A stretch of 62,884 nucleotides of DNA, filler included, from Acidimicrobiia bacterium (lineage in GTDB: Bacteria > Actinomycetota > Acidimicrobiia > Spongiisociales > JAHEDJ01), in NCBI GenBank assembly GCA_029210695.1. It is 3 parts of 3 records of this genome, joined end to end, with 100 filler letters (N's around TTAATTAATTAA, not from the genome) between each part and the next. Parts side by side here need not be neighbours in the genome. Positions count along the whole stretch, not along the records: positions 1 to 24,618 come from JARGFH010000052.1; 2 more parts are not named here. One strand, given 5' to 3'. The notes beneath the pieces are model-generated. The model did no database searches. It saw only the letters and a program-made list of their open reading frames with translations, and had not been told where the DNA came from. Position numbers and translations under genes: made by a program. Positions 1 through 62,884 of the stretch are shown here, piece after piece. Each line of letters starts with the position of its first letter. The first letter of the stretch is position 1.

Positions 1-1032
1 TTCGACCCCGTCGGCTCCACCGCCGAACCCTCCGCCGGCTGGTCACCCCTGCACAGCGCATCAGACTGGCAGGGGGCTCTCCGTATGGCCGCCTGGCTCG
101 CCTCCACAGCCCGAGCAGGAGAACGCGGCGGACTCCAAGACTCCGACTTCTGGTACGCCGTCGCCCAGAAGCTGCTTGCCCCGCTCTTGTTCGCCGCCGC
201 CCGCTCCGGAGCAACCATGATCGACGTGATGCGATGGGTCGACCTCCAAGACGAAGAAGAACCCCTCCGTGCCCTCCAAACAACAGGGGAGCTGGATGCG
301 CTCCAAGCGTTCGCCGCCACCATCAACCGGGAAGAACGCACCCGCTCCTCCGCCTACACCACCGCCGAAACCGTCCTCGCCGCCTTCGCCGACCCCGGCG
401 TGCTCGCCACCACCACCCGACAACCCGCAATCGACCCCGACCGCCTCCTCAACGGCGGAAACCACACCCTCTACATCTGCGGACCCCTCCACGAACAAGC
501 CCGGCTCCGACCCCTCTTCACCGCCCTCATCGACCAAACCGTCGCCCGCATCTACGACCGAGCCAACCGCTCCACCGACCGGCTCACCAAACCGCTCCTG
601 TTGGTCATCGACGAAGCCGCCAACATCGCGCCACTTCCCGACCTGGCCCAGATCGCATCCACCGCCCGTGGAGTCGGCATCCAACTCGTCACCATCTGGC
701 AAGACTTCGCACAAATCCAGGCCCGCTACGGCACCTTCGCCCAAACCGTCATCAACAACCACCGAGCCAAAGTCGTCCTCGCCGGCATCTCCGACACCCC
801 CACCCTCGACTACATCAGCCGACTCATCGGCGACCAGCACACCATTGAGAAATCCCACACACGAAACCCGGACGGGCGGGAAAGCACTACACAATCCACA
901 CGACACCGGCCCCTCGCCCCCACCGCTGCGCTCCGACGCGCCGACACCGGAACCGGGGTCCTCGTCTACGGCAACCTCCACCCCGCCCAGCTCAAACTAA
1001 GGCCCTGGTACCAACTCAAACGGCGCTCATAG
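1..1032 (+). CDS. Type IV secretion coupling protein, VirD4/TraG family (5'-truncated by window edge)
   Basis: Frame open from base 1 (FDPVGST...); Walker B-like LLLVIDEAANIAPLPDL, 'STARGVGIQLVTIWQDFAQIQARYG' and C-terminal 'LRPWY' typical of actinobacterial VirD4. Confidence 0.9.
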   Translation, partial: FDPVGSTAEPSAGWSPLHSASDWQGALRMAAWLASTARAGERGGLQDSDFWYAVAQKLLAPLLFAAARSGATMIDVMRWVDLQDEEEPLRALQTTGELDALQAFAATINREERTRSSAYTTAETVLAAFADPGVLATTTRQPAIDPDRLLNGGNHTLYICGPLHEQARLRPLFTALIDQTVARIYDRANRSTDRLTKPLLLVIDEAANIAPLPDLAQIASTARGVGIQLVTIWQDFAQIQARYGTFAQTVINNHRAKVVLAGISDTPTLDYISRLIGDQHTIEKSHTRNPDGRESTTQSTRHRPLAPTAALRRADTGTGVLVYGNLHPAQLKLRPWYQLKRRS

Positions 1033-1378
1033 GAGCTAAGGGTTCTTGACGAACCGATCCGACGACTCACCAGAGAGATCACCCCATGACCGCCGCCCTA
1101 CCTGTTTCACAGATCCCATGTCCGGTGTGTTCGGGGAAGTGCGCACCAGACACGGACACGGCTGGGAGCCGCCCGACCAAAGGAGGAACCCGTGTGAGCT
1201 CCCAGCCGTGGCACACCCGTACACGCAGGTGCCTGGCCTACGCGGGCGACCAGGTCCTCGCATCTTCACCGCCGGCGCCTACCGCATCAGCTGAGGGGGG
1301 TCTTATGACCAGCAACGTCTACGAGTCAGAACCGCAGCCGGGGAGCAGGGCCCGAGCAATGAGTAGCGGCGGCCCCGC

Positions 1379-1915
1379 ATGCAGCTGAGCGCCTGGGCCG
1401 AAGCCCACGCACGGCCTCTACTGAGCCCGCTGGGACGACGCTGGCGTCATTCGCAGTCGGTAGCCGGCACCGCACGGGACCTGGCGAGATCGCTGACTCC
1501 GGAGGACGCAGATGTACTGGTGGCTGCGGCGTACCTTCACGACGTCGGCTACGCCCCGAAGCTCGCAATCTCTGGGTTCCACCCCCTCGACGGCGGCCGC
1601 TATCTTCGCGCTCTTGGCCACGGCCGGCTGGCGGGTTTGGTGGCTTATCACACTGGAGCGCAGCATGAGGCCAAGCTGCACGGCCTCCAGCAAGAACTCG
1701 CCCGCTTCGACGATGAACAGAGCCTCGTGGCAGCGGCCCTGACGTACTGCGACCTGACGAACGGGCCAGACGGGGAGCGGCTGACACCGGAGCAGCGAAT
1801 CATCGACGTCGAGGCCCGCTACGGCTCCGGCAGCCCGGTTACCACCGGGCTGCGGGCCGCGTGGCCACAGCTGCTCGACGCCGTTTGCCGGGTAGAAGAG
1901 CTCCGGCGCCCATGA
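1379..1915 (+). CDS. HD-domain metal-dependent phosphohydrolase
   Basis: RWRHSQSVA...AAAYLHDVGY...GFHPLDG...LVAYH...YCD motifs. Confidence 0.85.
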   Translation: MQLSAWAEAHARPLLSPLGRRWRHSQSVAGTARDLARSLTPEDADVLVAAAYLHDVGYAPKLAISGFHPLDGGRYLRALGHGRLAGLVAYHTGAQHEAKLHGLQQELARFDDEQSLVAAALTYCDLTNGPDGERLTPEQRIIDVEARYGSGSPVTTGLRAAWPQLLDAVCRVEELRRP

Positions 1916-2093
1916 CGACCAATTCCTCCAATCACCTGATGCCAAGGATCGCCGACAATCTGTCACGCCTGGGCGGTATTGTCAGTTGCACTCCGAACAT
2001 GTAGAGCGTTGAGTAGGAGCACAGGATGACCGCTACCCCCGACCAGCGAAGGCTGCTGAGCCTCTGCGCCATTCGCATCGACAGCACCAGGAG

Positions 2094-3272
2094 TCAGGTT
2101 TTGGTCCAGGAGAGATCGTCCAGCGCGGCCGGTACGCCCAACCCCGACACTCGAAGGGTGCGGGCGAAGCCCTTCGCTAGCCTCGCAGCCGTCGCCTTAG
2201 CTCCTGGCTCCTCGCCGGCGATCCTTGAAGCGAGCGACGCCTTGAACCCTGCAACATCGTCTGTGTAGTCGATGCACTGGACCGGGTACTGCGCGTTCTC
2301 GAGACCGCGAGCCAGTGCTCTGTTCACAGGCAGGTCGCCGAAGCCGTACCCGGCGATTACGAGCTTGTCAGCACTCCGCAGCGCGTCCTCGAACCGGTCG
2401 TAAGCCCACCGGAAGGGATCGAGTTCGACTGCTCGCGCCTTCTGGTCAGCAAGGACTACTACCGGTTCAAGTGCCGTCTCACCACGGCCGTAACGCACCC
2501 AGAAGTCCAACTCTCGCATGCGTTCGATGTGATCAACCTTCCAGATCGAGCCGTCATTGCGCCGCAGCCACTGGAGAGAGCCGTGGAGGTGGTAGACGAG
2601 GAGGTTGGCGGGCTTGTACTCATCGTCATCCCGGAGCGGGTAGGCGGTCGCAGGACCGTCCGGGACGATGTCGACGGTCTCCTGTCCGAAGCCCTGCGCC
2701 ATGTCGCCGAGGACGATCCCCCTCTTCCATGACAAGCGAATGCGTTTCGACTTCTGATCGCGAACTTCAATCGCAGCTCCATCGATCAGAGCGTCGTAGT
2801 TCAGCGTGAAAATGCGTGTGGTACCGGTCACGCCGGCGGTCTCGGCCAACCATCCCACGAGGCGCCTGAGTGGGTCCCTCGCCGTTTTGCCCTGACCAGT
2901 CGATAGGTCTGCGATGACATCGAGCGCTGCTCCCAATGTCCTCTGTCTTAGCTCGCGTCCGAACCGTTCCGCGGTGAGGAACGCCGAGGCGATATCACTT
3001 CCGGCGTCGAGGAGGGCGGCAAGCTAGCTCAGTGCGCCGAGTCCCCGGTCCAGCCTCTCGATCGGCCCGAACAACTCTTCGAAGACTGCTACCCGCGCTG
3101 GAAGGTCTTTGTTGGATGATTCTGCCAGCGTGGTGAGAGCACGTTGCACCTCTGCAACGCTCGAGTCAGACTCCGCGAAGCGGGCCAGGATCAGCTTGGT
3201 GAGAGGTTCCATCGCAAGGTCGGGGTTGTACGACATGGAGCAACCGTTCCCGACAAGGGCCACGACGTTCAT
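2094..3272 (-). pseudogene. SIR2-like (SIR2_2) NADase, interrupted by one in-frame TAG at 3024-3026
   Basis: N-terminal VALVGNGCS, then IFTLNYD, HLHGSL, LVIAGYGFGD; ORFs 3024-3272 and 2094-2936 are in the same frame and the 29 intervening codons are open. Confidence 0.8.
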
Positions 3273-3383
3273 CTCTCACCCCTCGGAGTAAGTCCCTCCG
3301 GAACCGGCCTTGGGCCATCAATCCCGCAGATCATCCTCTGCACGCCCGACAACTCCAGCTGATTCCTCACCACACGAGGGCTG

Positions 3384-4475
3384 CTACCGGTCGTCGTCAA
3401 AGCGGTACCTGACGATGAGGTGAGCCCACTGACTGTGAGGGATGAGCTTGTCGTGTTGCATCCGTCCGACGACTATTCCTGGTGCCACCCCAATGGCCTC
3501 CGCGAACTCCTCAACAGCCGCCTCCGTTGTGAGTCCAGACAGGTGCGAGGCGAACCGCGAGGGGATAAGCACGCGTCCAGCGAATGAGTCAGCCGCTCCC
3601 TCCAGGTCTTCGTCGATGCCGCTTCCTTTGGCATCGACGAACGTCTCCTTCTTGCTGTGGCGAAGGAGGTGGTAGAGCTCGTGGAAGAGGGTGAACCAGA
3701 AGATGTCGTTCCTACGATGACGGAGGCTCAGAGCAATCATTGCCTTCTCGGGCGACAGCCAGCGAGTCGCCCCGTTGACTCGGCATCTGGGCAGCTCCTT
3801 CACGATCACGAGTGCGATCCCGACCGAGGCACAGAGTGTCCTCAGTGGCTCGATCCAGTCGGTCCCCGGCGACCGGCTTAGGGCCCGCATCTGGTCAAGC
3901 GCATCGCGAACGGCGGCAGCATCGTACGAGGCCGTCTTGACACGACCAGCTTCAATCTCGGCCAACCGGAGCCAACTCGCCAACGCTCCGGCGTCGGCTT
4001 CAAAGGCAGGCGAACGTCGATACAGAGCAGGTCGAAGCCAAACCTCCTCAAGGGCATCCGGGTCGGCCACGGAGAAGAAACTGAGGAGTTCCCGGAGGGT
4101 GTCGACCTTGGGCTTCCCGCGTTGGATACACCCTCTCTGCTCTAGATCCTTGATCGGGAACTGATCCACAAGATGGACCCGCCCCCGTAGGGCCTGGGTC
4201 TCGACATGTCTGTGTTTGGCGGTCTGATAGTTGGAATCGAGCTGAGTCCAGTATCGGGCAGGGATCGACGTTACCCGCTCGAACGCGAGCGCAACCACCG
4301 GCGAGATCCCGACCTTGCCCTTGATGACATGGGTTATGTGTTTCGGCGTGAGCCCCGCGCGCCTCGCAAACTCGACCTGCGTCATGTCCTCCCGGGTGAT
4401 CCACTCCCAGAGCGTCTCGCCCGGAGGTACCAACTCCGCCGGCTCATAGGCTCGCTCATATCGGTCGGCCATCAT
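3384..4475 (-). CDS. higA: HigA-type XRE HTH antitoxin/regulator fused to ImmA/IrrE metallopeptidase
   Basis: PPGETL...MTQVEFARRAG...ALAFERV HTH; C-terminal FWFTLFHELYH (HExxH) and E..AD.FA. Confidence 0.88.
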   Translation of the reverse strand: MMADRYERAYEPAELVPPGETLWEWITREDMTQVEFARRAGLTPKHITHVIKGKVGISPVVALAFERVTSIPARYWTQLDSNYQTAKHRHVETQALRGRVHLVDQFPIKDLEQRGCIQRGKPKVDTLRELLSFFSVADPDALEEVWLRPALYRRSPAFEADAGALASWLRLAEIEAGRVKTASYDAAAVRDALDQMRALSRSPGTDWIEPLRTLCASVGIALVIVKELPRCRVNGATRWLSPEKAMIALSLRHRRNDIFWFTLFHELYHLLRHSKKETFVDAKGSGIDEDLEGAADSFAGRVLIPSRFASHLSGLTTEAAVEEFAEAIGVAPGIVVGRMQHDKLIPHSQWAHLIVRYRFDDDR

Positions 4476-4798
4476 GGCCTGACCTCATCCGAGCGCGTTC
4501 GCACGGCTATGACGGCGATGGTGTTCATAAATTCGTCCTCCTGTGTCCTCACTTCATCGGGTTCAATGACCAAGACGACGTCGTCACTCACGACGACCTC
4601 TACAACGCCGTCGTCGAGATCGCGGGAATCCAACGGCATCAGGCCGAGTTCGTCCAGGGCGCTAATCGCTTCGAGCTGTTGAAGTCGCCGAGAGATCATG
4701 CGTGTCATGTCGCTGCCCCAGCGGCGGTGCATGTGCGCGACATCACAACAATCTCGCCACACTGACTCATCGGCGAACCGCAGGACCGGCACAGGCAC
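4472..4798 (-). CDS. HigB/RelE-like toxin, possibly degenerate
   Basis: LRFAD...RRWG...ISRRLQQLEA pattern; ATGA overlap with higA; start uncertain. Confidence 0.65.
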   Translation of the reverse strand: MPVPVLRFADESVWRDCCDVAHMHRRWGSDMTRMISRRLQQLEAISALDELGLMPLDSRDLDDGVVEVVVSDDVVLVIEPDEVRTQEDEFMNTIAVIAVRTRSDEVRP

Positions 4799-4802
4799 TC
4801 CC

Positions 4803-4898
4803 GGAATCGTGAACCATGTAGGTTCACAGTAGCGAGCAACATCTCGCTACGGCGTGTTATGCTTGTTGGAATCGTGAACCGAACCGGTTCACTAGAAT
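4803..4898. promoter_or_regulatory. Divergent control region: two GGAATC-GTGAACC-N5-GGTTCAC operators, a GTAGCGAG-N6-CTCGCTAC palindrome and a TAGAAT -10-like hexamer
   Basis: Palindromes at 4809-4827 and 4874-4892; third palindrome 4829-4850; TAGAAT at 4893-4898; AAGGAG RBS before ATG 4916. Confidence 0.75.
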
Positions 4899-4915
4899 AT
4901 AGACAAGGAGAGAAG

Positions 4916-5185
4916 ATGCCCACGCCTGACAATACGATCCACCTGATCGTGGTGACCACTGCCGACGACGTCGATGACGAGTTCAACGTCAACCAGCCCC
5001 TGCAGGTGCTGTTCAACAAGGCTCTGCACGAGGTCGGCGGCGAGCCCAACCGCGACCAGTTCGCCCTAGAGTACAACGACATCGTCCTGTCCGACCTGAC
5101 CCGTAAGATCGGTGACGCAGCGCAGGAGTATGGATGGGTTGATGGCACCACCCTCGAACTCGTCCCCGCACCTGTGGTCGTGTAG
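4916..5185 (+). CDS. Ubiquitin-like (beta-grasp) protein, BilA-like, 89 aa
   Basis: Size, beta-grasp-like pattern (IHLIVV...FNVNQPLQVLFNKAL...L...KIGD...G..DGTTLELV), RBS, first gene of an E2-JAB-E1 operon. Confidence 0.75.
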   Translation: MPTPDNTIHLIVVTTADDVDDEFNVNQPLQVLFNKALHEVGGEPNRDQFALEYNDIVLSDLTRKIGDAAQEYGWVDGTTLELVPAPVVV

Positions 5186-5188
5186 GAG

Positions 5189-5605
5189 ATGGCGTGGCGA
5201 GACGACGCGCGAGCGGAGGTCGACGACCTCAAGCCGCACTTCGTCGAGAAACACGACTGGGCACCTCGACTCGTCGAGTCCGATGACGCCGAGGCCCTCG
5301 ACCTGTTCGTCACACTCCAATCGCGGAAGCACCCAGACAATGTCTTTGTCCTGCGCCTCCGCTACAAGCCCGACTGGCAGACGGCAGGACGCCGCGAAGC
5401 ATTCGTCGACCCCGACGATCCCGAGCGCGAGGGTATCGAGTACTGGCCGACCGATGTGTCGGGTTTGAAGCCCCAGAACAACCCGCCCTGCATCTGTCTC
5501 CGGGGGACATGGGGTTACCACTCCGTGCTTCATACCGATCACCTGATGGGCGACACGACCCTGCTCAACCTCCTCGTTGAGTTGCAGACAGTGCTCGATC
5601 GATGA
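5189..5605 (+). CDS. Prokaryotic E2-like conjugating enzyme, BilB-like
   Basis: FVDP...WP...PPCICLRGTWGYH with candidate catalytic Cys; operon context. Confidence 0.7.
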   Translation: MAWRDDARAEVDDLKPHFVEKHDWAPRLVESDDAEALDLFVTLQSRKHPDNVFVLRLRYKPDWQTAGRREAFVDPDDPEREGIEYWPTDVSGLKPQNNPPCICLRGTWGYHSVLHTDHLMGDTTLLNLLVELQTVLDR

Positions 5606-6207
5606 CCTTCCGTTCCCACCCGTATCCGCCCCCCGGCCATCAGGTTCGGCTCCCCACACCGATCTGGACAGCCGCTCTCGACGAAGTACGCAGGTACTCC
5701 CACCTCGGTGGCACCAGGGATCATCCAGGCTCGGAAGGCCTCGTTTACCTCGCCGGTGTCCCTGCCGCAGCCGGATTAGTCGTAACAGCCGTCCTTCGTC
5801 TCCAACACGAGCCACAAGGTGACCGGGTCGCCCCCACCCGCGAGGAGGTCCGCTGGCTGATGTCGACTCTCCGTGACCGAGACGAAAAGCTCGTTGCCCA
5901 GTTCCACACCCACCGCAACGGGGCCTTTCACTCGCCCGGGGACGACCAGATGGCGACGAGCTTCCATGACGGCTTCCTGTCGATCGTCGCCCCCAAATTC
6001 GCCGTGGGTATCCACCGCCTCGACCAGTGCGAGGTCCACGAATACCGTAAGGGGTATTTCTACGCGATGACCACCGCCGAAGTAGAAAGCCGGATCACTG
6101 TCCACGACATCGTCGTCGACCGACTACCCGAGATGCTGCAGAAGGAGCCCGACAGGTGGCACCGATTCGTACAGAGACTGAATTCGATCGCACTCAGGCA
6201 GCGCTGA
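5602..6207 (+). CDS. JAB/MPN metalloprotease (deubiquitinase-like), BilC-like
   Basis: E(GLVYLAG)...QFHTHRNGAFHSPGDD = JAMM E-HxH-x7-S-x2-D. Confidence 0.88.
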   Translation: MTFRSHPYPPPGHQVRLPTPIWTAALDEVRRYSHLGGTRDHPGSEGLVYLAGVPAAAGLVVTAVLRLQHEPQGDRVAPTREEVRWLMSTLRDRDEKLVAQFHTHRNGAFHSPGDDQMATSFHDGFLSIVAPKFAVGIHRLDQCEVHEYRKGYFYAMTTAEVESRITVHDIVVDRLPEMLQKEPDRWHRFVQRLNSIALRQR

Positions 6208-7646
6208 GCCCGCAGGGTCTGACGCTTCCACTACCACGCGGCGATATAGGCATCACTGTCGCCGACGGTGTGGAGGCGACGCCGACCGGCCAGCGACTCC
6301 TCGCCCTTCTCGTCAACGTGCTCGCCCGCATGAAGGGCGTGGTCGACACAGTCCACATCAACACAACCGCCGATCCGTTCGTTTTGCCTGGCACCCCGCT
6401 CAGCCCCGGCCATCTGAACGACGGTCTGGCCACCTTTGTCAGATCGCTCAACTGGATTGGCAGCCGACACGACGCGGAGTTGAGCTTCGAACCACCAGAC
6501 GACGCTGTGGTCCAGATCGGCATCGGCACCAATCCCGGCTCGGCCGACCTCGTCGTCGCCTGCGACGCATGGCGAGCCCTGCTAGGGGCAGCTGGCGACC
6601 AAGCGAGTTGGGAGACTGCGAACCCGATCGGCGCGGCCCTCGCTGCGGTCGTCACCGCCGCCGAGACATTCAAGGCAATCATCGCCGGCAACGGCGGGAG
6701 GAATACGACACCAGCACCCCCCGACTTCATCTACTCCGCCTTCAACTACGGGGTCGACGACAGCGCCGAGATCGGGCCCGACGTGTACAAGTTGGAGCTC
6801 CAGGACGTTGCCATCGCGGGTTGCGGCGCTGGTGGGTCCGGCACAGCCTTCATCCTCGGCATGCACCCCAGACTCTCCGGCACGATCGATCTCATCGAGC
6901 CCGGAATCCACAAGGTATCGAACATCAACCGCTACCTGCCAGCACTCGCTGGCGACGTCCACACCCCACGCCACAAGCTTTCCTCGATCGCTGATCACCT
7001 GGCCCGCACAGCACCCGCGTTGGACCTCGCCCTCCATCCGCGGCCCTGGGAGCAACTAGACCGGCATCCATGGTCAACAGTAGTCTCCGCCGTCGACACC
7101 GTCGAAGCCAGATGGCAAATCCAACAGCGCACACGCAGCGACGCCGTCATCATCGACCTCGCAGTTAATGACCTCCTCTACTCCGTTCTCCGCGTCGTTC
7201 CAGGTGGCCGCTGCCTGTTCTGCAAACACCCGTTCGACCCCGACCTGGCCGTCAATCAACGCGCACTCCGGTGGGGTGTGCCTCTCGTGACGATCAAGGA
7301 GTGGAGTTCCGCCAACAGACCGGTCGACGAAGCGATGATCCGCTCACTTGCTCACACCCAGAACCGGCCCCCGGAGGACTTCGATGATCTCCTCGGGATT
7401 CTCTTCACCAACACTCCGGCGCTGCTCGAGTGTGGATCGACGTCACTCCGGGCGGACGTCCCGAGCCAAGCCCCCATCCTTCCACTCGCCACGACCGCCG
7501 TTGCCATAGTCGGCGCCGCAGAGGTCATCAAGCACGTCATTGGGCTCCCACCCCTCGACAATTGGCTCGCCCATGACCTCCGGCGAAACCCAACTGGTCC
7601 GTGGTCCACCTACCGCGCGCCGATCCAGGACTGCCCACACCACTGA
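6156..7646 (+). CDS. E1-like ThiF-family activating enzyme, BilD-like
   Basis: IAGCGAGGSG loop, SNINRY, SAVDT..AR, CLFC Zn motif, candidate catalytic Cys in LECG, C-terminal CPHH; N-terminal half resembles an inactive adenylation domain. Confidence 0.85.
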   Translation: MAPIRTETEFDRTQAALSPQGLTLPLPRGDIGITVADGVEATPTGQRLLALLVNVLARMKGVVDTVHINTTADPFVLPGTPLSPGHLNDGLATFVRSLNWIGSRHDAELSFEPPDDAVVQIGIGTNPGSADLVVACDAWRALLGAAGDQASWETANPIGAALAAVVTAAETFKAIIAGNGGRNTTPAPPDFIYSAFNYGVDDSAEIGPDVYKLELQDVAIAGCGAGGSGTAFILGMHPRLSGTIDLIEPGIHKVSNINRYLPALAGDVHTPRHKLSSIADHLARTAPALDLALHPRPWEQLDRHPWSTVVSAVDTVEARWQIQQRTRSDAVIIDLAVNDLLYSVLRVVPGGRCLFCKHPFDPDLAVNQRALRWGVPLVTIKEWSSANRPVDEAMIRSLAHTQNRPPEDFDDLLGILFTNTPALLECGSTSLRADVPSQAPILPLATTAVAIVGAAEVIKHVIGLPPLDNWLAHDLRRNPTGPWSTYRAPIQDCPHH

Positions 7647-7825
7647 CGGCCGCAGCGGTGTCGTGCAGCAAACGCTTCGAGCACGTCTTGGAGCCTACTA
7701 TCAACGCTGCAACCGGTCCCTCCGGAACCGTCCGCAACCGATCACTCCGGCCGGGACACCTACTATCGCAGCGGGACTGTCCGATGAACGATGGCTCAAG
7801 GCGGATCAGCGGCAGCAGGCCGTCA

Positions 7826-7860
7826 GCGTGGGGTTCCAACCGAAACCTCCTGATCCGTAG
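7826..7860 (-). other. Degenerate 3' fragment of tRNA-Arg(ACG), probable relic att core
   Basis: Reverse complement CTACGGATCAGGAGGTTTCGGTTGGAACCCC resembles the anticodon loop to T-arm of tRNA-Arg(ACG); no 5' half. Confidence 0.5.
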
Positions 7861-7966
7861 ATGGCCAAGCGGCGTCCGTGAGCGTCCACATCCGTCCATA
7901 CATGGTTCAGCAGCGGGCCTCCGTTTCCACCAGTATCCACACACGGCCGCCGCGGTCCACCCCGAA

Positions 7967-8210
7967 TGGCTCCCAAGTTGGCTCCCAGCGGAGGGGGGCT
8001 GACAAGTGTTGTGCAGCAGAGATGCTGGCCTCCACGGTGGCCCACACATGGCGCGGAACGTCTGGTTGGGGGCGGCGGCGCATCGCCGGTTATGCGCCTT
8101 GCCAGCTTGGTTCCTAGTGTCGGTACTCCAAAGGGGAGCAGCATGGGCGGCACCCGGTTACGAGACCCGCACCCGTGGCGGCGCGTGTCGTACGCGAAGT
8201 CGTACGCGAC
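7967..8210. repeat. Short 12-bp-period tandem repeats resembling integrase arm-type sites
   Basis: TGGCTCCCA x2 at 7967-7987; GTCGTACGCGA x2 at 8187-8210. Confidence 0.55.
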
Positions 8211-8220
8211 AGAGCGGTCG

Positions 8221-9984
8221 CTATCGGTCTCGCGGCGGGCGCCGCAGCATCTCGAGCAACACGGCAAGAAACGCCGCGGTCTGCTCCGGAGAGGCCTCGT
8301 TCGCGACCCGGCGGATGGCGTAGCCGATGGACGCGTTGTTGTCTTGCTCGCTCCGCACCCACTCGATAACCCGCTCCAGATCAAGGGGACGGTTGCGCTG
8401 GTCGGGCCCGGACGCAGCTCGCTCCTGAGTACTGCCGCGCCCGCGGTCCGGGCGGTCCTCTCGCCAACCGCTGCGTTCGGACTGGACGGTGTCATGCGCG
8501 GCGAGCATCTCCAGTACCTCCCTGCGATGCGGTCGACGCTTGTCAGTGTCGCCGCCCATCTGCTCCCGGTCTTGGTCGACCGGAAGGTTCTCGCGGCGCT
8601 TGATCAGGATCGTTTGTCCGAACTCCAGCTCCGCCCACTGCCACTGGAACGGGCCTTGCCGCGCAGGTATCGGCTCGCCGAGGGTGCGCCGGACTCGCCC
8701 GAGGCCCGCGACCTGGAGCCCGTCGTCGGCGCTCAGTAGTGCGTCCGCTTGCGTCTTGGGCGCGGTCCAGGTCAGAAGATCAGGGTAGCGATGCCCGATG
8801 GTGCCCCCGCCGCCTGCGAGATCGGCCATGCGTCCAGCCTCGGAGGCAATGAGAGCGCTGTCCATGACAGGCACTGGCGGTTCGTCGGCAGCGGTAGCAC
8901 CGAGAAGGGCGCCAGCCATCGTCGCGATAGTGTCGGTGTCTGAGCCGATGGTGTTCGCGGCGGTGGCGAGCGACTCGGCGGGTCGTTCGTCGCACCAGGT
9001 GAGAGCTGCCGCCGCGACGACGGTGATGGTGCCGCTACCTCGGCGGTCCGGATCGAGGAGATTCAGAGCATCAATCACGCTGCCGTACCGCTCAGTCGGT
9101 GGGCTACTCGTGACAGCATGTTCGGCTGTCGAGATGGCCTCCCGGATCTCGTTCCGCGCAGCTTGCCATGCATCGCCAAACGGACGTCGCGCCTCCCGTT
9201 CCCAGCCGGTGAGCCACAGCTCACCGAGCTGCGGATCGTCGCGCAGCATCGACGGCACCGTGCCCGCATCATCGACAAGCTTGCTGAGGATCGCCGGGCT
9301 CGGGATGGTGCCGGTCTCCATCGACTGGGCGAGAGCGAGGGCGTGGATAGTCGCTCCCACGAGCGCAGTCGGGTGGGCGTGCGTGCACACCGAGTTGCGG
9401 AGCACGTCAAGCAGGTAGGTATTCGGCTCGTTGAGATTCGGCGCGGCCCAGACATGGGGTTGGATCCGCATGGCCGCTCCGTTGCCTCCGGAGTCGAGCC
9501 AGCCCCTGTAGGTGTTTGAGAACCACGCAGTCGTGGTCTTGGCGAGGTTCGTGGCGGCAGCCTTGGTCGAGAGTCCGCCCCCGAGCGCGTAGGCCAGCCA
9601 CACAGGTAACTCGACCTTGGCGAAGGCCTCGACATCGAACCCCGTCGGACCGATAGCGCGGGCGACCGCGATGCGAAGCTGCGTGTCATCTGAGTAGCAC
9701 CCCATGGGGAGCGTTGCGTTGACCCCGCCACGCCCGCCGACTCTGCGCTGCCACTCCAGCGGCATGGTGAGCTCGCGGCCCCCGGTGCGGCGGCGTAGCC
9801 CCTTGGCGTCAGTTAGCTCGCTGATGAACCCGAGCGCGTCGCCGTATGCGGCCCATAGCGCCGACAGGCGGATTCGGCCTACGCGCAGCGCGCGATCGGT
9901 GCCGTCTCCCGCTGTCTGCTGCCGCGGCATCGCGGTCTCAGTGCCGTTGTAGGGAACTTCGTCGAACAGACTGCGATCGCTCAA
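8221..9984 (-). CDS. ADP-ribosylglycohydrolase (ARH/DraG family) with long C-terminal extension
   Basis: AYGDALG, YSDDTQL, GNGAAMR, THAHP, GSDTDTIATMAGALLGA; start overlaps the darT stop. Confidence 0.92.
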   Translation of the reverse strand: MSDRSLFDEVPYNGTETAMPRQQTAGDGTDRALRVGRIRLSALWAAYGDALGFISELTDAKGLRRRTGGRELTMPLEWQRRVGGRGGVNATLPMGCYSDDTQLRIAVARAIGPTGFDVEAFAKVELPVWLAYALGGGLSTKAAATNLAKTTTAWFSNTYRGWLDSGGNGAAMRIQPHVWAAPNLNEPNTYLLDVLRNSVCTHAHPTALVGATIHALALAQSMETGTIPSPAILSKLVDDAGTVPSMLRDDPQLGELWLTGWEREARRPFGDAWQAARNEIREAISTAEHAVTSSPPTERYGSVIDALNLLDPDRRGSGTITVVAAAALTWCDERPAESLATAANTIGSDTDTIATMAGALLGATAADEPPVPVMDSALIASEAGRMADLAGGGGTIGHRYPDLLTWTAPKTQADALLSADDGLQVAGLGRVRRTLGEPIPARQGPFQWQWAELEFGQTILIKRRENLPVDQDREQMGGDTDKRRPHRREVLEMLAAHDTVQSERSGWREDRPDRGRGSTQERAASGPDQRNRPLDLERVIEWVRSEQDNNASIGYAIRRVANEASPEQTAAFLAVLLEMLRRPPRDR

Positions 9985-10673
9985 TCGAAGACCTCTCGCG
10001 CGTGGCGGACGGGAACATCATGGTCGAGAGCGCCCAGTGCGCCGTAGACGTCGTCAAGTGCCTCTTCGGCCTGGACGTCGATCCGTTGGAGGTACCGTAG
10101 ATCGACTTCGCCCGGGTACAGAACCTCGGCCTGGCGGTCTGTCGTGAAGTGGTCAGGGAGCCTGGCACGGGTGTGGACCGAGGAGTACCTTCCGATCACT
10201 GGGTCGTCGAATAGCTGATCGAACCCTCCGATGCCCTCCGCCCGCTTGCAGGTCGGATAGATGTTGTTGGTCGTCGTGAATACCACACCCGGGTGGCTCA
10301 GGATGTCCGGCGTGAACGACAACGCGACCCACGACACACCGTCGGCTATGTGCCACCTCTCGGACGTGTCGAACATCCAGTCGTTGATCCTCGATATCGA
10401 CATGTTCACGTAGTCGAGCCAGGCGGCATCGCGGCTCCGATCAAGGGCATTAGGGCGGTACACGTGCTCAAGGTATTGCTCCTGGGGCAGTCGTCGCCTG
10501 CTCTTCAGGGCTTTGCTCGCGAGGATGCCGACGGCGCCGTGGATGGTGGTGAAGTGGACAACGTCGCTGATACCGCGGTTGATCGCGGCCGTCAGGACGT
10601 CTGGGCTGGACGAGAGGAGCGCCACTTCATCGCTGGTGCGGGGCCGGGCAGCGGTGGATCGGTGTGTCGGCAT
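9981..10673 (-). CDS. darT: DarT-family (DUF4433) DNA ADP-ribosyltransferase, DarT1-like motifs
   Basis: VVHFTT...GILAS..L.SR, VNMSISRINDWMF, W...PDIL, FTTTNN, TTDRQAEVL with catalytic Glu. Confidence 0.82.
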   Translation of the reverse strand: MPTHRSTAARPRTSDEVALLSSSPDVLTAAINRGISDVVHFTTIHGAVGILASKALKSRRRLPQEQYLEHVYRPNALDRSRDAAWLDYVNMSISRINDWMFDTSERWHIADGVSWVALSFTPDILSHPGVVFTTTNNIYPTCKRAEGIGGFDQLFDDPVIGRYSSVHTRARLPDHFTTDRQAEVLYPGEVDLRYLQRIDVQAEEALDDVYGALGALDHDVPVRHAREVFD

Positions 10674-10682
10674 TGCCTACCT

Positions 10683-12089
10683 CTAGACCGTAACGGCGTC
10701 GTAGGTGGCAGGGTCGAGCAAGCCTATGAGCGTGGACTCCTCGCCTGGCTTGTAGCCGACCATGACCGAGGTACGCGCACGACCGACCCCCATGGCGAGC
10801 AGCCGTCGGAGGCGGTCGAGGGTGGCGTCCCCTTCTCCTTCGCCATGCGGGGTGACCTGCTGGTTGAGGCCAGGGAGTAGGACGTGATCGAACTCGAGCC
10901 CCTTGGCGGAGTGGACCGTCGACAGGCCCACCTGCTCTGGTCCACTAGGCCAGACGCTCTGGCGGGTGAGCTCACAGTAGGGGATCCGGTGGCGCTGCAG
11001 CACGGCGCGGGCATAGTCGAACCACCTGCCACCCCGCGGTTGCAGGATGGCGACCGACTCCTTCTCAAGATCAGCGTACGTCTGGAGTTCGGCCAGCATG
11101 TACTCGAGCTGGTTGCTGTACTTCCCTATCACGATCTTGGGGCGTCTACCTGTCTCGCGGCAGGCGGTGAAATCGGGAAGTGATCCGTCGTCCTCGAGTG
11201 GCAGGCCGGCCACCAGAGGTACTGCGAAGGCCGCGATCTCGGCAGTGTTCCGGTGGTTCTCCTCCAGCCTGTAGATCATGTTCGGCCGAAGCGCGATGCC
11301 CACCTCGGCCCACGTGAAGAAGCGGGGATAGATCCGTTGCATGGCGTCCAGCACGAACGTCGTCGAGTGATCCTTGGCCAGATGGGCGAGCACGGCCCGG
11401 ACTTGGTTGGCGGAGAAGTCTTGAGCCTCATCGACGATGACGACGTCATACTCCTCGGACTCGGCGTCGGCGGCTTCGAGGGCGAGGTCGTTCCAGTCAC
11501 GGAGGCCGGCGGCGCGCTTTGCGTCTTGGTAGGGCAGGATGACGTCGGCGAGTAGGCGCTGCCGGAGGGCGGCGTCCACCCGGGGGGAGTTGCCCCGGCC
11601 AGTCCTCTCCTTGCTGAGGTACTCGTTGAGCGTGTCGGGGGAAAACCGCGAGAGGGCGTACTCCACCTCGTCCACGAAGAAGTCGAGTTGATCGGCTTGA
11701 ATCAAAGGAAGGAGGCTCGCCCGGAGGTGTGATGCCACCTGGTCGCGATCCAGGATGTCGACGGTTCCCACGAGGCCCCGGGCCCACTTGCTAAAGGTGC
11801 TCACCTCGAGATCGAGGCGCCGATCTGCGGCAACCTGCTGACGAGCGAGTTCCATGATGTAGCCCTCGAGCGTTCGGTTGTAGGTCAAGACGAGGACCCG
11901 GACAGGGCCCCGCAAACCCAACCGATCCTGCCGGGCGAGCCGACTCTTGGTGAGCTGCTTCAAACGGAGCAACGCGGTCGTCGTCTTCCCACTCCCGGCG
12001 GCTCCTCTGATGAGCCGAAAGCCAGGACGGCCATCGGTGAGGATGACCAGCTGATCTGGGGAAGGGCGGACCGGCGAGAGGATCCGCAT
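10683..12089 (-). CDS. Superfamily 1 (UvrD-like) helicase
   Basis: GAAGSGKTT, VLTYN, IVDEAQDF, QRIY, LEENHRNT, STVHSAKGLEFD, GRAR; ATG 12089 with GGAG RBS. Confidence 0.88.
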   Translation of the reverse strand: MRILSPVRPSPDQLVILTDGRPGFRLIRGAAGSGKTTTALLRLKQLTKSRLARQDRLGLRGPVRVLVLTYNRTLEGYIMELARQQVAADRRLDLEVSTFSKWARGLVGTVDILDRDQVASHLRASLLPLIQADQLDFFVDEVEYALSRFSPDTLNEYLSKERTGRGNSPRVDAALRQRLLADVILPYQDAKRAAGLRDWNDLALEAADAESEEYDVVIVDEAQDFSANQVRAVLAHLAKDHSTTFVLDAMQRIYPRFFTWAEVGIALRPNMIYRLEENHRNTAEIAAFAVPLVAGLPLEDDGSLPDFTACRETGRRPKIVIGKYSNQLEYMLAELQTYADLEKESVAILQPRGGRWFDYARAVLQRHRIPYCELTRQSVWPSGPEQVGLSTVHSAKGLEFDHVLLPGLNQQVTPHGEGEGDATLDRLRRLLAMGVGRARTSVMVGYKPGEESTLIGLLDPATYDAVTV

Positions 12090-12277
12090 GGGCACTCCTA
12101 TGGTCGGAGCCCGCTGCCCGGGCCCACATGGTCGCAACGATAGCATCAGCATGACCGTCCCTGTTGGCAGAACGACGAACGGGCGGCCCAGCACGAATAC
12201 GGAGCGCGAACACCTCCGCCCACATGGTGTCGACCCGATAGGGCGGTGATCGCCGACCGCGGCCTGGCGGGGAGTGC

Positions 12278-13110
12278 TTAGGAGTCAGCGCCGCTGCCCG
12301 TCGACCCGCCTTCCGCCTGCCAAGCGAGGAGGGATGCGACGGCGGTGAGAACGAGCACTGCGTCGCGCCTGGTCCAACTGATGGCGATCGTGTGTTGGTC
12401 GGCGTGTAGGGCGGCGCTGGAGAGCTGGAATAGCGCATCCGCCACCGTATAGATGCGGTCTAGTTTGGTGCGCAGCTGAGCCTTACCGGCTGCAAGCGAC
12501 TTACCGTCCGGCGATCGCCATAGCTGTTCGATCACTCTTCTCGCCGATGAGATGGAGTCTTCGTAGCGGCCCTCATTCAGAGCGCGGCGTGCCTTTCTCA
12601 GCTCGTCGGTCACTTGCCGGGTCCGGCGCCTCGGCGTCGCCGAGCGGGATGACGAGCGAGAACGCGTCTGCGAACCGAGCCTGATCGAGGACGGCGGCCC
12701 AGTGCAGCGCCGGGACTGTGAGGCGAGTCTGGGTTGTCATGCTCGTGAGATTCCGGTCCCCGGAGACGGCGTGGATGGCTGGGTCGATGATCACCGTCAG
12801 ATCACGACCGCCGCGCTGGCGCTCCAGTAGTTCGAGCTGTTCGCGAGTTAGGTCGAGGGGCCAGCTCAATCGCAGAGCTGAAGTTCGTCTGGCTGAGAAT
12901 GGTCGCGGAGGTCTGATGAGCGAGCCCGAGTTTCTGGAGTCCGGATCTGCTCAGCTCGACCATCACCATTGCGCCGCCGATCAGCTGTACATCGTCCTTC
13001 GGTGGCCGCAAACATAGGACCCGACAACGGAAACGGAGACGGTGACCACCGACGAAGGGGAACCCGTCCACGCTGAGGCCGTCGCCTGCAAGCTGGATCG
13101 TGCTAGCCAC
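12278..13110 (-). pseudogene. Hypothetical gene with HEPN-like C-terminus, apparently broken by two frameshifts
   Basis: Three overlapping minus-strand frames join into one plausible protein (MASTIQL... / ...WPLDLTREQLELLERQRGGRDL... / ...DELRKARRALNEGRYEDSISSARRVIE...SSAALH); start overlaps the M48 stop. Confidence 0.5.
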
Positions 13111-13813
13111 TTGCGACGTCTCCAAGCCACAGGGTCCGTCCTGCCGCCGCCAGTCGATCTCTCGACTCGGCGTAAACCGGCTGCACTCGGGCCACTGCGT
13201 CCCAGAAGCGGTTGCTGTGGTTCGGGTAGTGGGCGTGGGTGAGCTCATGGACAAGGACGTAGTCGACGAGAGTGGGTTGCAGTTGCAGGGTGGCCCAGTG
13301 GATGTTGAGGCGGCCATCGCGATACGAGCCCCAGCGGTACCCGAGGTCTCGCATCACGATGGCGAATTCGGGGACGTTGCAGCGTGAGGCCCACAGCCTG
13401 ACCCGCTTGCGGAGCCAGGAGGTTCCGGTGGCTCGGTACCAGGCGATGAGCGCGGCGGCACCGTCGGGCTCGTCACGGCGTAGGCACAGGCGTCCACCGG
13501 AGAGCCTCACCGCCATGTCCTGGTCGTCGACCAGCAGGAGCCGGTAGTTGCGGCCCAGGTAGCGGAAGCCCTCCCCGTTGACGAGCTGCTTGGGTGGCTG
13601 CACCGGCAGGAAATCAGCCTTCTCGATCAGCTTGCGGTGGATCCAGTCTTGTTTGCGGTCGATAAAGTCCCGCACCGGGTCGTCTGGGGTCCCTGCCGGA
13701 ACCGCTACCAGGAGTGAGCCGTCTCGGTCGATGGTGATCTCCATCGTCGACCGGGCGGGCCTTTCGCTCACGGCCACCTCGAGGCCAGCAACTTCGAGCA
13801 CGCGGTCGGTCAT
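13103..13813 (-). CDS. M48/YgjP (DUF45) metallopeptidase associated with type I R-M
   Basis: GE.F.YLGR.Y.L, RWGS, YVLVHELTH, H...FW; ATGA overlap with hsdR. Confidence 0.9.
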   Translation of the reverse strand: MTDRVLEVAGLEVAVSERPARSTMEITIDRDGSLLVAVPAGTPDDPVRDFIDRKQDWIHRKLIEKADFLPVQPPKQLVNGEGFRYLGRNYRLLLVDDQDMAVRLSGGRLCLRRDEPDGAAALIAWYRATGTSWLRKRVRLWASRCNVPEFAIVMRDLGYRWGSYRDGRLNIHWATLQLQPTLVDYVLVHELTHAHYPNHSNRFWDAVARVQPVYAESRDRLAAAGRTLWLGDVASG

Positions 13814-16800
13814 GTCGTCACCAAGAGTTGATGGTTGGCTTTGGACAGCTCGATCAGCCGGTCGGCGACCCGCTTGCAATGGTCGAGCGGGTACAGGCGG
13901 CTCTCGTCGAGACGCTGGACCACCTGCTTCCGCAGCTCGTCCTGGGCGTTGGCGTTCCCCCAAAAGCCGACAGTCCTCACCCGTCGGCGAATCATGTCGA
14001 CAAGTCCGGTCGTCACTTCGATCATCTGGTCACGCGCGACAGCCGCCTCGCCAAGTTCATCCTCGATCACGCCGAGGAATCGGAGGTCGATCTCGTCGAG
14101 ACCCGTTGCATCCGTTTCCCGGTCGGCTGTCGCATCATCAATCAGCTCGCCGATCGCGAGAGCGAGCTGATCCCATTTGCCCTCCAGTGCGTCGAGGACC
14201 TCGTCCAGCCGTTCCGACAGTTTCTTGTACCGGGCCGGGTCCTCGTAGTACTTCTCCAAGATGTGGTGGCGCAGGGCGTGTTCCATCTCCGACGCCTTCG
14301 CTCGCTCCGACGGCTGCCCTGCGACGTGCGTCTTGAAGTCGACGTCGGTGATCCGGATCGGGGGAATGGCCTGGGCGAGGTCGAGCACGGTGATATGTTC
14401 GTCGATCAGCTGTCGCACCTTCTCCCGATATAGCGACGGGTCGAACCCGCCGTTCCCTTGGTCCCGGTATCGCAGGCGCGTGTACAGCTGGATCTTCCCG
14501 AACAGCTTGGCGTCGGCAACGAACGGACGAGCTTCGGGTCGAGGCAACACGATGTCCAGGCTGACCAGGAACCGTTTGACATCGATGTCGAAGCGGGCTC
14601 GCAGCTCCGGATTGCCGAACAGGTCCACACAGAGTTCGATCACTCCCGGGTCATCGGCAAGGTCTATGCCGTGACCGGCCAAGAACTGGACGACACGCTG
14701 GTGGCGATCCGACAGCCGTCCGGCCTCTTCGGCGATGCTCCGCAGCGAACCGGCAGCGAGGTCGTCGAGCTTCCCGTCAGCGTCGGCGTAGGCTGCCAGG
14801 GCCTCGGTAAGGTGGTTGACAACCCCGTAGTAGTCGACCACCAACCCGTAGTCCTTGCCGTCGGCGGTTCGGTTGACCCGGGCGACCGCCTGCAGCAGCT
14901 CTGCCTGTTGGATGAGCCGATCCAGAAAGAGCACCTGGGCGACCGGTGCGTCGAAACCGGTGAGGAGCATCGATTTCACGATGAGCATCGCCACCGGTGA
15001 CGTCTTGTCGGCGTCGGGACCGAGCGGCTTCTTGAAGGCTTCGATCCGACTGTCCTGTTCGTCCTTGTCGGTCCAGGTAGCCCAGTCGGCCGAGTCATTG
15101 TGGGCACCGGATATCACGGGGACGAACTCGAGGATCCGGATCAGGTCGATGTGCGGTAGGGCACGTACCAGGAACTGCTGACGTCGGGGAAGGTCATCGA
15201 TCTCATCGCCGGACATCCCGGCGAGCGCCGGGTCGAGGTTCTCGAGGTGAGAGACCAGTAGGTCTCGTGCCGCGTTGAACGCGTCGCGGTAACGGATGCA
15301 GGCTCGCCGACTAGAGGCGACGACCATCCCCTTGAGCCCCTGCGGCAGCACTGTCGCTACATAGTGCTCGAGCATGTCGGCGGCCTTGGCGGAAATCATC
15401 TCGGGCGCCTCCAAGACCTCCGCCACCCTGGCGTACTTGGCTTGCAGCGCATCCCGCTGCTCGGCGGTAAGACCGGCGAACCAGCGGAAGAACAGCTCGT
15501 CCATGTCGGAGGCGCCCTTGACCGCCCCGTCGGCGGTTCGGCCCTCATAGAGGATCGGGACCGTCGAACCGTCTGCCTCGGATTCGGCGAGGGTGTAGGT
15601 ATCGAGGAACGGGCCGAAGATGTCGTGTGTCTTCTTGCGGGCGCCCATGATGATCGGCGTTCCCGTGAACCCAACCCGGGCGGCGTTAGGGAGCGCAGCC
15701 ATCAGGTTGGCGTGTAACCCAGATGCATGCGACCGGTGTGCCTCATCCACCATCACCAGAATCGCGTCGTCGTCGTTCAGGACACCAAAGGTTCCGTCGG
15801 CCGTTTCGTCCTCCTCCAGGCCAGGCTCGACTGCGATCTCGTCCCGATACTTCTGGATCATCGCCATCACCAGACCAGGCCCGGACTGGGCCAACAGGGT
15901 CTTCAGATGCCTGGTCCTACGAGCGACAGCGACGGTCTCGCCTGACAGCTCGGCAGTGTCCCGCAACTGCTTCTGCAGAGCGGTGCGGTCGCTCACCACC
16001 ACCACCTTGAAACGGCGCAGCTCCGGATCCGATCGCATCTTGCGGACCAGGAACACTATGGTCAGCGACTTGCCCGACCCCTGGGTGTGCCAGATCACGC
16101 CGCCTCGCTGGTCGACCTCGCCGTCCTCAGCCCGAGTCTTGCCGGTCTTCAACCGATCGATCGCCCGATGAACACTCCGGAACTGCTGGTACCGCGTCAC
16201 CGCCTTAACGGTCCGCTGCCCGACCGGCATGAACAGCGTGAAGTGCCTGACGATGTCCAACAGGCTCTCCGGCCGAAGCATCCCAGCGATGAGCGACTCC
16301 TGCCCCGACAGGTCCTCGACCCGCTTGGCGACACCGGACGACACCGGTACGGCCTCCGAGAGAGGGTAAGGATCCTTCCACTCGAGGAAATGCTCCGGAC
16401 CCGAGGTGAAGGTCCCAACTCGCGCCGCTTCGAAGGTGGTGCCAACCACAAACTGGTTCGCCCAGAACAGCGACTCGTTGCCCTCGTCCGCATCAACCTC
16501 GCCACGCCGGTTCGAGTAGCGGCGAAGCTGGGTGATCGCCCGGGCAATCGCATCCTCCGGCCCCGGTGCCTTGCACTCCACCACCACCAGCGGGATTCCG
16601 TTAACGAACAACACCAGGTCTGGACAGATGAACTGCTTGGACTGCCCACCCGGCTCGTCCACCCGGAACTGGTTGATGACCAGGAAGTCGTTGTTCGCCC
16701 AGTTCTCCCAGTCGATGAACCGCACCATCTGATCACGACCCTGACCCCACCACTCCATCCCCGGCACCGTTGTCCCAGTAAGCAGCAGGTCGGTGGCCTT

Positions 16801-17079
16801 CCGATTCGCGTCGATGAGCTTCAGCCCACCGGCGCCAGCCTTCTGTAGTGAAGACACCGCCTGCGAAACCCGACGTTCGTCCAGCCACGGCTCGCCCGTG
16901 GCGTCGAGATTGATCCACTTCAATGCCGCTCGAAGCCGACCCTCGAGGACGACATCACGCCACGACTCTCGTTCGGTCAATGCCGGTTCCCATGTATCGC
17001 CCGAGAGGTGGCCCCAGCCCAAAGCCTGAAGCTGTTGGACCGCCGGCCACTCGACCAGCTCGAACTCAAGGCCACTCAT
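13810..17079 (-). CDS. hsdR: Type I restriction endonuclease subunit R
   Basis: PDLVLFVNGIPLVVVECK nuclease; WHTQGSGKS, DEAHRS, GFTGTP, LLTGFDAP, QAVARVNR. Confidence 0.96.
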   Translation of the reverse strand: MSGLEFELVEWPAVQQLQALGWGHLSGDTWEPALTERESWRDVVLEGRLRAALKWINLDATGEPWLDERRVSQAVSSLQKAGAGGLKLIDANRKATDLLLTGTTVPGMEWWGQGRDQMVRFIDWENWANNDFLVINQFRVDEPGGQSKQFICPDLVLFVNGIPLVVVECKAPGPEDAIARAITQLRRYSNRRGEVDADEGNESLFWANQFVVGTTFEAARVGTFTSGPEHFLEWKDPYPLSEAVPVSSGVAKRVEDLSGQESLIAGMLRPESLLDIVRHFTLFMPVGQRTVKAVTRYQQFRSVHRAIDRLKTGKTRAEDGEVDQRGGVIWHTQGSGKSLTIVFLVRKMRSDPELRRFKVVVVSDRTALQKQLRDTAELSGETVAVARRTRHLKTLLAQSGPGLVMAMIQKYRDEIAVEPGLEEDETADGTFGVLNDDDAILVMVDEAHRSHASGLHANLMAALPNAARVGFTGTPIIMGARKKTHDIFGPFLDTYTLAESEADGSTVPILYEGRTADGAVKGASDMDELFFRWFAGLTAEQRDALQAKYARVAEVLEAPEMISAKAADMLEHYVATVLPQGLKGMVVASSRRACIRYRDAFNAARDLLVSHLENLDPALAGMSGDEIDDLPRRQQFLVRALPHIDLIRILEFVPVISGAHNDSADWATWTDKDEQDSRIEAFKKPLGPDADKTSPVAMLIVKSMLLTGFDAPVAQVLFLDRLIQQAELLQAVARVNRTADGKDYGLVVDYYGVVNHLTEALAAYADADGKLDDLAAGSLRSIAEEAGRLSDRHQRVVQFLAGHGIDLADDPGVIELCVDLFGNPELRARFDIDVKRFLVSLDIVLPRPEARPFVADAKLFGKIQLYTRLRYRDQGNGGFDPSLYREKVRQLIDEHITVLDLAQAIPPIRITDVDFKTHVAGQPSERAKASEMEHALRHHILEKYYEDPARYKKLSERLDEVLDALEGKWDQLALAIGELIDDATADRETDATGLDEIDLRFLGVIEDELGEAAVARDQMIEVTTGLVDMIRRRVRTVGFWGNANAQDELRKQVVQRLDESRLYPLDHCKRVADRLIELSKANHQLLVTT

Positions 17080-18272
17080 GACGCCACCGTACGAACGCGG
17101 CCTGAGAGAAGATCGGATGCAAGACCAGACCTGATCGCCCTCAGTGTCCGCTTGAAGTCCTGATTCCGCCGGATGTTTGCCCGCGCGGAACGAGCGAACG
17201 AGACGATTCTCCTCTGTTCGTCGATGGGCGGGACCAGAACGGTTGTGTCGGCGACGATCGCAGAGTTGATGTTCGACTGAGTACCCGTTTGCCCGCGACG
17301 AATAAAGTCATCGCGGTAGTGCTCTAGGAGGAGCACGAGGAAATCGTTGTCGACTGAATCGTCATGCTGAACATGGACGAACCCGTCGTGAATGCAGGCC
17401 TCCGTCCCCACCACAATCGCTACCCCGATCGTCGCAGCAATGCTCATGATGACGTCGCCAGGATTGACCCACCTGCTCCTCGCTGCCCCGGCATTAGACA
17501 GCTTGTCTCGGGTTCCGACGAGCAGGTCACCTGAAGACGTCACGTCGGAGATCCGGACCCACGCACGACCAGACTCCGAGAACCAGGCAGGATTGTCTAT
17601 CGGCCTTGGACTGGCGCCGCGCTGCACTCTTGCGAAAGACCCCACCCTGCATTCCCGCCATTCTCCTCGCGTGCAGGAGCCGACCCCGTTCATCAAGTCC
17701 CGTCGGAATCCTTGCTCAAGCTGCGTCAGCTTCGCGATGAGGCGTTCGGTGGCCTGGATTGCCTCGTCGATCGTGTCGAGGACCTCCGCAATGCGTTTCT
17801 GTTCCTCGAGCGGCGGGGCGCGGAAGGTGATCTCGGCGAACTGGCGGTACCGAATCGAACCCCTTCGATCAACGGAGGCTTGCTCGAGAACCGCATACGC
17901 CGCCAGAGCCTCCGGGCTCTTCAGAACGCGGAGCAGATAACGGGGATCAATACTGTCGCTGGCGGAAAAGACTGTGTACATAGGGCTGACACAGCCTTCG
18001 CCGAGTCCCTGGTTCAAGCCAATCGATCCCTCCGCGAGATGGTTAGTGGCGTATGCAAACCAACCCGGCTCAACCACCCTGTACTGCGCGAGGTTTTCGC
18101 TGTAGATCTGTCGGCCCTTGAAATACTCGTCAGATGGCACAAGGCCGTAGTGCTTGGTCGACGAGAAGACGAGCGGGTCCACCTTGGACCCGACTCGCTT
18201 CGACTCTAGGACCGTTGCCTCTCCAATGGTGCGAGTCCTCCACCCCGAAGGAAGGGCCAGTCCTTCACTCAT
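17076..18272 (-). CDS. hsdS: Type I R-M specificity subunit S
   Basis: LPSGW start; two TRDs with [10 protein letters not shown] and [10 protein letters not shown] conserved regions; DLLSGRVR end. Confidence 0.93.
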
Positions 18273-20691
18273 ACCCAAGCTCGGACAGGTACTGGTTGAG
18301 TTGAGCGGCTGCACGATCTCGCTCGCTTTCAAGGTCTCGAAGGGTTACGGCGTACTTACCGCGCCACCGCCGATACGCATCGATCAGGTATTGCCGGTGA
18401 CCTTTCACGTGGCGTTCCATGAGTTCGACGAGCCGGTTGTGAAGGATCTCAACGACAAGAGCTTCTGCAGCTTCTGCGCTTAGTTCGGTACTGGCGGCCG
18501 AGGCCTCGTCGAACAAGCGCGCATCGACCTTCTTCAATCGGTTCCTGGCCGCCGCCCGTTCAGACTTGAGCTTCTTGACCTCCTTTTCGCTCGCCTCGTC
18601 TTCATGTTGTTGAGCCTCTTCGCCTTCGTCGCTGGTGTCGTCGGAAGACTCAGCAGCCTTGACCGTGGCATCAAGTTCGAGGTACCTCGCGACAAGGCTC
18701 TCGCGCTCTTCGAGAAGACATGGAATGAGCGCAGGGATGACCGGATGGTCGATGAGCGTGGGTGCGTTCTTGTCCTCTTGACTCGTGGCTGCCGTGGTGA
18801 GCCAGGCGTCGATGAGGCCGCTGATCCCGCGTGTGTCCAGTGTCTGCAGGTCGTAGATATGCTCGTCCCACCACCTGGCTATGATGCCCGCCGTCTGGAA
18901 GCGGTCGAGTGGACCGGTCATGGCGAGCGGCTGCTGGAAGAGCTCGATGAGGTCTGACCGGAGCCCGACCATGCTGCCTCCGTCGGCAAGGTCGAGGATT
19001 CGCTTCGCTGCGTCTTCCCACAAGCGCTCTAACTCGGCCCGGAGCTCCCCATCCCGTGTTGCGACTTGTTGTTCAATCACGTCGGCGGCCTCCCGACCAA
19101 GGTCGGCGAATTCCCAATAATCGGCATTGCGCTCGACGAACAGGCCATCAACATCGACCCCGTGGCGCTCGAATGCATACCGGTGGGCCTTGACCTCGAC
19201 CTTGGGAACGCCGCCTTGGAGGTAGGCTCGGACGTCGTGGGGCTCCGGTGGTGGAGCGTTGTCGGCGTAGCGGCGGATGTTGCAGTTGAAGTGGTTCTCG
19301 CCCATCTCGTCGACAGAGACGACCCTGGCGAATCCATCGATGTCGCTGAACGCTCGGAAGGCTGAGACGATCTTCTCCTCGTGTTCGGGCTGTAGATAGT
19401 TCTGAGCTCGCCCCTCCTCGTACTCCCGGTCGGCATTGATGAACAGCACCTTCCCCTTCCGCTCCGCTGGCTTCGAGCCCGGAGCGCGCAGTAAGAGAAT
19501 GGCGGCGGGAATGGTCGTTCCATAGAAGAGGTTGGGCCCAACCCCGATCACGGTGTCGAGGATGTCTGCTTCGATCAGCTTACGGCGGATCTCACCCTCA
19601 GCCCCACCTCGGAAGAGGACGCCGTGGGGCATGACGGTGGCGACCATCCCGCCCGGGCGAAGCACCGCAAGCATGTGCTGAAGGAACATGAGGTCGGCCT
19701 TCTTGCCCCCTTCAGGAGTCCACCCGTACTTGAATCGCTCGGGGAAGGGCATGCCTTCGCGGGTGTAGTTCTGTGAGAACGGGGGGTTTGTGATCACTCG
19801 GTCGAACTTCATCAACACGCCGCCGGAGACATGTTGGGGGTCGGCGAGGGTGTCGTCGTTGCGGAGGTCGGCGTCCTTGATCCCGTGAAGGATCATGTTC
19901 ATCTTCGAGATCGACCAGGTGGTCCCGTTCGATTCCTGCCCAGCCAGGACCAGGTTGTTGGGGTCACCGCCGTGCTCAGCGATGTGGTTGCGGGAATAGA
20001 TGAGCATGCCACCGGAACCTGAGCACGGGTCGTAGATCCGCATCCCTTGCTTGGGGTCGACGAGGCGGACCATCATCCGAACGACCGAGCGTGGGGTGTA
20101 GAACTCGCCGCCCTTCTTCCCCGCTGAGTCGGCGAAGTCCCGGATGAGGTACTCGTAGGCGGCGCCGAGCAGGTCGGGGAACTCAAAGTCGATGTTGCGA
20201 AGCCGCACTTTCGAGAAGTGGGCGATCAGGTCTCGCCACTTCTTGTCGGTGATCTTCGATTGGCCGACCGTGCGGTTGAAGTCGATGTGCTGGAGCACCC
20301 CCTCGAGCGCCGGGTTGTGCTCCTCGAGAGCGGCCAGCGCCTTGTTCAGACCGTCGCCAAGACCATGCATGAGGTGGTCCCGAATGCACGACCACCGCTC
20401 TCCGCTGTCGTCGTGGGAGTTTCGGATGTCGGCGGGGCACATGTGCGGGACGAAGAACGCCTCCCGGTAGAAGTCGGGGTCGTTCGCCCGCTGCTGCGCC
20501 TCCTCCTCCGTGCGCCCGGAGGCGAGCTGACGCTCGATCACCCCCCTCCGCTCGACGTCGAACTGATCTGCCGCCCGCTTCAGGAACAGCACCCCAAAGA
20601 TGTACTCCTTGAACTCGGAGGCGTCCATCTTGCCCCGCAGGATGTCGGCGGCGGCGAACAGATGACGTTCAAGTTGAGGCAGGGTGAGCAT
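18265..20691 (-). CDS. hsdM: Type I R-M N6-adenine methyltransferase subunit M
   Basis: [45 protein letters not shown]. Confidence 0.96.
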
Positions 20692-20734
20692 GGATCGATT
20701 CTCGCATCCGATCGCTCGGCGAGCGACCCGGGCA

Positions 20735-23700
20735 TCAGGCCATTGTTCTCGCCCTCGCAGGCGGGTGCGGCCCGCGGCCCGCCTCCAGGCTACCAATCAG
20801 GAGCTCAACATGACGACGAGCTACGGCCCAAGCCATCCGCCGCTCAAGGTCACGGGTCGACGGGGCTGGACCTAACAGCTCCCGAGCGTCATCCCCAACT
20901 CCGTGCTCGCGCCGGAACTGCAGAACACGGCTGACGGCGTCGTCCCAAGCAGCCCGCTGGTCGGGTCCGGCAGGTCGCTCTCCCAGGGTGGCAACAATCC
21001 ATTCCGACGGTGAGTAGGTCATGGTTGCGAGTGTGTCTTGGCGGCGGGCGTGGATCTCGCTGTGCAGGTCCAGGTACTCGACGAGGAGGTCGCTCTGGTT
21101 GCCAGCGCCGGCCGGTCGGCGATCCTTGGCTTCCGATAGTGCCAACTCACCTTCCAGATTCTCAAACCGCTGGTTCAGTTGTTCGTCGGTGAGGGTCCGA
21201 GGTCCCCGTCCCGTGTCAGATGCCGCCGGCTCCGCAGCGGTACGGCTGAGGGCTGCGATAAGGGCTGTGAGCCGGTTCGGGTGTTGGTGTGTCACATGTG
21301 TGCATTCGTCCTTGCCAAGTTCGGGGTTAGCGAGGTAGATGGTGTTTGCTTCCCGGCCTCGGCTCATGGTGACGTAGAGCCATTCGCGGTCGACGCCGTC
21401 TCCGGCGACGGTGTGGGCGCGGCGGGCGGTTGCGCCTTGGGCTTTGTGGCCGGTGAGGGCGTAGCCCCAGTCGAGGTTTCCTTGGTCGAGGTACCAATGC
21501 GGAACTGTCACAATGTTGTCGTTGCGGTCGAGTGTGAGCGTGATCGTGCGCCGTTCCGTGTCCACAGCCGTCACGGTTGCGAGGTCGCCGTTGAGCACAC
21601 CCAGGCGCGAACGGTTCTTGAGGCACACGGCTCTGTCTCCGGCTTGGAATTGGCGATCGCCAGCGTTCACCGTCGGTCCGTGGAGCAATCCGGATTGGGC
21701 GATGAGAGCCCGGGCCTGCTGGTTGAGCTGATCGACGGTGGTGTTGCGATGTCCGAGGAGCAGCACCTGGGCGGGGTCACCGGCGTCTTGGACGTCTCTG
21801 TACCAGGCATCGACGGCTTGGGTGATGGTGTCATCGGTGGTGGCGGCGACGTTGATCAGTCCGCGCCGGTCGTACATGGCCACCGCCCGGGAGATCGAGC
21901 CGTGGCGTAGTTCGGCCAGGGCGGTGCGTTCCCATTCGTGGTCCTGGCGGACGTTCTCGGTCAGCTCGACGGCGGGGAGACGAGCGGTCAGCGCAGCGAA
22001 CAGGCCGCCGGCGTCGATCTCAGCGAGCTGGCGGTGGTCGCCGATCAGGATGAGCTTGCCCGATGCTGCTTCGACCAGGTCGGAGATCTCGGCGAGTTGG
22101 CGGCTGCCGACCATTCCGGACTCGTCGACTATGACGATGGTGCGGGTTGGGAGGCCACCGGCGGCCTTGGTTTCCCAGAGGAAGCGGGTGATGGTGACCG
22201 ACGGGATGCCGGTGGCGGCTTCGAATCCGGCCGCGGCTCGGGCGGCCAACGCCGTTCCAAAAACGGGGGTTCCGGTTTCGGTGGCGAGTTCGCCGATGAT
22301 GGCCATAACGGTGGTCTTGCCGGTCCCGGCCGCTCCCACGCCGATATCAATGCTGTTACCGGATGTGGCGAACTGGCGGATCATCGCCTGCTGCCCTTCG
22401 GTGAGGTTCGGTTGAGTTGCGAGGGCGGCTTCGACTTGCTCCTCAGGGGCGGTCCACCGTTCGGCCGTAAATCCGTTTCGGGCGCGGTCGATGATCCGTT
22501 GCTCGATAGAGAGGAGTTCGGTGGTGGTGTAGCGGCGTTCGTTGACCAGCCCGGGGAAGATGTCCCCGTTGCCCCTCCGCATAATCCGCGGCTGGGTCGA
22601 GTTGACCAGTTCAAGGAGATGTTCGAGTTCGGCCGGTTCGAGATCGATCGACAGGTGATCCAGTGGGTCGGTTGTGGGGTGGATGGGAAGGATGGGGATC
22701 ACGTCCGAGCGATGGAGGAAGGCGTCGGCGAGATGTTCGATGTCGGATCGTCGTCCTCCCTCGGGTAGAGCCTCCGCCACTGCTCTGATTGCGTCCGCTC
22801 GCCCAAACGTTGATGCCTGGGCGGTGAGCCCTTCAGCGGAAACCATCGAATCGAATACGGGTGCGGGGTCGGGGACGGTGACGGAACGGCTGCGTTCCAG
22901 CACCTTTGCGACCGAGGAAGGTGTGACACCAACCTCAGTGCCTCGTTCCGCCCAGACCGGCATCAGCATGTCGATGGGATGGTCTTGCTTGGGGCTCCGT
23001 GTCGCCAATGTGGCGACCTCGTTGGCGACGGCGGTGTCGGCAAGTCCATGGTCGTTCCGCCACGCTTCGATCTGGCGGCGTCGTTGGGAGAACGCCATGA
23101 TCTGGTCTCGGGTGAAACCATCGATGTCCGCCACACCGTTGCGGACTGGCTGCCAGCGGACCCCGAGTCGTTCAGTGAGACGGGTTCGCAGCTCTGATTC
23201 GTGGAGGTAGCCGGCGGCCAGCTTGTGCCGGTATAGGAGACGGCCATCAATAGCCCGCCAGACATCGTCGACACCCTTGACCCGGTTCCCCACAACCACG
23301 TGGGTGTGCAACTGAGGATCATCCGCCCGGCTCGTGAACTCGGTGAACCAAGCCGAGACGTATCCCTTGGTGCGGATCGGCCAGGTCTCGATTCGATGGT
23401 GGGGTGTTCCATCGTCGTCAAGGATCGGTTGACCCTCGGCGTCCAGGACCGGGGCTCGAGATGCCCCGCGCGTCGACGACGCGACCGACTCCAGATAGGT
23501 GAGCGCCTCGGCGGTGGACTCCTCGAACGCCTCGACCACGTGCCTGCGGGTCTCGTCGTCTCCGAAGGCCCACAGCAGCGACACCGACTTATCGGCTGAG
23601 AAGGTCAGATCCCAAGCTGCCACCCCGTCCTTGCGAAGCTGACGCCCCAACTGCTCCCCCGTGAGTGGGTGCTGCCCGTCGAACAGGCGGACCAGGCCCT

Positions 23701-23857
23701 CCGCCGACACGATGCCCTTCAGTCCCTGTTCGACGGCGCCACTGCCGTGCCAGCGACCGGTCGCAGTCCCACCCCGCAGGTAGTAGTCCTCACCAGGCGA
23801 AATCTCCCCCAGTTTCTGGAGGTAGTAGTCCTTGCGCGCCTTGGCGATACTCAACAT
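20735..23857 (-). CDS. MobF (TrwC) relaxase fused to RecD-like helicase
   Basis: MLSIAK..DYY...[63 protein letters not shown]. Confidence 0.93.
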
Positions 23858-23989
23858 GCGGCACCCCGGGAACGGTCGACCAGTACCCCCAAGGCAACTT
23901 GTCAGTGGTTTACCTTCGGGTGGGAGCGCCGGTTGGTGCTCTTGGAGACTGGTGATGGCCACGGTGACGGCTAGCAACTTATTGCCCCC

Positions 23990-24152
23990 TCTGGAGGGCC
24001 AGTGCAACATCTGCCGCCCGTGGTCTTCACCGGAGACTCCGGACTGGCCACAGGAAGTCGCGCTTCGAGCGCCGTTCACTGACGATCCGGGTGTGAGTCT
24101 CCGGTTCACCGTCATCTCCGACACATGTGGCAGGCGACGTCAGGAGGAGGTC
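23990..24152 (+). ncRNA. Structured non-coding left end of IS110, candidate bridge RNA
   Basis: Perfect 11-bp inverted repeat ACCGGAGACTC (24029-24039)/GAGTCTCCGGT (24095-24105) enclosing a GCGCT-TCG-AGCGC hairpin, directly upstream of the IS110 recombinase; boundaries approximate. Confidence 0.45.
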
Positions 24153-24566
24153 ATGTATCAAGCCTGTGTGGGTATCGATTGGGCAACCACCGAACATGTG
24201 GTGTGTGTCCTCGACAGCAACGGCCGGCGTCTATCCAGATTCCGGGTGGAGCACACCGAAGACGGTCTCGACGATCTGGTAGAGAGGCTCGGCAGGTTCG
24301 GTGACCGTGTCGATGTGGCCGTCGGGATTGAACGACCCGATGGGCTGGTCGTCGACCGGCTCTTGGAGGCCGGCCATTCGGTGGTTGCGGTCAAACCGGC
24401 CGCGATCCGCGCCTACGGGTCAGCAGAGACACCTTCTGGGGCCAAGTCTGATCCGGCCGACGCTGAAACCATCGCCGAGTATCTGCGGCTGAAGGCTGAT
24501 CGTCTCGATCCGATACGGCCGTATTCGCCACAAACCAGAGCTCTTAGCCTGGATCCACCGGTCTGA
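24153..24566 (+). pseudogene. IS110-family recombinase, N-terminal DEDD domain only
   Basis: VGIDWA, GIERPDG, KSDPADA; GGAGGAGG RBS; ends before the C-terminal Tnp domain. Confidence 0.85.
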
Positions 24567-24618
24567 TCGGTGTCTGACGGTTGGGATTGACATAGAAAAT
24601 GCCTTCTGACCTGGGAGA
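24548..24618 (+). mobile_element. Probable end of a second IS (IS1380-like) interrupting the IS110
   Basis: Abrupt loss of IS110 similarity after TTAG; CCTGGATCCACCG start and GAAAATGCC..TGACCTGGGA motif; runs into the contig end. Confidence 0.4.
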
Positions 24619-24718
24619 NNNNNNNNNNNNNNNNNNNNNNNNNNNNNNNNNNNNNNNNNNNNTTAATTAATTAANNNNNNNNNNNNNNNNNNNNNNNNNN
24701 NNNNNNNNNNNNNNNNNN
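24619..24718. other. Artificial contig linker
   Basis: N run with central TTAATTAATTAA (stops in all six frames). Confidence 0.97.
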
Positions 24719-24795
24719 CTCCAGTGTGACCGAAAACGACCTCGAACGCGAGCACCCCCGACCCACAACCACCAACTTTTTCGGCAGCCACCTAG
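24719..24795 (+). mobile_element. Probable IS right end inserted at CTAG (IS5/IS1182-like)
   Basis: Contig start; ends TTTTTCGGCAGCCACCTAG, after which DUF559-like coding sequence begins. Confidence 0.4.
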
Positions 24796-25259
24796 CCATT
24801 GGAGCCTTCAACCAGACACTGCGAGATGGTCTTGCGACACTCAATGAGTTCGAGATCCTCCTGGCCGACATCGGCCGGCAGGGCCGCGCCGGCGTCGGTT
24901 TGCTTCGCGATCTGGTGGAAGACCGTGCGAAATGGGCGGGCGAGAACGAGAGCGCCCTGGAGGACGAGTTCAGGCGAATCGTTGACCGGGCTCTTCTGCC
25001 GGTGCCGACTCCGCAGTTCGAGATCAGGGACGAACGCGGGTTGTTTCTGGGTCGCGCCGACTTCGCCTATCCCGAGCGGCGCCTTGTGATCGAACTCGAT
25101 GGATATCGATATCACAGCGATCCGGATGCGTTTGTTCGCGATCGGAGTCGTCAGAATCGCCTTCTGATGGCGGGGTACCGCGTCCTCCGCTACACCGCGC
25201 AGGACCTGCGTCAATACCCGGAACGGGTGATAGCCGATCTCGTCAGGTCTCTGAACTGA
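24796..25259 (+). pseudogene. DUF559/Vsr-like endonuclease gene, 3' part
   Basis: ESALE, PQFEI, RADFAYP, IELDGYRYH, DRSRQN, GYRVLRYT. Confidence 0.8.
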
Positions 25260-25262
25260 CGA

Positions 25263-25371
25263 TTCTCAGCAATACTGCGTATTGCTACGCGCCATTGCAT
25301 TGCGGAGAAACCACCCAACCCTTTCTCGGCAATGCTGTGTATCGCTACGCGCCATTGCATTGCGGAGAAAC
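25263..25371. repeat. Two tandem REP-like palindromic units (60-bp period)
   Basis: TTCTC(A/G)GCAAT...GCTACGCGCCATTGCATTGCGGAGAAAC twice; each unit has terminal inverted arms. Confidence 0.85.
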
Positions 25372-25445
25372 TTCAGGCGCGCTTTGCCTCTGGCGGTTGT
25401 CGCAGGCATAATGGCACGTCCCCCTTTTCCCCAAGGAGTCACCTC

Positions 25446-26102
25446 ATGGAACTCACCCTGCGCGCCGAGACCGGTCGCCCGACGGGTAGCCGACCTGCGC
25501 GCCGGATGCGCGGCGAAGGCCTCGTACCTGCCACCGTCTACGGACGCGACGGCGAACCGATTTCCGTCGCGGTGAATGCCCGGGAGCTCTACTCGATCCT
25601 CCACACCGAGGCCGGTATGAATGCGCTGATCACCCTCGACATCGAGGGCGGCGCCAACCTCCTGACGATGGCGAAAGAAATCCAGCGCCACCCGTTCCGG
25701 CCCGACTATTACCACGTTGACTTCCTCGCTATCTCTCTGACCGAGAAGGTCAACGCCGACGTTCTGATCCACTTCGAGGGAGAGCCCGTGGGCGTTCGGG
25801 AGGGCGGTGCCATCATCGAAACGCTCCGCAACTCGGTTGAAATTGAAGCCCTGCCACAGGAGATCCCTTCCTTCATCTCCCTCGATATCAGCGATCTCGA
25901 TGTCGGCGACACGGCCAAGGTCTCCGACCTTCCGGCACTGCCCGGCGTCGACTATCTCGACGATCCCGATGCCCCGGTCGTCACCGTCGTCATTCCTGCC
26001 GCCGTCGTTGCCGAAGAAGAGGAAGAGGAAGGCATCGAAGAAGGGGCGGAAGGTGAAGAGGGTGCTGAGGCTGCTGAGGCTGAGGAGAGCAGCGACGAGT
26101 AG
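25446..26102 (+). CDS. rplY: 50S ribosomal protein L25/Ctc
   Basis: R..TG...ARRMR.EG.VPATVYG, QRHP, HVDF, GEPVGVREGG, acidic tail; upstream of pth. Confidence 0.95.
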   Translation: MELTLRAETGRPTGSRPARRMRGEGLVPATVYGRDGEPISVAVNARELYSILHTEAGMNALITLDIEGGANLLTMAKEIQRHPFRPDYYHVDFLAISLTEKVNADVLIHFEGEPVGVREGGAIIETLRNSVEIEALPQEIPSFISLDISDLDVGDTAKVSDLPALPGVDYLDDPDAPVVTVVIPAAVVAEEEEEEGIEEGAEGEEGAEAAEAEESSDE

Positions 26103-26124
26103 TCGAGCCCCCCAGGCGCCACCG

Positions 26125-26697
26125 GTGGTGGTTGTCGGGCTCCGCAATCCGGGTCGGAAGTACGAAGGCACGCGCCACAATGTGGGTGCTGAGGTCGTCG
26201 ACATCCTCTCCGAGCGCTGGCACGCTCCATTCAAGAACGGCCCCTCCCGGGTCAGTGCCGAGGTCTCCAGCCACCAGGCCGGCGGTCGGCGTGTGGTCCT
26301 GGTCAAGCCGTTCACCTTCATGAATGAGTCGGGGCCGGTCGTCGTGGCAGCGCTCCGCTACTTCAAGGGAGAGATCGGCGAACTCCTGGTCGTTCACGAT
26401 GACATCGACCTGACATTCGCCCGACTCCGTCTTCACGCCGGACGTGGAACGGGTGGTCACAACGGGATCAGGTCGGTCGTGGACTCAACGGCGTCGAAGG
26501 AGTTCTGGCGGCTCAAGGTCGGCGTCGGCCGCCCACCCGGCCGGATGGATCCCGCCGACTTCGTACTCCACCCATTTACGAAGTCCGAACGCGAAGAGGT
26601 CGACATCCTGGTTCGGGACTCCGCCGATGTGGTCGAACGATTCCTGGTCGATTCTGAGTCCGCGGTCGAGATGGCCGCGCGGCGGCAAGCCCCATGA
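26125..26697 (+). CDS. pth: Peptidyl-tRNA hydrolase
   Basis: VGLRNPG..Y..TRHNVG, KP.TFMNESG, VHDDID, GGHNG, GVGRPP. Confidence 0.96.
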   Translation: MVVVGLRNPGRKYEGTRHNVGAEVVDILSERWHAPFKNGPSRVSAEVSSHQAGGRRVVLVKPFTFMNESGPVVVAALRYFKGEIGELLVVHDDIDLTFARLRLHAGRGTGGHNGIRSVVDSTASKEFWRLKVGVGRPPGRMDPADFVLHPFTKSEREEVDILVRDSADVVERFLVDSESAVEMAARRQAP

Positions 26698-27857
26698 GGG
26701 GTCGATTGCTGCTGGTGGCCATCGCCCTGATCAGCCTTTCCAACGTCGCCGCCATCTGCTTCGGGTCCGGAGCATGGAAAGTGTTCACCCATGCCGACGG
26801 GTTCATCGTGATCGACTCGACGGGATCGCTGTTTGGCACTACCGATGATGGCGACACCTGGGAGCCGGTGCGCAGCCTTCCTCGGGAGCGAACGAAGTAC
26901 GCGGATGAAGTGTGTCTCGATTCCGGCGAGTGCTTTCGAATCCGATCCGATCGGCTCGGAATCGAAGTAAGTGAGGATGAATCCTGGACCACCTCCTGGG
27001 AGTACCCATCTGGTCGGGTCAGCTATCTGGCCAGGCAGCTTCCCGGCGTGTGCGGAGACGGCCACGCTGATCTGAACCTGGCCGGGATGGCACCAACCTA
27101 TGAAGGCAGTCGGTGGCAGCTCGTCGTGGCGGCCGGGCCGGACGGAGTCATGGGACTCGACGCGGCCGGCAACTGGGTTCGGGACGTATACACGCAACCC
27201 GCCCGGGACGACGCCGGTCTCGCGGATGTCTACCTCGTCCCGGAGTTGCTGGCGACCGCCTTGGCTCTGGTTGGCATCGCGGTTGTGTTCGGCTTTCACG
27301 ATCGATCTGAGGTCGCCCGCGCCACGTTTTCGGCATTCGTCGGATGGTCCGGCACGGTGGCGGTGTGGCACTTCGCCCAGGGGCTCGGGCTTCGTTCCGT
27401 CTTCTTCCTCTTCCTCGTTGCTCTGCTTCCTTTGATCGGATTGGTGATCTGGTGCAGCGGTCGATATTGCGACCTCGCCGAAGTCGTGGTGGGTGGCTTC
27501 TTCGGCGTAGGAGTCGCCATCGGTGGCGCCGCGGTCGAGATGTCCCACCGCGACTTCAGTTTCGGCATCGTGCTGGCCGTGATCGGCCTGATCGTGCTTG
27601 GCTCGGGTGGAATTGCCGCCAGGGACCAGATCGGGAAGTGGCCGCTGGCACTTCTCGATTGGCTCGTGCTGGTCACGATCCTCGTCGTCGGGGCCTTGAT
27701 GGCGCTCGCCGTGTACCCGCTCTGGGTGTGGGGTTGGATCGGGCCGCGAACGCTGGCGGACGCGCTGGCCCTGGCGATCGCTCTCGCCTCCGTTTGGGCG
27801 GCTCGCGGCCTCTGGATCCGGCGCGGCAACCTGGAGAAGGCGCGGCCTGCATCGTGA
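26694..27857 (+). CDS. Membrane protein, extracellular N-domain plus several TM helices
   Basis: Signal-like N-terminus, TTDDGDTW Asp-box, hydrophobic C-half; ATGA overlap with pth. Confidence 0.65.
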   Translation: MRGRLLLVAIALISLSNVAAICFGSGAWKVFTHADGFIVIDSTGSLFGTTDDGDTWEPVRSLPRERTKYADEVCLDSGECFRIRSDRLGIEVSEDESWTTSWEYPSGRVSYLARQLPGVCGDGHADLNLAGMAPTYEGSRWQLVVAAGPDGVMGLDAAGNWVRDVYTQPARDDAGLADVYLVPELLATALALVGIAVVFGFHDRSEVARATFSAFVGWSGTVAVWHFAQGLGLRSVFFLFLVALLPLIGLVIWCSGRYCDLAEVVVGGFFGVGVAIGGAAVEMSHRDFSFGIVLAVIGLIVLGSGGIAARDQIGKWPLALLDWLVLVTILVVGALMALAVYPLWVWGWIGPRTLADALALAIALASVWAARGLWIRRGNLEKARPAS

Positions 27858-27886
27858 TGGCGCTCCCGAGCCGATAGCCTTGGGCC

Positions 27887-29383
27887 ATGGCTGACTACAT
27901 AGGCGCATTGGATTCCGGCACCACCAGCACTCGCTTCATGGTGTTCGATCACGACGGCAACGTCGTGGCGATCGACCAGAAGGAGCACCGTCAGATCTAT
28001 CCACAACCCGGTTGGGTAGAGCACGACCCCCTCGAGATCCGGGATCGGATGTTCGAGGTGATCGACACCGGTCTGTCCAAAGCAGGATTGACCAAGACGG
28101 ACCTGGCTTCCGTCGGTATCACGAATCAGCGAGAGACGGTCGTGGTCTGGGATCGCACCACCGGGCGACCGCTCCACAACGCCGTCGTCTGGCAGGACAC
28201 CCGGACTGCCGATCTCGTTGCCGATCTTGGGGGCGAAGAGGGCCAGGGCCGATTCCGCGTCAAGACCGGACTGCCGTTGGCGACTTACTTCGCCGGACCA
28301 AAGCTCACCTGGCTATTGGACAACGTCGAAGGTCTTCGCTCGCTGGACGAGTCGGGCGACGCCCTGTTCGGGACAGTCGATTCCTGGGTGTTGTGGAATC
28401 TCACCGGCGGGATCAATGGGGGATTGCACCTGACAGATGTCACGAATGCCAGCCGGACCATGCTGATGAGCCTCGAAACCCTTCGGTGGGACGACGAACT
28501 GCTCGAGGCGATGCGGATTCCGCGTTCAATGCTGCCCGAGATTCGACCTTCGGTCGGGACCTTCGGAACGGCGGTGGGAACCCTCGAAGGTGTGCCGGTG
28601 GGAGGGATCCTCGGTGATCAGCAGGCCGCCCTCTTCGGCCAGACCTGTTTTCGGCCGGGCGACGCCAAGAACACCTACGGCACGGGATGTTTCATGCTGC
28701 TCAACACAGGCACGACACCCGTCCGTTCGGCCAATGGGTTGCTCACAACCGTCGCCTACCAGATCGGCGATCAACCGGCCGTTTTTGCCCTCGAGGGATC
28801 GATCGCGATCGCCGGGGCGCTGGTGCAATGGCTACGCGACAGTTTGGGAATCATCGAGAACTCAGGGGATGTGGAGGCCCTGGCTCTCAGTGTCGACGAC
28901 AACGGCGGCGTCTACTTCGTTCCGGCGTTCAGCGGCCTGTTTGCTCCGTACTGGAGGAGCGATGCCAGAGGTGTGATTGCGGGGCTGACCCGATTCGCAA
29001 CGAAAGCACATCTGGCCCGCGCCGCACTCGAAGCAACGGCATTTCAGACCCTCGAGGTGCTCGATGCGATGCGCGCTGACAGCGGAGTCGAGTTGAACAG
29101 CCTCAAGGTCGATGGCGGCATGACTGGCAACGACTTGTTGATGCAGTTCCAGGCCGACCTCGTCGACGTGCCGGTGGTTCGCCCGGTCGTCGCCGAGACC
29201 ACCGCACTCGGCGCCGCCTACGCGGCCGGTCTGGCAGCCGGGTTTTGGGCCAACCTCGACGACCTGAAGGCGAATTGGGGCGTTGGGAGATCGTGGCAAC
29301 CCTCGATGGACGGCGACCGCCGAATGGCCCTGGTCGGCGCATGGCGGAAGGCTGTTCAACGTTCCTTCGACTGGGTCGACTGA
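27887..29383 (+). CDS. glpK: Glycerol kinase
   Basis: [53 protein letters not shown]. Confidence 0.97.
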
Positions 29384-29495
29384 CCACCGGACCCATTCAC
29401 GCAATGTGAGATTCTGGTCACCAGGAGTGACTAGTCCGTACGGGTGATTTCTGAATGGTCCTCCCGATCGGCCCATGTGATGCCGATTTAACCGT

Positions 29496-30851
29496 ATGAG
29501 GGATCTGTATCGCGGACGACGGAGCACGTTGGGCATTGCTGCCCTTGTCGTTGCGCTTCTCGCCGCCTTCGCCTTCCTCATGTCCCGATCCGTCGGCGCC
29601 TCTGCCGTTGCCGAGCGATCCCTCACGCTCGACGCGGTGGACCAGGCGCTGGCACATGCGGAGGTAGCTCACGTGCTGGTCGGAGATGCCCTGCTGCTGG
29701 CGGTCGACGTGACCGCAGGGATTGCAGATGCTGATTCGGCTGCGGTCGCCCTCGACGCCGCCAGGCAGCGACTCGGATCCCTCGAAGCTGCCGCCATCGG
29801 CCTAGGCGCAGACGAAAGGTCGGCCGTTGGTCGCTTCACCGGGGCGGCTTTCGCAATGCTCGATACCCTCGATTCCGGTAACCTGGCCGGAGCCAAGGCG
29901 GCCGCCACAGCCGAAGTGACAGGCGCCCACGATACGGCCATGAGCGCGCTTGCGGACAGACGGGCCGTCGAACTCGACGCCATCGCTGCGGTTGGCGATC
30001 AGGCAGGCGCGGTGGCAACCGCCGCTGCGTTCCTCGTTGCACTTGGGATTCCACTGGCCTTGCTGGGGGGGTACCGGATGCTCGCTCGCCGCCAGCTTCG
30101 GAAGTCGGCAGCCGATGCATGGCAAGCCGCAGGTGAAGATGCGTTCCGCGCCAAGGACGAGTTCCTGTCCCATGTATCTCACGAACTCCGCACTCCGCTG
30201 ACGGGCATATCCGGTTTCGCCCATGTGCTCGAGGAAGGGTCGCTTTTCGACCCGGTTACCGGTCTAGAACTGGTCAATCTGATCATCGGTCAGGCGGCTG
30301 AGTTGAGCCGGATGGTTGACGATCTCCTCGTCGCTTCCCGGCTCGATTCGAACTCCCTATCCATCGAGATCGAAGCTCTTGATCTGTCTTCAGAGATCAG
30401 TGCCGTCATTCCCGCCTTCGAGCGCTACGGGTCCAGCATCCCGGTGTATTGCCCGAACCTCCGGGTGCTCGCCGACCCACTCCGGCTTCGGCACCTGCTG
30501 CGGAGCCTGCTCGCCAATGCCACCAATCACGGTGAGCCGCCTTTGCATGTTCGCGTCACCCCCGCCGGCGAAACCGTCGAGATAGCGGTCATCGACAACG
30601 GAAACGGTGTCTCTCCTGAGATGGAGCCGAAGCTGTTCGAGCGTTTCGTGCACAAAGGGGATCAGCCACTGCTCGTTGGAAGCGTCGGGCTCGGACTGGC
30701 AGTCGCTCGTGATCTGGCCAGGAGGATGGGCGGCGACATCAGATACGAGCGCGGCGAGGACACCCGGTTCGTGCTCGAGCTCCTGAAGGCGCCCGACCTC
30801 ACCGCCCTACAACCGGATGACGAGGCCCTCACGGGAGGCAGAAGTGGTTAG
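29496..30851 (+). CDS. Sensor histidine kinase
   Basis: Two TM segments, SHELRTPL H-box, N box, DNGNG, GLGL. Confidence 0.92.
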   Translation: MRDLYRGRRSTLGIAALVVALLAAFAFLMSRSVGASAVAERSLTLDAVDQALAHAEVAHVLVGDALLLAVDVTAGIADADSAAVALDAARQRLGSLEAAAIGLGADERSAVGRFTGAAFAMLDTLDSGNLAGAKAAATAEVTGAHDTAMSALADRRAVELDAIAAVGDQAGAVATAAAFLVALGIPLALLGGYRMLARRQLRKSAADAWQAAGEDAFRAKDEFLSHVSHELRTPLTGISGFAHVLEEGSLFDPVTGLELVNLIIGQAAELSRMVDDLLVASRLDSNSLSIEIEALDLSSEISAVIPAFERYGSSIPVYCPNLRVLADPLRLRHLLRSLLANATNHGEPPLHVRVTPAGETVEIAVIDNGNGVSPEMEPKLFERFVHKGDQPLLVGSVGLGLAVARDLARRMGGDIRYERGEDTRFVLELLKAPDLTALQPDDEALTGGRSG

Positions 30852-32748
30852 GCCCGGCCGCATTTGGATTGCCACCGCCATGGTTCTGGTAGCGACCATC
30901 GGGTCGGCGCTTCCTGCGCTGGCGTCACCCACTTCGCTCACGCTGTCTGCGAGTGTCGTTGACTCGCCCTGGGACGACGGGATCGGGTCGTTCGCGGTAT
31001 TCGTCACCAACGCCGATACGACTGCTATCTCTGGTTTCGATGTGGCTATAACGATCCCCGGCAGTCTGACGGTCGTGACCGCCGGCGGGCACGGTTGGGA
31101 TTGTGGCGTACCGGCACGATCGGTCGACTGCCGTTTCGGCTCTGAGGATCTCGAGACCGGAAGCACCGCAGTCCTCGAGGTTGCTGTGGCGGCAGACGTT
31201 TCCGGTTCTCAGCACGCCACGGTGACGATTCACCTCTCCCATGGCCACAGCCAGGCGAATATGAACCTGAAACTCGATCCGGTTGATCCGGTTGGCCCGG
31301 TTGATCCGGTTGGCCCGGTTGATCCGGTTGGCCCGGTTGATCCGGTTGGCCCGGTTGATCCGGTTGATCCGGTTGATCCGGTTGATCCGGTTGGCCCGGT
31401 TGATCCGGTTGATCCGGTTGATCCGGTTGGCCCGGTTGATCCGGTTGATCCGGTTGGCCCGGTTGATCCGGTTGGCCCGGTTGGCCCGGTTGGCCCGGTT
31501 GGCCCGGTTGGCCCGGTTGGCCCGGTTGGCCCGGTTGATCCGGTTGATCCGGTTGATCCGGTTGGCCCGGTTGATCCGGTTGATCCGGTTGATCCGTTTG
31601 GCCCGGTTGACCAAGCAGGATCTGGTTCGTCCGGTGACCTCGATGACCCGACCGGCCCACCCGGGCCGGCAGAAACGATCGAACCGCCGACCCCGACTGG
31701 AGCCACACCTGCCGACCCGGCCGACCCCGGTGGGCCCGGTGTGCCTGCGGTACCGGCCGATCCTGCTACGCCCACCCATCCGGCCGGCCCGGAACCCGCA
31801 GGGCCAACGCAACCTGCCGACGCCGGCGACCTGCCCGACCCACCAGATCAGGCCGAACCATCCGCGGCGCCCAACCCGCCGCCGGAACCGCCGCCACCCG
31901 TCGGCTCCGATCCGACTCCAGCCGGGTCCCAGGTAGCTGAAGCTCCTGAGCCCCCTCCACCTGTTTCCGCCGGTCTGGTGGACGATGCTGCAAGCGTCCA
32001 AGAAGATGCTTTGGTCACGATCGAGGTTCTCGACAACGACATCAACGTGGTACCCGGCACCCTGGAACTGAACTCACGCCCGGAACACGGCACTGTCTTG
32101 CTCACCGTCGATGGGTTCTTCGTATATGAGCCCTTCCCCAACTATGCGGGCAAGGATGACTTCACATACTCGGCAGCCGGCCCCGATGGGGGTATCAGCC
32201 TGGCGTCCGTCGAGGTATCGGTTCTGTCGGTCAATGACGCACCGATTGTGAGCGATGCAGAGGTTTCCATCACAGAGGACGGCTCTTTTGTCATCGATCT
32301 GCGGCGGTTGGTGGCCGACGCCGACGGCGATGCGCTCGTTCTGGCCTGGGTGACGGACGGCGTGTCCGGAAGTACCACAGACCTCGGCGACGGTCGGGTT
32401 CGCTACCGGCCCGACCCTGATTACTTCGGCGCCGACTCGTTCAGCTTCGAGTGGTGCGACCCGTCGGGTTCCTGCGCGGTAGGCACCATTTCGGTGACGG
32501 TCGGCCCCGCCAATGATGTGGTGCTGGCCGCTCCCACAATCGCCGGTACCGGATCCATGATCTGGTTCATGCCCGAGTCCACGACCGGGGCTGGTACCGC
32601 CTTGGTGACAGGGGTAGTGACCCGGGTCGTAGGTGCTGCAGCCGTCCCCGCAGCCGTCCTTGCACTAGTACTGGCCGGCTCGCTGGGCGTGGGAATCGAG
32701 CCGGGTTTCGGCGCCATGATCGAACGCCTGCTGGCCCGGCGCAGCTAG
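30817..32748 (+). CDS. Secreted/surface protein with Pro-rich repeat linker and tandem Ig/cadherin-like domains
   Basis: Signal peptide, (D/G)PV repeats, [14 protein letters not shown]...Y.G.D.F.Y twice, VNDAP, C-terminal TM; start uncertain. Confidence 0.82.
31276..31608 (+). repeat. Coding 9-bp tandem repeat, 37 units of GATCCGGTT/GGCCCGGTT
   Basis: Read directly; one variant unit GATCCGTTT. Confidence 0.95.
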
Positions 32749-32986
32749 CGATTCAGCGGCTCGTCGCAGGTGCTTTCTGAGCTGCACCGCCTCCATTTCA
32801 CCGTACTTCGAGATCGAGGGACCGCATCCCACAAGCGTTGCCAACGTGGCTGGAGTCGGAGTGGCCCGTTCGTGTCGGTTGGATTGTCGACGATACGAGC
32901 CACCAAGCAGCACAATTTGGGTCCGCGATGACATTGCTACGACTCGAACCCGGGTACAGGGCAAAGGGCGCGGTAAGATCGAAGGG

Positions 32987-33553
32987 TTGAAGGAGGATGA
33001 CCCGATTTCCCTGCCCGACCTGTTGGCCCTTGCGCGAATCGTGATGACCCCGATCATCATGGCGCTCGTGACGTCGAGTGGTGAGCACGCGTTCGGCGTG
33101 GCCGCAGGCTTGTTCCTGGCAGCGGCGGCAACGGACTTCTTCGATGGATACCTGGCCAGGCGCTGGGATATCACAACGGTTCTCGGGGGTTTCCTCGATT
33201 CGACTGCCGACAAGCTCCTCGTTTCGGGGAGTCTCATCGCACTGGTTTCGATCGATCGCGCCTCGATATGGCCTGTGCTGATCATCATCATGCGCGAGTT
33301 CGCCGTGATGGCCTTACGAAGTATCACGGCGATGGAGGGTCACATCGTCACGCCGTCGATTTGGGGCAAGATCAAAGCGAATGTTCAGTTTGGCGCCATT
33401 TTCTTCGCCATGATGAGATTCGCGGCACCGTGGGGTCCTTTGTTCTTCGATGAGTGGCTCATGTGGCTGGCGGCCGGAGTGGCCGTTGCCTCCGGATGGC
33501 AGTACGCGTCGGGTTTCTGGCATATCGTTCGAAAGGTCGATGCGGAGGCGTGA
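32987..33553 (+). CDS. CDP-alcohol phosphatidyltransferase (PgsA-like)
   Basis: TDFFDGYLARR...GGFLDSTADK motif; start uncertain. Confidence 0.9.
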   Translation: MKEDDPISLPDLLALARIVMTPIIMALVTSSGEHAFGVAAGLFLAAAATDFFDGYLARRWDITTVLGGFLDSTADKLLVSGSLIALVSIDRASIWPVLIIIMREFAVMALRSITAMEGHIVTPSIWGKIKANVQFGAIFFAMMRFAAPWGPLFFDEWLMWLAAGVAVASGWQYASGFWHIVRKVDAEA

Positions 33554-34524
33554 CGATCTTCATCACCGGCGGATCTGGCATCATCGGTCGGGCTCTGGTT
33601 CGGCGGCTTGTTTCGGAAGGGAACACGGTTCGAGCGCTGGCCCGCTCCTCCGAAGCCGCATCCACGCTCCGTCTGCTGGGAGCAGCACCCGTTGAAGGCG
33701 ATCTGACAGACGTTCCGGCTCTCATTGAAGGCATGCGCGGGTCTCTGGCCGTTTTCCACGTGGCAGGCGTCAACGCGATGTGCTTGACCGACCCGACACC
33801 CATGTACAAGGCAAACGTGGATGGGACCAGAAACGTTGTCCGCGCCGCCAACGCCGCCGGGATTCCCCGTCTCGTGTACACCTCATCGGCGGTCGTTCTG
33901 GGTGAGGAGCAGGGTGAAGCCGCCAACGAGCGCAGCATGCATCGCGGCTTCGTGTTGTCGCACTACGAACGATCGAAGGCTCTTGCGGAGCAGGTGGCTT
34001 TCTCAGAAGCCGGCGCCGTTGAGGTTGTTGCAGTCAATCCGTCGTCCGTGCAAGGGCCTGGTCGCGCCACCGGCACCGGAAAGCTGATCCTCGACGTACT
34101 CAATGGTGATCTTCGAGTCCTGGTAGATGCGACGGTGAGCATCGTTGATATCGATGATTGTGTGGAAGGGCATGTGCTGGCGCTGCGTCGAGGGGTGGCA
34201 GGGGAGCGGTACATTCTGAGCGGATTCACGATGAGCACCCGGGCGGCTGTGTCGTTGCTCGAGCGCGTGACCGATCGCAGCTTCTCCCTTCGGTTTGTGC
34301 CTGCCGCGGCGGCATCGATCGGAGGAGGTATCGCCCAGATCGGCTCTCGATTGCGCCGGCGGCAAGCTCCCCTTTGTCGCGAGATGGTCCGGGTTCTACG
34401 GCACGGACACATCTACGACGGCTCGAGGGCAACGAGAGAACTCGGACTCGAATACCGGTCGGCCGTCGACACCCTGCGCCGCACAACCGAGTGGTTTCGA
34501 TCAGAGGGTCTGCTGCGCGGATGA
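33550..34524 (+). CDS. NAD-dependent epimerase/dehydratase (extended SDR)
   Basis: ITGGSGIIG, YTSS, YERSK. Confidence 0.9.
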   Translation: MTIFITGGSGIIGRALVRRLVSEGNTVRALARSSEAASTLRLLGAAPVEGDLTDVPALIEGMRGSLAVFHVAGVNAMCLTDPTPMYKANVDGTRNVVRAANAAGIPRLVYTSSAVVLGEEQGEAANERSMHRGFVLSHYERSKALAEQVAFSEAGAVEVVAVNPSSVQGPGRATGTGKLILDVLNGDLRVLVDATVSIVDIDDCVEGHVLALRRGVAGERYILSGFTMSTRAAVSLLERVTDRSFSLRFVPAAAASIGGGIAQIGSRLRRRQAPLCREMVRVLRHGHIYDGSRATRELGLEYRSAVDTLRRTTEWFRSEGLLRG

Positions 34525-34931
34525 CTCCAAGCCGCGATGACATCAATCGGTTCCTGGTCGAGCAGTTCCCGGCGGCCTCCGGTGTCGAATGCGTGGAGGT
34601 GGGCGAACGCCACGCGATTGCCCGCTGGGCGTACGACCCGTCGACCCTGCGCCCGGGAGGGTTGATCTCGGGCCCGACACAGTTCGCGCTTGCAGACACC
34701 GCGCTGTACTTTGCGGTTTTCGGCGCGATCGGTCTCGAGCCCATGGTCGTGACTAGCGACCTGTCTATCCGGTTTCTCCGCCCGGCGGTGGGCGGAGATC
34801 TCTTCGCCAGGGCCGATCTGCTACACATCGGGCAAGCGAGGATCTACGGCGTTGTGGACTTGTGGGTAGGTGACGATGCCGAACTCAGGGTCTCGCACGC
34901 CACCGGGACCTACGCCCGCTCCGGCAAATGA
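34521..34931 (+). CDS. PaaI-family thioesterase
   Basis: LRPGGLISGPTQFALAD, VTSDLSIRFLRP, ATGTY. Confidence 0.88.
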   Translation: MTPSRDDINRFLVEQFPAASGVECVEVGERHAIARWAYDPSTLRPGGLISGPTQFALADTALYFAVFGAIGLEPMVVTSDLSIRFLRPAVGGDLFARADLLHIGQARIYGVVDLWVGDDAELRVSHATGTYARSGK

Positions 34932-34932
34932 C

Positions 34933-34963
34933 TTGACCCTCACGTTACGTGAGGGTCTATCGT
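34933..34963 (+). promoter_or_regulatory. MerR-type promoter/operator
   Basis: TTGACC-19 bp-TATCGT with perfect dyad GACCCTCACGT-T-ACGTGAGGGTC. Confidence 0.88.
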
Positions 34964-34970
34964 GGAGGCC

Positions 34971-35723
34971 GTGACCTACACGGTGAGCGCAGTCGCGAAG
35001 GCCACGGGGATTACGGTGCGAACGCTGCACCACTACGACGAGATCGGCGTCCTGCATCCGTCCGGGCGGAGCCCATCGGGATATCGGATGTATGACGATG
35101 CCGACCTCGAACGTCTCCAGGAGATCTTGTTCTTCCGCGCCCTTGGTTTCGGTCTCAACGATGTGCGCCGGTCGCTCGCCGATCCCGATCGTCGCGAAAC
35201 GTTGCTTCGGCAGCGACAACTCATGGTGGATCAGGCAGCCCGGTTCCACCAGATGGTGGACACAATCGATAGGGCGCTCGAGGCAATCGATGAAGGGACA
35301 ACGATGAGTAAGGAAGATTTGTTTGAGGTGTTTGGAGATTTCGATCCGGATGAACACGCTGAGGAAGCCCGGGAGCGCTGGGGCGGGACCGACGCATACC
35401 AGGAGTCGCAACGAAGGACCAAGTCGTACGGCAAGGAGCAGTGGAAGGAAGCGCTGGCGGAGGGCAATACGATCGCCGAGGAACTCGCCGCCCTCATGGT
35501 CGGTGGCGATGCTGCCACGGGCGCGGCCGCCATGGATCTGGCGGAGCGACACCGTCAGCACATTACCCGGTGGTTCTATCCATGCCCGTCTGAGATGCAT
35601 GTCGGCCTGGGCGAGATGTACACCACCGACGCCCGCTTCACTGCCTATTGGGACAAGTACCGTTCGGGGTTGGCCGTCTTCGTTCGCGATGCGTTCCGGG
35701 CCAACGCAGAGCGCGGCCGCTAA
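34971..35723 (+). CDS. MerR-family regulator with TipAS domain (TipA/Mta-like)
   Basis: TVRTLHHYDEIG, GYRMY, EARERWG.TDAY.ES, LGEMY..D.RF; GTG 34971 preferred because GTG 34962 overlaps the -10. Confidence 0.92.
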   Translation: MTYTVSAVAKATGITVRTLHHYDEIGVLHPSGRSPSGYRMYDDADLERLQEILFFRALGFGLNDVRRSLADPDRRETLLRQRQLMVDQAARFHQMVDTIDRALEAIDEGTTMSKEDLFEVFGDFDPDEHAEEARERWGGTDAYQESQRRTKSYGKEQWKEALAEGNTIAEELAALMVGGDAATGAAAMDLAERHRQHITRWFYPCPSEMHVGLGEMYTTDARFTAYWDKYRSGLAVFVRDAFRANAERGR

Positions 35724-35783
35724 CCGGCAGTCGTTGGCGGCGTTGGTCTGGATAACCGTCGTGTGCTCCGCTCGTACGGACGA

Positions 35784-37037
35784 ATGTCGTGGTTGACTGG
35801 GGCCATGGAAGGTAACGGTTGGCTCATCGGCTTGCTCGTGGTGGCGTTCGTGCTGGCGGCCTTTGTGGCGGCAGGCGAAACCGCCCTGCTCCGCATGTCT
35901 CCGGTGCGGGCCGCCTCCCTCGCCTCCGGAGGTGACCGGCGTGCGCGTCGAATCGTGGCGCTCCTCGACGATTTGCCGCGCGTCTTGAATGCGGTCCTGC
36001 TCACGGCACTACTCAGTCAGATCGGGGCGGCGACGGTCACAGGAATCCTTGCCCAACGATGGTTCGGGAATCTCGGCGTGACGGTCGCTTCGATCGTGCT
36101 CACCATCTTGCTGTTCGTGTATGCAGAGGCGATTCCGAAGACCTTCGCCGTTCGGCACGCCGATCGTGTGGCATTGATGCTGGCGTCTCCGCTTGCATGG
36201 CTGGAAGTCCTCTTCCGACCGCTGTTACGGGCGCTGGTTTGGTTCGCCGATATCCAGATGCCCGGCAAAGGTGTAACGACGTCGCCAACTGTTACCGAGG
36301 ATGAGCTCCGGCGATTGGCTTCCCGGGCCGCCCGGGAGGGGGAGATCACTCCCGAGGATCAGGTGCTCATCGAGCGAGCATTCAGGCTCGGTGACCGGCG
36401 CGTCGACGACATCATGGTTCCGCGCGCAGACATCGTCTCCGTCCCCGCCGATGCGACAGTCGACGTCGCACTCGCCATCGCTCTCGAAGCCGGACATCGC
36501 CGGATTCCGGTCTACGCAGGGTCACCCGAGAACATCACCGGCATCGTGGGTCTGCGCGACCTCCTGAGGCTTTCCGAGACAAGGCGCGACCTCCTCCAGG
36601 TCTCCGCATTGGCCACCGACCCGCTGGTCGTTCCCGACTCGAAGCGGGTTCTGGACCTGCTGCGGGAGATGCAGGCCAGCCGGATGCATCTGGCGGTGGT
36701 CGTCGATGAGTACGGAGGCACTGCCGGGCTCCTCACCATTGAAGACATCGCTGAGGAACTGCTCGGATCGATGAGCGAGGAACCCGATCGGGTGATCACG
36801 GTCGGAGATGGAGGGTGGTCTGTCGATGCCGCGCTTCCCGTTGAGGATCTCGCTGATCTCATTGGACAGAGCCTTCCGGATGGCGAGTGGAACACTGTTG
36901 CCGGCCTCGTCTACGCGCTGTGCGGCCGGGTTCCTGAAGTCGGTGACGAAGTCCTGGTTGCCGGACACACCCTCAAGGTAGCGAGCAAGCGGCGCCGTCG
37001 GATCACGCGAATCGAAGTGACCCGCTCCGGGGGTTGA
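35784..37037 (+). CDS. Hemolysin/CNNM-CBS-CorC family protein
   Basis: AAGETAL, EAIPKT, IMVPR, VVDEYGGTAGLLTIEDIAEE; start uncertain. Confidence 0.9.
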   Translation: MSWLTGAMEGNGWLIGLLVVAFVLAAFVAAGETALLRMSPVRAASLASGGDRRARRIVALLDDLPRVLNAVLLTALLSQIGAATVTGILAQRWFGNLGVTVASIVLTILLFVYAEAIPKTFAVRHADRVALMLASPLAWLEVLFRPLLRALVWFADIQMPGKGVTTSPTVTEDELRRLASRAAREGEITPEDQVLIERAFRLGDRRVDDIMVPRADIVSVPADATVDVALAIALEAGHRRIPVYAGSPENITGIVGLRDLLRLSETRRDLLQVSALATDPLVVPDSKRVLDLLREMQASRMHLAVVVDEYGGTAGLLTIEDIAEELLGSMSEEPDRVITVGDGGWSVDAALPVEDLADLIGQSLPDGEWNTVAGLVYALCGRVPEVGDEVLVAGHTLKVASKRRRRITRIEVTRSGG

Positions 37038-37077
37038 GGCGCTCTGCGTAGGCCGACCAACGCTCGAGCACCGATCC

Positions 37078-38844
37078 CTACCTCTGGATTTGTCCCCCGG
37101 CGCTCATCGTCCCGGTCGCCCAATCGGCGTGCAATGAGGCGTACACGCCGCCGGCGGCGAGAAGATCCTGGTGCCGGCCCCGCTCCACCAGTAGACCCCG
37201 GTCGAATACCAGCACCTCGTCGGCTGCTTCTGCGGTGGCGAGACGGTGGGCAATGGTGATCGCCGTTCTTCCCTGGGTGAGACGCTCCATCGCCCGGCGT
37301 AGCTGAACGTCGAGCACCGGATCGACGGCCGACGTCGCTTCGTCGAGCACGAGAACGTCCGGCACGGAGATCCAGGCCCGCACCAGCGCCACGAGTTGCC
37401 GCTCACCGGCCGAGAGGTCGCTGCCCCGTTCGCCGACTGATGAGCCCAGGCCGTCCGGGAGGCGGTCGAGCCAACCGTCGAGCCCAAGCTCGACGAAGGC
37501 CGTGCGCAGCTCGCGGTCCGTTGCGTCCGGTTTCCCGTACCGGATGTTGTCCGCCACTGTTCCTTCGAACAGGAAGCCCTCCTGAGGTACGAACGCCACC
37601 CGGTGGCGGAGCGAGGCGAACGAGATGCGATTGAGTGCAACTCCTCCGATTGCTATGGATCCGGAGGTCGGCTCGAGCAGGCGCACGGCCAGCTTGGCGA
37701 AGGTCGTCTTCCCCGATCCTGTCTCGCCGACGATGGCCACACGCGCCCCCGCCTGGACCCTCGCGCTCAGCGCCCGGAGCACTTCGGGGCCCTCACCGTA
37801 TCGAAATGAAACGTCGGTGAAGCGCACGTCGAGCGCTCCGGGCGGTAGCGCCAGCCCATCAACGGGATCGGGGATCTCCACCTCCGAGTGGATCTCACCG
37901 AGGATCCGTCGCATTCCCGATGCGGCCGATTGGGCGGTCTCCAGTACCTCGACCATCATTTGCACCGGTTCGGTCAGGAGGTTGACCAGGAACAGGAATG
38001 CCAGCAGGCGACCGGGTGTCGTCTCGAACGCCAGGCCGGCTGCCACAACTGCGGCCATCAAGATGCCTGCGAACAGTTCGGCCGAACTGAACAGGATGTT
38101 GCCGAACCGCATCGTCTTGTACTCAGACTGGAATCGATCCTCGAGCACCTCGGCCACTCTGTCCTGTGTGGCTCGCTCGACTCCATAGGCGCGGACCACG
38201 GGAATGGCCGAGATCGCTTCGGACAGGACTGCCAGGCTGTTGGCGACCCGCCGCCGGACCCGGTCGTAGCTGCGCTGGAGAACGCGCTGGAACCAGATCA
38301 TGAGCACCGCGTAGAGAAGGATCCCGATCGTCACGAGAAGCGCTATTCGCCACTCGTAAACGTACATCGCTCCCAGCGCCAGGAAGACCTGTGATCCGGA
38401 GGTGAGCAACCCGACCCCTCCCCAATCCATGAAGCCTTGGAGGGTTGCGATGTCGGTGGTGACCCTCGAGACGAGGGACCCACGGCGCTCGGCGTCGACG
38501 TGGAGGACCGAGCGTTTCATGAGGTGAGCGAAGGTCAACTGGCGGAGGTCGGAGAGGCCGGTAGAGGAGGCCTTCACCAGTCGGACCAGGGCGGCGCGCC
38601 CCACCCAGGTTCCGAGCACGAGGGCGGCGGCCGCCATTGCCACTCGGGCTCCCACGCTGCTGAGGTTGATCTCAATGGGAGTCAGCAGTTCGTCGTCGAT
38701 GATCTGTTGCAGGGCGATCGGGACGATGATCTGAATGGCCGTTCCGGCCGCCGCCATCAGCACGGTCAACCCGAGCCCGCGCCGCAAAACGGGCGCTTCC
38801 TTTAGGGCCTGTCGCAGAACCCTGAGGGTTCGTTCGTCCTTCAC
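37078..38844 (-). CDS. ABC exporter, TMD-NBD subunit
   Basis: GETGSGKTT, LSAGERQ, LDEATS, IAHRL. Confidence 0.93.
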   Translation of the reverse strand: MKDERTLRVLRQALKEAPVLRRGLGLTVLMAAAGTAIQIIVPIALQQIIDDELLTPIEINLSSVGARVAMAAAALVLGTWVGRAALVRLVKASSTGLSDLRQLTFAHLMKRSVLHVDAERRGSLVSRVTTDIATLQGFMDWGGVGLLTSGSQVFLALGAMYVYEWRIALLVTIGILLYAVLMIWFQRVLQRSYDRVRRRVANSLAVLSEAISAIPVVRAYGVERATQDRVAEVLEDRFQSEYKTMRFGNILFSSAELFAGILMAAVVAAGLAFETTPGRLLAFLFLVNLLTEPVQMMVEVLETAQSAASGMRRILGEIHSEVEIPDPVDGLALPPGALDVRFTDVSFRYGEGPEVLRALSARVQAGARVAIVGETGSGKTTFAKLAVRLLEPTSGSIAIGGVALNRISFASLRHRVAFVPQEGFLFEGTVADNIRYGKPDATDRELRTAFVELGLDGWLDRLPDGLGSSVGERGSDLSAGERQLVALVRAWISVPDVLVLDEATSAVDPVLDVQLRRAMERLTQGRTAITIAHRLATAEAADEVLVFDRGLLVERGRHQDLLAAGGVYASLHADWATGTMSAGGQIQR

Positions 38845-40676
38845 GATCCGCGTCTTTCGTCGGTCGATATTGGCCGGCGGTCATCGGTAGCCACGCGTCG
38901 AGCGTCCTCCTCGTAGGCTCTGACCAGGGCGGCATATCCGGGAGACCTGCTGAGGAGTTGCTCGTGGGTTCCGTGGTCTGAGACCGTCTTCTCGTCGACA
39001 AACATGACCTCATCGGCGAGGCGAATCGTGGCCGGGCGATACGCGACCATGACAATCGTGGAAGGCAGGTCGGCTGTCTTCAGCGAGCGCAGGATTTCGG
39101 CCTCCACCGAAGGGTCGACGGCCGAAGTAGCGTCGTCGAGGATCATGAGTCGAGGCTGCCTGATCAACGCACGGGCCAGAGCAATGCGCTGCCGCTGCCC
39201 GCCGGAGAGCGAGGTGCCGCGCTCGCCGAGGCGGGTCGCATAGCCGTTCGGCAACTCGGAGACGAACAGGTCGGCTCCGGCCAGGCGGGAGGCTGCAGTC
39301 ACTTCGTCGTCGGTGAAACTTTCACCGAGTGTGATGTTGCCGGTGACGGTGTCGTCGAAGAGAAACGCCTCTTGCGACACATAGGCCACCTCGCGCGGCA
39401 GTTCCGACCGGGCGAATGAACGTAGATCCCGTTCGTCGATATGGATAGCCCCGTCGGCCGGGTCCCATAGTCTCGCCAGGAGCAGTGCAAGTGTTGACTT
39501 GCCGGAACCGGTCGGCCCGACGACGGCCAGCGTCGTGCCGGCGGCCAGGTCCATCTCGACGCCGACCAGTACTGGTTCTTCCGGCCGGTATTCGAAATTG
39601 ACGCCGCGCCCGTCGACAGAGGCCGCCCGGCCGGGTTCCTGAGCAGAGTTGGCCCCGTAGCCCATGAATTGGTCGGCTTCGAAGACGCGCTGAACGCGTT
39701 GCCAGCCGGCGATGCTGGCAGATAGGTCGAAGAGAACGAATCCGATCAGCTGGACGGGAAAGGCGAGCAGCGAGAGCAAGTAGGTGACGGTGACGAGGTC
39801 GCCTGCCGTGATCGCTCCAGCACGGATGCGGGCCGCGCCTGCGTAGATGAGCACCAGAATCAGTGCGGGAGGAAGCGCTCTGATGAGTGCTTGATACGAC
39901 ACCCATCGGGTGTTCACGTCGATGATGCCGTCGCGCACACCGTCGGAAGTGACGCCGAACCGATCCGACACCTTCGCTTCGCGGCCGAGTGATTTGATCG
40001 TCAGCGCCCCATCGAAGGTTTCGTGGGCGAGTGACCACAAACGTCCGCGCTGTTCCTGGACTTCTTCCCAGAGGGGATAGACGGTCCAGGCGCCTTTGAC
40101 GTCGACCGCCACGATGACGACCAGGCCGACCAGCGACCAGAAGCCGAGCCACAGGTCGATCGAGGCGACCATCGCCACAGAACCGAACAGGAGCAGCATC
40201 ACACCGGTCGCGTAGGGGAGCGGCGCCAGCACGCCGGTTCCGCGGTCGGTATCCGAATCGGCCACTGCCAGCAGGTCGCCGATCGACTGCTGTGAGAACC
40301 AGGCGAGTTCGAGGTCCAGTTGGTGATCCAGCAGACGGTTGCGGACGTCCTGGCGGGTCCGGAACTGCAGCCAGCCGGCAGCTGTGCGCCTCAGAACGAT
40401 TCCGGATGCTTTCCAGAGTGAAACGCCGACGAGGGCTGCGACGGCCAACCACACCTTCGCCCGGAAATCTGCGCCCTTGGTGAGGACCGGGATGATCACC
40501 TGATCGGTCAGCCATCCCACCACCTGAGCGGAGGCGACGATGGCTGCCGCATACAGGGCGGCGCCGAACACCGCCAGGCCGAAAGCCCATGGATGCGTCC
40601 TCACGAAGCGCGCAATGAGCCGCAGGCCGTCGCGCAGCACGCTCCAGGGCGATGGAAGGATCGTCGGATTGGCCAT
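38841..40676 (-). CDS. ABC exporter, TMD-NBD subunit (heterodimer partner, degenerate site)
   Basis: GPTGSGKST, LSGGQRQ, LDDATS, VAYR in place of the H-switch. Confidence 0.93.
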   Translation of the reverse strand: MANPTILPSPWSVLRDGLRLIARFVRTHPWAFGLAVFGAALYAAAIVASAQVVGWLTDQVIIPVLTKGADFRAKVWLAVAALVGVSLWKASGIVLRRTAAGWLQFRTRQDVRNRLLDHQLDLELAWFSQQSIGDLLAVADSDTDRGTGVLAPLPYATGVMLLLFGSVAMVASIDLWLGFWSLVGLVVIVAVDVKGAWTVYPLWEEVQEQRGRLWSLAHETFDGALTIKSLGREAKVSDRFGVTSDGVRDGIIDVNTRWVSYQALIRALPPALILVLIYAGAARIRAGAITAGDLVTVTYLLSLLAFPVQLIGFVLFDLSASIAGWQRVQRVFEADQFMGYGANSAQEPGRAASVDGRGVNFEYRPEEPVLVGVEMDLAAGTTLAVVGPTGSGKSTLALLLARLWDPADGAIHIDERDLRSFARSELPREVAYVSQEAFLFDDTVTGNITLGESFTDDEVTAASRLAGADLFVSELPNGYATRLGERGTSLSGGQRQRIALARALIRQPRLMILDDATSAVDPSVEAEILRSLKTADLPSTIVMVAYRPATIRLADEVMFVDEKTVSDHGTHEQLLSRSPGYAALVRAYEEDARRVATDDRRPISTDERRGS

Positions 40677-40719
40677 GAATGGGAAAGCCTAGGACGAGGT
40701 TGCCGAGGGCGAATCCGGA

Positions 40720-42456
40720 TTATCCGGCAATAGACGATGCCCGCCTGTTCAGCTGGGTCGGGGAGGCGCCCACGACCCGGCCGGGAAGCTCAATGAAGAA
40801 GCATGCCCCACCAAGGCGTTCTGATCGGCGGTACCCGACCGAACCCCCGTACGCTTGCGCGATCATCTTCACGATGGCCAGCCCGATGCCTGATCCCGGC
40901 GTTGTTGCGTCGAGTCGGCGCGACCCGCGCTCGAAGCGGTCCCAAATGACGTACTCATACTTCGTCGGTACGCCGGCACCGGTGTCGTGAACCTCGATGT
41001 GGAGAGTATCGTGTTCGGCACGTGCGACGACGAGGCACATGCCCCCGCCGTAGCGGACCGCGTTGCCGACCAGGTTCTCGATGATTTGCTGGAGTCTGTC
41101 TCGATCGACGAGGGCTCGAAGATTCACGTCCACCTCGGCGGAGATGATGGTGCGCGGCTCGTGACCGTCGGAGATGGTGTGCGTCGTCAGATCGATCAAC
41201 TCCCCAACGTCGGCCATGCTGTCGTGGAGTTGGAGACCGGCAACACTGTCCCGGGCCAGCGCCACGAGATCGGAGACGATCCTGGCCACATGGCGTGTTT
41301 GCTCGTATGCGATGCTCAAGAGTTCGGTTTGTTCGTCTTCGTCGGTCGTCTCCGACCGGACGAGGTCGAGGAAGCCGACCACGGCGGTCAGAGGAGTACG
41401 AAGCTCATGCGAAATCGACGACACCAGCGCCCGGCGCTCCTGTTCGACGAGACTCCGGTTCTCCCGGATGGCTGCAGTCTGACGAATGACCACGAGGCCG
41501 ATGACCGTCAGGACCGAATAGGCAAGGAGGCGGCTATCCGCATCGAACCCCCCGGTTTCGAGACTGATGAGCAGGACGACCGAGAGTGCGATGACCAGCG
41601 CGTAGGGGATCACAGACGTCCACCATTGAGGCTGTTGGTCGGCGTACTCACGGGCTTTCGGGCGAACGGGCACCATGATGGCCGCGCCCAGATAGGCGAC
41701 CGTCGGGATGATGTGTAGGAGGTAGTTCGGCTGCGACTCCTCGAACGTACTGCCGAGTCCGGTGAAGAGGAAAGCCAAATCAGCCGCCGACTGAAAGGCG
41801 ATGCCGACTGCGAGGAGCAACAACCTGGCATCGAAGCGCATGTTCGAGCGGCTCATGAACAGGGTTGCGACGGCAATGAGCGCCGCCACATCGAGTATCG
41901 GATACGCCGATCCAACGGCGCCTTCCCATCCGTCGGTGCCTGCCAGATTGCTCAGCATGTCGAAGAGGAACGTCACCCAGAAGATCGACGTCAAGGCGAT
42001 GGCGCCGATCAGACCGTCGACGAGGAGTCGCGCCCGTTGCAGGCCACCTCCGGAGGCTTGCGGGAGTAGTGCAACGGCGGCCAACACGAGCACATAGGAG
42101 GTGACAAAGGCCAGATCGACTGCGCTGAAGGCCGGAACAGGGGGTGCAACGACACTCCATCCGATCGTCGCCAGAACACCAATTGAGCCCAACCCCAGGC
42201 CGGACCCGATCAGCTGCCAGGCGGCCCTCTCTCGGCGAGATGGGATCGCTCGAGCGTTCCGAAGGAAGACGACAGATGCAGCGCCAAAGCCGAGCGCTAC
42301 GCCGGAGGCACCTGCTCCGTCTGCCCAATCCCCTTCGAACATGGAAGCCGCGCCCAAAGCGACGAGCGCAAGGAAGACCCAACGAGTCTCCGATACGCTG
42401 ATGCGGGCGAGGTGATGCCGCACGCTCGGTCTCGTCCCTGGTGTGGCGGACTGCAT
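40720..42456 (-). CDS. Multi-TM sensor histidine kinase
   Basis: Many TM helices, AYPILD, SHELRTPL, NAVRY, DTGAG, GSGIGL; start uncertain. Confidence 0.9.
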   Translation of the reverse strand: MQSATPGTRPSVRHHLARISVSETRWVFLALVALGAASMFEGDWADGAGASGVALGFGAASVVFLRNARAIPSRRERAAWQLIGSGLGLGSIGVLATIGWSVVAPPVPAFSAVDLAFVTSYVLVLAAVALLPQASGGGLQRARLLVDGLIGAIALTSIFWVTFLFDMLSNLAGTDGWEGAVGSAYPILDVAALIAVATLFMSRSNMRFDARLLLLAVGIAFQSAADLAFLFTGLGSTFEESQPNYLLHIIPTVAYLGAAIMVPVRPKAREYADQQPQWWTSVIPYALVIALSVVLLISLETGGFDADSRLLAYSVLTVIGLVVIRQTAAIRENRSLVEQERRALVSSISHELRTPLTAVVGFLDLVRSETTDEDEQTELLSIAYEQTRHVARIVSDLVALARDSVAGLQLHDSMADVGELIDLTTHTISDGHEPRTIISAEVDVNLRALVDRDRLQQIIENLVGNAVRYGGGMCLVVARAEHDTLHIEVHDTGAGVPTKYEYVIWDRFERGSRRLDATTPGSGIGLAIVKMIAQAYGGSVGYRRSERLGGACFFIELPGRVVGASPTQLNRRASSIAG

Positions 42457-42504
42457 TCCGCAATTGTCGGCGATTGTGCCCTCACACCTGAGGGATTCGC
42501 GCGA

Positions 42505-43014
42505 TCAAGAGGGGGGTGGAACCTCGACAAGCCGGCCGTCTCTCTCGGCGAAGTCCCAGACGTCGATAGCCGGAGGCTCAACGCCGAGGGTCGTCAGTGC
42601 GGTGCAAACCTGGCTGCGATGATCGGTCCCGTGATGCAAGGCCTGGGCGAGCCGGATGCTCATCGGAGCGTGACCCTCGGACCCGTCGTCACGGTGCCTG
42701 ACCACGACGGAATCCGGGTCGAGGTCCTGGGCAAGGAGCGACACCCACGCGGCTGCGTTGGCTTCCATCGCCCCGCGAAGCTCCGGAAGCTCCAGCTGCC
42801 CATCGTCGATCATGGCGACCCGCCCGCCGGTCAGGGCATACAGGTAGGCGCAATCGGCGCCGACGAGATGACGGATCGTGTCGATGATCGAGCCGAAGGT
42901 CCCCGGAACTGCGGTCCCGAGTTGATTGGAGCTGAGGGGGAGACACGAATCGATCAAGCGCAGCGTCGCCCAACCGTGGTGCGCAAAGGCGTCGCCGAGT
43001 AATGAATTGCTCAT
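42505..43014 (-). CDS. DinB/YfiT-family protein
   Basis: HHGWAT, TIRHLV, HHGTDHRSQ, IDVW. Confidence 0.85.
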   Translation of the reverse strand: MSNSLLGDAFAHHGWATLRLIDSCLPLSSNQLGTAVPGTFGSIIDTIRHLVGADCAYLYALTGGRVAMIDDGQLELPELRGAMEANAAAWVSLLAQDLDPDSVVVRHRDDGSEGHAPMSIRLAQALHHGTDHRSQVCTALTTLGVEPPAIDVWDFAERDGRLVEVPPPS

Positions 43015-43097
43015 CCCGGAACCCTAGTGGTCTGTGGATTGAAGCGACTGTCCTCCCGTTTCGGCGTTTCGAGAGTCAACTAGCATGATCGATTCCG

Positions 43098-46000
43098 ATG
43101 CCTGCTCCACTTGCTCCCCTCGTCGATCGGTGGCGTGCCGACCTTCTGCCGAAATCAAGTGGTCGTCTGGTCGTCGCTCCGGGAGCGCGCGCGTATCTAG
43201 CGGCCGGTATGGCAGCAAAGGCGGACGGTCCGCTGCTGGTCATCGTTCCGGGCGAGCGGGAGGCTGAGGATCTCGTCGACGACCTCGAATTGTTCACAGA
43301 CCAAGGTGTGTTGTTGCCGGCCTGGGAGACGCTGCCGTTCGAACATGTTTCACCCAATGTGACGACTATGGCGGCCAGAGCCCGGGCGAGGAATCTGCTG
43401 GCCGTTGGTGAGCCGGGTACGGTCGTCGTTGCGTCGGTGCGGGGGATTACCCAGCGGGTAAGTCCCTCGCCGGTGCGTCCGTTGATCGCGGCGGCGGGGA
43501 AGGAGGCCGGTTTTGACCTCCTCATCCAACGCCTGGCTGAATATGGATACCACCGCACAGATCGCGTGGAGAGCCGCGGGGAATTCGGTGTGCGCGGTGG
43601 GATCATCGATGTCTTCCCCGCCCAGGGGGGCGATCCGGTCCGGTTGGAGTTCTGGGGAGACGAGGTGGAGTCGGCCCGGTCTTTCTCGATCAGCACACAA
43701 CGGTCGACCGATGTTGCGAAAGGGCTGATCGCCTATCCGGCCAGGGAACTTCGGCCCGATGCGGCCTCGAGGGAGGCGGCCCGTCTTCTGGTTCATCAGG
43801 AGCCGTGGGCGGCTGCCACCTGGGAGCGGCTGAGCGAAGGCCACTTGTTCGCGGGAATGGAATCATGGCTTCCGTGGATTACTCCTGAAGCGACCGCTTT
43901 GACCCAACTTCCCGTCGGCGCGCCGGTGATTGTGTTCGATCCGGTCCGCGCCGCCGACCGAAGCCGCGATCTCCTCGAGGAAGAGGCAGAAATGGCGGCC
44001 GCACTGGCTCCGACGTGGGGCCATGGAGCACCCTCGGCAGGTGAGCATCCGGCGTTGTATCTCGACCTGAGCGAAGGCCTCGCCGGACGTGACGTGCTCG
44101 AGGCGCCTTCGCTGGCGGCGAGTCCGACGGACAACGTGCTCGAAATGCGCGGGCTCGATGCCACCCCGGGAGACGCCGAATCGGTAGCCATCGCCATCAA
44201 CCGATGGATTGCAGCCGGGATCAGCGTGGTGATCGCAATGGACGGTGAAGCGGCGGCGGATCGCGTTGCCCGGTTGCTTGGCGAAGCAGGTCTGGACTTG
44301 ACCAGGAGATCGCAGCTCGAGCGGATCGAAACCGCTGCCATTGGAGTTGGCATCCACCACGGTTTCATGCTGCCCGGGTTGAAGGTGGCGGTGCTCGGTG
44401 AGCACTCGATTGCGGGCCGCCGGCGCGCTCATCGACGGGTGGCGCCACGCCGGGAAGAAACCGATGGGGCCCGGTACCGCGATCTGTCCGAAGGCGACTA
44501 CGTCGTGCACTTCCGGCACGGCATCGGACGATTCGAGGGGCTGGCCACTCGCTCTATTGCCGGCATCGAGCGCGATTACCTCGTCGTCGCATACGCGGCA
44601 GAAGACAAGCTCTACGTACCGACCGACCAACTGGCGGCCGTGAAGAAATACACAGGTGGTGAGACGCCACGCCTCTCCCGGATGGGCGGCTCGGACTGGT
44701 CGAAGACCAAAGGCCGTATCCGCAAGGCGGTGGCGGCGGTCGCCGAACAGGTCGTGGCCCTGCACCGGGCACGGGCGCTCGCCACAGGTCACGGATATGC
44801 GCCGGACACACCCTGGCAGCGCGAGATGGAGGCGTCGTTCCCTTTTGAGGAAACCACCGATCAGCTCAGCGCCATCAACGACGTCAAGGTCGACATGGAA
44901 GACGATGGGCCGATGGACCGCCTCATCTTCGGGGACGTCGGCTTCGGCAAGACCGAGGTCGGTATCCGGGCCGCCTTCAAGGCGGTCATGGACGGCAGGC
45001 AGGTGGCGATCCTGTGCCCGACGACACTCCTCGCTCAACAACACTTCCAGGTGTTCTCCGAACGCTTCAATCCGTATCCGACCAGGGTGGAGATGCTCAG
45101 TCGATTTCTCACCGCCCGCCAGCAGCGTGACGTGGTCGCCAAGCTGGCCACCGGCGAGGTGGACGTCGTGATCGCTACCCACCGACTGCTCTCGCAGGAC
45201 ATCCAGTTCAAGAACCTCGGACTGCTGATCATCGACGAGGAGCAACGATTCGGGGTGAAGGCGAAAGACCAGATCAAACGGTTTCGGGTTGGAGTCGACG
45301 TGCTGACCCTCACCGCCACCCCGATTCCCCGCACTTTGGAGATGGCCCTCACGGGAATCAGGGATGTGAGTCATATTCGGACTGCGCCCGAGGATCGGCA
45401 CCCGATTCTCACCTATGTCGGACCGTTCGATGAGCAGGCGGTCTCGGCGGCCATTCGCCGCGAGATGTTGCGAGAGGGCCAGGTCTTTTACGTTCACAAC
45501 CGGGTGCAGTCGATCGACCGGGCAGTCGCCCGACTCCAGCAACTCGTGCCGAACGCCCGCTGTGCAGTCGCTCACGGTCAGATGTCGGAAGGACGGCTGG
45601 AGCAGGTGATGCTCGACTTCTGGAATGGCAACTTCGACGTTCTGGTCGCCACGACGATCATCGAGTCCGGTCTCGACCTGCCCCAGGTCAACACACTCAT
45701 CGTCGAACGGGCCGACTTGCTCGGCCTTGCTCAGTTGTATCAACTGCGTGGACGGGTTGGTCGTTCCAGTCAGCGCGCCTACGCCTATCTGTTTCATCCC
45801 CAAGAGCAATCACTGTCGGAAGACGCCTACCGGCGCCTCGAAGCGATCGGCGAGCACTCCGACCTCGGCAGCGGCTTCCACCTCGCCCTTCGCGACCTCG
45901 AGATCAGGGGAGCAGGATCCATGCTCGGAGAGGTGCAGTCGGGCCACATCAGCGCGGTCGGGTTCGACCTGTACACCCAATTGGTGGCCGAGGCGGTGGG

Positions 46001-46469
46001 GGAGTTGGAGGGGAAGCCTGTCGACAAGGCCGGCGAGTCGGAGATCAGGATCGATCTCCCGGTCAATGCCCACCTACCGGACGACTACATCGAGGACCAG
46101 CTGGCTCGCATCGAGGCGTACCGGCGGTTGGCGGCGGCCAAGACCTATGCCGATGTCGACGACGTGACCGCCGAGTGGGTGGATCGCTACGGGCCGCTTC
46201 CGGATTCCGCCACCGCGTTGATCGAAATCGCCAGGCTACGGTCGGAGGCGGTGCGAGTTGGCTTGACGGAGATCGTGAAGCTGCGTCGGGAGGTACGTCT
46301 CGGACAGGTCGATCTGTCGACCAGCCAGGAGGTCAGGTTGCAGCGGATCGCTCCGAAGTCGGTCCTCAGGGCGGACGAAGGGCTGCTGTTTCTTCCCGCT
46401 CCTGCGGACAACGCGATCGTTGCCGATCTCGTGGCCTTCATGAGGAAGATGTGGCCGATCGAGGACTGA
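43098..46469 (+). CDS. mfd: Transcription-repair coupling factor
   Basis: RGGIIDVFP, VVH..HGIGRF, GDVGFGKTEV, DEEQRFGV, TATPIPRT, QLRGRVGR, TRCF C-terminus. Confidence 0.97.
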   Translation: MPAPLAPLVDRWRADLLPKSSGRLVVAPGARAYLAAGMAAKADGPLLVIVPGEREAEDLVDDLELFTDQGVLLPAWETLPFEHVSPNVTTMAARARARNLLAVGEPGTVVVASVRGITQRVSPSPVRPLIAAAGKEAGFDLLIQRLAEYGYHRTDRVESRGEFGVRGGIIDVFPAQGGDPVRLEFWGDEVESARSFSISTQRSTDVAKGLIAYPARELRPDAASREAARLLVHQEPWAAATWERLSEGHLFAGMESWLPWITPEATALTQLPVGAPVIVFDPVRAADRSRDLLEEEAEMAAALAPTWGHGAPSAGEHPALYLDLSEGLAGRDVLEAPSLAASPTDNVLEMRGLDATPGDAESVAIAINRWIAAGISVVIAMDGEAAADRVARLLGEAGLDLTRRSQLERIETAAIGVGIHHGFMLPGLKVAVLGEHSIAGRRRAHRRVAPRREETDGARYRDLSEGDYVVHFRHGIGRFEGLATRSIAGIERDYLVVAYAAEDKLYVPTDQLAAVKKYTGGETPRLSRMGGSDWSKTKGRIRKAVAAVAEQVVALHRARALATGHGYAPDTPWQREMEASFPFEETTDQLSAINDVKVDMEDDGPMDRLIFGDVGFGKTEVGIRAAFKAVMDGRQVAILCPTTLLAQQHFQVFSERFNPYPTRVEMLSRFLTARQQRDVVAKLATGEVDVVIATHRLLSQDIQFKNLGLLIIDEEQRFGVKAKDQIKRFRVGVDVLTLTATPIPRTLEMALTGIRDVSHIRTAPEDRHPILTYVGPFDEQAVSAAIRREMLREGQVFYVHNRVQSIDRAVARLQQLVPNARCAVAHGQMSEGRLEQVMLDFWNGNFDVLVATTIIESGLDLPQVNTLIVERADLLGLAQLYQLRGRVGRSSQRAYAYLFHPQEQSLSEDAYRRLEAIGEHSDLGSGFHLALRDLEIRGAGSMLGEVQSGHISAVGFDLYTQLVAEAVGELEGKPVDKAGESEIRIDLPVNAHLPDDYIEDQLARIEAYRRLAAAKTYADVDDVTAEWVDRYGPLPDSATALIEIARLRSEAVRVGLTEIVKLRREVRLGQVDLSTSQEVRLQRIAPKSVLRADEGLLFLPAPADNAIVADLVAFMRKMWPIED

Positions 46470-46500
46470 TGTCGGTCACCGCCTGTGCCGGACTGCCACG

Positions 46501-47427
46501 GTGACGGCTGGCTACCCTTCCCCGGTGAAGCGTCTTCCCGCCTCCGTTCTGTTGAGTGCTGCCGCCGCTTTCTGGGGCGGAAACTTCATCGTCGGCCGCG
46601 CCGTCTCATCGTCGTTGCCTCCCCTCACTCTCAGTTTCTACCGGTGGCTCATCGCGCTGATCGTCCTTCTTCCACTGGCGGGCAAAGAGGTCTGGGCCAA
46701 ACGGAGTCAGATCCGAGACAACGCCGGTTGGTTTGCACTCGTCACCGTCACGGGCACGGTTTTGTTCCATGTGCTTGTGTACGTCGGTCTCGGTACCACG
46801 ACTGCCATCAATGCCACGCTCCTCGTCGCCACATCACCGGTGATCATCCCTGTGGTGGCGGTCATTGTGCATCGTGACCGGATCACCGGAATGCAGGGTG
46901 CCGGCATTGCCACTTCGATCGTGGGGGTCTTGATCATTTTGACCAGGGCCGACCTCGATGTGCTGGCGTCGTTCGCGTTCTCGTCCGGGGATCTGTTGAT
47001 CCTGGCGGCGGTGGTGGCATGGGCCGTGTACTCGGTGGTCCTCCGAGATCGCCGTGACGACCTGAGCCCGCTGGGGTTTGTGCTTGCCATCACCGTGCTC
47101 GGGATACCGATTTTGTTCGTGTTGTACCTGAGCGAACTGGCGGGGCAGGGTGGCTTTGACCTGACGCTGGGGCATATTCTGACCATCGTCTACGTCGGTC
47201 TCTTTGCGTCCGTGCTGGCCTACCTGGCCTGGAACAAGGGAGTTGAACTGATCGGCGCTGTGCGCGCCGGGCCGTATATGAGCCTGATGCCGGTCTTTGC
47301 CGCGTTGCTGGCAGTGATTTTCCCGGGTGAGTTTTTGGAGCTCTTTCACGTAGTGGGGACTGGCGTCATCGCGCTGGGTCTCATCCTCAGCGGCCGCCGG
47401 CCCGTTGCGAGGCTGCCGGCCGGGTAG
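46501..47427 (+). CDS. DMT/EamA transporter
   Basis: FWGGNF..GR, ten TM pattern, AYLAWNKG, LMPVFA. Confidence 0.9.
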   Translation: MTAGYPSPVKRLPASVLLSAAAAFWGGNFIVGRAVSSSLPPLTLSFYRWLIALIVLLPLAGKEVWAKRSQIRDNAGWFALVTVTGTVLFHVLVYVGLGTTTAINATLLVATSPVIIPVVAVIVHRDRITGMQGAGIATSIVGVLIILTRADLDVLASFAFSSGDLLILAAVVAWAVYSVVLRDRRDDLSPLGFVLAITVLGIPILFVLYLSELAGQGGFDLTLGHILTIVYVGLFASVLAYLAWNKGVELIGAVRAGPYMSLMPVFAALLAVIFPGEFLELFHVVGTGVIALGLILSGRRPVARLPAG

Positions 47428-47440
47428 CGAACATCCATCC

Positions 47441-47488
47441 TTCTGGCGTCGGAAAGCGCGCTTTTTTGTCGCGTCTCTGACGCCAGAA
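47441..47488. terminator. Palindrome between convergent genes (terminator or REP-like)
   Basis: TTCTGGCGTC...GACGCCAGAA perfect 10-bp arms. Confidence 0.55.
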
Positions 47489-47501
47489 CAGTGAGGAGCG
47501 C

Positions 47502-48977
47502 TCAGCTGCCGGTGCGCGCCGCCAGGTCGTCAAGGGTCAACGACCGCCAGTCGCTCTCACCCCTTGGCTGCGCCAGCCGGCCTTGCAGCAGGGCACGATC
47601 GATCGGGTCCGGCACAGAAGCGACCCGAGCCTCCAATGTCGGAACTGCCCCCGGTCCGAGGTCGACGAGGTAGCCGACGTCGAGATCGTTCCCCGCCACA
47701 GAACGGTCGAGGTTCACGTTTGCGATCAGCGCGGCCGGATGGGCCAGGTTGAGGCCGACCGTCAGGACGAAGGCTGAAGCGACCGTCCCGATCACGAAGC
47801 GTCCTCTTTTCCCTCTCAACACGGTGAAGGCAAGCCAGATCAACACGAAGCCCACCCAGATGAGGAACGTGGTGGTGTAGACGCGTAGCTGGGAAAGGCC
47901 GAACTCGTCGACGTACAAGAGCATGCGACGCACGGCCGCCGTTCCGATCGCCAGCGTAAGCGCGATCAGCATTTGCGAAGCAGCCACGATTGGACGGCGG
48001 CGGGTGAGGTGCCTGGACGCCCAGTCGGCGAGCAGGATCACACCAACGATCAAGGCGGCCACCGCTACGAGTTCGAAGAACCCTCTGCGGGCGTACTCGG
48101 CATAGGTGAGCCGGGTTCTTGCCACGGTGTCCGCTCCGCCGAACAAGTAGGCGAACTGGATCGCAACGAAAACGGAGAACATCACATTCATCGTCAAGAG
48201 AGGCATCAGAACGACGGGCGCCTGCAACTTCATCTCGACCGCAGTTGCTGCTCTCGGTAGTCGTGGCTGGCGAAACCGGGCGATGGCGCCGAGGGCCAAC
48301 CAGGCAACTACGGCGGCGGAGAGCAGGCGACCGGCTAGTTCCGCCAGCTCCCCGGTCCATTGGAATAGCCGCTCGGCCCACCCCTCGAACACCGCATCTG
48401 CGGAGACGAGCAAGCCGCCGAATACCAACACCAGAACGGCCGAGAGCCCGAGGCCGATGATGATCGACCCTCCCCGGTGCCGTACTGCACGGGTGGTGTC
48501 ACCGGCTTCCGGCAATCCGGCCTTCAGGTAGCGCGGCGCTTCAACGAGCGGGCCCAGCGTGTTGACCGTCAACTCTTCGAGAAGCGTTGAAACGGTCCAC
48601 CGATGCAACCCGGGTCGCCGTCGCAACCCCATCGCGATCGAGACCAGCGAGACGAAAGCCACGACGTTGAGTGCCACAAGCGCGGGCAACTCGCGCACCG
48701 CCAACAAGGCGGCCGGGACGGCGGCAGCTCCCAGGAGCAAGAGGGTTTGTCGATCGGCCTGCCGGCTCACCATCCAGATCAGGGAGCCGACGAATGACAG
48801 GAAGAGAAGCGACCAGCCGAGCCCGGGTCCCACGTCATGCACAAGAGTTGCGTAGACGACCCCGGTTATCCCGGCAATACCGATAGCCCGATGGATGAGC
48901 GGATCAGGCGGCGTCGTTGAATGGTCCGCCCGCGCGGCAACAGGAGGTTCGAGCATGTGGATCAAACGGTCCAGCAA
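47502..48977 (-). CDS. DUF4153-like membrane protein
   Basis: LLVSADAVF, TYAEYARRGFFELV, RMLLYVDEFGLS.LR; start uncertain. Confidence 0.82.
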   Translation of the reverse strand: MLDRLIHMLEPPVAARADHSTTPPDPLIHRAIGIAGITGVVYATLVHDVGPGLGWSLLFLSFVGSLIWMVSRQADRQTLLLLGAAAVPAALLAVRELPALVALNVVAFVSLVSIAMGLRRRPGLHRWTVSTLLEELTVNTLGPLVEAPRYLKAGLPEAGDTTRAVRHRGGSIIIGLGLSAVLVLVFGGLLVSADAVFEGWAERLFQWTGELAELAGRLLSAAVVAWLALGAIARFRQPRLPRAATAVEMKLQAPVVLMPLLTMNVMFSVFVAIQFAYLFGGADTVARTRLTYAEYARRGFFELVAVAALIVGVILLADWASRHLTRRRPIVAASQMLIALTLAIGTAAVRRMLLYVDEFGLSQLRVYTTTFLIWVGFVLIWLAFTVLRGKRGRFVIGTVASAFVLTVGLNLAHPAALIANVNLDRSVAGNDLDVGYLVDLGPGAVPTLEARVASVPDPIDRALLQGRLAQPRGESDWRSLTLDDLAARTGS

Positions 48978-49046
48978 TCCCAGCAGTTCCCGTCGCCTCC
49001 CGCCATCCGCTTGATGGGGCCGCCCCGAAGGACGACCCCATCAAAC

Positions 49047-49120
49047 CTAGTGGTCTGTCGCGGATTCAGTGATCTGGTTGAGGGCGGCTCGTCCTCGTTT
49101 GACTTTGGCAATGATTTCTT
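49047..49120 (-). mobile_element. 3' end of an IS630-family element
   Basis: Minus strand reads EIIAKVKRGRAALNQITESATDH* and ends in CTAG, like actinobacterial IS630 transposase C-termini; at the contig end. Confidence 0.6.
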
Positions 49121-49220
49121 NNNNNNNNNNNNNNNNNNNNNNNNNNNNNNNNNNNNNNNNNNNNTTAATTAATTAANNNNNNNNNNNNNNNNNNNNNNNN
49201 NNNNNNNNNNNNNNNNNNNN
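49121..49220. other. Artificial contig linker
   Basis: N run with TTAATTAATTAA. Confidence 0.97.
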
Positions 49221-50475
49221 CCGACGCCAACCCGTCGGGCAGGAGGTCCTGGGCGTACTCCCGTACCACCGGTGAGACTGGTGCTCCGGGGAGCATGGCG
49301 GTGAAACAGGCCAGTTGGGCGCCGGTGGGTCGGTAGAAGTTGAACTCGGCCGCCCGAAACGCCGACTCCAGGATCGCCACCCTCCGTTCCACCTCGCCGA
49401 GGTTCCGGTGGGCGACGGCGACGATGGTGGTGGCCCGGAGTGCGGGGAGCGCCGGATTCGATTCGAGGCGGGCCCGATGCTCATCGACGGCGTCGGTGGC
49501 CGCTGCGAGGGTGGTGGCCGGCCCCGCCGGGTCGCCGCCCGGTTCGACAAGTTGGCCGACCAGGTTCCGTTTGGCTCGCAACGCTCGCCGCCGTGCGGTC
49601 TGGTTGTCGACCCGTTCGATCCGCACCGCCCAGTCGACCGGGTAGGGGAGTTGATCGTCGAGATGCCACAGCCACTCCCCGGACCCGTACGGGAAGGTCC
49701 ATGCCGCAGGGGTCTCGGCCAGACACGAGAACGCTTGATGGCCGGTTCCGTAGTCTGGGTGTTCGACGGACAGGTACCGCCAATGAGATGGTCGTTCGGG
49801 GTCGGTGCGTCGGCCGCCCTCGTGGTAGACGGCGTCACGGTCCAACCTCACCACCGACACCCGATCCACGATGTGGTCATTGGGGAGGGGCGGGTCGACC
49901 AGCCCGCGCAACACCGCTCGTTGGTAGACCCAGCGTACCTCTGCTGGGTCGAGGGGCCGGAGACGCAGATGCTGGGACAACTGGTCCGCCAGAGACGCCG
50001 CTTGGGCCGCCGCCACTGCCACTCGACCTCGCCCGGCCGGCTGGGGAGCTGCACCAAACGTGGACCCGACCTGTGACGCCGCCGCCCGGACCCGATCCGT
50101 CATCCGCCGGCCGGCTCCGGTGTCGGGGAGTCCGACGGCGAGGAACCAGCGGCGTTCGTACACCGACTCCGAAGCGAGCCGACTCGCCGTCCGGCGCGCC
50201 GTGGCTGCCCAGCCGGGTGCTCGCCCCAGGTCATCACTGCCGCCGATCCGGCGTTCGAGTTCGTCACGGGAGAGGCTGTTGGCGATCGACAGGATCAGCG
50301 AATGAGTGGGCAGGGCCAGCAGGGCGGCGGTGGTACGGGCGTGGGTCTGTTGGGCGTCGCGAACCGAACGGTGTGGATACGGGAATGGCTCGGTCTCGAA
50401 ACACGCCCAGACGGCCCCGTCGGCACCCCACACCAGATGACCGGTGATGCCGCGGACCGGAATCGGGTTACCCAT
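49221..50475 (-). CDS. VirB4/TcpF-like conjugation ATPase, N-terminal part (cut by contig end)
   Basis: P.R.I.GHLVW..DG.VWA, FP...EW, PVDWAVR, RPTG.Q..F..MLPG; follows TcpC/TcpE-like genes; Walker motifs not visible. Confidence 0.7.
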
Positions 50476-50890
50476 CAGCCCGCCTCCCGCGGCTCGCTGG
50501 GACGGGTCCGATCACGACACCGACCTGATTGCCGCGGGTCGGTCGTGGTCGGAGGACGGGCGCGCCGTTGCGCAACCCATGTCGGGATGCTGGGGACAGG
50601 AGCACGGTGGCGACGCCGGCGGCCACCAGGAACGGGGAGCGGCCCTCGATCCTCCAATGCCTCACCGCCCACCCCGCCCCGGCAACCAGCACCGTGAATA
50701 CCACCAGGTTCCCGACCGCTCCCAGGTGCGCCCACACTGGTCGGGCCACCAACAACAGCCCGCTCATTCCCGCCACTGCACCCAACTGCGAAGCCGACAT
50801 CGCCCACGGGAGCCGCCACCCGGCGACATGGCCGATGATCACCGGATGACGCAGCGCCTGGGTGTACGAGGAGTAGACGTCGACGTCCAT
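50468..50890 (-). CDS. TcpE-like small membrane conjugation protein
   Basis: YT.A.RHP..IG.V.GW.LPW, two TMs, RIEGRSP. Confidence 0.62.
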   Translation of the reverse strand: MDVDVYSSYTQALRHPVIIGHVAGWRLPWAMSASQLGAVAGMSGLLLVARPVWAHLGAVGNLVVFTVLVAGAGWAVRHWRIEGRSPFLVAAGVATVLLSPASRHGLRNGAPVLRPRPTRGNQVGVVIGPVPASRGRRADG

Positions 50891-50899
50891 CGCCGGCAC

Positions 50900-51163
50900 C
50901 TACACCGATCCGTCGAAGGTCACGACCACCGTTTGGGCGGCCGGTGCCAGGGCACCGACATCCTCGGCGACCTTGTTCTGCAGCCAGTCGGTGGCGTTGA
51001 TGGCGAACAGGACGATGGCGGCCAGGATGATCACCCCGATCACCGCCGAAACGGTCCGCTTCACCAGCCACGACCACAAGATCATCCCGATGGCGATCAG
51101 CACCGCCGCCCCGATCGCAAGGCTGGTCAGGTTCCCGACCAGAGTCTCTGCTGTATCAATCAT
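50900..51163 (-). CDS. Small two-TM conjugation protein (TcpD/VirB2-like)
   Basis: 87 aa hydrophobic protein with RBS, between TcpC- and TcpE-like genes. Confidence 0.55.
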   Translation of the reverse strand: MIDTAETLVGNLTSLAIGAAVLIAIGMILWSWLVKRTVSAVIGVIILAAIVLFAINATDWLQNKVAEDVGALAPAAQTVVVTFDGSV

Positions 51164-51176
51164 TGCTTTCTTCCTC

Positions 51177-52106
51177 TCAGTTGGTTTCCGACGATGCGAG
51201 TGGTGGTACCGCCAGCAGGTGGGAGACCTCCCAGCGGCCATCCCGCTGTTCGACCACCAGGGTGTATTCGAGAACCTGGGCCCGACCGGCACCGTCCGTC
51301 GCCCGGACCAAGACGGCCACCTCGGTGACACCGTCCGACGTTTCGACCAGCCCCGCTTCGAGGATCTCCACGCCGATGAACGGTGGTGGTCGGACCGCGA
51401 CGATGGGCGAGGACGGGGACGTGTACCGGGCAAGCTCCCCATCACCGGCCACATAGGCCGCCAGGAAACGAACCAGCATCTCCTCCAGACCAGGGTTCGC
51501 GTCGAGCCCGCCGCGGCGATCAATCAACAACTCCGGGACAGGCGCCCCGGCGGGCGCCGGGATGAGTGAGGGGAGACCGACGATCGCCCATCCTGAGTCG
51601 GTTTCGGCGACGCCAACCGAGTAGAAGCGGGTCCCGACCGGAACCCACACTGGCTGTCCCTCGGAGTCGGCATCGGCGGCAACCACTTCGGCAGCCACCG
51701 TCACCGCGAAGTAGCCGGGAGCGACCTCCACCGCTCCCAGGCTCGTCGTTCTCGTGACCGACCACGATCCGGTCTCGACGCGTTTCGGTGAGTCGCCGTC
51801 GAGGAATGAGTTGGGGTCCTCAGCCGAGTCCTCACCGGCGGCGAGGTAGGCGGCGATGAACAACTCGGCGAAACCCTCCACCCCAGACGTGTCGGGCGGC
51901 ACTTCTACGCCGGCCGCTACGCCGAGAGCATCAAGGCGGTCACCGATCGACGACACTTGGTTCGCCACCAGGAGAGCCGCCACAGGGCCGGAGATCACCA
52001 GCAGCCACAAGACGATGTGCACGACCCGAATGGTCAGAGTCGGGTTCCAGCTTCGACGCGAGCCGCCTTCGCCACCGAACACTCCTTCGCTCGCCGCGGG
52101 CGTCAT
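51177..52106 (-). CDS. TcpC-like (VirB8-like) conjugal transfer protein
   Basis: N-terminal TM, GFAELFIAAYL, RFLAAY..G..ELARY, Y.L....RDGRWEV. Confidence 0.75.
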   Translation of the reverse strand: MTPAASEGVFGGEGGSRRSWNPTLTIRVVHIVLWLLVISGPVAALLVANQVSSIGDRLDALGVAAGVEVPPDTSGVEGFAELFIAAYLAAGEDSAEDPNSFLDGDSPKRVETGSWSVTRTTSLGAVEVAPGYFAVTVAAEVVAADADSEGQPVWVPVGTRFYSVGVAETDSGWAIVGLPSLIPAPAGAPVPELLIDRRGGLDANPGLEEMLVRFLAAYVAGDGELARYTSPSSPIVAVRPPPFIGVEILEAGLVETSDGVTEVAVLVRATDGAGRAQVLEYTLVVEQRDGRWEVSHLLAVPPLASSETN

Positions 52107-52426
52107 CGGATCCCCCTCGACCGGTCCGCCCCACCGCGCCGCTGCGGGCGCCGTGAGATGGCTTCCCGACGCAGAGCCTCGACCCGGGCATCCTCGGCGC
52201 ACCAATACGAATCCTCGAAGAACCCCACCACCCGACCCGCCAGTCGGCGGGACGGCAACATCCCACCAGTGTTCAGAAGGTCGTCAAGCAGATCACACCA
52301 GGTGTCCCATCCGACCCTGATCTGGGCCTCTAGCTCAGCATCGGTCAGGGTGCGAACGTCCCCCTCGTGCGCGATTTCGGGGTCGAGTCGCCCGTGGTTG
52401 GGTTGCGGTGGCGAAAAGGCTTCCAT
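52103..52426 (-). CDS. Hypothetical protein
   Basis: GGAGGA RBS, ATGA overlap with tcpC-like gene. Confidence 0.5.
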   Translation of the reverse strand: MEAFSPPQPNHGRLDPEIAHEGDVRTLTDAELEAQIRVGWDTWCDLLDDLLNTGGMLPSRRLAGRVVGFFEDSYWCAEDARVEALRREAISRRPQRRGGADRSRGIR

Positions 52427-52533
52427 GGTCTCCTCCGTTGATTCGGTCATCTGGGTCGGTCGTGTTGGCCGGTTGTTGACGTAAGGGGCAGGCAGGGGAG
52501 CGCAACGCGACGCGCTACTGGGTGCCATGTGGG

Positions 52534-53307
52534 TCATCGGGCGAGGGTCAGGCTTTGGCGCACCCGACGCTCTGTCCGGAGACGGCGTTGGCGGAGCGTC
52601 TGCGGACTGACGTTCTCGGCGGCTGCCAGTTCGTCCATGGAGAAACCGGCAGCTCGGGTCATCACGACCAGGCGGGCCGCGTCCTCGCGAACAGCTCCGC
52701 GCTGTTGCACCCACTCGACCAGTTGGTCAAACCGCTGGGCTTCGGCCATGCCCTCTGTGGTGTCCGCGCCGGTATCGAGGCCGGAGTAGTCGTCGACGAA
52801 TGTGACCGGCTCCGTTCGGGCGCGGACCGCCGACCGCAGAACCCGGCGTCTCGTGTTCGTGTAGATCCGGAAGCTCGGTGGCGTACCAGCTGGCTCAGTG
52901 GCACACCAAGAGATCACGTCCAACGCCGCGGCCACTATGCGGGCGGCGCGCTCCTCAACGTCCCAGCCACGGATGCCGTTCACCAAGCTCTTCAACCCCG
53001 GAAGCACCACCTGAAGCGCGATCCGTTTGGCCAGGGCGTCGTCAGAGGCTCGTTCGAGCAGGGCGGTAAGGACCTGATCTCGCTCCGCCCAGCTCGCCAC
53101 GTCACGCCGCTGCGCGGCGGCCACGAGCTGGTCGCCGTCATCGAACGAAAGCCGATGGTCCTGGGCTTCCCAGGCCCGAAGACGATCCCTCAACAGTCGC
53201 GAAGGTGCAAGCACACGCCACTCAGCATCAAGCCGGCGAACCAACTCGCTGTCAGCCGCCCTCGTCGGGGGTCTTGGACCCACCGCCTGCTCCTCTCGTG
53301 CGCTCAC
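52534..53307 (-). CDS. Sigma-70-like/HTH DNA-binding protein heading the conjugation operon
   Basis: C-terminal region-4-like HTH (GFSMDELAAAENVSPQTLRQRRLR). Confidence 0.55.
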   Translation of the reverse strand: MSAREEQAVGPRPPTRAADSELVRRLDAEWRVLAPSRLLRDRLRAWEAQDHRLSFDDGDQLVAAAQRRDVASWAERDQVLTALLERASDDALAKRIALQVVLPGLKSLVNGIRGWDVEERAARIVAAALDVISWCATEPAGTPPSFRIYTNTRRRVLRSAVRARTEPVTFVDDYSGLDTGADTTEGMAEAQRFDQLVEWVQQRGAVREDAARLVVMTRAAGFSMDELAAAENVSPQTLRQRRLRTERRVRQSLTLAR

Positions 53308-53659
53308 GAGGTGGAGCGTCCGCGCGGACCCTGTCAGCCGAGTGTCAGCAGCCCTCTCATACGAGTGTTACGTTCCGAAACTGGTCATTCAGGATCTGAT
53401 CAAGAAATGGGCGGCCTGATGACCTGTCCGACCTGAGCGGATCCTCCCAGCTCGTCGAACGTCAGGAGCGTCGGCATAAGAGAGCGCCCGCTGTTCGGAT
53501 GCTGTTCCGATCAGCAGACGCAGTCCAAGCGACGAATCCGGCCGAATAGCCTTCGGGTTCCGGACGCGTCCGTGGTCGCACGTCCGATGGCGGTCCGCAC
53601 GCTGCGTGTAGCACAAACGATTGGCAACGCCGCAAGGCATCGGGCGGTAGAGTTGCCAG

Positions 53660-53962
53660 ATGCCACCCCAACGACGCCCCGAGATCGCCGCGCTTCGAGT
53701 GCGTCAGTGGCTCTCAGCGTGGGACGAGGTCCTGTTCGACCCTGCTCAACATCGTCGCCGGCCTCCGGATTCGTTCTTCGTCTTGTCCATGCAGGCCACA
53801 CAGTTGAGAGCACTCTGCGACATCCGGCGTCGAACAACCCGGGGGCAGCGAGCCAGAAAGACTGATCTTGGCATTCAACGTCGACACAACGAGGAGCACA
53901 GCCACGTTGTCGATGTCCAATGCCAGCCATTTCGCCCGGTGCTGGCGTGTACGCTCGGGTGA
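53660..53962 (+). pseudogene. Possible N-terminal remnant of a DGQHR/DndB-like gene
   Basis: ALRVRQW...FF..SM.A..LRAL...DLGIQRRH resembles DGQHR-family N-termini; the DGQHR motif itself is absent. Confidence 0.4.
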
Positions 53963-54011
53963 GCGTCTCGTGCTAGGGACCGTGTCCGCTCTCGATTCGT
54001 TCGAAGTCATC

Positions 54012-55268
54012 ATGCACACGAGAGTGGGGGGCAATTCGACATGTGAGGGCTTCGCCGGAACTCGCTTGGTGCGACCCGCGTGGATCGTGGTGGTATCGGA
54101 AGGGTCCTCAACAGCCGACACCCTCGCTGGCGATCTCGCAGCCGCGCTGCGCACCGAGTTTCTCACCTTGCAACCTGTCGCCGCTCAACCGCGTGTTCCC
54201 TGCGGCGGGGTCATGCGTGAGCTTCATTGCGGGGCCGAGGGCGAGTGGGACTGCCTTCGACTGTTGGTCTGGGTCGGGGCTACCACCCCGGATGTCAGCG
54301 CTGTGCTGGAGCTTACAGACTGGCTGGGAAGGCCGGGCCGGTACGCGGTACTGCCCGTCCTCAAATCCGGCCTCGATCCATACGCCGTGCTCCCGCCTTC
54401 GATTCAACACCTGAATGCTTCACGCTTCGACGCCAATATCGGCGAGTCAGTCCTCGATGTACTTGGGGCCGCCGGCATAGCACCCACCGAGAACAGGGTG
54501 TTCATCAGCTACAAGACGGAGGATGGTTCGTCCCTCGCCGACAGCGTCTTCGATGCGCTCGCGCACGCTGGGTTCGATGTCTTCCTGGATCGCTTCCGCC
54601 TTGACCCAGGCGTGGACTTCGAGGTTCGCCTGTTTGAGGAACTGGCGGATAAGGCAATGGTGGTTGTTGTCGAGTCACCGCTCATCGCCACGTCGCCCTG
54701 GGTACGCATGGAGGTTGGCTTCAGCGCAAAGCACCTGCTTGGGCTGTTGGCATTGCACGCTCCCGACGCTGGCTATGCGCCGGTTCCGAGCCGTCAGCGG
54801 TTGACGTTGAGCAAAGGCGAGGTGCGGGGTTCGTTTGTTCATCGGGATCTCCATCTGACCAAGCAGGGCAGGGCCCAGGTTGTCGATCGTGTACGCACCG
54901 CGCACGCGGCCGCCATCAACCGCCGGGAGCGGCTTCTACGCCTCTCCGCCCTGTGGTCGTTGATCTCGTCGGGGGTTGTACCGGCGGATATTCACCTATC
55001 CGCCGAAGGGCTTGATGTGACCTCGATATCTCGATCATATGCGATCAGCCTTTCGCCGAGACCTGCCCAGCTCGAGCAGTTCTACCGGACGGAGCGCCGT
55101 GTCGCCGGTTCGGGACGTGATCCCGCCGTTGTCAGTCCTGTCGCTGGACTCGGTGGCGGGCGCCGAAGCAAGCTCGGCTGGCTCGCGGAGAAGGCCGACG
55201 TGAGCCACTTCGATGTCACGGGCTTGAGTGAACTCGCTGATCTGATCGCGGCCGGGAGCAAGCTGTGA
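54012..55268 (+). CDS. TIR-domain protein (TIR_2-type, central domain)
   Basis: RVFISYK..DG...A, FDVFLDRF, SPWVRMEV with catalytic Glu; start uncertain. Confidence 0.88.
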   Translation: MHTRVGGNSTCEGFAGTRLVRPAWIVVVSEGSSTADTLAGDLAAALRTEFLTLQPVAAQPRVPCGGVMRELHCGAEGEWDCLRLLVWVGATTPDVSAVLELTDWLGRPGRYAVLPVLKSGLDPYAVLPPSIQHLNASRFDANIGESVLDVLGAAGIAPTENRVFISYKTEDGSSLADSVFDALAHAGFDVFLDRFRLDPGVDFEVRLFEELADKAMVVVVESPLIATSPWVRMEVGFSAKHLLGLLALHAPDAGYAPVPSRQRLTLSKGEVRGSFVHRDLHLTKQGRAQVVDRVRTAHAAAINRRERLLRLSALWSLISSGVVPADIHLSAEGLDVTSISRSYAISLSPRPAQLEQFYRTERRVAGSGRDPAVVSPVAGLGGGRRSKLGWLAEKADVSHFDVTGLSELADLIAAGSKL

Positions 55269-56056
55269 CCGTCTACTGGCGACCCTGGGACCCCGAGGAA
55301 GGCAAGCTACATGGCGCGAGTGTGTTCCTGGCGGCTTCACCCGACGACGATTCAGAATTCCTTGAGGAAGCCATCATCAGCCTTGTCCGGGCCGTCTTCG
55401 CGGGCGGCGGCCGCTTGGCAGTAGGAGCTGAACCCTCGCTCGTGGCTTTGGCGGGACTGATTGCAGCCGAATACATGCCCTCCAGGTACGTGGAAACCGG
55501 CGAGCGACCCAGAACGGGCGCGGGAATGCTCACTGTCTATGCCGACCGCTGGCTCGAAGCCGGGGCGGAGATGCAGGTATTCGACCTCTTTGAGTCGATC
55601 GGCGCGGCGACCTTCTTTGTCTGGTCCGGCGAGCAGAGGAGCTTCGTCCCGAGACGACGCGCCGCGGAAAGCGGTAGGGAATGGTCACCGGGCAGCATTC
55701 GTGACGCCGTCCGCCATGCGCTGCCGTGGGCAACTGTGGCCTTTGGGGCGAGCGAACCTGTTGTGGCCCAGGCTATGGAATTCGAGGGCCCGATCTTCGT
55801 TGTAATGCCGCCGACCGCACAGCAACCCTTCCCGATTGAACAGGCAGTCGACCTAACCGAGCGGTACGCCATGGACGATACCTCCACGAAGGTAAGCGCG
55901 ATCCTCGAACGGTTCGCCATGCTCGACGCCGACGAGCGGCAGCGCCCAGGGCGTGACTGGATCAGCGACTCGACCGACATCCCTGGGGGGCGCGTCCCTC
56001 TCGCCTTCATCATGCAGCGCTTCGTCGCCTACCTCGGGCAACGGGACGCCCTTTGA
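55265..56056 (+). CDS. SLOG cluster 3-like protein, divergent
   Basis: SVFLAAS...EAIISLVRAVFAGGGRLAVGAEPS; GTGA overlap with the TIR gene. Confidence 0.6.
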   Translation: MTVYWRPWDPEEGKLHGASVFLAASPDDDSEFLEEAIISLVRAVFAGGGRLAVGAEPSLVALAGLIAAEYMPSRYVETGERPRTGAGMLTVYADRWLEAGAEMQVFDLFESIGAATFFVWSGEQRSFVPRRRAAESGREWSPGSIRDAVRHALPWATVAFGASEPVVAQAMEFEGPIFVVMPPTAQQPFPIEQAVDLTERYAMDDTSTKVSAILERFAMLDADERQRPGRDWISDSTDIPGGRVPLAFIMQRFVAYLGQRDAL

Positions 56057-56203
56057 GCCGCTGTTGGGCGTCGCGCTGAGTTCGGAGGGGCTAGCCAGCA
56101 GAAGTCTCGCTGGATGGGAGACAATCAGGAACTGCCAGCTCCGCCGGGCTGACACGGGTGCGGGTTGTGTTGCGAACCACGCTCTATCCGAAAGGCGTAA
56201 GGG

Positions 56204-56746
56204 TCAACACGGACTGTTGTTCTTCCTGAGATCGGACGTCGAACCGCTCACAGGATCGCGGTGGTCACGACGCCAGATCGCGTCCTCCACCCACTGAGCG
56301 AGCGTCGCCCCCGACGATGGGTGGCGGTGGTAGGAGGCGTAGCCTTCTTCCCGGCCACTTTGGCTCTTGTAGTCGCGGTTCATCGCAAGACGAGGTGGGA
56401 GGTCGATGTCGCTTCGACCGTCGATGCTCGGGAGCTGTACCGCTAGAAGTCCGCCGCGGGGGTCCTTGGGGTTGTCCCGCAGGGTTGCAGCGACCTCCCA
56501 GTCGACGTATCTCCTTGCCCAGGTGCACTGGCCGATGAGGGCGATCGTCGTGGAGGTCCCAGTGATGTAGTTCTCGCGGATTCGCCGCAATACGTAGTCC
56601 GTGTCGTTGCTGTCGATGAAGTCGTCCTCGTCGGATACTCCGATCGCGCGTAGCTCGTTGAAGTTCTCCTCGAAGGAGTCGATGAAGGTCTCCACCTCGG
56701 CCTGGTCGCCATGGTGATAGGTGAGGAAGACACTTCGCTCAACCAT
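56204..56746 (-). CDS. ThsB-like TIR (DUF1863)
   Basis: VFLTYHH.DQ, IRENYI..TSTTIALIG..TW.RRYVDWEV, LPPRL. Confidence 0.9.
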   Translation of the reverse strand: MVERSVFLTYHHGDQAEVETFIDSFEENFNELRAIGVSDEDDFIDSNDTDYVLRRIRENYITGTSTTIALIGQCTWARRYVDWEVAATLRDNPKDPRGGLLAVQLPSIDGRSDIDLPPRLAMNRDYKSQSGREEGYASYHRHPSSGATLAQWVEDAIWRRDHRDPVSGSTSDLRKNNSPC

Positions 56747-56796
56747 CGGGCCTTCTTTCAATCAGAGTGACCTGGTTTCACCTTAGATCACGTGAG

Positions 56797-57405
56797 CTAT
56801 CGCCAGTCGAGCGGTTCACCAGCGATTCCCTCGCCGGCCTTTGACCTAAGCCATGTCGTGAAGGCTTCGCGTAGGTCGTCCGGGAAGTTGCGCCGGTAGC
56901 CGCGCACGCTGCTAGAGACGTTGTCGCCGTCCCAATCGCGGAACTCAGCTGGGATGTCGATGGCTCGATCCCCGTAGTACACGAAATTCTCGGAGATCAG
57001 GACGCGCGGAGCGCTCGTGTCCCGCCTGACGTGATCCATGTTGGGGGTGCCATCTTCAAGGCTGTGCCGACCGTCTTCCTGAGTCCAGGATTTTCCGTCG
57101 GGCGTGCGGTGGTAGATGTTGTCGCCGTACCGCTGCTTCAGGCTGCCAACACGATTCGGCTTCTTTCGCTCGAACCTGGGGTCGCTCCAGTATTCGTCGT
57201 ACGAGACCGCCTCGTCGACCCGCATAGCGAACACCAGGAGGCCCTTCTGGCCTTTTTGCCTTGAGCCGATACCCGCGACCCAGTCACCTGGCTTTGCGGC
57301 CCGCCGGATCCCGGGCTTACACGTGGCGAGCGTGCACACGCCATGGAAAGGATTGGGTGCGAAGCCAATGTCGTAGCGCACGACGTAGGTGAACAGATCG
57401 GCCAC
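56797..57405 (-). CDS. Nmad2 (nucleotide-modification-associated domain 2) protein
   Basis: YVVRYD.GFAPNPFHG.CTLATCKP.IRR.A..GDWV.G, Y..DPRF..KKP, GDNIY, VLIS..F.YYG. Confidence 0.85.
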   Translation of the reverse strand: MADLFTYVVRYDIGFAPNPFHGVCTLATCKPGIRRAAKPGDWVAGIGSRQKGQKGLLVFAMRVDEAVSYDEYWSDPRFERKKPNRVGSLKQRYGDNIYHRTPDGKSWTQEDGRHSLEDGTPNMDHVRRDTSAPRVLISENFVYYGDRAIDIPAEFRDWDGDNVSSSVRGYRRNFPDDLREAFTTWLRSKAGEGIAGEPLDWR

Positions 57406-57408
57406 CAG

Positions 57409-57876
57409 CTAGCAGCCGACGCGGTTGACGGGCTGGGGTGACCGGGGCGTACCGCTCGAGTCTTCGAACGCCCGCGCGCCGTCGAAGGCATCGAGAATGC
57501 TGTCCGAGTTCCAGCCAACAATCGCGTCCGCGTACCTCTCGAGGGGTTCCGGAACCTCGCAGCCGGCGGACCCAGGCGCCCAGACGCCGATTATCGGCTT
57601 GTCGAGCTGGTTGGCGTACTCGACCTCCCAGTCGACCCAGTCGTGGTTCTTCGTGTCCGGCGTGATGAGCACGACGACCTTGCCGGCCCATCGGATTCCA
57701 GGTGCGAGGATCTGGGTCTTGATATAGTCGGGGTCGCGTGCCTCGTTGGGGTTGTCGCTCGTGATGGAGGCGTCGCGGATCTGTACGCCCTTGCCGTCCA
57801 GCAACTCCTTGAAGTCGGCAACACGCGCGTCGTCCTCATGGCGATGGCTGATGAACACGTTGTGGGCTTCGCTCAT
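57409..57876 (-). CDS. ThsB-like TIR (DUF1863)
   Basis: NVFISHRHED, YIK..IL.P.I, VVLI...T...DWVDWEV, KPIIGV, IVGWN. Confidence 0.9.
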   Translation of the reverse strand: MSEAHNVFISHRHEDDARVADFKELLDGKGVQIRDASITSDNPNEARDPDYIKTQILAPGIRWAGKVVVLITPDTKNHDWVDWEVEYANQLDKPIIGVWAPGSAGCEVPEPLERYADAIVGWNSDSILDAFDGARAFEDSSGTPRSPQPVNRVGC

Positions 57877-57947
57877 GAGGCGGCCTCCTGGGACTCTTCA
57901 ACCGCAACTCTACGGAATGGGTGTGACAGAACTTGTACGATGGTGGC

Positions 57948-59168
57948 ATGCTCCCCCCGATTCTCGAGATCTATTTGGTCTGGCACCCAAGCGACACGGA
58001 GGGCGAGACGATCCTCGGTTGGCTGCTGGAGCACTTTCACGGGACTCCGTACGCTGGACTGATCGGGGGAGCTGTCGAGGTGTACGCGCGCTCCGCGCCT
58101 TGGGCACCGGGCTCGGATGCCCCAAGACCACTGCCCTGCGACACGCCGCTGCCATACGACCTGCCGTCCGCCCGGGTGACGGCCATCGTTCCGATCATTG
58201 GCACGCGCCTCGCCCGGGCGGTCGACGACGAGTCCTCAGACTGGCGCCGCTACCTCGAAACCATGCGAGCGGCAGCCGATGCCCCTGGCAATCCGGTCGG
58301 AGTCTTCCCCCTCCGACTGCACGGGACTGCTGACGGGGCCATTGGACAGCTACTCGGTGACTTGCAGGAGCTCAATCGGGCGAGCGCCGAAGATCGTGGC
58401 ACCCTCTGTCGCGAGCTCTCGCAGGCAATTGCTCAACTTGTCAACGACCCCTTTGGGAACCGGCTGACGGTGTTCATCAGTCACACCAAGCGGCATTCGC
58501 CAGACGAGGAACCCGACTACGTCGATGACCTCGTGACCCGGGTCCGGAGCATGATCTCGAATACGCATCTGCGTGCCTACTTCGACGCTGCCGACGTTCA
58601 AGCCGGGTCCGACTGGGATCACGAGCTCCGGTCAAACGCCGCTTCGAACGCGCTGCTCGCGATACGCACCGACCTTTACGCCGGGCGTGAGTGGTGCCAG
58701 CGCGAGTTTCTTATCGCCAAGCAAGCGGGAATGCCAATCGTGACTCTCAACGCGGTCCGCCGATCCGAAGAACGTGGGTCTTTCCTCATGGATCATGTAC
58801 CGATAGTGGGCTACGACCACCGAGACGACGACGCAAGCGCGCACAGCATCGAAGAAGCACTGAACCTGCTGGTTGACGGAGCACTGCGGCGAGCGGTCTG
58901 GGGCCTTCAAGAGGCGGAACTCAGTTCACGAGGAGTCGACTGGGCTCCGCTGCACGCACCAGAGCCCGCGACGATTATCCCCTGGCTGCTCGCCAACAAG
59001 GAGCGCGCAATGGCAGATGGTCGAATACTTATCATGCACCCAGACCCACCCCTTGGACCGGACGAAAATGGCGTCATCGATCAGTTGTTCCAGGTAGCAG
59101 GAGTCAAAGCTCCGATAGACGTCGTCACGCCGCGGACCTATGCAAGCAGGGGAGGAGGAGAGCTCTGA
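57948..59168 (+). CDS. TIR-domain protein
   Basis: VFISHTK, AYFDA.D...G.DW, RTD.YA.REWCQREFL.AK..GMPIV with catalytic Glu; C-terminal PEP...HPDPPLG. Confidence 0.88.
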   Translation: MLPPILEIYLVWHPSDTEGETILGWLLEHFHGTPYAGLIGGAVEVYARSAPWAPGSDAPRPLPCDTPLPYDLPSARVTAIVPIIGTRLARAVDDESSDWRRYLETMRAAADAPGNPVGVFPLRLHGTADGAIGQLLGDLQELNRASAEDRGTLCRELSQAIAQLVNDPFGNRLTVFISHTKRHSPDEEPDYVDDLVTRVRSMISNTHLRAYFDAADVQAGSDWDHELRSNAASNALLAIRTDLYAGREWCQREFLIAKQAGMPIVTLNAVRRSEERGSFLMDHVPIVGYDHRDDDASAHSIEEALNLLVDGALRRAVWGLQEAELSSRGVDWAPLHAPEPATIIPWLLANKERAMADGRILIMHPDPPLGPDENGVIDQLFQVAGVKAPIDVVTPRTYASRGGGEL

Positions 59169-60019
59169 TGTCGACGTCGGAGCTGATTTCGAGAGACGCC
59201 CTGGTCGGCATGCGGGTCGGCATCTCCGTCTCAGATAGTGGCGATCTCCCGCGACTCGGCCTGTCCACGGCCCATGCAGAGATCGCAGTCGGGGAGATCG
59301 CTCGCGCTGTACTGATTGCTGGGGGCTCACTTGTCTATGGGGGCAGGATCAAGCCTTCGGGGTTCACGCAGTATCTAATGCACGAGGTGCGCCGCTACGG
59401 TCGCGACCGGGATGTTCTAACACTGTGCCTGGCAGCGCCCGAGCATCGAAAGCTCTCTCGCGATGAGCTCGATGCGACCGATCGGGAACTCGGAACAAAG
59501 GGTCGGGTCGTCTGCCTTGATGAAGATGGCAGCGAAGTCGAGGACATTCTCAGGTCGAAGCCGGTGGAGCCTGATCCTCTCGAGGACGGTCTCGCAGCAC
59601 AGGCGTACAGCGCAATGCGGACCTTCATGGGCACGATTACGGACGCGAGAGTTCTCCTCGGTGGAAGCCTCGCGGACTTCGCTGGAAGGATGCCTGGGAT
59701 CATCGAGGAGGCGGTCGTCGCCGTCGAAGCTCGACAGCGACTCCTCGTCTCAGCTGGCTTTGGTGGCGCAGCCGCGCTAGTTGCGCGTGAGCTCCAGATC
59801 GACGGCCTTCGATGGGCACCTCGGGATTTCCCGCGGCAACCCGCCGATGAGCGAATCGACCATGCGCTTGAGCTGCTGGGCGAAACAGCCACAGCACTTG
59901 ATTGGGACCCGACCTCGGCTGGGCTTGACCAAGAAGAACTCCGGCGGCTCTCAGCTTCACATCGCGCCGGCGAGATCGCATCGCTGGTGGTGGCAGGTCT
60001 CTCTCGAGCATCGAGCTAG
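59168..60019 (+). CDS. SLOG cluster 2 protein
   Basis: VGISVSDS.DL..LGL, LVYGG, SAMR..M, ARVLLGG...GRMPGIIEEA, GFGGAA; 1-nt overlap with the TIR gene. Confidence 0.85.
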   Translation: MSTSELISRDALVGMRVGISVSDSGDLPRLGLSTAHAEIAVGEIARAVLIAGGSLVYGGRIKPSGFTQYLMHEVRRYGRDRDVLTLCLAAPEHRKLSRDELDATDRELGTKGRVVCLDEDGSEVEDILRSKPVEPDPLEDGLAAQAYSAMRTFMGTITDARVLLGGSLADFAGRMPGIIEEAVVAVEARQRLLVSAGFGGAAALVARELQIDGLRWAPRDFPRQPADERIDHALELLGETATALDWDPTSAGLDQEELRRLSASHRAGEIASLVVAGLSRASS

Positions 60020-60068
60020 CGGTGCCCGGATCACTGGGCTCAGACGCGTCGGCCATTACGGTGTGACG

Positions 60069-61079
60069 ATGGCCTTCGACGGGAAATCGATCTATTGGCA
60101 GTCGCCTGCTGGGCCGCCGACAGTGACCAAGGGTTTCGCCTGCTATTGGTCATTCGCGGCGGAACGACAGCAGGTGTACTACCGCCGGCTGGCCGGATGC
60201 AGTGAACCGCTGACCAAGAACCCCGTGATCGCGGCCAACCGTTTCACCAACGCCTACAGGGCATCGGACCGAGTCAGCCAGCACCTCATCACCCACGTCC
60301 AATACCGCGATGAGTGGGACTGGCTGGACACATTCGTTCGAACCCTGATCTTCAAGATCTTCAACCGCATTGACACCTGGCAGCACATCGTACAAGAGAT
60401 CGGCGAGCCAGACTGGGCGGCTCTCCGAGACGGGCACGTAGCGAGAGCGGTTGGGTCAATCGCCGGAAAGAGGCCGGTCTATTCGGCGGCGTACATTATG
60501 CCCCCGCCCCGCTCCGCTTCTGGACCGAAGTATGTCCGCCACCTGGAGCTCGTTCGGCGGATGGTGCTGGACGGCGCGCCTGGTGATGTGCAGTCGGCCC
60601 GATCCATGGCGGACGCATATCTGGTCCTCCGTCGGTACGAATCAATTGGCAACTTTCTCGCCTACCAGTTCGTCACTGATCTGAACTACTCGGACCACCT
60701 GTCGTTTTCCGAGTCGGAATTTGTCGTACCCGGGCCCGGTGCCGTCAGAGGGCTGCGCAAGTGTTTCTCAGACTCTGGGGGATTGTCGGATGACGATCTC
60801 CTTCGATGGACGTGGGAGCGCCAAGAGAGTGAGTTCTCCGCTAGGGGCCTAGTGTGGGACGGCTTGTGGGGAAGGCACCTTCAGCTCATTGATGTTCAGA
60901 ACCTGTTCTGCGAGGTCGACAAATACACGCGGGTGGCCCTCCCGGAGCTCACGCGCTACGCGCCCGGGAAGAAGATCAAGCAGCGGTACCGCCCCGCGCC
61001 GGGGCCGCTCACTGCTTGGTTCCCGCCGAAGTGGGGACTCAACGAGGCAGTCGACACAGGGAGGCTGGGTGTTGGGTGA
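60069..61079 (+). CDS. aGPT-PPlase1-like (alpha-glutamyl/putrescinyl thymine pyrophosphorylase clade 1) helical protein
   Basis: YW.FAAERQ.VYYRR, FTNAYRASDRVSQ.LI, FKIFN..DTW, YSAAYI, FLAYQ...DLNYS, GPGA..G, LIDVQNLFCEVDKY. Confidence 0.85.
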   Translation: MAFDGKSIYWQSPAGPPTVTKGFACYWSFAAERQQVYYRRLAGCSEPLTKNPVIAANRFTNAYRASDRVSQHLITHVQYRDEWDWLDTFVRTLIFKIFNRIDTWQHIVQEIGEPDWAALRDGHVARAVGSIAGKRPVYSAAYIMPPPRSASGPKYVRHLELVRRMVLDGAPGDVQSARSMADAYLVLRRYESIGNFLAYQFVTDLNYSDHLSFSESEFVVPGPGAVRGLRKCFSDSGGLSDDDLLRWTWERQESEFSARGLVWDGLWGRHLQLIDVQNLFCEVDKYTRVALPELTRYAPGKKIKQRYRPAPGPLTAWFPPKWGLNEAVDTGRLGVG

Positions 61080-61127
61080 CCGAGTTCGGGTGACGCCGTG
61101 GCTCAGCTTTCGCTCCTCTGCGCCAGC

Positions 61128-62030
61128 TCAGTCGGCGATTCGGAGTTCGCGAGTGTCTAGGTCACACTCGACGACTCCGCCGCGAGCCTCTAGCAGCCGG
61201 GGGAAGATCGCGAACGCTTGGGCGTATGCGGTCCGCCACGCGACAACCGGCTGGCTCGCCACTTCAAGTCCGCGAACCGTTCGTTGCACATGTTTGAACA
61301 GATCCCAGCCAATGGCATCAGGCGTGAAGTCGAACGGCTCGAGGTAGTTGAACACGAACGCCGCAAGGCCCTCTTCGATGGCAATCGCGCGAGCACCGTC
61401 TTCAACCCTGTCGAGATCGCCCACGTCCTTCCGCTTTGCGCCCATGAGTGCTCTCAGGACTGGGGACCATCCGAGGACAGTTGCATGTGCGAGGTGGATT
61501 ATGTCGTGGTAGCGGTAGCCGTCGCCAGCGGCGGCGTTGTCGTCAAGCACATCACCTAGTTGAACCGTGGCCTTGCGCTCACGCTCGCGCGCGACCCGCT
61601 CGGCGAGGTCACCCTCGGGGATCATACGAACGAGGGGGATATCGCCCGACCGGTCTTCCTCGAACCGGACTGTCATCCGCCTGAGCAGCTTCTGACGCTC
61701 GTGAGGATGGTCGTCGTACTCGGGAAGGGGTGGCATCGAAGCCGACCAGAGCGCGTCGGCCTTAGTGAGATTCTGCTGGGCGACCGCCGCCAGATCGATG
61801 TCGAGCCGTCGGGCAACAAGGGCGATGTACCACAGGAGGTCTCCGAGTTCCTCGCCCACGCGCTCCTGCAGGCCGGGTAGCGGGCCCCCGTCGCGGAACC
61901 ACTTCTTGGCCTCGGACACAACCGAACCCGCCTCGCCAGAGATCCCGAATAGGCCGATCCGGATGGCCTCCTCGTCGGTCCCGAGGTTGTCGGTAGCGGA
62001 CGCTCGTTCGACGTAGTCCTGAAAATCCAT
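61128..62030 (-). CDS. MazG-like NTP pyrophosphohydrolase with MazG_C domain
   Basis: GEAG....EAKK..RD...EELGDLLWY; DGYRYHDIIHLA...LGWSPV.R...KRK...EDGARA..IEEG. Confidence 0.88.
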   Translation of the reverse strand: MDFQDYVERASATDNLGTDEEAIRIGLFGISGEAGSVVSEAKKWFRDGGPLPGLQERVGEELGDLLWYIALVARRLDIDLAAVAQQNLTKADALWSASMPPLPEYDDHPHERQKLLRRMTVRFEEDRSGDIPLVRMIPEGDLAERVARERERKATVQLGDVLDDNAAAGDGYRYHDIIHLAHATVLGWSPVLRALMGAKRKDVGDLDRVEDGARAIAIEEGLAAFVFNYLEPFDFTPDAIGWDLFKHVQRTVRGLEVASQPVVAWRTAYAQAFAIFPRLLEARGGVVECDLDTRELRIAD

Positions 62031-62185
62031 CTCAACTTTCCCATTCCCGAACACCGCAGCGATGAATGTCGCTGGTGCCTGGGCATGCTTGCCGGGCATC
62101 CCATGTTGGCAGGTCGGATCGTGCTTCATCCGTTTCGGCTTGACGCGGTGCACGACCGACTGAGCCCGACGCACGAGACGATGGC

Positions 62186-62604
62186 TCACTGTAGCTCAGC
62201 ATGCGGTCACCTCTCCGAGAACACGAGGTCACCGAATGTAGCGGCCGCGTTGGCCCGCAGCCGGGAAGGACATGTTGGTAGATCCGCATGGTGAAGGCGC
62301 CGCTGAGCGACCAAGGCGCCCGCTCACCACCTTGGGAGGGACGCCCTCTTTGAGCAGGAGAATGGCGTGCGTGTGTGTCAGGTCGTGGAGCCTGATTCGG
62401 GGTAGGTCCATCTTGGCCATGAACCGCTCGAAGGTCTGTGAGAAGTAGTCGGGGTGTCGACGTCGGTGGCCGTGTTGAAGTGGATCGCGCAGAGGGCCAG
62501 GACCACCACGAGGCGGACTCGTTGCAGCCGGGCGAGTCCGTGCATGTCGCTGTCGGCTTCTCGCTGGCGTCACCAGGGCCAGAGGATTCGCGGTATCGAC
62601 TCAC
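62186..62604 (-). pseudogene. Tyrosine integrase C-terminal remnant
   Basis: HPDYFSQTF...LPRIRLHDLTHTHA..LL..GV..KVVS.RLGR and, in another frame, FTMRIYQHVLPG; catalytic R and H substituted; frameshifts. Confidence 0.8.
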
Positions 62605-62689
62605 GTGGGTCGACGGTCGCCGTGAACAGTCCGAAGAGAAGCAAGTTCCGTTGACGTGACCGCTCGCTGCACATCTTCACGTCGTCTGC

Positions 62690-62711
62690 TCCATACCGCG
62701 TCCATACCGCG
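62690..62711. repeat. 11-bp tandem repeat, candidate integrase arm site
   Basis: TCCATACCGCG x2 about 100 bp from the tRNA fragment. Confidence 0.55.
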
Positions 62712-62814
62712 AGAGGGTGGGATGGAAGGGGAAACGACGCGAAACGTTGAGAGGCAAAAACCCAGTCAGGACAGGCGTTTCGGGCGATTTCCTCGGTCAG
62801 GGTAACTCCCACAA

Positions 62815-62864
<50 letters not shown>

Positions 62865-62884
62865 GCAAAGGCCCTGGTCAGAGC

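Follow-up and report, generated by a model that had tools for sequence, protein, structure and literature searches.

A helicase-DarT-ARH operon of an uncultured Acidimicrobiia bacterium as a probable distant member of the DarHTG phage-defence family

Introduction

To which kind of system does a DarT-family ADP-ribosyltransferase (ART) belong when its neighbours encode a helicase and an ADP-ribosylglycohydrolase (ARH), and what would the three proteins do together? The question is raised by three genes in a 62,884-nucleotide stretch of DNA (the window), composed of three joined parts of the genome of an Acidimicrobiia bacterium (GCA_029210695.1). The first-pass annotation had read them as an undescribed third DarT-antitoxin pairing, a claim of novelty that falls, as the available text of Liu et al. 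(NAR 2026, PMC13069673) already catalogues this arrangement as DarHTG, with the antitoxin DarG3. According to that text, the Escherichia coli system (also Liu-DS3) consists of the helicase DarH, described as UvrD-like and lacking 2B, DarT and the ARH-like DarG3, and guards E. coli against T4, T7, T5 and SSL_2009a. Defence was lost with mutants in DarT's active site or the DarH ATP site, and building a DarG3 mutant was not achieved; neither the modified base nor a hydrolase assay is reported for DarHTG in the same text. We put at about 80% the probability that the window's trio is an intact DarHTG-type toxin-antitoxin phage-defence operon and that it belongs to a defence island carried by a conjugative element of this uncultured bacterium.

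Results

ORF reading of the window revealed co-oriented genes for a UvrD-like helicase, a DarT-family ART and an ARH on the minus strand (Table 1), and the tight coupling noted at first pass was borne out by the reading frames, the 9-nt gap and the TTGA overlap. The helicase frame is open as far as position 12194, and the alignment with homologues begins at residue 1 from the ATG at 12089, in agreement with the start chosen at first pass. In related loci, the helicase/DarT junction is mostly a 4-nt overlap or a gap of a few nucleotides, and many of them also have the 4-nt DarT/ARH overlap (for example L014, L016, L020, L021 and L025). The overlap probably reflects translational coupling, and the tightness of the gene junctions suggests that the three proteins are made together. 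A search around the operon for a sigma-70-like promoter or a terminator found none.

Table 1. Genes, junctions and DarG3 domains of the operon, in window coordinates.
Feature	Position	Strand	Description
darH	10683..12089	-	468-aa UvrD-like SF1 helicase
Spacer	10674..10682	-	9 nt, AGGTAGGCA, between helicase stop TAG and DarT ATG; read directly
darT	9981..10673	-	230-aa DarT-family ADP-ribosyltransferase, predicted toxin; catalytic Glu E183
TTGA overlap	9981..9984	-	TTG start of the ARH gene and TGA stop of darT; read directly
darG3	8221..9984	-	587-aa ADP-ribosylglycohydrolase, presumed antitoxin
ARH catalytic domain	8815..9903	-	DarG3 residues 28-390; AF2 pLDDT mostly >90; Foldseek
Small all-beta domain	8593..8751	-	DarG3 residues 412-464; five strands, pLDDT 84-95; conserved
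Low-complexity linker	8395..8565	-	DarG3 residues 474-530; pLDDT <50; poorly conserved
C-terminal three-helix bundle	8242..8379	-	DarG3 residues 536-581; pLDDT 80-96

The expected conservation of this neighbourhood was found in 42 ARH-type loci outside the window, drawn from four genomes, 34 metagenome contigs, three plasmids and one further genome of the bacterium's own phylum. The helicase lies upstream of DarT in all 42 and the ARH downstream in 39, the other three contigs ending inside DarT or at most 174 nt past it, which supports the helicase-DarT-ARH trio as one conserved system. Synteny kept in 42 other loci, together with the Pfam E-values given below, excludes a chance origin. Hosts comprise Actinomycetota-like metagenome-assembled genomes, Chloroflexota, Alpha- and Gammaproteobacteria and Streptomyces, and the trio also occurs on plasmids and conjugative elements. 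Close to home, the window's DarT was absent from all 40 close relatives and turned up in one genome of a phylum sample of 400 others. The DarG3 family, in turn, amounts to 467 clusters at 50% identity (E<=1e-30) among 1.84 billion representatives.

DarH matches the Pfam families UvrD-helicase (E 9e-11, residues 25-254) and UvrD_C (E 4e-12, residues 385-446), the latter over model positions 285-347 of 350 only, and is short compared with UvrD, Rep and PcrA chains of 647-745 aa. PADLOC returned matches to NERD+UvrD and to the GajB-type UvrD helicase. The sequence marks DarH as UvrD-like and shows its ATP-binding motifs (Walker A, DExQD) to be intact: Walker A residues G29, A31, G32, G34 and K35 and motif II residues D220, E221, Q223 and D224 are invariant among 21 helicases, as are K396-G397-L398-F400-D401 and R437-A438.

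DarT matches Pfam PF14487 (E 2e-22; 80.3 bits, cut-off 22.5) and carries the motifs named at first pass, H40-F41-T42, S92-I-S-R-I-N97..M100-F101 and T178-D-R-Q-A-E183-V-L, whose positions are invariant across 23 DarT homologues. Its NAD-binding His H40 and catalytic Glu E183 align with H17 and E152 of DarT1. All 13 mapped catalytic or guanine-holding residues of DarT1 are identical in the window's protein and invariant in the 23 sequences, with H40, F41, T42, R59, N75, R79, D82, S92, M100, F101, N136, Q181 and E183 aligning with H17, F18, T19, R35, N48, R52, D54, S63, M71, F72, N104, Q150 and E152, respectively; S92 and N136 sit where DarT2 has Tyr and His. Searching the PDB with a DarT profile returned E. 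coli C7 DarT1 as the sole match (E 2.5e-9), with no DarT2 match at E<=1. In the same line, a tree of 61 rows split ARH- and NADAR-linked DarTs from macro-linked DarT2 with support 99/94, upholding the earlier placement on the DarT1 branch. ARH-linked DarTs formed a clade of their own (100/99) on a branch of 0.83, and its sister relationship to a helicase-linked NADAR pair had support of 89/70 under a midpoint root, with several long branches flagged. By descent and active-site make-up, the window's DarT thus appears to be a DarT1-type enzyme, the most likely target of which would be the guanine N2 amino group.

Guanine is favoured by the retention of N136, the invariant counterpart of the base-holding N104 of DarT1, by the likewise kept D82/R79, S92 and M100/F101, and by the clade branching among NADAR-linked DarTs instead of between the groups of DarT1 and DarT2. 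These observations count against a second reading, which we hold to be unlikely, namely that the trio is the same three-gene defence system with its mark on another base, on RNA or on a phosphate end, an ARH having been recruited as NADAR was unable to remove that mark. The separate clade on its 0.83 branch would fit such a shift, and so would an antitoxin unlike that of every characterised DarT1, considering that characterised antitoxins erase their own toxin's mark only, as stated in the available text of two reports (bioRxiv 10.1101/2024.07.11.602962; PMC11543638). In addition, the guanine-recognising K74 and Y75 of DarT1 are not clearly kept, facing R106 and W107 in an uncertain alignment across a gap.

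The operon's contig also holds a SIR2 gene, a PD-Lambda-2_B-like gene, a Bil-like ubiquitin-like set and a complete type I restriction-modification (R-M) system, and the operon and these defence genes are flanked by genes for a T4 coupling protein and a TrwC relaxase. This position between mobility genes, as well as the occurrence of relatives on plasmids and beside Tn7-like and IS elements, would also suit an operon whose chief role in this host is that of an addiction module keeping the conjugative element stable, not that of phage defence. We regard this as improbable, given that the neighbours are defence genes and that the E. coli homologue guards against four phages in the available text of PMC13069673. 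Addiction and phage-defence roles are compatible.

The window's genome also has a helicase-DarT1-NADAR trio, so that ARH and NADAR versions occur in one genome, on separate contigs (C129 and C179); such a NADAR trio was found on one metagenome contig, too. The helicase of the genome's NADAR trio is a full-length DarH homologue (28% identity, E 8e-33), and its DarT1 shares 26% identity with the ARH-linked DarT of the window.

DarG3 matches Pfam ADP_ribosyl_GH (PF03747, E 8e-31), and its ARH metal site is intact, as had been noted, the motifs S98-D99-D100 and D349-T350-D351-T352 being invariant across 21 ARH homologues. Within the catalytic domain, D49, E56, G166-G167-N168-G169 and T201-H202 are invariant as well. 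An AF2 model (pLDDT 84.5) gave Foldseek matches to archaeal MJ1187 (1t5j, E 4e-9), the Listeria ART-ARH immunity protein (8za7, 4e-8), ARH3 (7e-8) and DraG (5e-7); MJ1187 and ARH3 rank as the best matches to the fold, and for DarG3 these matches do not tell an ARH3-like from a DraG-like enzyme. The alignment with the E. coli protein takes in the small beta domain (W450, Q457 and L460 invariant) and reaches residue 464, and a Pfam search with this domain returned no match at E<=1. The linker is gapped and has zero conserved columns in the alignment of ARH homologues. The terminal bundle (helices 536-545, 550-563 and 566-581; G554 invariant) yielded only generic helical matches in structure comparison (Z<=6.3). 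That the ART instead marks a protein, such as the helicase or a phage protein, with the ARH reversing this as in DraT-DraG or ART-ARH effector-immunity pairs, would accord with these fold matches and with DraG as the sole NCBIfam match (23.7 bits, far under the cut-off of 337), but is highly improbable for an ART that scores as DarT above the Pfam cut-off, keeps the ssDNA- and base-holding residues Q181 and N136 of DarT1, belongs to a family whose characterised enzymes, in the literature examined, take ssDNA as substrate and has a DNA helicase as obligate partner in 42 of 42 loci.

Discussion

In the DarHTG-type operon that we favour, DarT would be the toxin, using NAD+ to put ADP-ribose on bases of single-stranded DNA, and the modified ssDNA would block replication of the infecting phage. 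DarG3 would be the antitoxin, whose two-metal site takes the ADP-ribose off again and lets the uninfected cell survive; its antitoxin status would follow from the work in E. coli, and its activity on DNA is presumed. DarH, as a short UvrD-like ATPase/helicase, would be an obligatory third part, most likely linking the toxin's action to intermediates of phage replication or recombination, whether by making ssDNA accessible to DarT or by acting as a sensor of such DNA.

Among characterised ARH enzymes, the substrate is ADP-ribose in protein-linked or O-linked form. DarHTG's DarT, being DarT1-derived, should mark guanine. In that case, the ARH superfamily would, through DarG3, take in de-ADP-ribosylation of DNA bases, with NADAR and ARH as interchangeable erasers. 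We tentatively entertain, as a possibility at slightly less than even odds, the broader view that in DarG3 an ARH-fold enzyme would for the first time be shown to strip ADP-ribose off a base in DNA (guanine N2), that helicase and DarT1 form an old two-gene core on which the unrelated erasers NADAR and ARH were swapped for the same lesion, and that the helicase is ancestral to the DarT1-type system, not a late add-on. Such swapping on a shared helicase-DarT1 core would, if true, explain why one genome keeps both an ARH and a NADAR version. The helicase-DarT1-NADAR trio is relevant to the question of whether DarTG 'acquired' the helicase, in the wording of the available text of PMC13069673, or whether the helicase was part of an older core.

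Comparison with known systems

DarTG2 (Thermus aquaticus, Mycobacterium tuberculosis; Jankevicius et al. 2016, PMC5179494) shares the toxin superfamily PF14487 with the window's operon, as well as the principle that a toxin ADP-ribosylates DNA and a partner enzyme erases the mark. However, its DarT2 falls in a separate clade, its antitoxin combines a macrodomain with a C-terminal domain that binds DarT and to which hhalign detected no likeness in the DarG3 C-terminus (probability ~1%), and an upstream helicase is present in 0 of 19 macro-linked loci, that place being taken in several by a type I R-M specificity gene. ART-ARH pairs (DraT-DraG; the Listeria pair, 8za7) resemble the operon in placing an ARH-fold hydrolase gene beside the ART that it reverses, with fold matches at E 4e-8 to 5e-7. 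Their ARTs, in contrast, lie outside the DarT family and modify proteins, and DarG3 has about 200 extra C-terminal residues.

DarTG1 (E. coli C7, Geobacter lovleyi; Schuller et al. 2023, PMC11543638) comes closer, with the window's DarT on the DarT1 side of the tree (99/94) and shared active-site residues, including Ser for the DarT2 Tyr and Asn for the DarT2 His. We did not file the window's system as DarTG1, because the partner is an ARH-fold enzyme and not NADAR (DarG1). The two also differ in the helicase, found in 42 of 42 ARH loci compared with two of six NADAR-linked loci with a readable upstream side.

One and the same helicase-DarT-ARH trio turns up in 21 of the 5426 complete E. coli genomes and also on a Salmonella plasmid. 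Two of the 21 genomes were looked up in PMC13069673, each with 0 complete DarTG systems in Table S1 and one DarTG-type candidate operon in Table S3; from these tables and the description in the paper's available text, we infer that Liu et al. worked with this E. coli trio. The window's operon has three genes in the same order and of similar size (helicase ~465 aa, DarT ~220-230 aa, ARH-fold protein ~560-590 aa). Its proteins share 44% (DarH, full length, E 8e-140), 36% (DarT, E 4e-47) and 41% identity (DarG3, residues 31-464, E 5e-114) with those of the E. coli/Salmonella trio, and the two DarTs fall in one clade (100/99). Both DarG3 proteins have the beta domain after the ARH domain, and that of the window has the ARH fold, as do archaeal and eukaryotic ARHs. 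Differences lie in the C-terminal linker and helical bundle of the window's DarG3, which BLASTP does not align with the E. coli protein, and in the setting, the window's copy being a distant orthologue that a conjugative element carries in an uncultured bacterium of high GC content. Together, the sequence comparisons identify the trio as an intact, distant member of DarHTG, a system already described and not a new kind, and this additional orthologue shows how widely the family has spread.

Operon architecture and genomic setting

Reading the open reading frames (ORFs) of the window revealed three genes on the minus strand within 8221-12194, encoding a UvrD-like helicase, a DarT toxin and an ADP-ribosylglycohydrolase (ARH), for which we use the names DarH, DarT and DarG3 of the published DarHTG system. 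The first ORF is open to 12194; homologues, including the E. coli one, start at the residue encoded at 12089, so the helicase start proposed in the first-pass annotation is correct. The helicase stop codon TAG is followed by the nine bases AGGTAGGCA and then by the ATG of darT, and the darT stop codon TGA shares bases with the TTG start of the ARH gene in a TTGA overlap. Together, ORFs, junctions and Pfam matches confirmed the observation of three genes and the initial reading of their parts, and every sequence motif listed for them was found and proved invariant across the 23 DarT and 21 ARH homologues aligned. PADLOC matched UvrD-type defence helicases and DarT in the trio and gave no match for the ARH, and NCBIfam returned only matches far below threshold for the three proteins. 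No promoter-like or terminator-like sites were detected between 7600 and 12700. Upstream of darH, the small ORFs at 12278-12613 and 12573-12869 were considered as system parts and rejected, as they had no Pfam or PADLOC match and no relative in any locus fetched.

Window positions 1-24618 represent one contig of a 3.9-Mb, 181-contig metagenome-assembled genome (MAG); N runs at 24619-24718 and 49121-49220 join two more contigs, so that only 1-24618 is contiguous with the trio. On this contig, the coupling protein fragment and the TrwC relaxase-helicase bracket the defence genes, which include a complete type I restriction-modification (R-M) system upstream of the trio and on its strand. Judged from its members, the four-gene set beside the trio is probably a Bil-like defence system. 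The contig is a defence island that belongs to a conjugative element or plasmid.

Features of the window contig, of the DarG3 model and of the NADAR-type trio on contig C179 of the same assembly
Sequence	Feature	Position	Strand	Evidence or remark
Window	Type IV coupling protein fragment (TraG/VirD4-like)	85-1032	+	
Window	Defence-type SIR2	2094-2936	-	PADLOC Aga_SIR2/SIR2 models
Window	HTH+M78 protein like PD-Lambda-2_B	3384-4475	-	E 5e-34
Window	Ubiquitin-like set, probably Bil-like	4859-7646	+	DUF2604 (Ub-like), unassigned 138-aa ORF, BilC-like JAB (PADLOC E 5e-10), ThiF-type E1
Window	DarHTG	8221-12089	-	
Window	ARH (DarG3)	8221-9984	-	Pfam ADP_ribosyl_GH PF03747, E 8e-31
Window	DarT	9981-10673	-	Pfam PF14487, 80.3 bits (cut-off 22.5)
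Window	Helicase (DarH)	10683-12089	-	Pfam UvrD-helicase/UvrD_C
Window	YgjP-like metallopeptidase	13103-13963	-	Listed ORF overlaps end of hsdR
Window	Type I R-M system	13810-20796	-	
Window	HsdR	13810-17079	-	
Window	HsdS	17076-18332	-	
Window	HsdM	18265-20796	-	
Window	TrwC relaxase-helicase	20735-24124	-	
DarG3	ARH domain	residues 28-390		AlphaFold model
DarG3	Five-stranded beta domain	residues 412-464		AlphaFold model
DarG3	Linker, disordered and unconserved	residues 474-530		AlphaFold model
DarG3	Three-helix bundle	residues 536-581		AlphaFold model
C179	DarT1-associated NADAR	675-1463	-	PF22397, E 4e-75
C179	DarT	1381-2079	-	DarT1 8baq, E 2e-17
C179	UvrD-like helicase, 474 aa	2076-3500	-	

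The toxin belongs to the DarT1 side of the family

The window DarT, used alone to search the PDB, matched DarT1 of E. coli C7 (8baq) with an E-value of 1e-3, and a profile of 23 DarT sequences found the same structure at 2.5e-9. DarT2 structures were absent at E<=1 from both the single-sequence and the profile search. For a wider comparison, DarT genes were collected from 401 Pseudomonadota genomes (23 with a match), the genomes behind the four loci of our genome scan (L001-L004) and the genome of the window itself. Pfam typing of their neighbours showed 19 to be macro-linked (next to a macrodomain antitoxin, as in DarTG2), seven NADAR-linked (as in DarTG1) and one without a recognisable partner. 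Truncated or contig-cut DarTs, the 139-aa L068, a second partial copy in L067, L082 and the weak fragments L079 and L080 were left out, and removal of exact duplicates reduced the alignment from 65 to 61 rows. In the resulting IQ-TREE phylogeny, which is rooted at the midpoint only and has four long branches flagged, the ARH-linked DarTs form a single clade of 34 rows (support 100/99), and the macro-linked DarTs are split from the ARH-linked and NADAR-linked ones together (99/94). The weak sister of the ARH clade is a NADAR-linked pair, L047 and L048 (89/70), the latter with a helicase.

Residues were then mapped through alignments to 8baq, with their roles taken from section 10 of Schuller et al. 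2023 (PMC11543638). Thirteen DarT1 residues correspond to identical residues of the window DarT (H17/H40, F18/F41, T19/T42, R35/R59, N48/N75, R52/R79, D54/D82, S63/S92, M71/M100, F72/F101, N104/N136, Q150/Q181 and E152/E183; DarT1 first), and none of the 13 varies within the family. The DarT2 counterparts of S63 and N104 are Tyr71 and His119, and DarT1 K74 and Y75 read the guanine O6 and N7; these last two align with R106 and W107 of the window DarT across a gap, which makes their correspondence uncertain. Mapped residues, tree and PDB matches therefore support the earlier call of a DarT1-like toxin, and our best guess is that guanine N2 would be its target.

The collected loci also showed several further arrangements. 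In one pseudomonadotal locus (L073, 880-2064, minus strand) DarT and a macrodomain are fused in a single ORF, and in a DarT1 locus of the same phylum (L076, 438-2040) the NADAR gene precedes the toxin gene rather than following it. Five macro-linked DarT2 loci (L059, L060, L061, L063 and L065) have a gene for the specificity subunit of a type I R-M system (Methylase_S) directly upstream of darT; DarTG2 seems to lie within operons of such R-M systems.

A DarH-type helicase also accompanies some DarT1-NADAR pairs

DarH has 468 residues, about 200-270 fewer than the chains of UvrD, Rep and PcrA, and its Pfam UvrD_C match is confined to the last 60 model positions; length and partial match are consistent with a missing 2B domain. 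Across 21 sequences, two of which are NADAR-linked, Walker A, DExQD and the later motifs do not vary.

A second trio, helicase-DarT-NADAR in the gene order of DarHTG, was found on contig C179 of the window's own assembly (locus L011). Its helicase is homologous to DarH over the full length (28% identity, E 8e-33), its DarT shares 26% identity with the window DarT, and the metagenome contig L048 has the same layout. Overall, a helicase was present in two of the six NADAR-linked loci with a readable upstream side and upstream of none of the 19 macro-linked loci. These counts, together with those for the ARH-linked loci, associate the DarH-type helicase with DarT1-side members of the family: it accompanies ARH in every case and NADAR in some. 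Our literature search found no paper naming both DarTG1 and UvrD, or a helicase with DarTG1.

The presumed ARH antitoxin carries an additional C-terminal part

An AlphaFold model of DarG3, built from a 21-sequence alignment (pLDDT 84.5, pTM 0.78), divides the protein into an ARH domain and further C-terminal segments. The top Foldseek matches of the model were MJ1187 (E 4e-9), the Listeria ART-ARH immunity protein 8za7, ARH3 and DraG, which agrees with the account in PMC13069673, where DarG3 is likened to eukaryotic and archaeal ADP-ribosylglycohydrolases. Among the 21 ARH homologues, no substitution occurs in the two metal-binding motifs, S98-D99-D100 and D349-T350-D351, nor in E56, the GGNGAAMR loop or T201-H202.

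The C-terminal part was additionally folded alone (residues 395-587, pLDDT 75.5). Foldseek found no PDB match for it at E<=0.001, the best hits, mostly ribosomal proteins, lying at about 0.3, and a wide VIA-align search related the three-helix bundle to generic helical proteins only (Z<=6.3) and barely probed the beta domain. No Pfam family matched the last ~200 residues at E<=1, and profile-profile comparison with the macrodomain antitoxin DarG2, including its DarT-binding C-terminal domain, detected no relation (probability about 1%, E 0.057). Complex prediction of DarG3 (28-587) with DarT gave an ipSAE of 0.00 in two runs without controls and is uninformative on binding.

The trio is a conserved but sporadic unit

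Conservation of the neighbourhood, which the first-pass annotation had named as a check, was borne out across genomes, metagenomes and plasmids, where helicase and ARH flank DarT. A genome scan with one genome per species retrieved four loci, each with both partners; they come from MAGs of Dehalococcoidia, Arenicellales, Azotimanducaceae and Pseudomonadales. Scanning metagenomes with the DarT alignment as query yielded 36 loci, 34 of them of the helicase-DarT-ARH type; among these the helicase lies upstream in 34/34 and the ARH downstream in 31/34, and in the other three the contig ends inside DarT or at most 174 nt past it. The trio also occurs in another genome of the phylum to which the window belongs (L049) and, among 12 plasmid records matching the ARH, on the three examined: Salmonella pIndS104-CTX, Streptomyces tsukubensis pST1 and Cereibacter sphaeroides p.D, the last with a helicase present although missing from the plasmid table. 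Four-base overlaps are frequent at both junctions in related loci. The helicase-DarT-ARH trio is thus a conserved unit.

Its distribution is sporadic: the trio was found in none of 40 close relatives, in a single one of 400 further genomes drawn from the phylum and, among 5426 complete E. coli genomes, in 21. The DarG3 family comprises 467 clusters at 50% identity (E<=1e-30). The best named homologue of the window DarT comes from an Acidimicrobiales MAG (71% identity), and no match was found among 50,697 phage records.

Individual loci differ in integrity and setting. The Pseudomonadales MAG locus (L004, 3749-8225) has lost the first 72 DarT residues, the match covering residues 73-229, and with them the HFT NAD-binding motif; between helicase and DarT sits a 297-aa ORF with no family assigned. 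It is a decayed copy, and its intact-looking ARH may be an antitoxin retained after toxin loss. In L034 (2588-4207) the ARH gene contains one in-frame stop, at codon 420, and was excluded from the alignment. On the chromosome of E. coli AR_0128 (L008, 10081-13983) the trio sits among IS elements and adjoins a gene for a 1300-aa P-loop NTPase, as it does on the Salmonella plasmid, and on pST1 (L006, 1-1694) it adjoins TnsA-like/DDE Tn7-type transposition genes. These settings point to spread of the trio via several kinds of mobile element.

Comparison with known DarT systems

The first-pass annotation had proposed an undescribed third pairing of DarT with an antitoxin. This claim of novelty did not hold, since a helicase-DarT-ARH system is in print: the article by Liu et al. 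(Nucleic Acids Res 2026, PMC13069673), the sole paper describing such a trio that our literature search found, presents candidate Liu-DS3, renamed DarHTG, as a UvrD-like helicase without a 2B domain (DarH), DarT and the antitoxin 'DarG3', and states that construction of a DarG3 mutant was not possible. For the two of our 21 trio-bearing E. coli genomes checked in its supplementary tables, Table S1 gives no complete DarTG and Table S3 one DarTG-type candidate operon.

The chromosomal trio of the 21 E. coli genomes, annotated as '3'-5' exonuclease', 'DarT' and 'ADP-ribosylglycohydrolase', shares at least 99% DNA identity with the Salmonella plasmid trio, and we infer that it is the operon tested as DarHTG; its proteins are WP_000699006, WP_000151475 and WP_001087212. 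Compared with it over full length, the window helicase is 44% identical (E 8e-140) and the window DarT 36% (E 4e-47); for the window ARH, identity is 41% over residues 31-464 (E 5e-114). The DarT of E. coli and Salmonella falls, in the tree, inside the ARH-linked clade of the window DarT (100/99). On the strength of these protein matches and the shared DarT clade, the window operon is filed as a DarHTG member. A DarT-ARH linkage may already appear in de Souza and Aravind 2012, to which other authors refer on DarT neighbourhoods containing 'different hydrolases'. As DarHTG was published in April 2026, the operon in the window adds a member to a known system.
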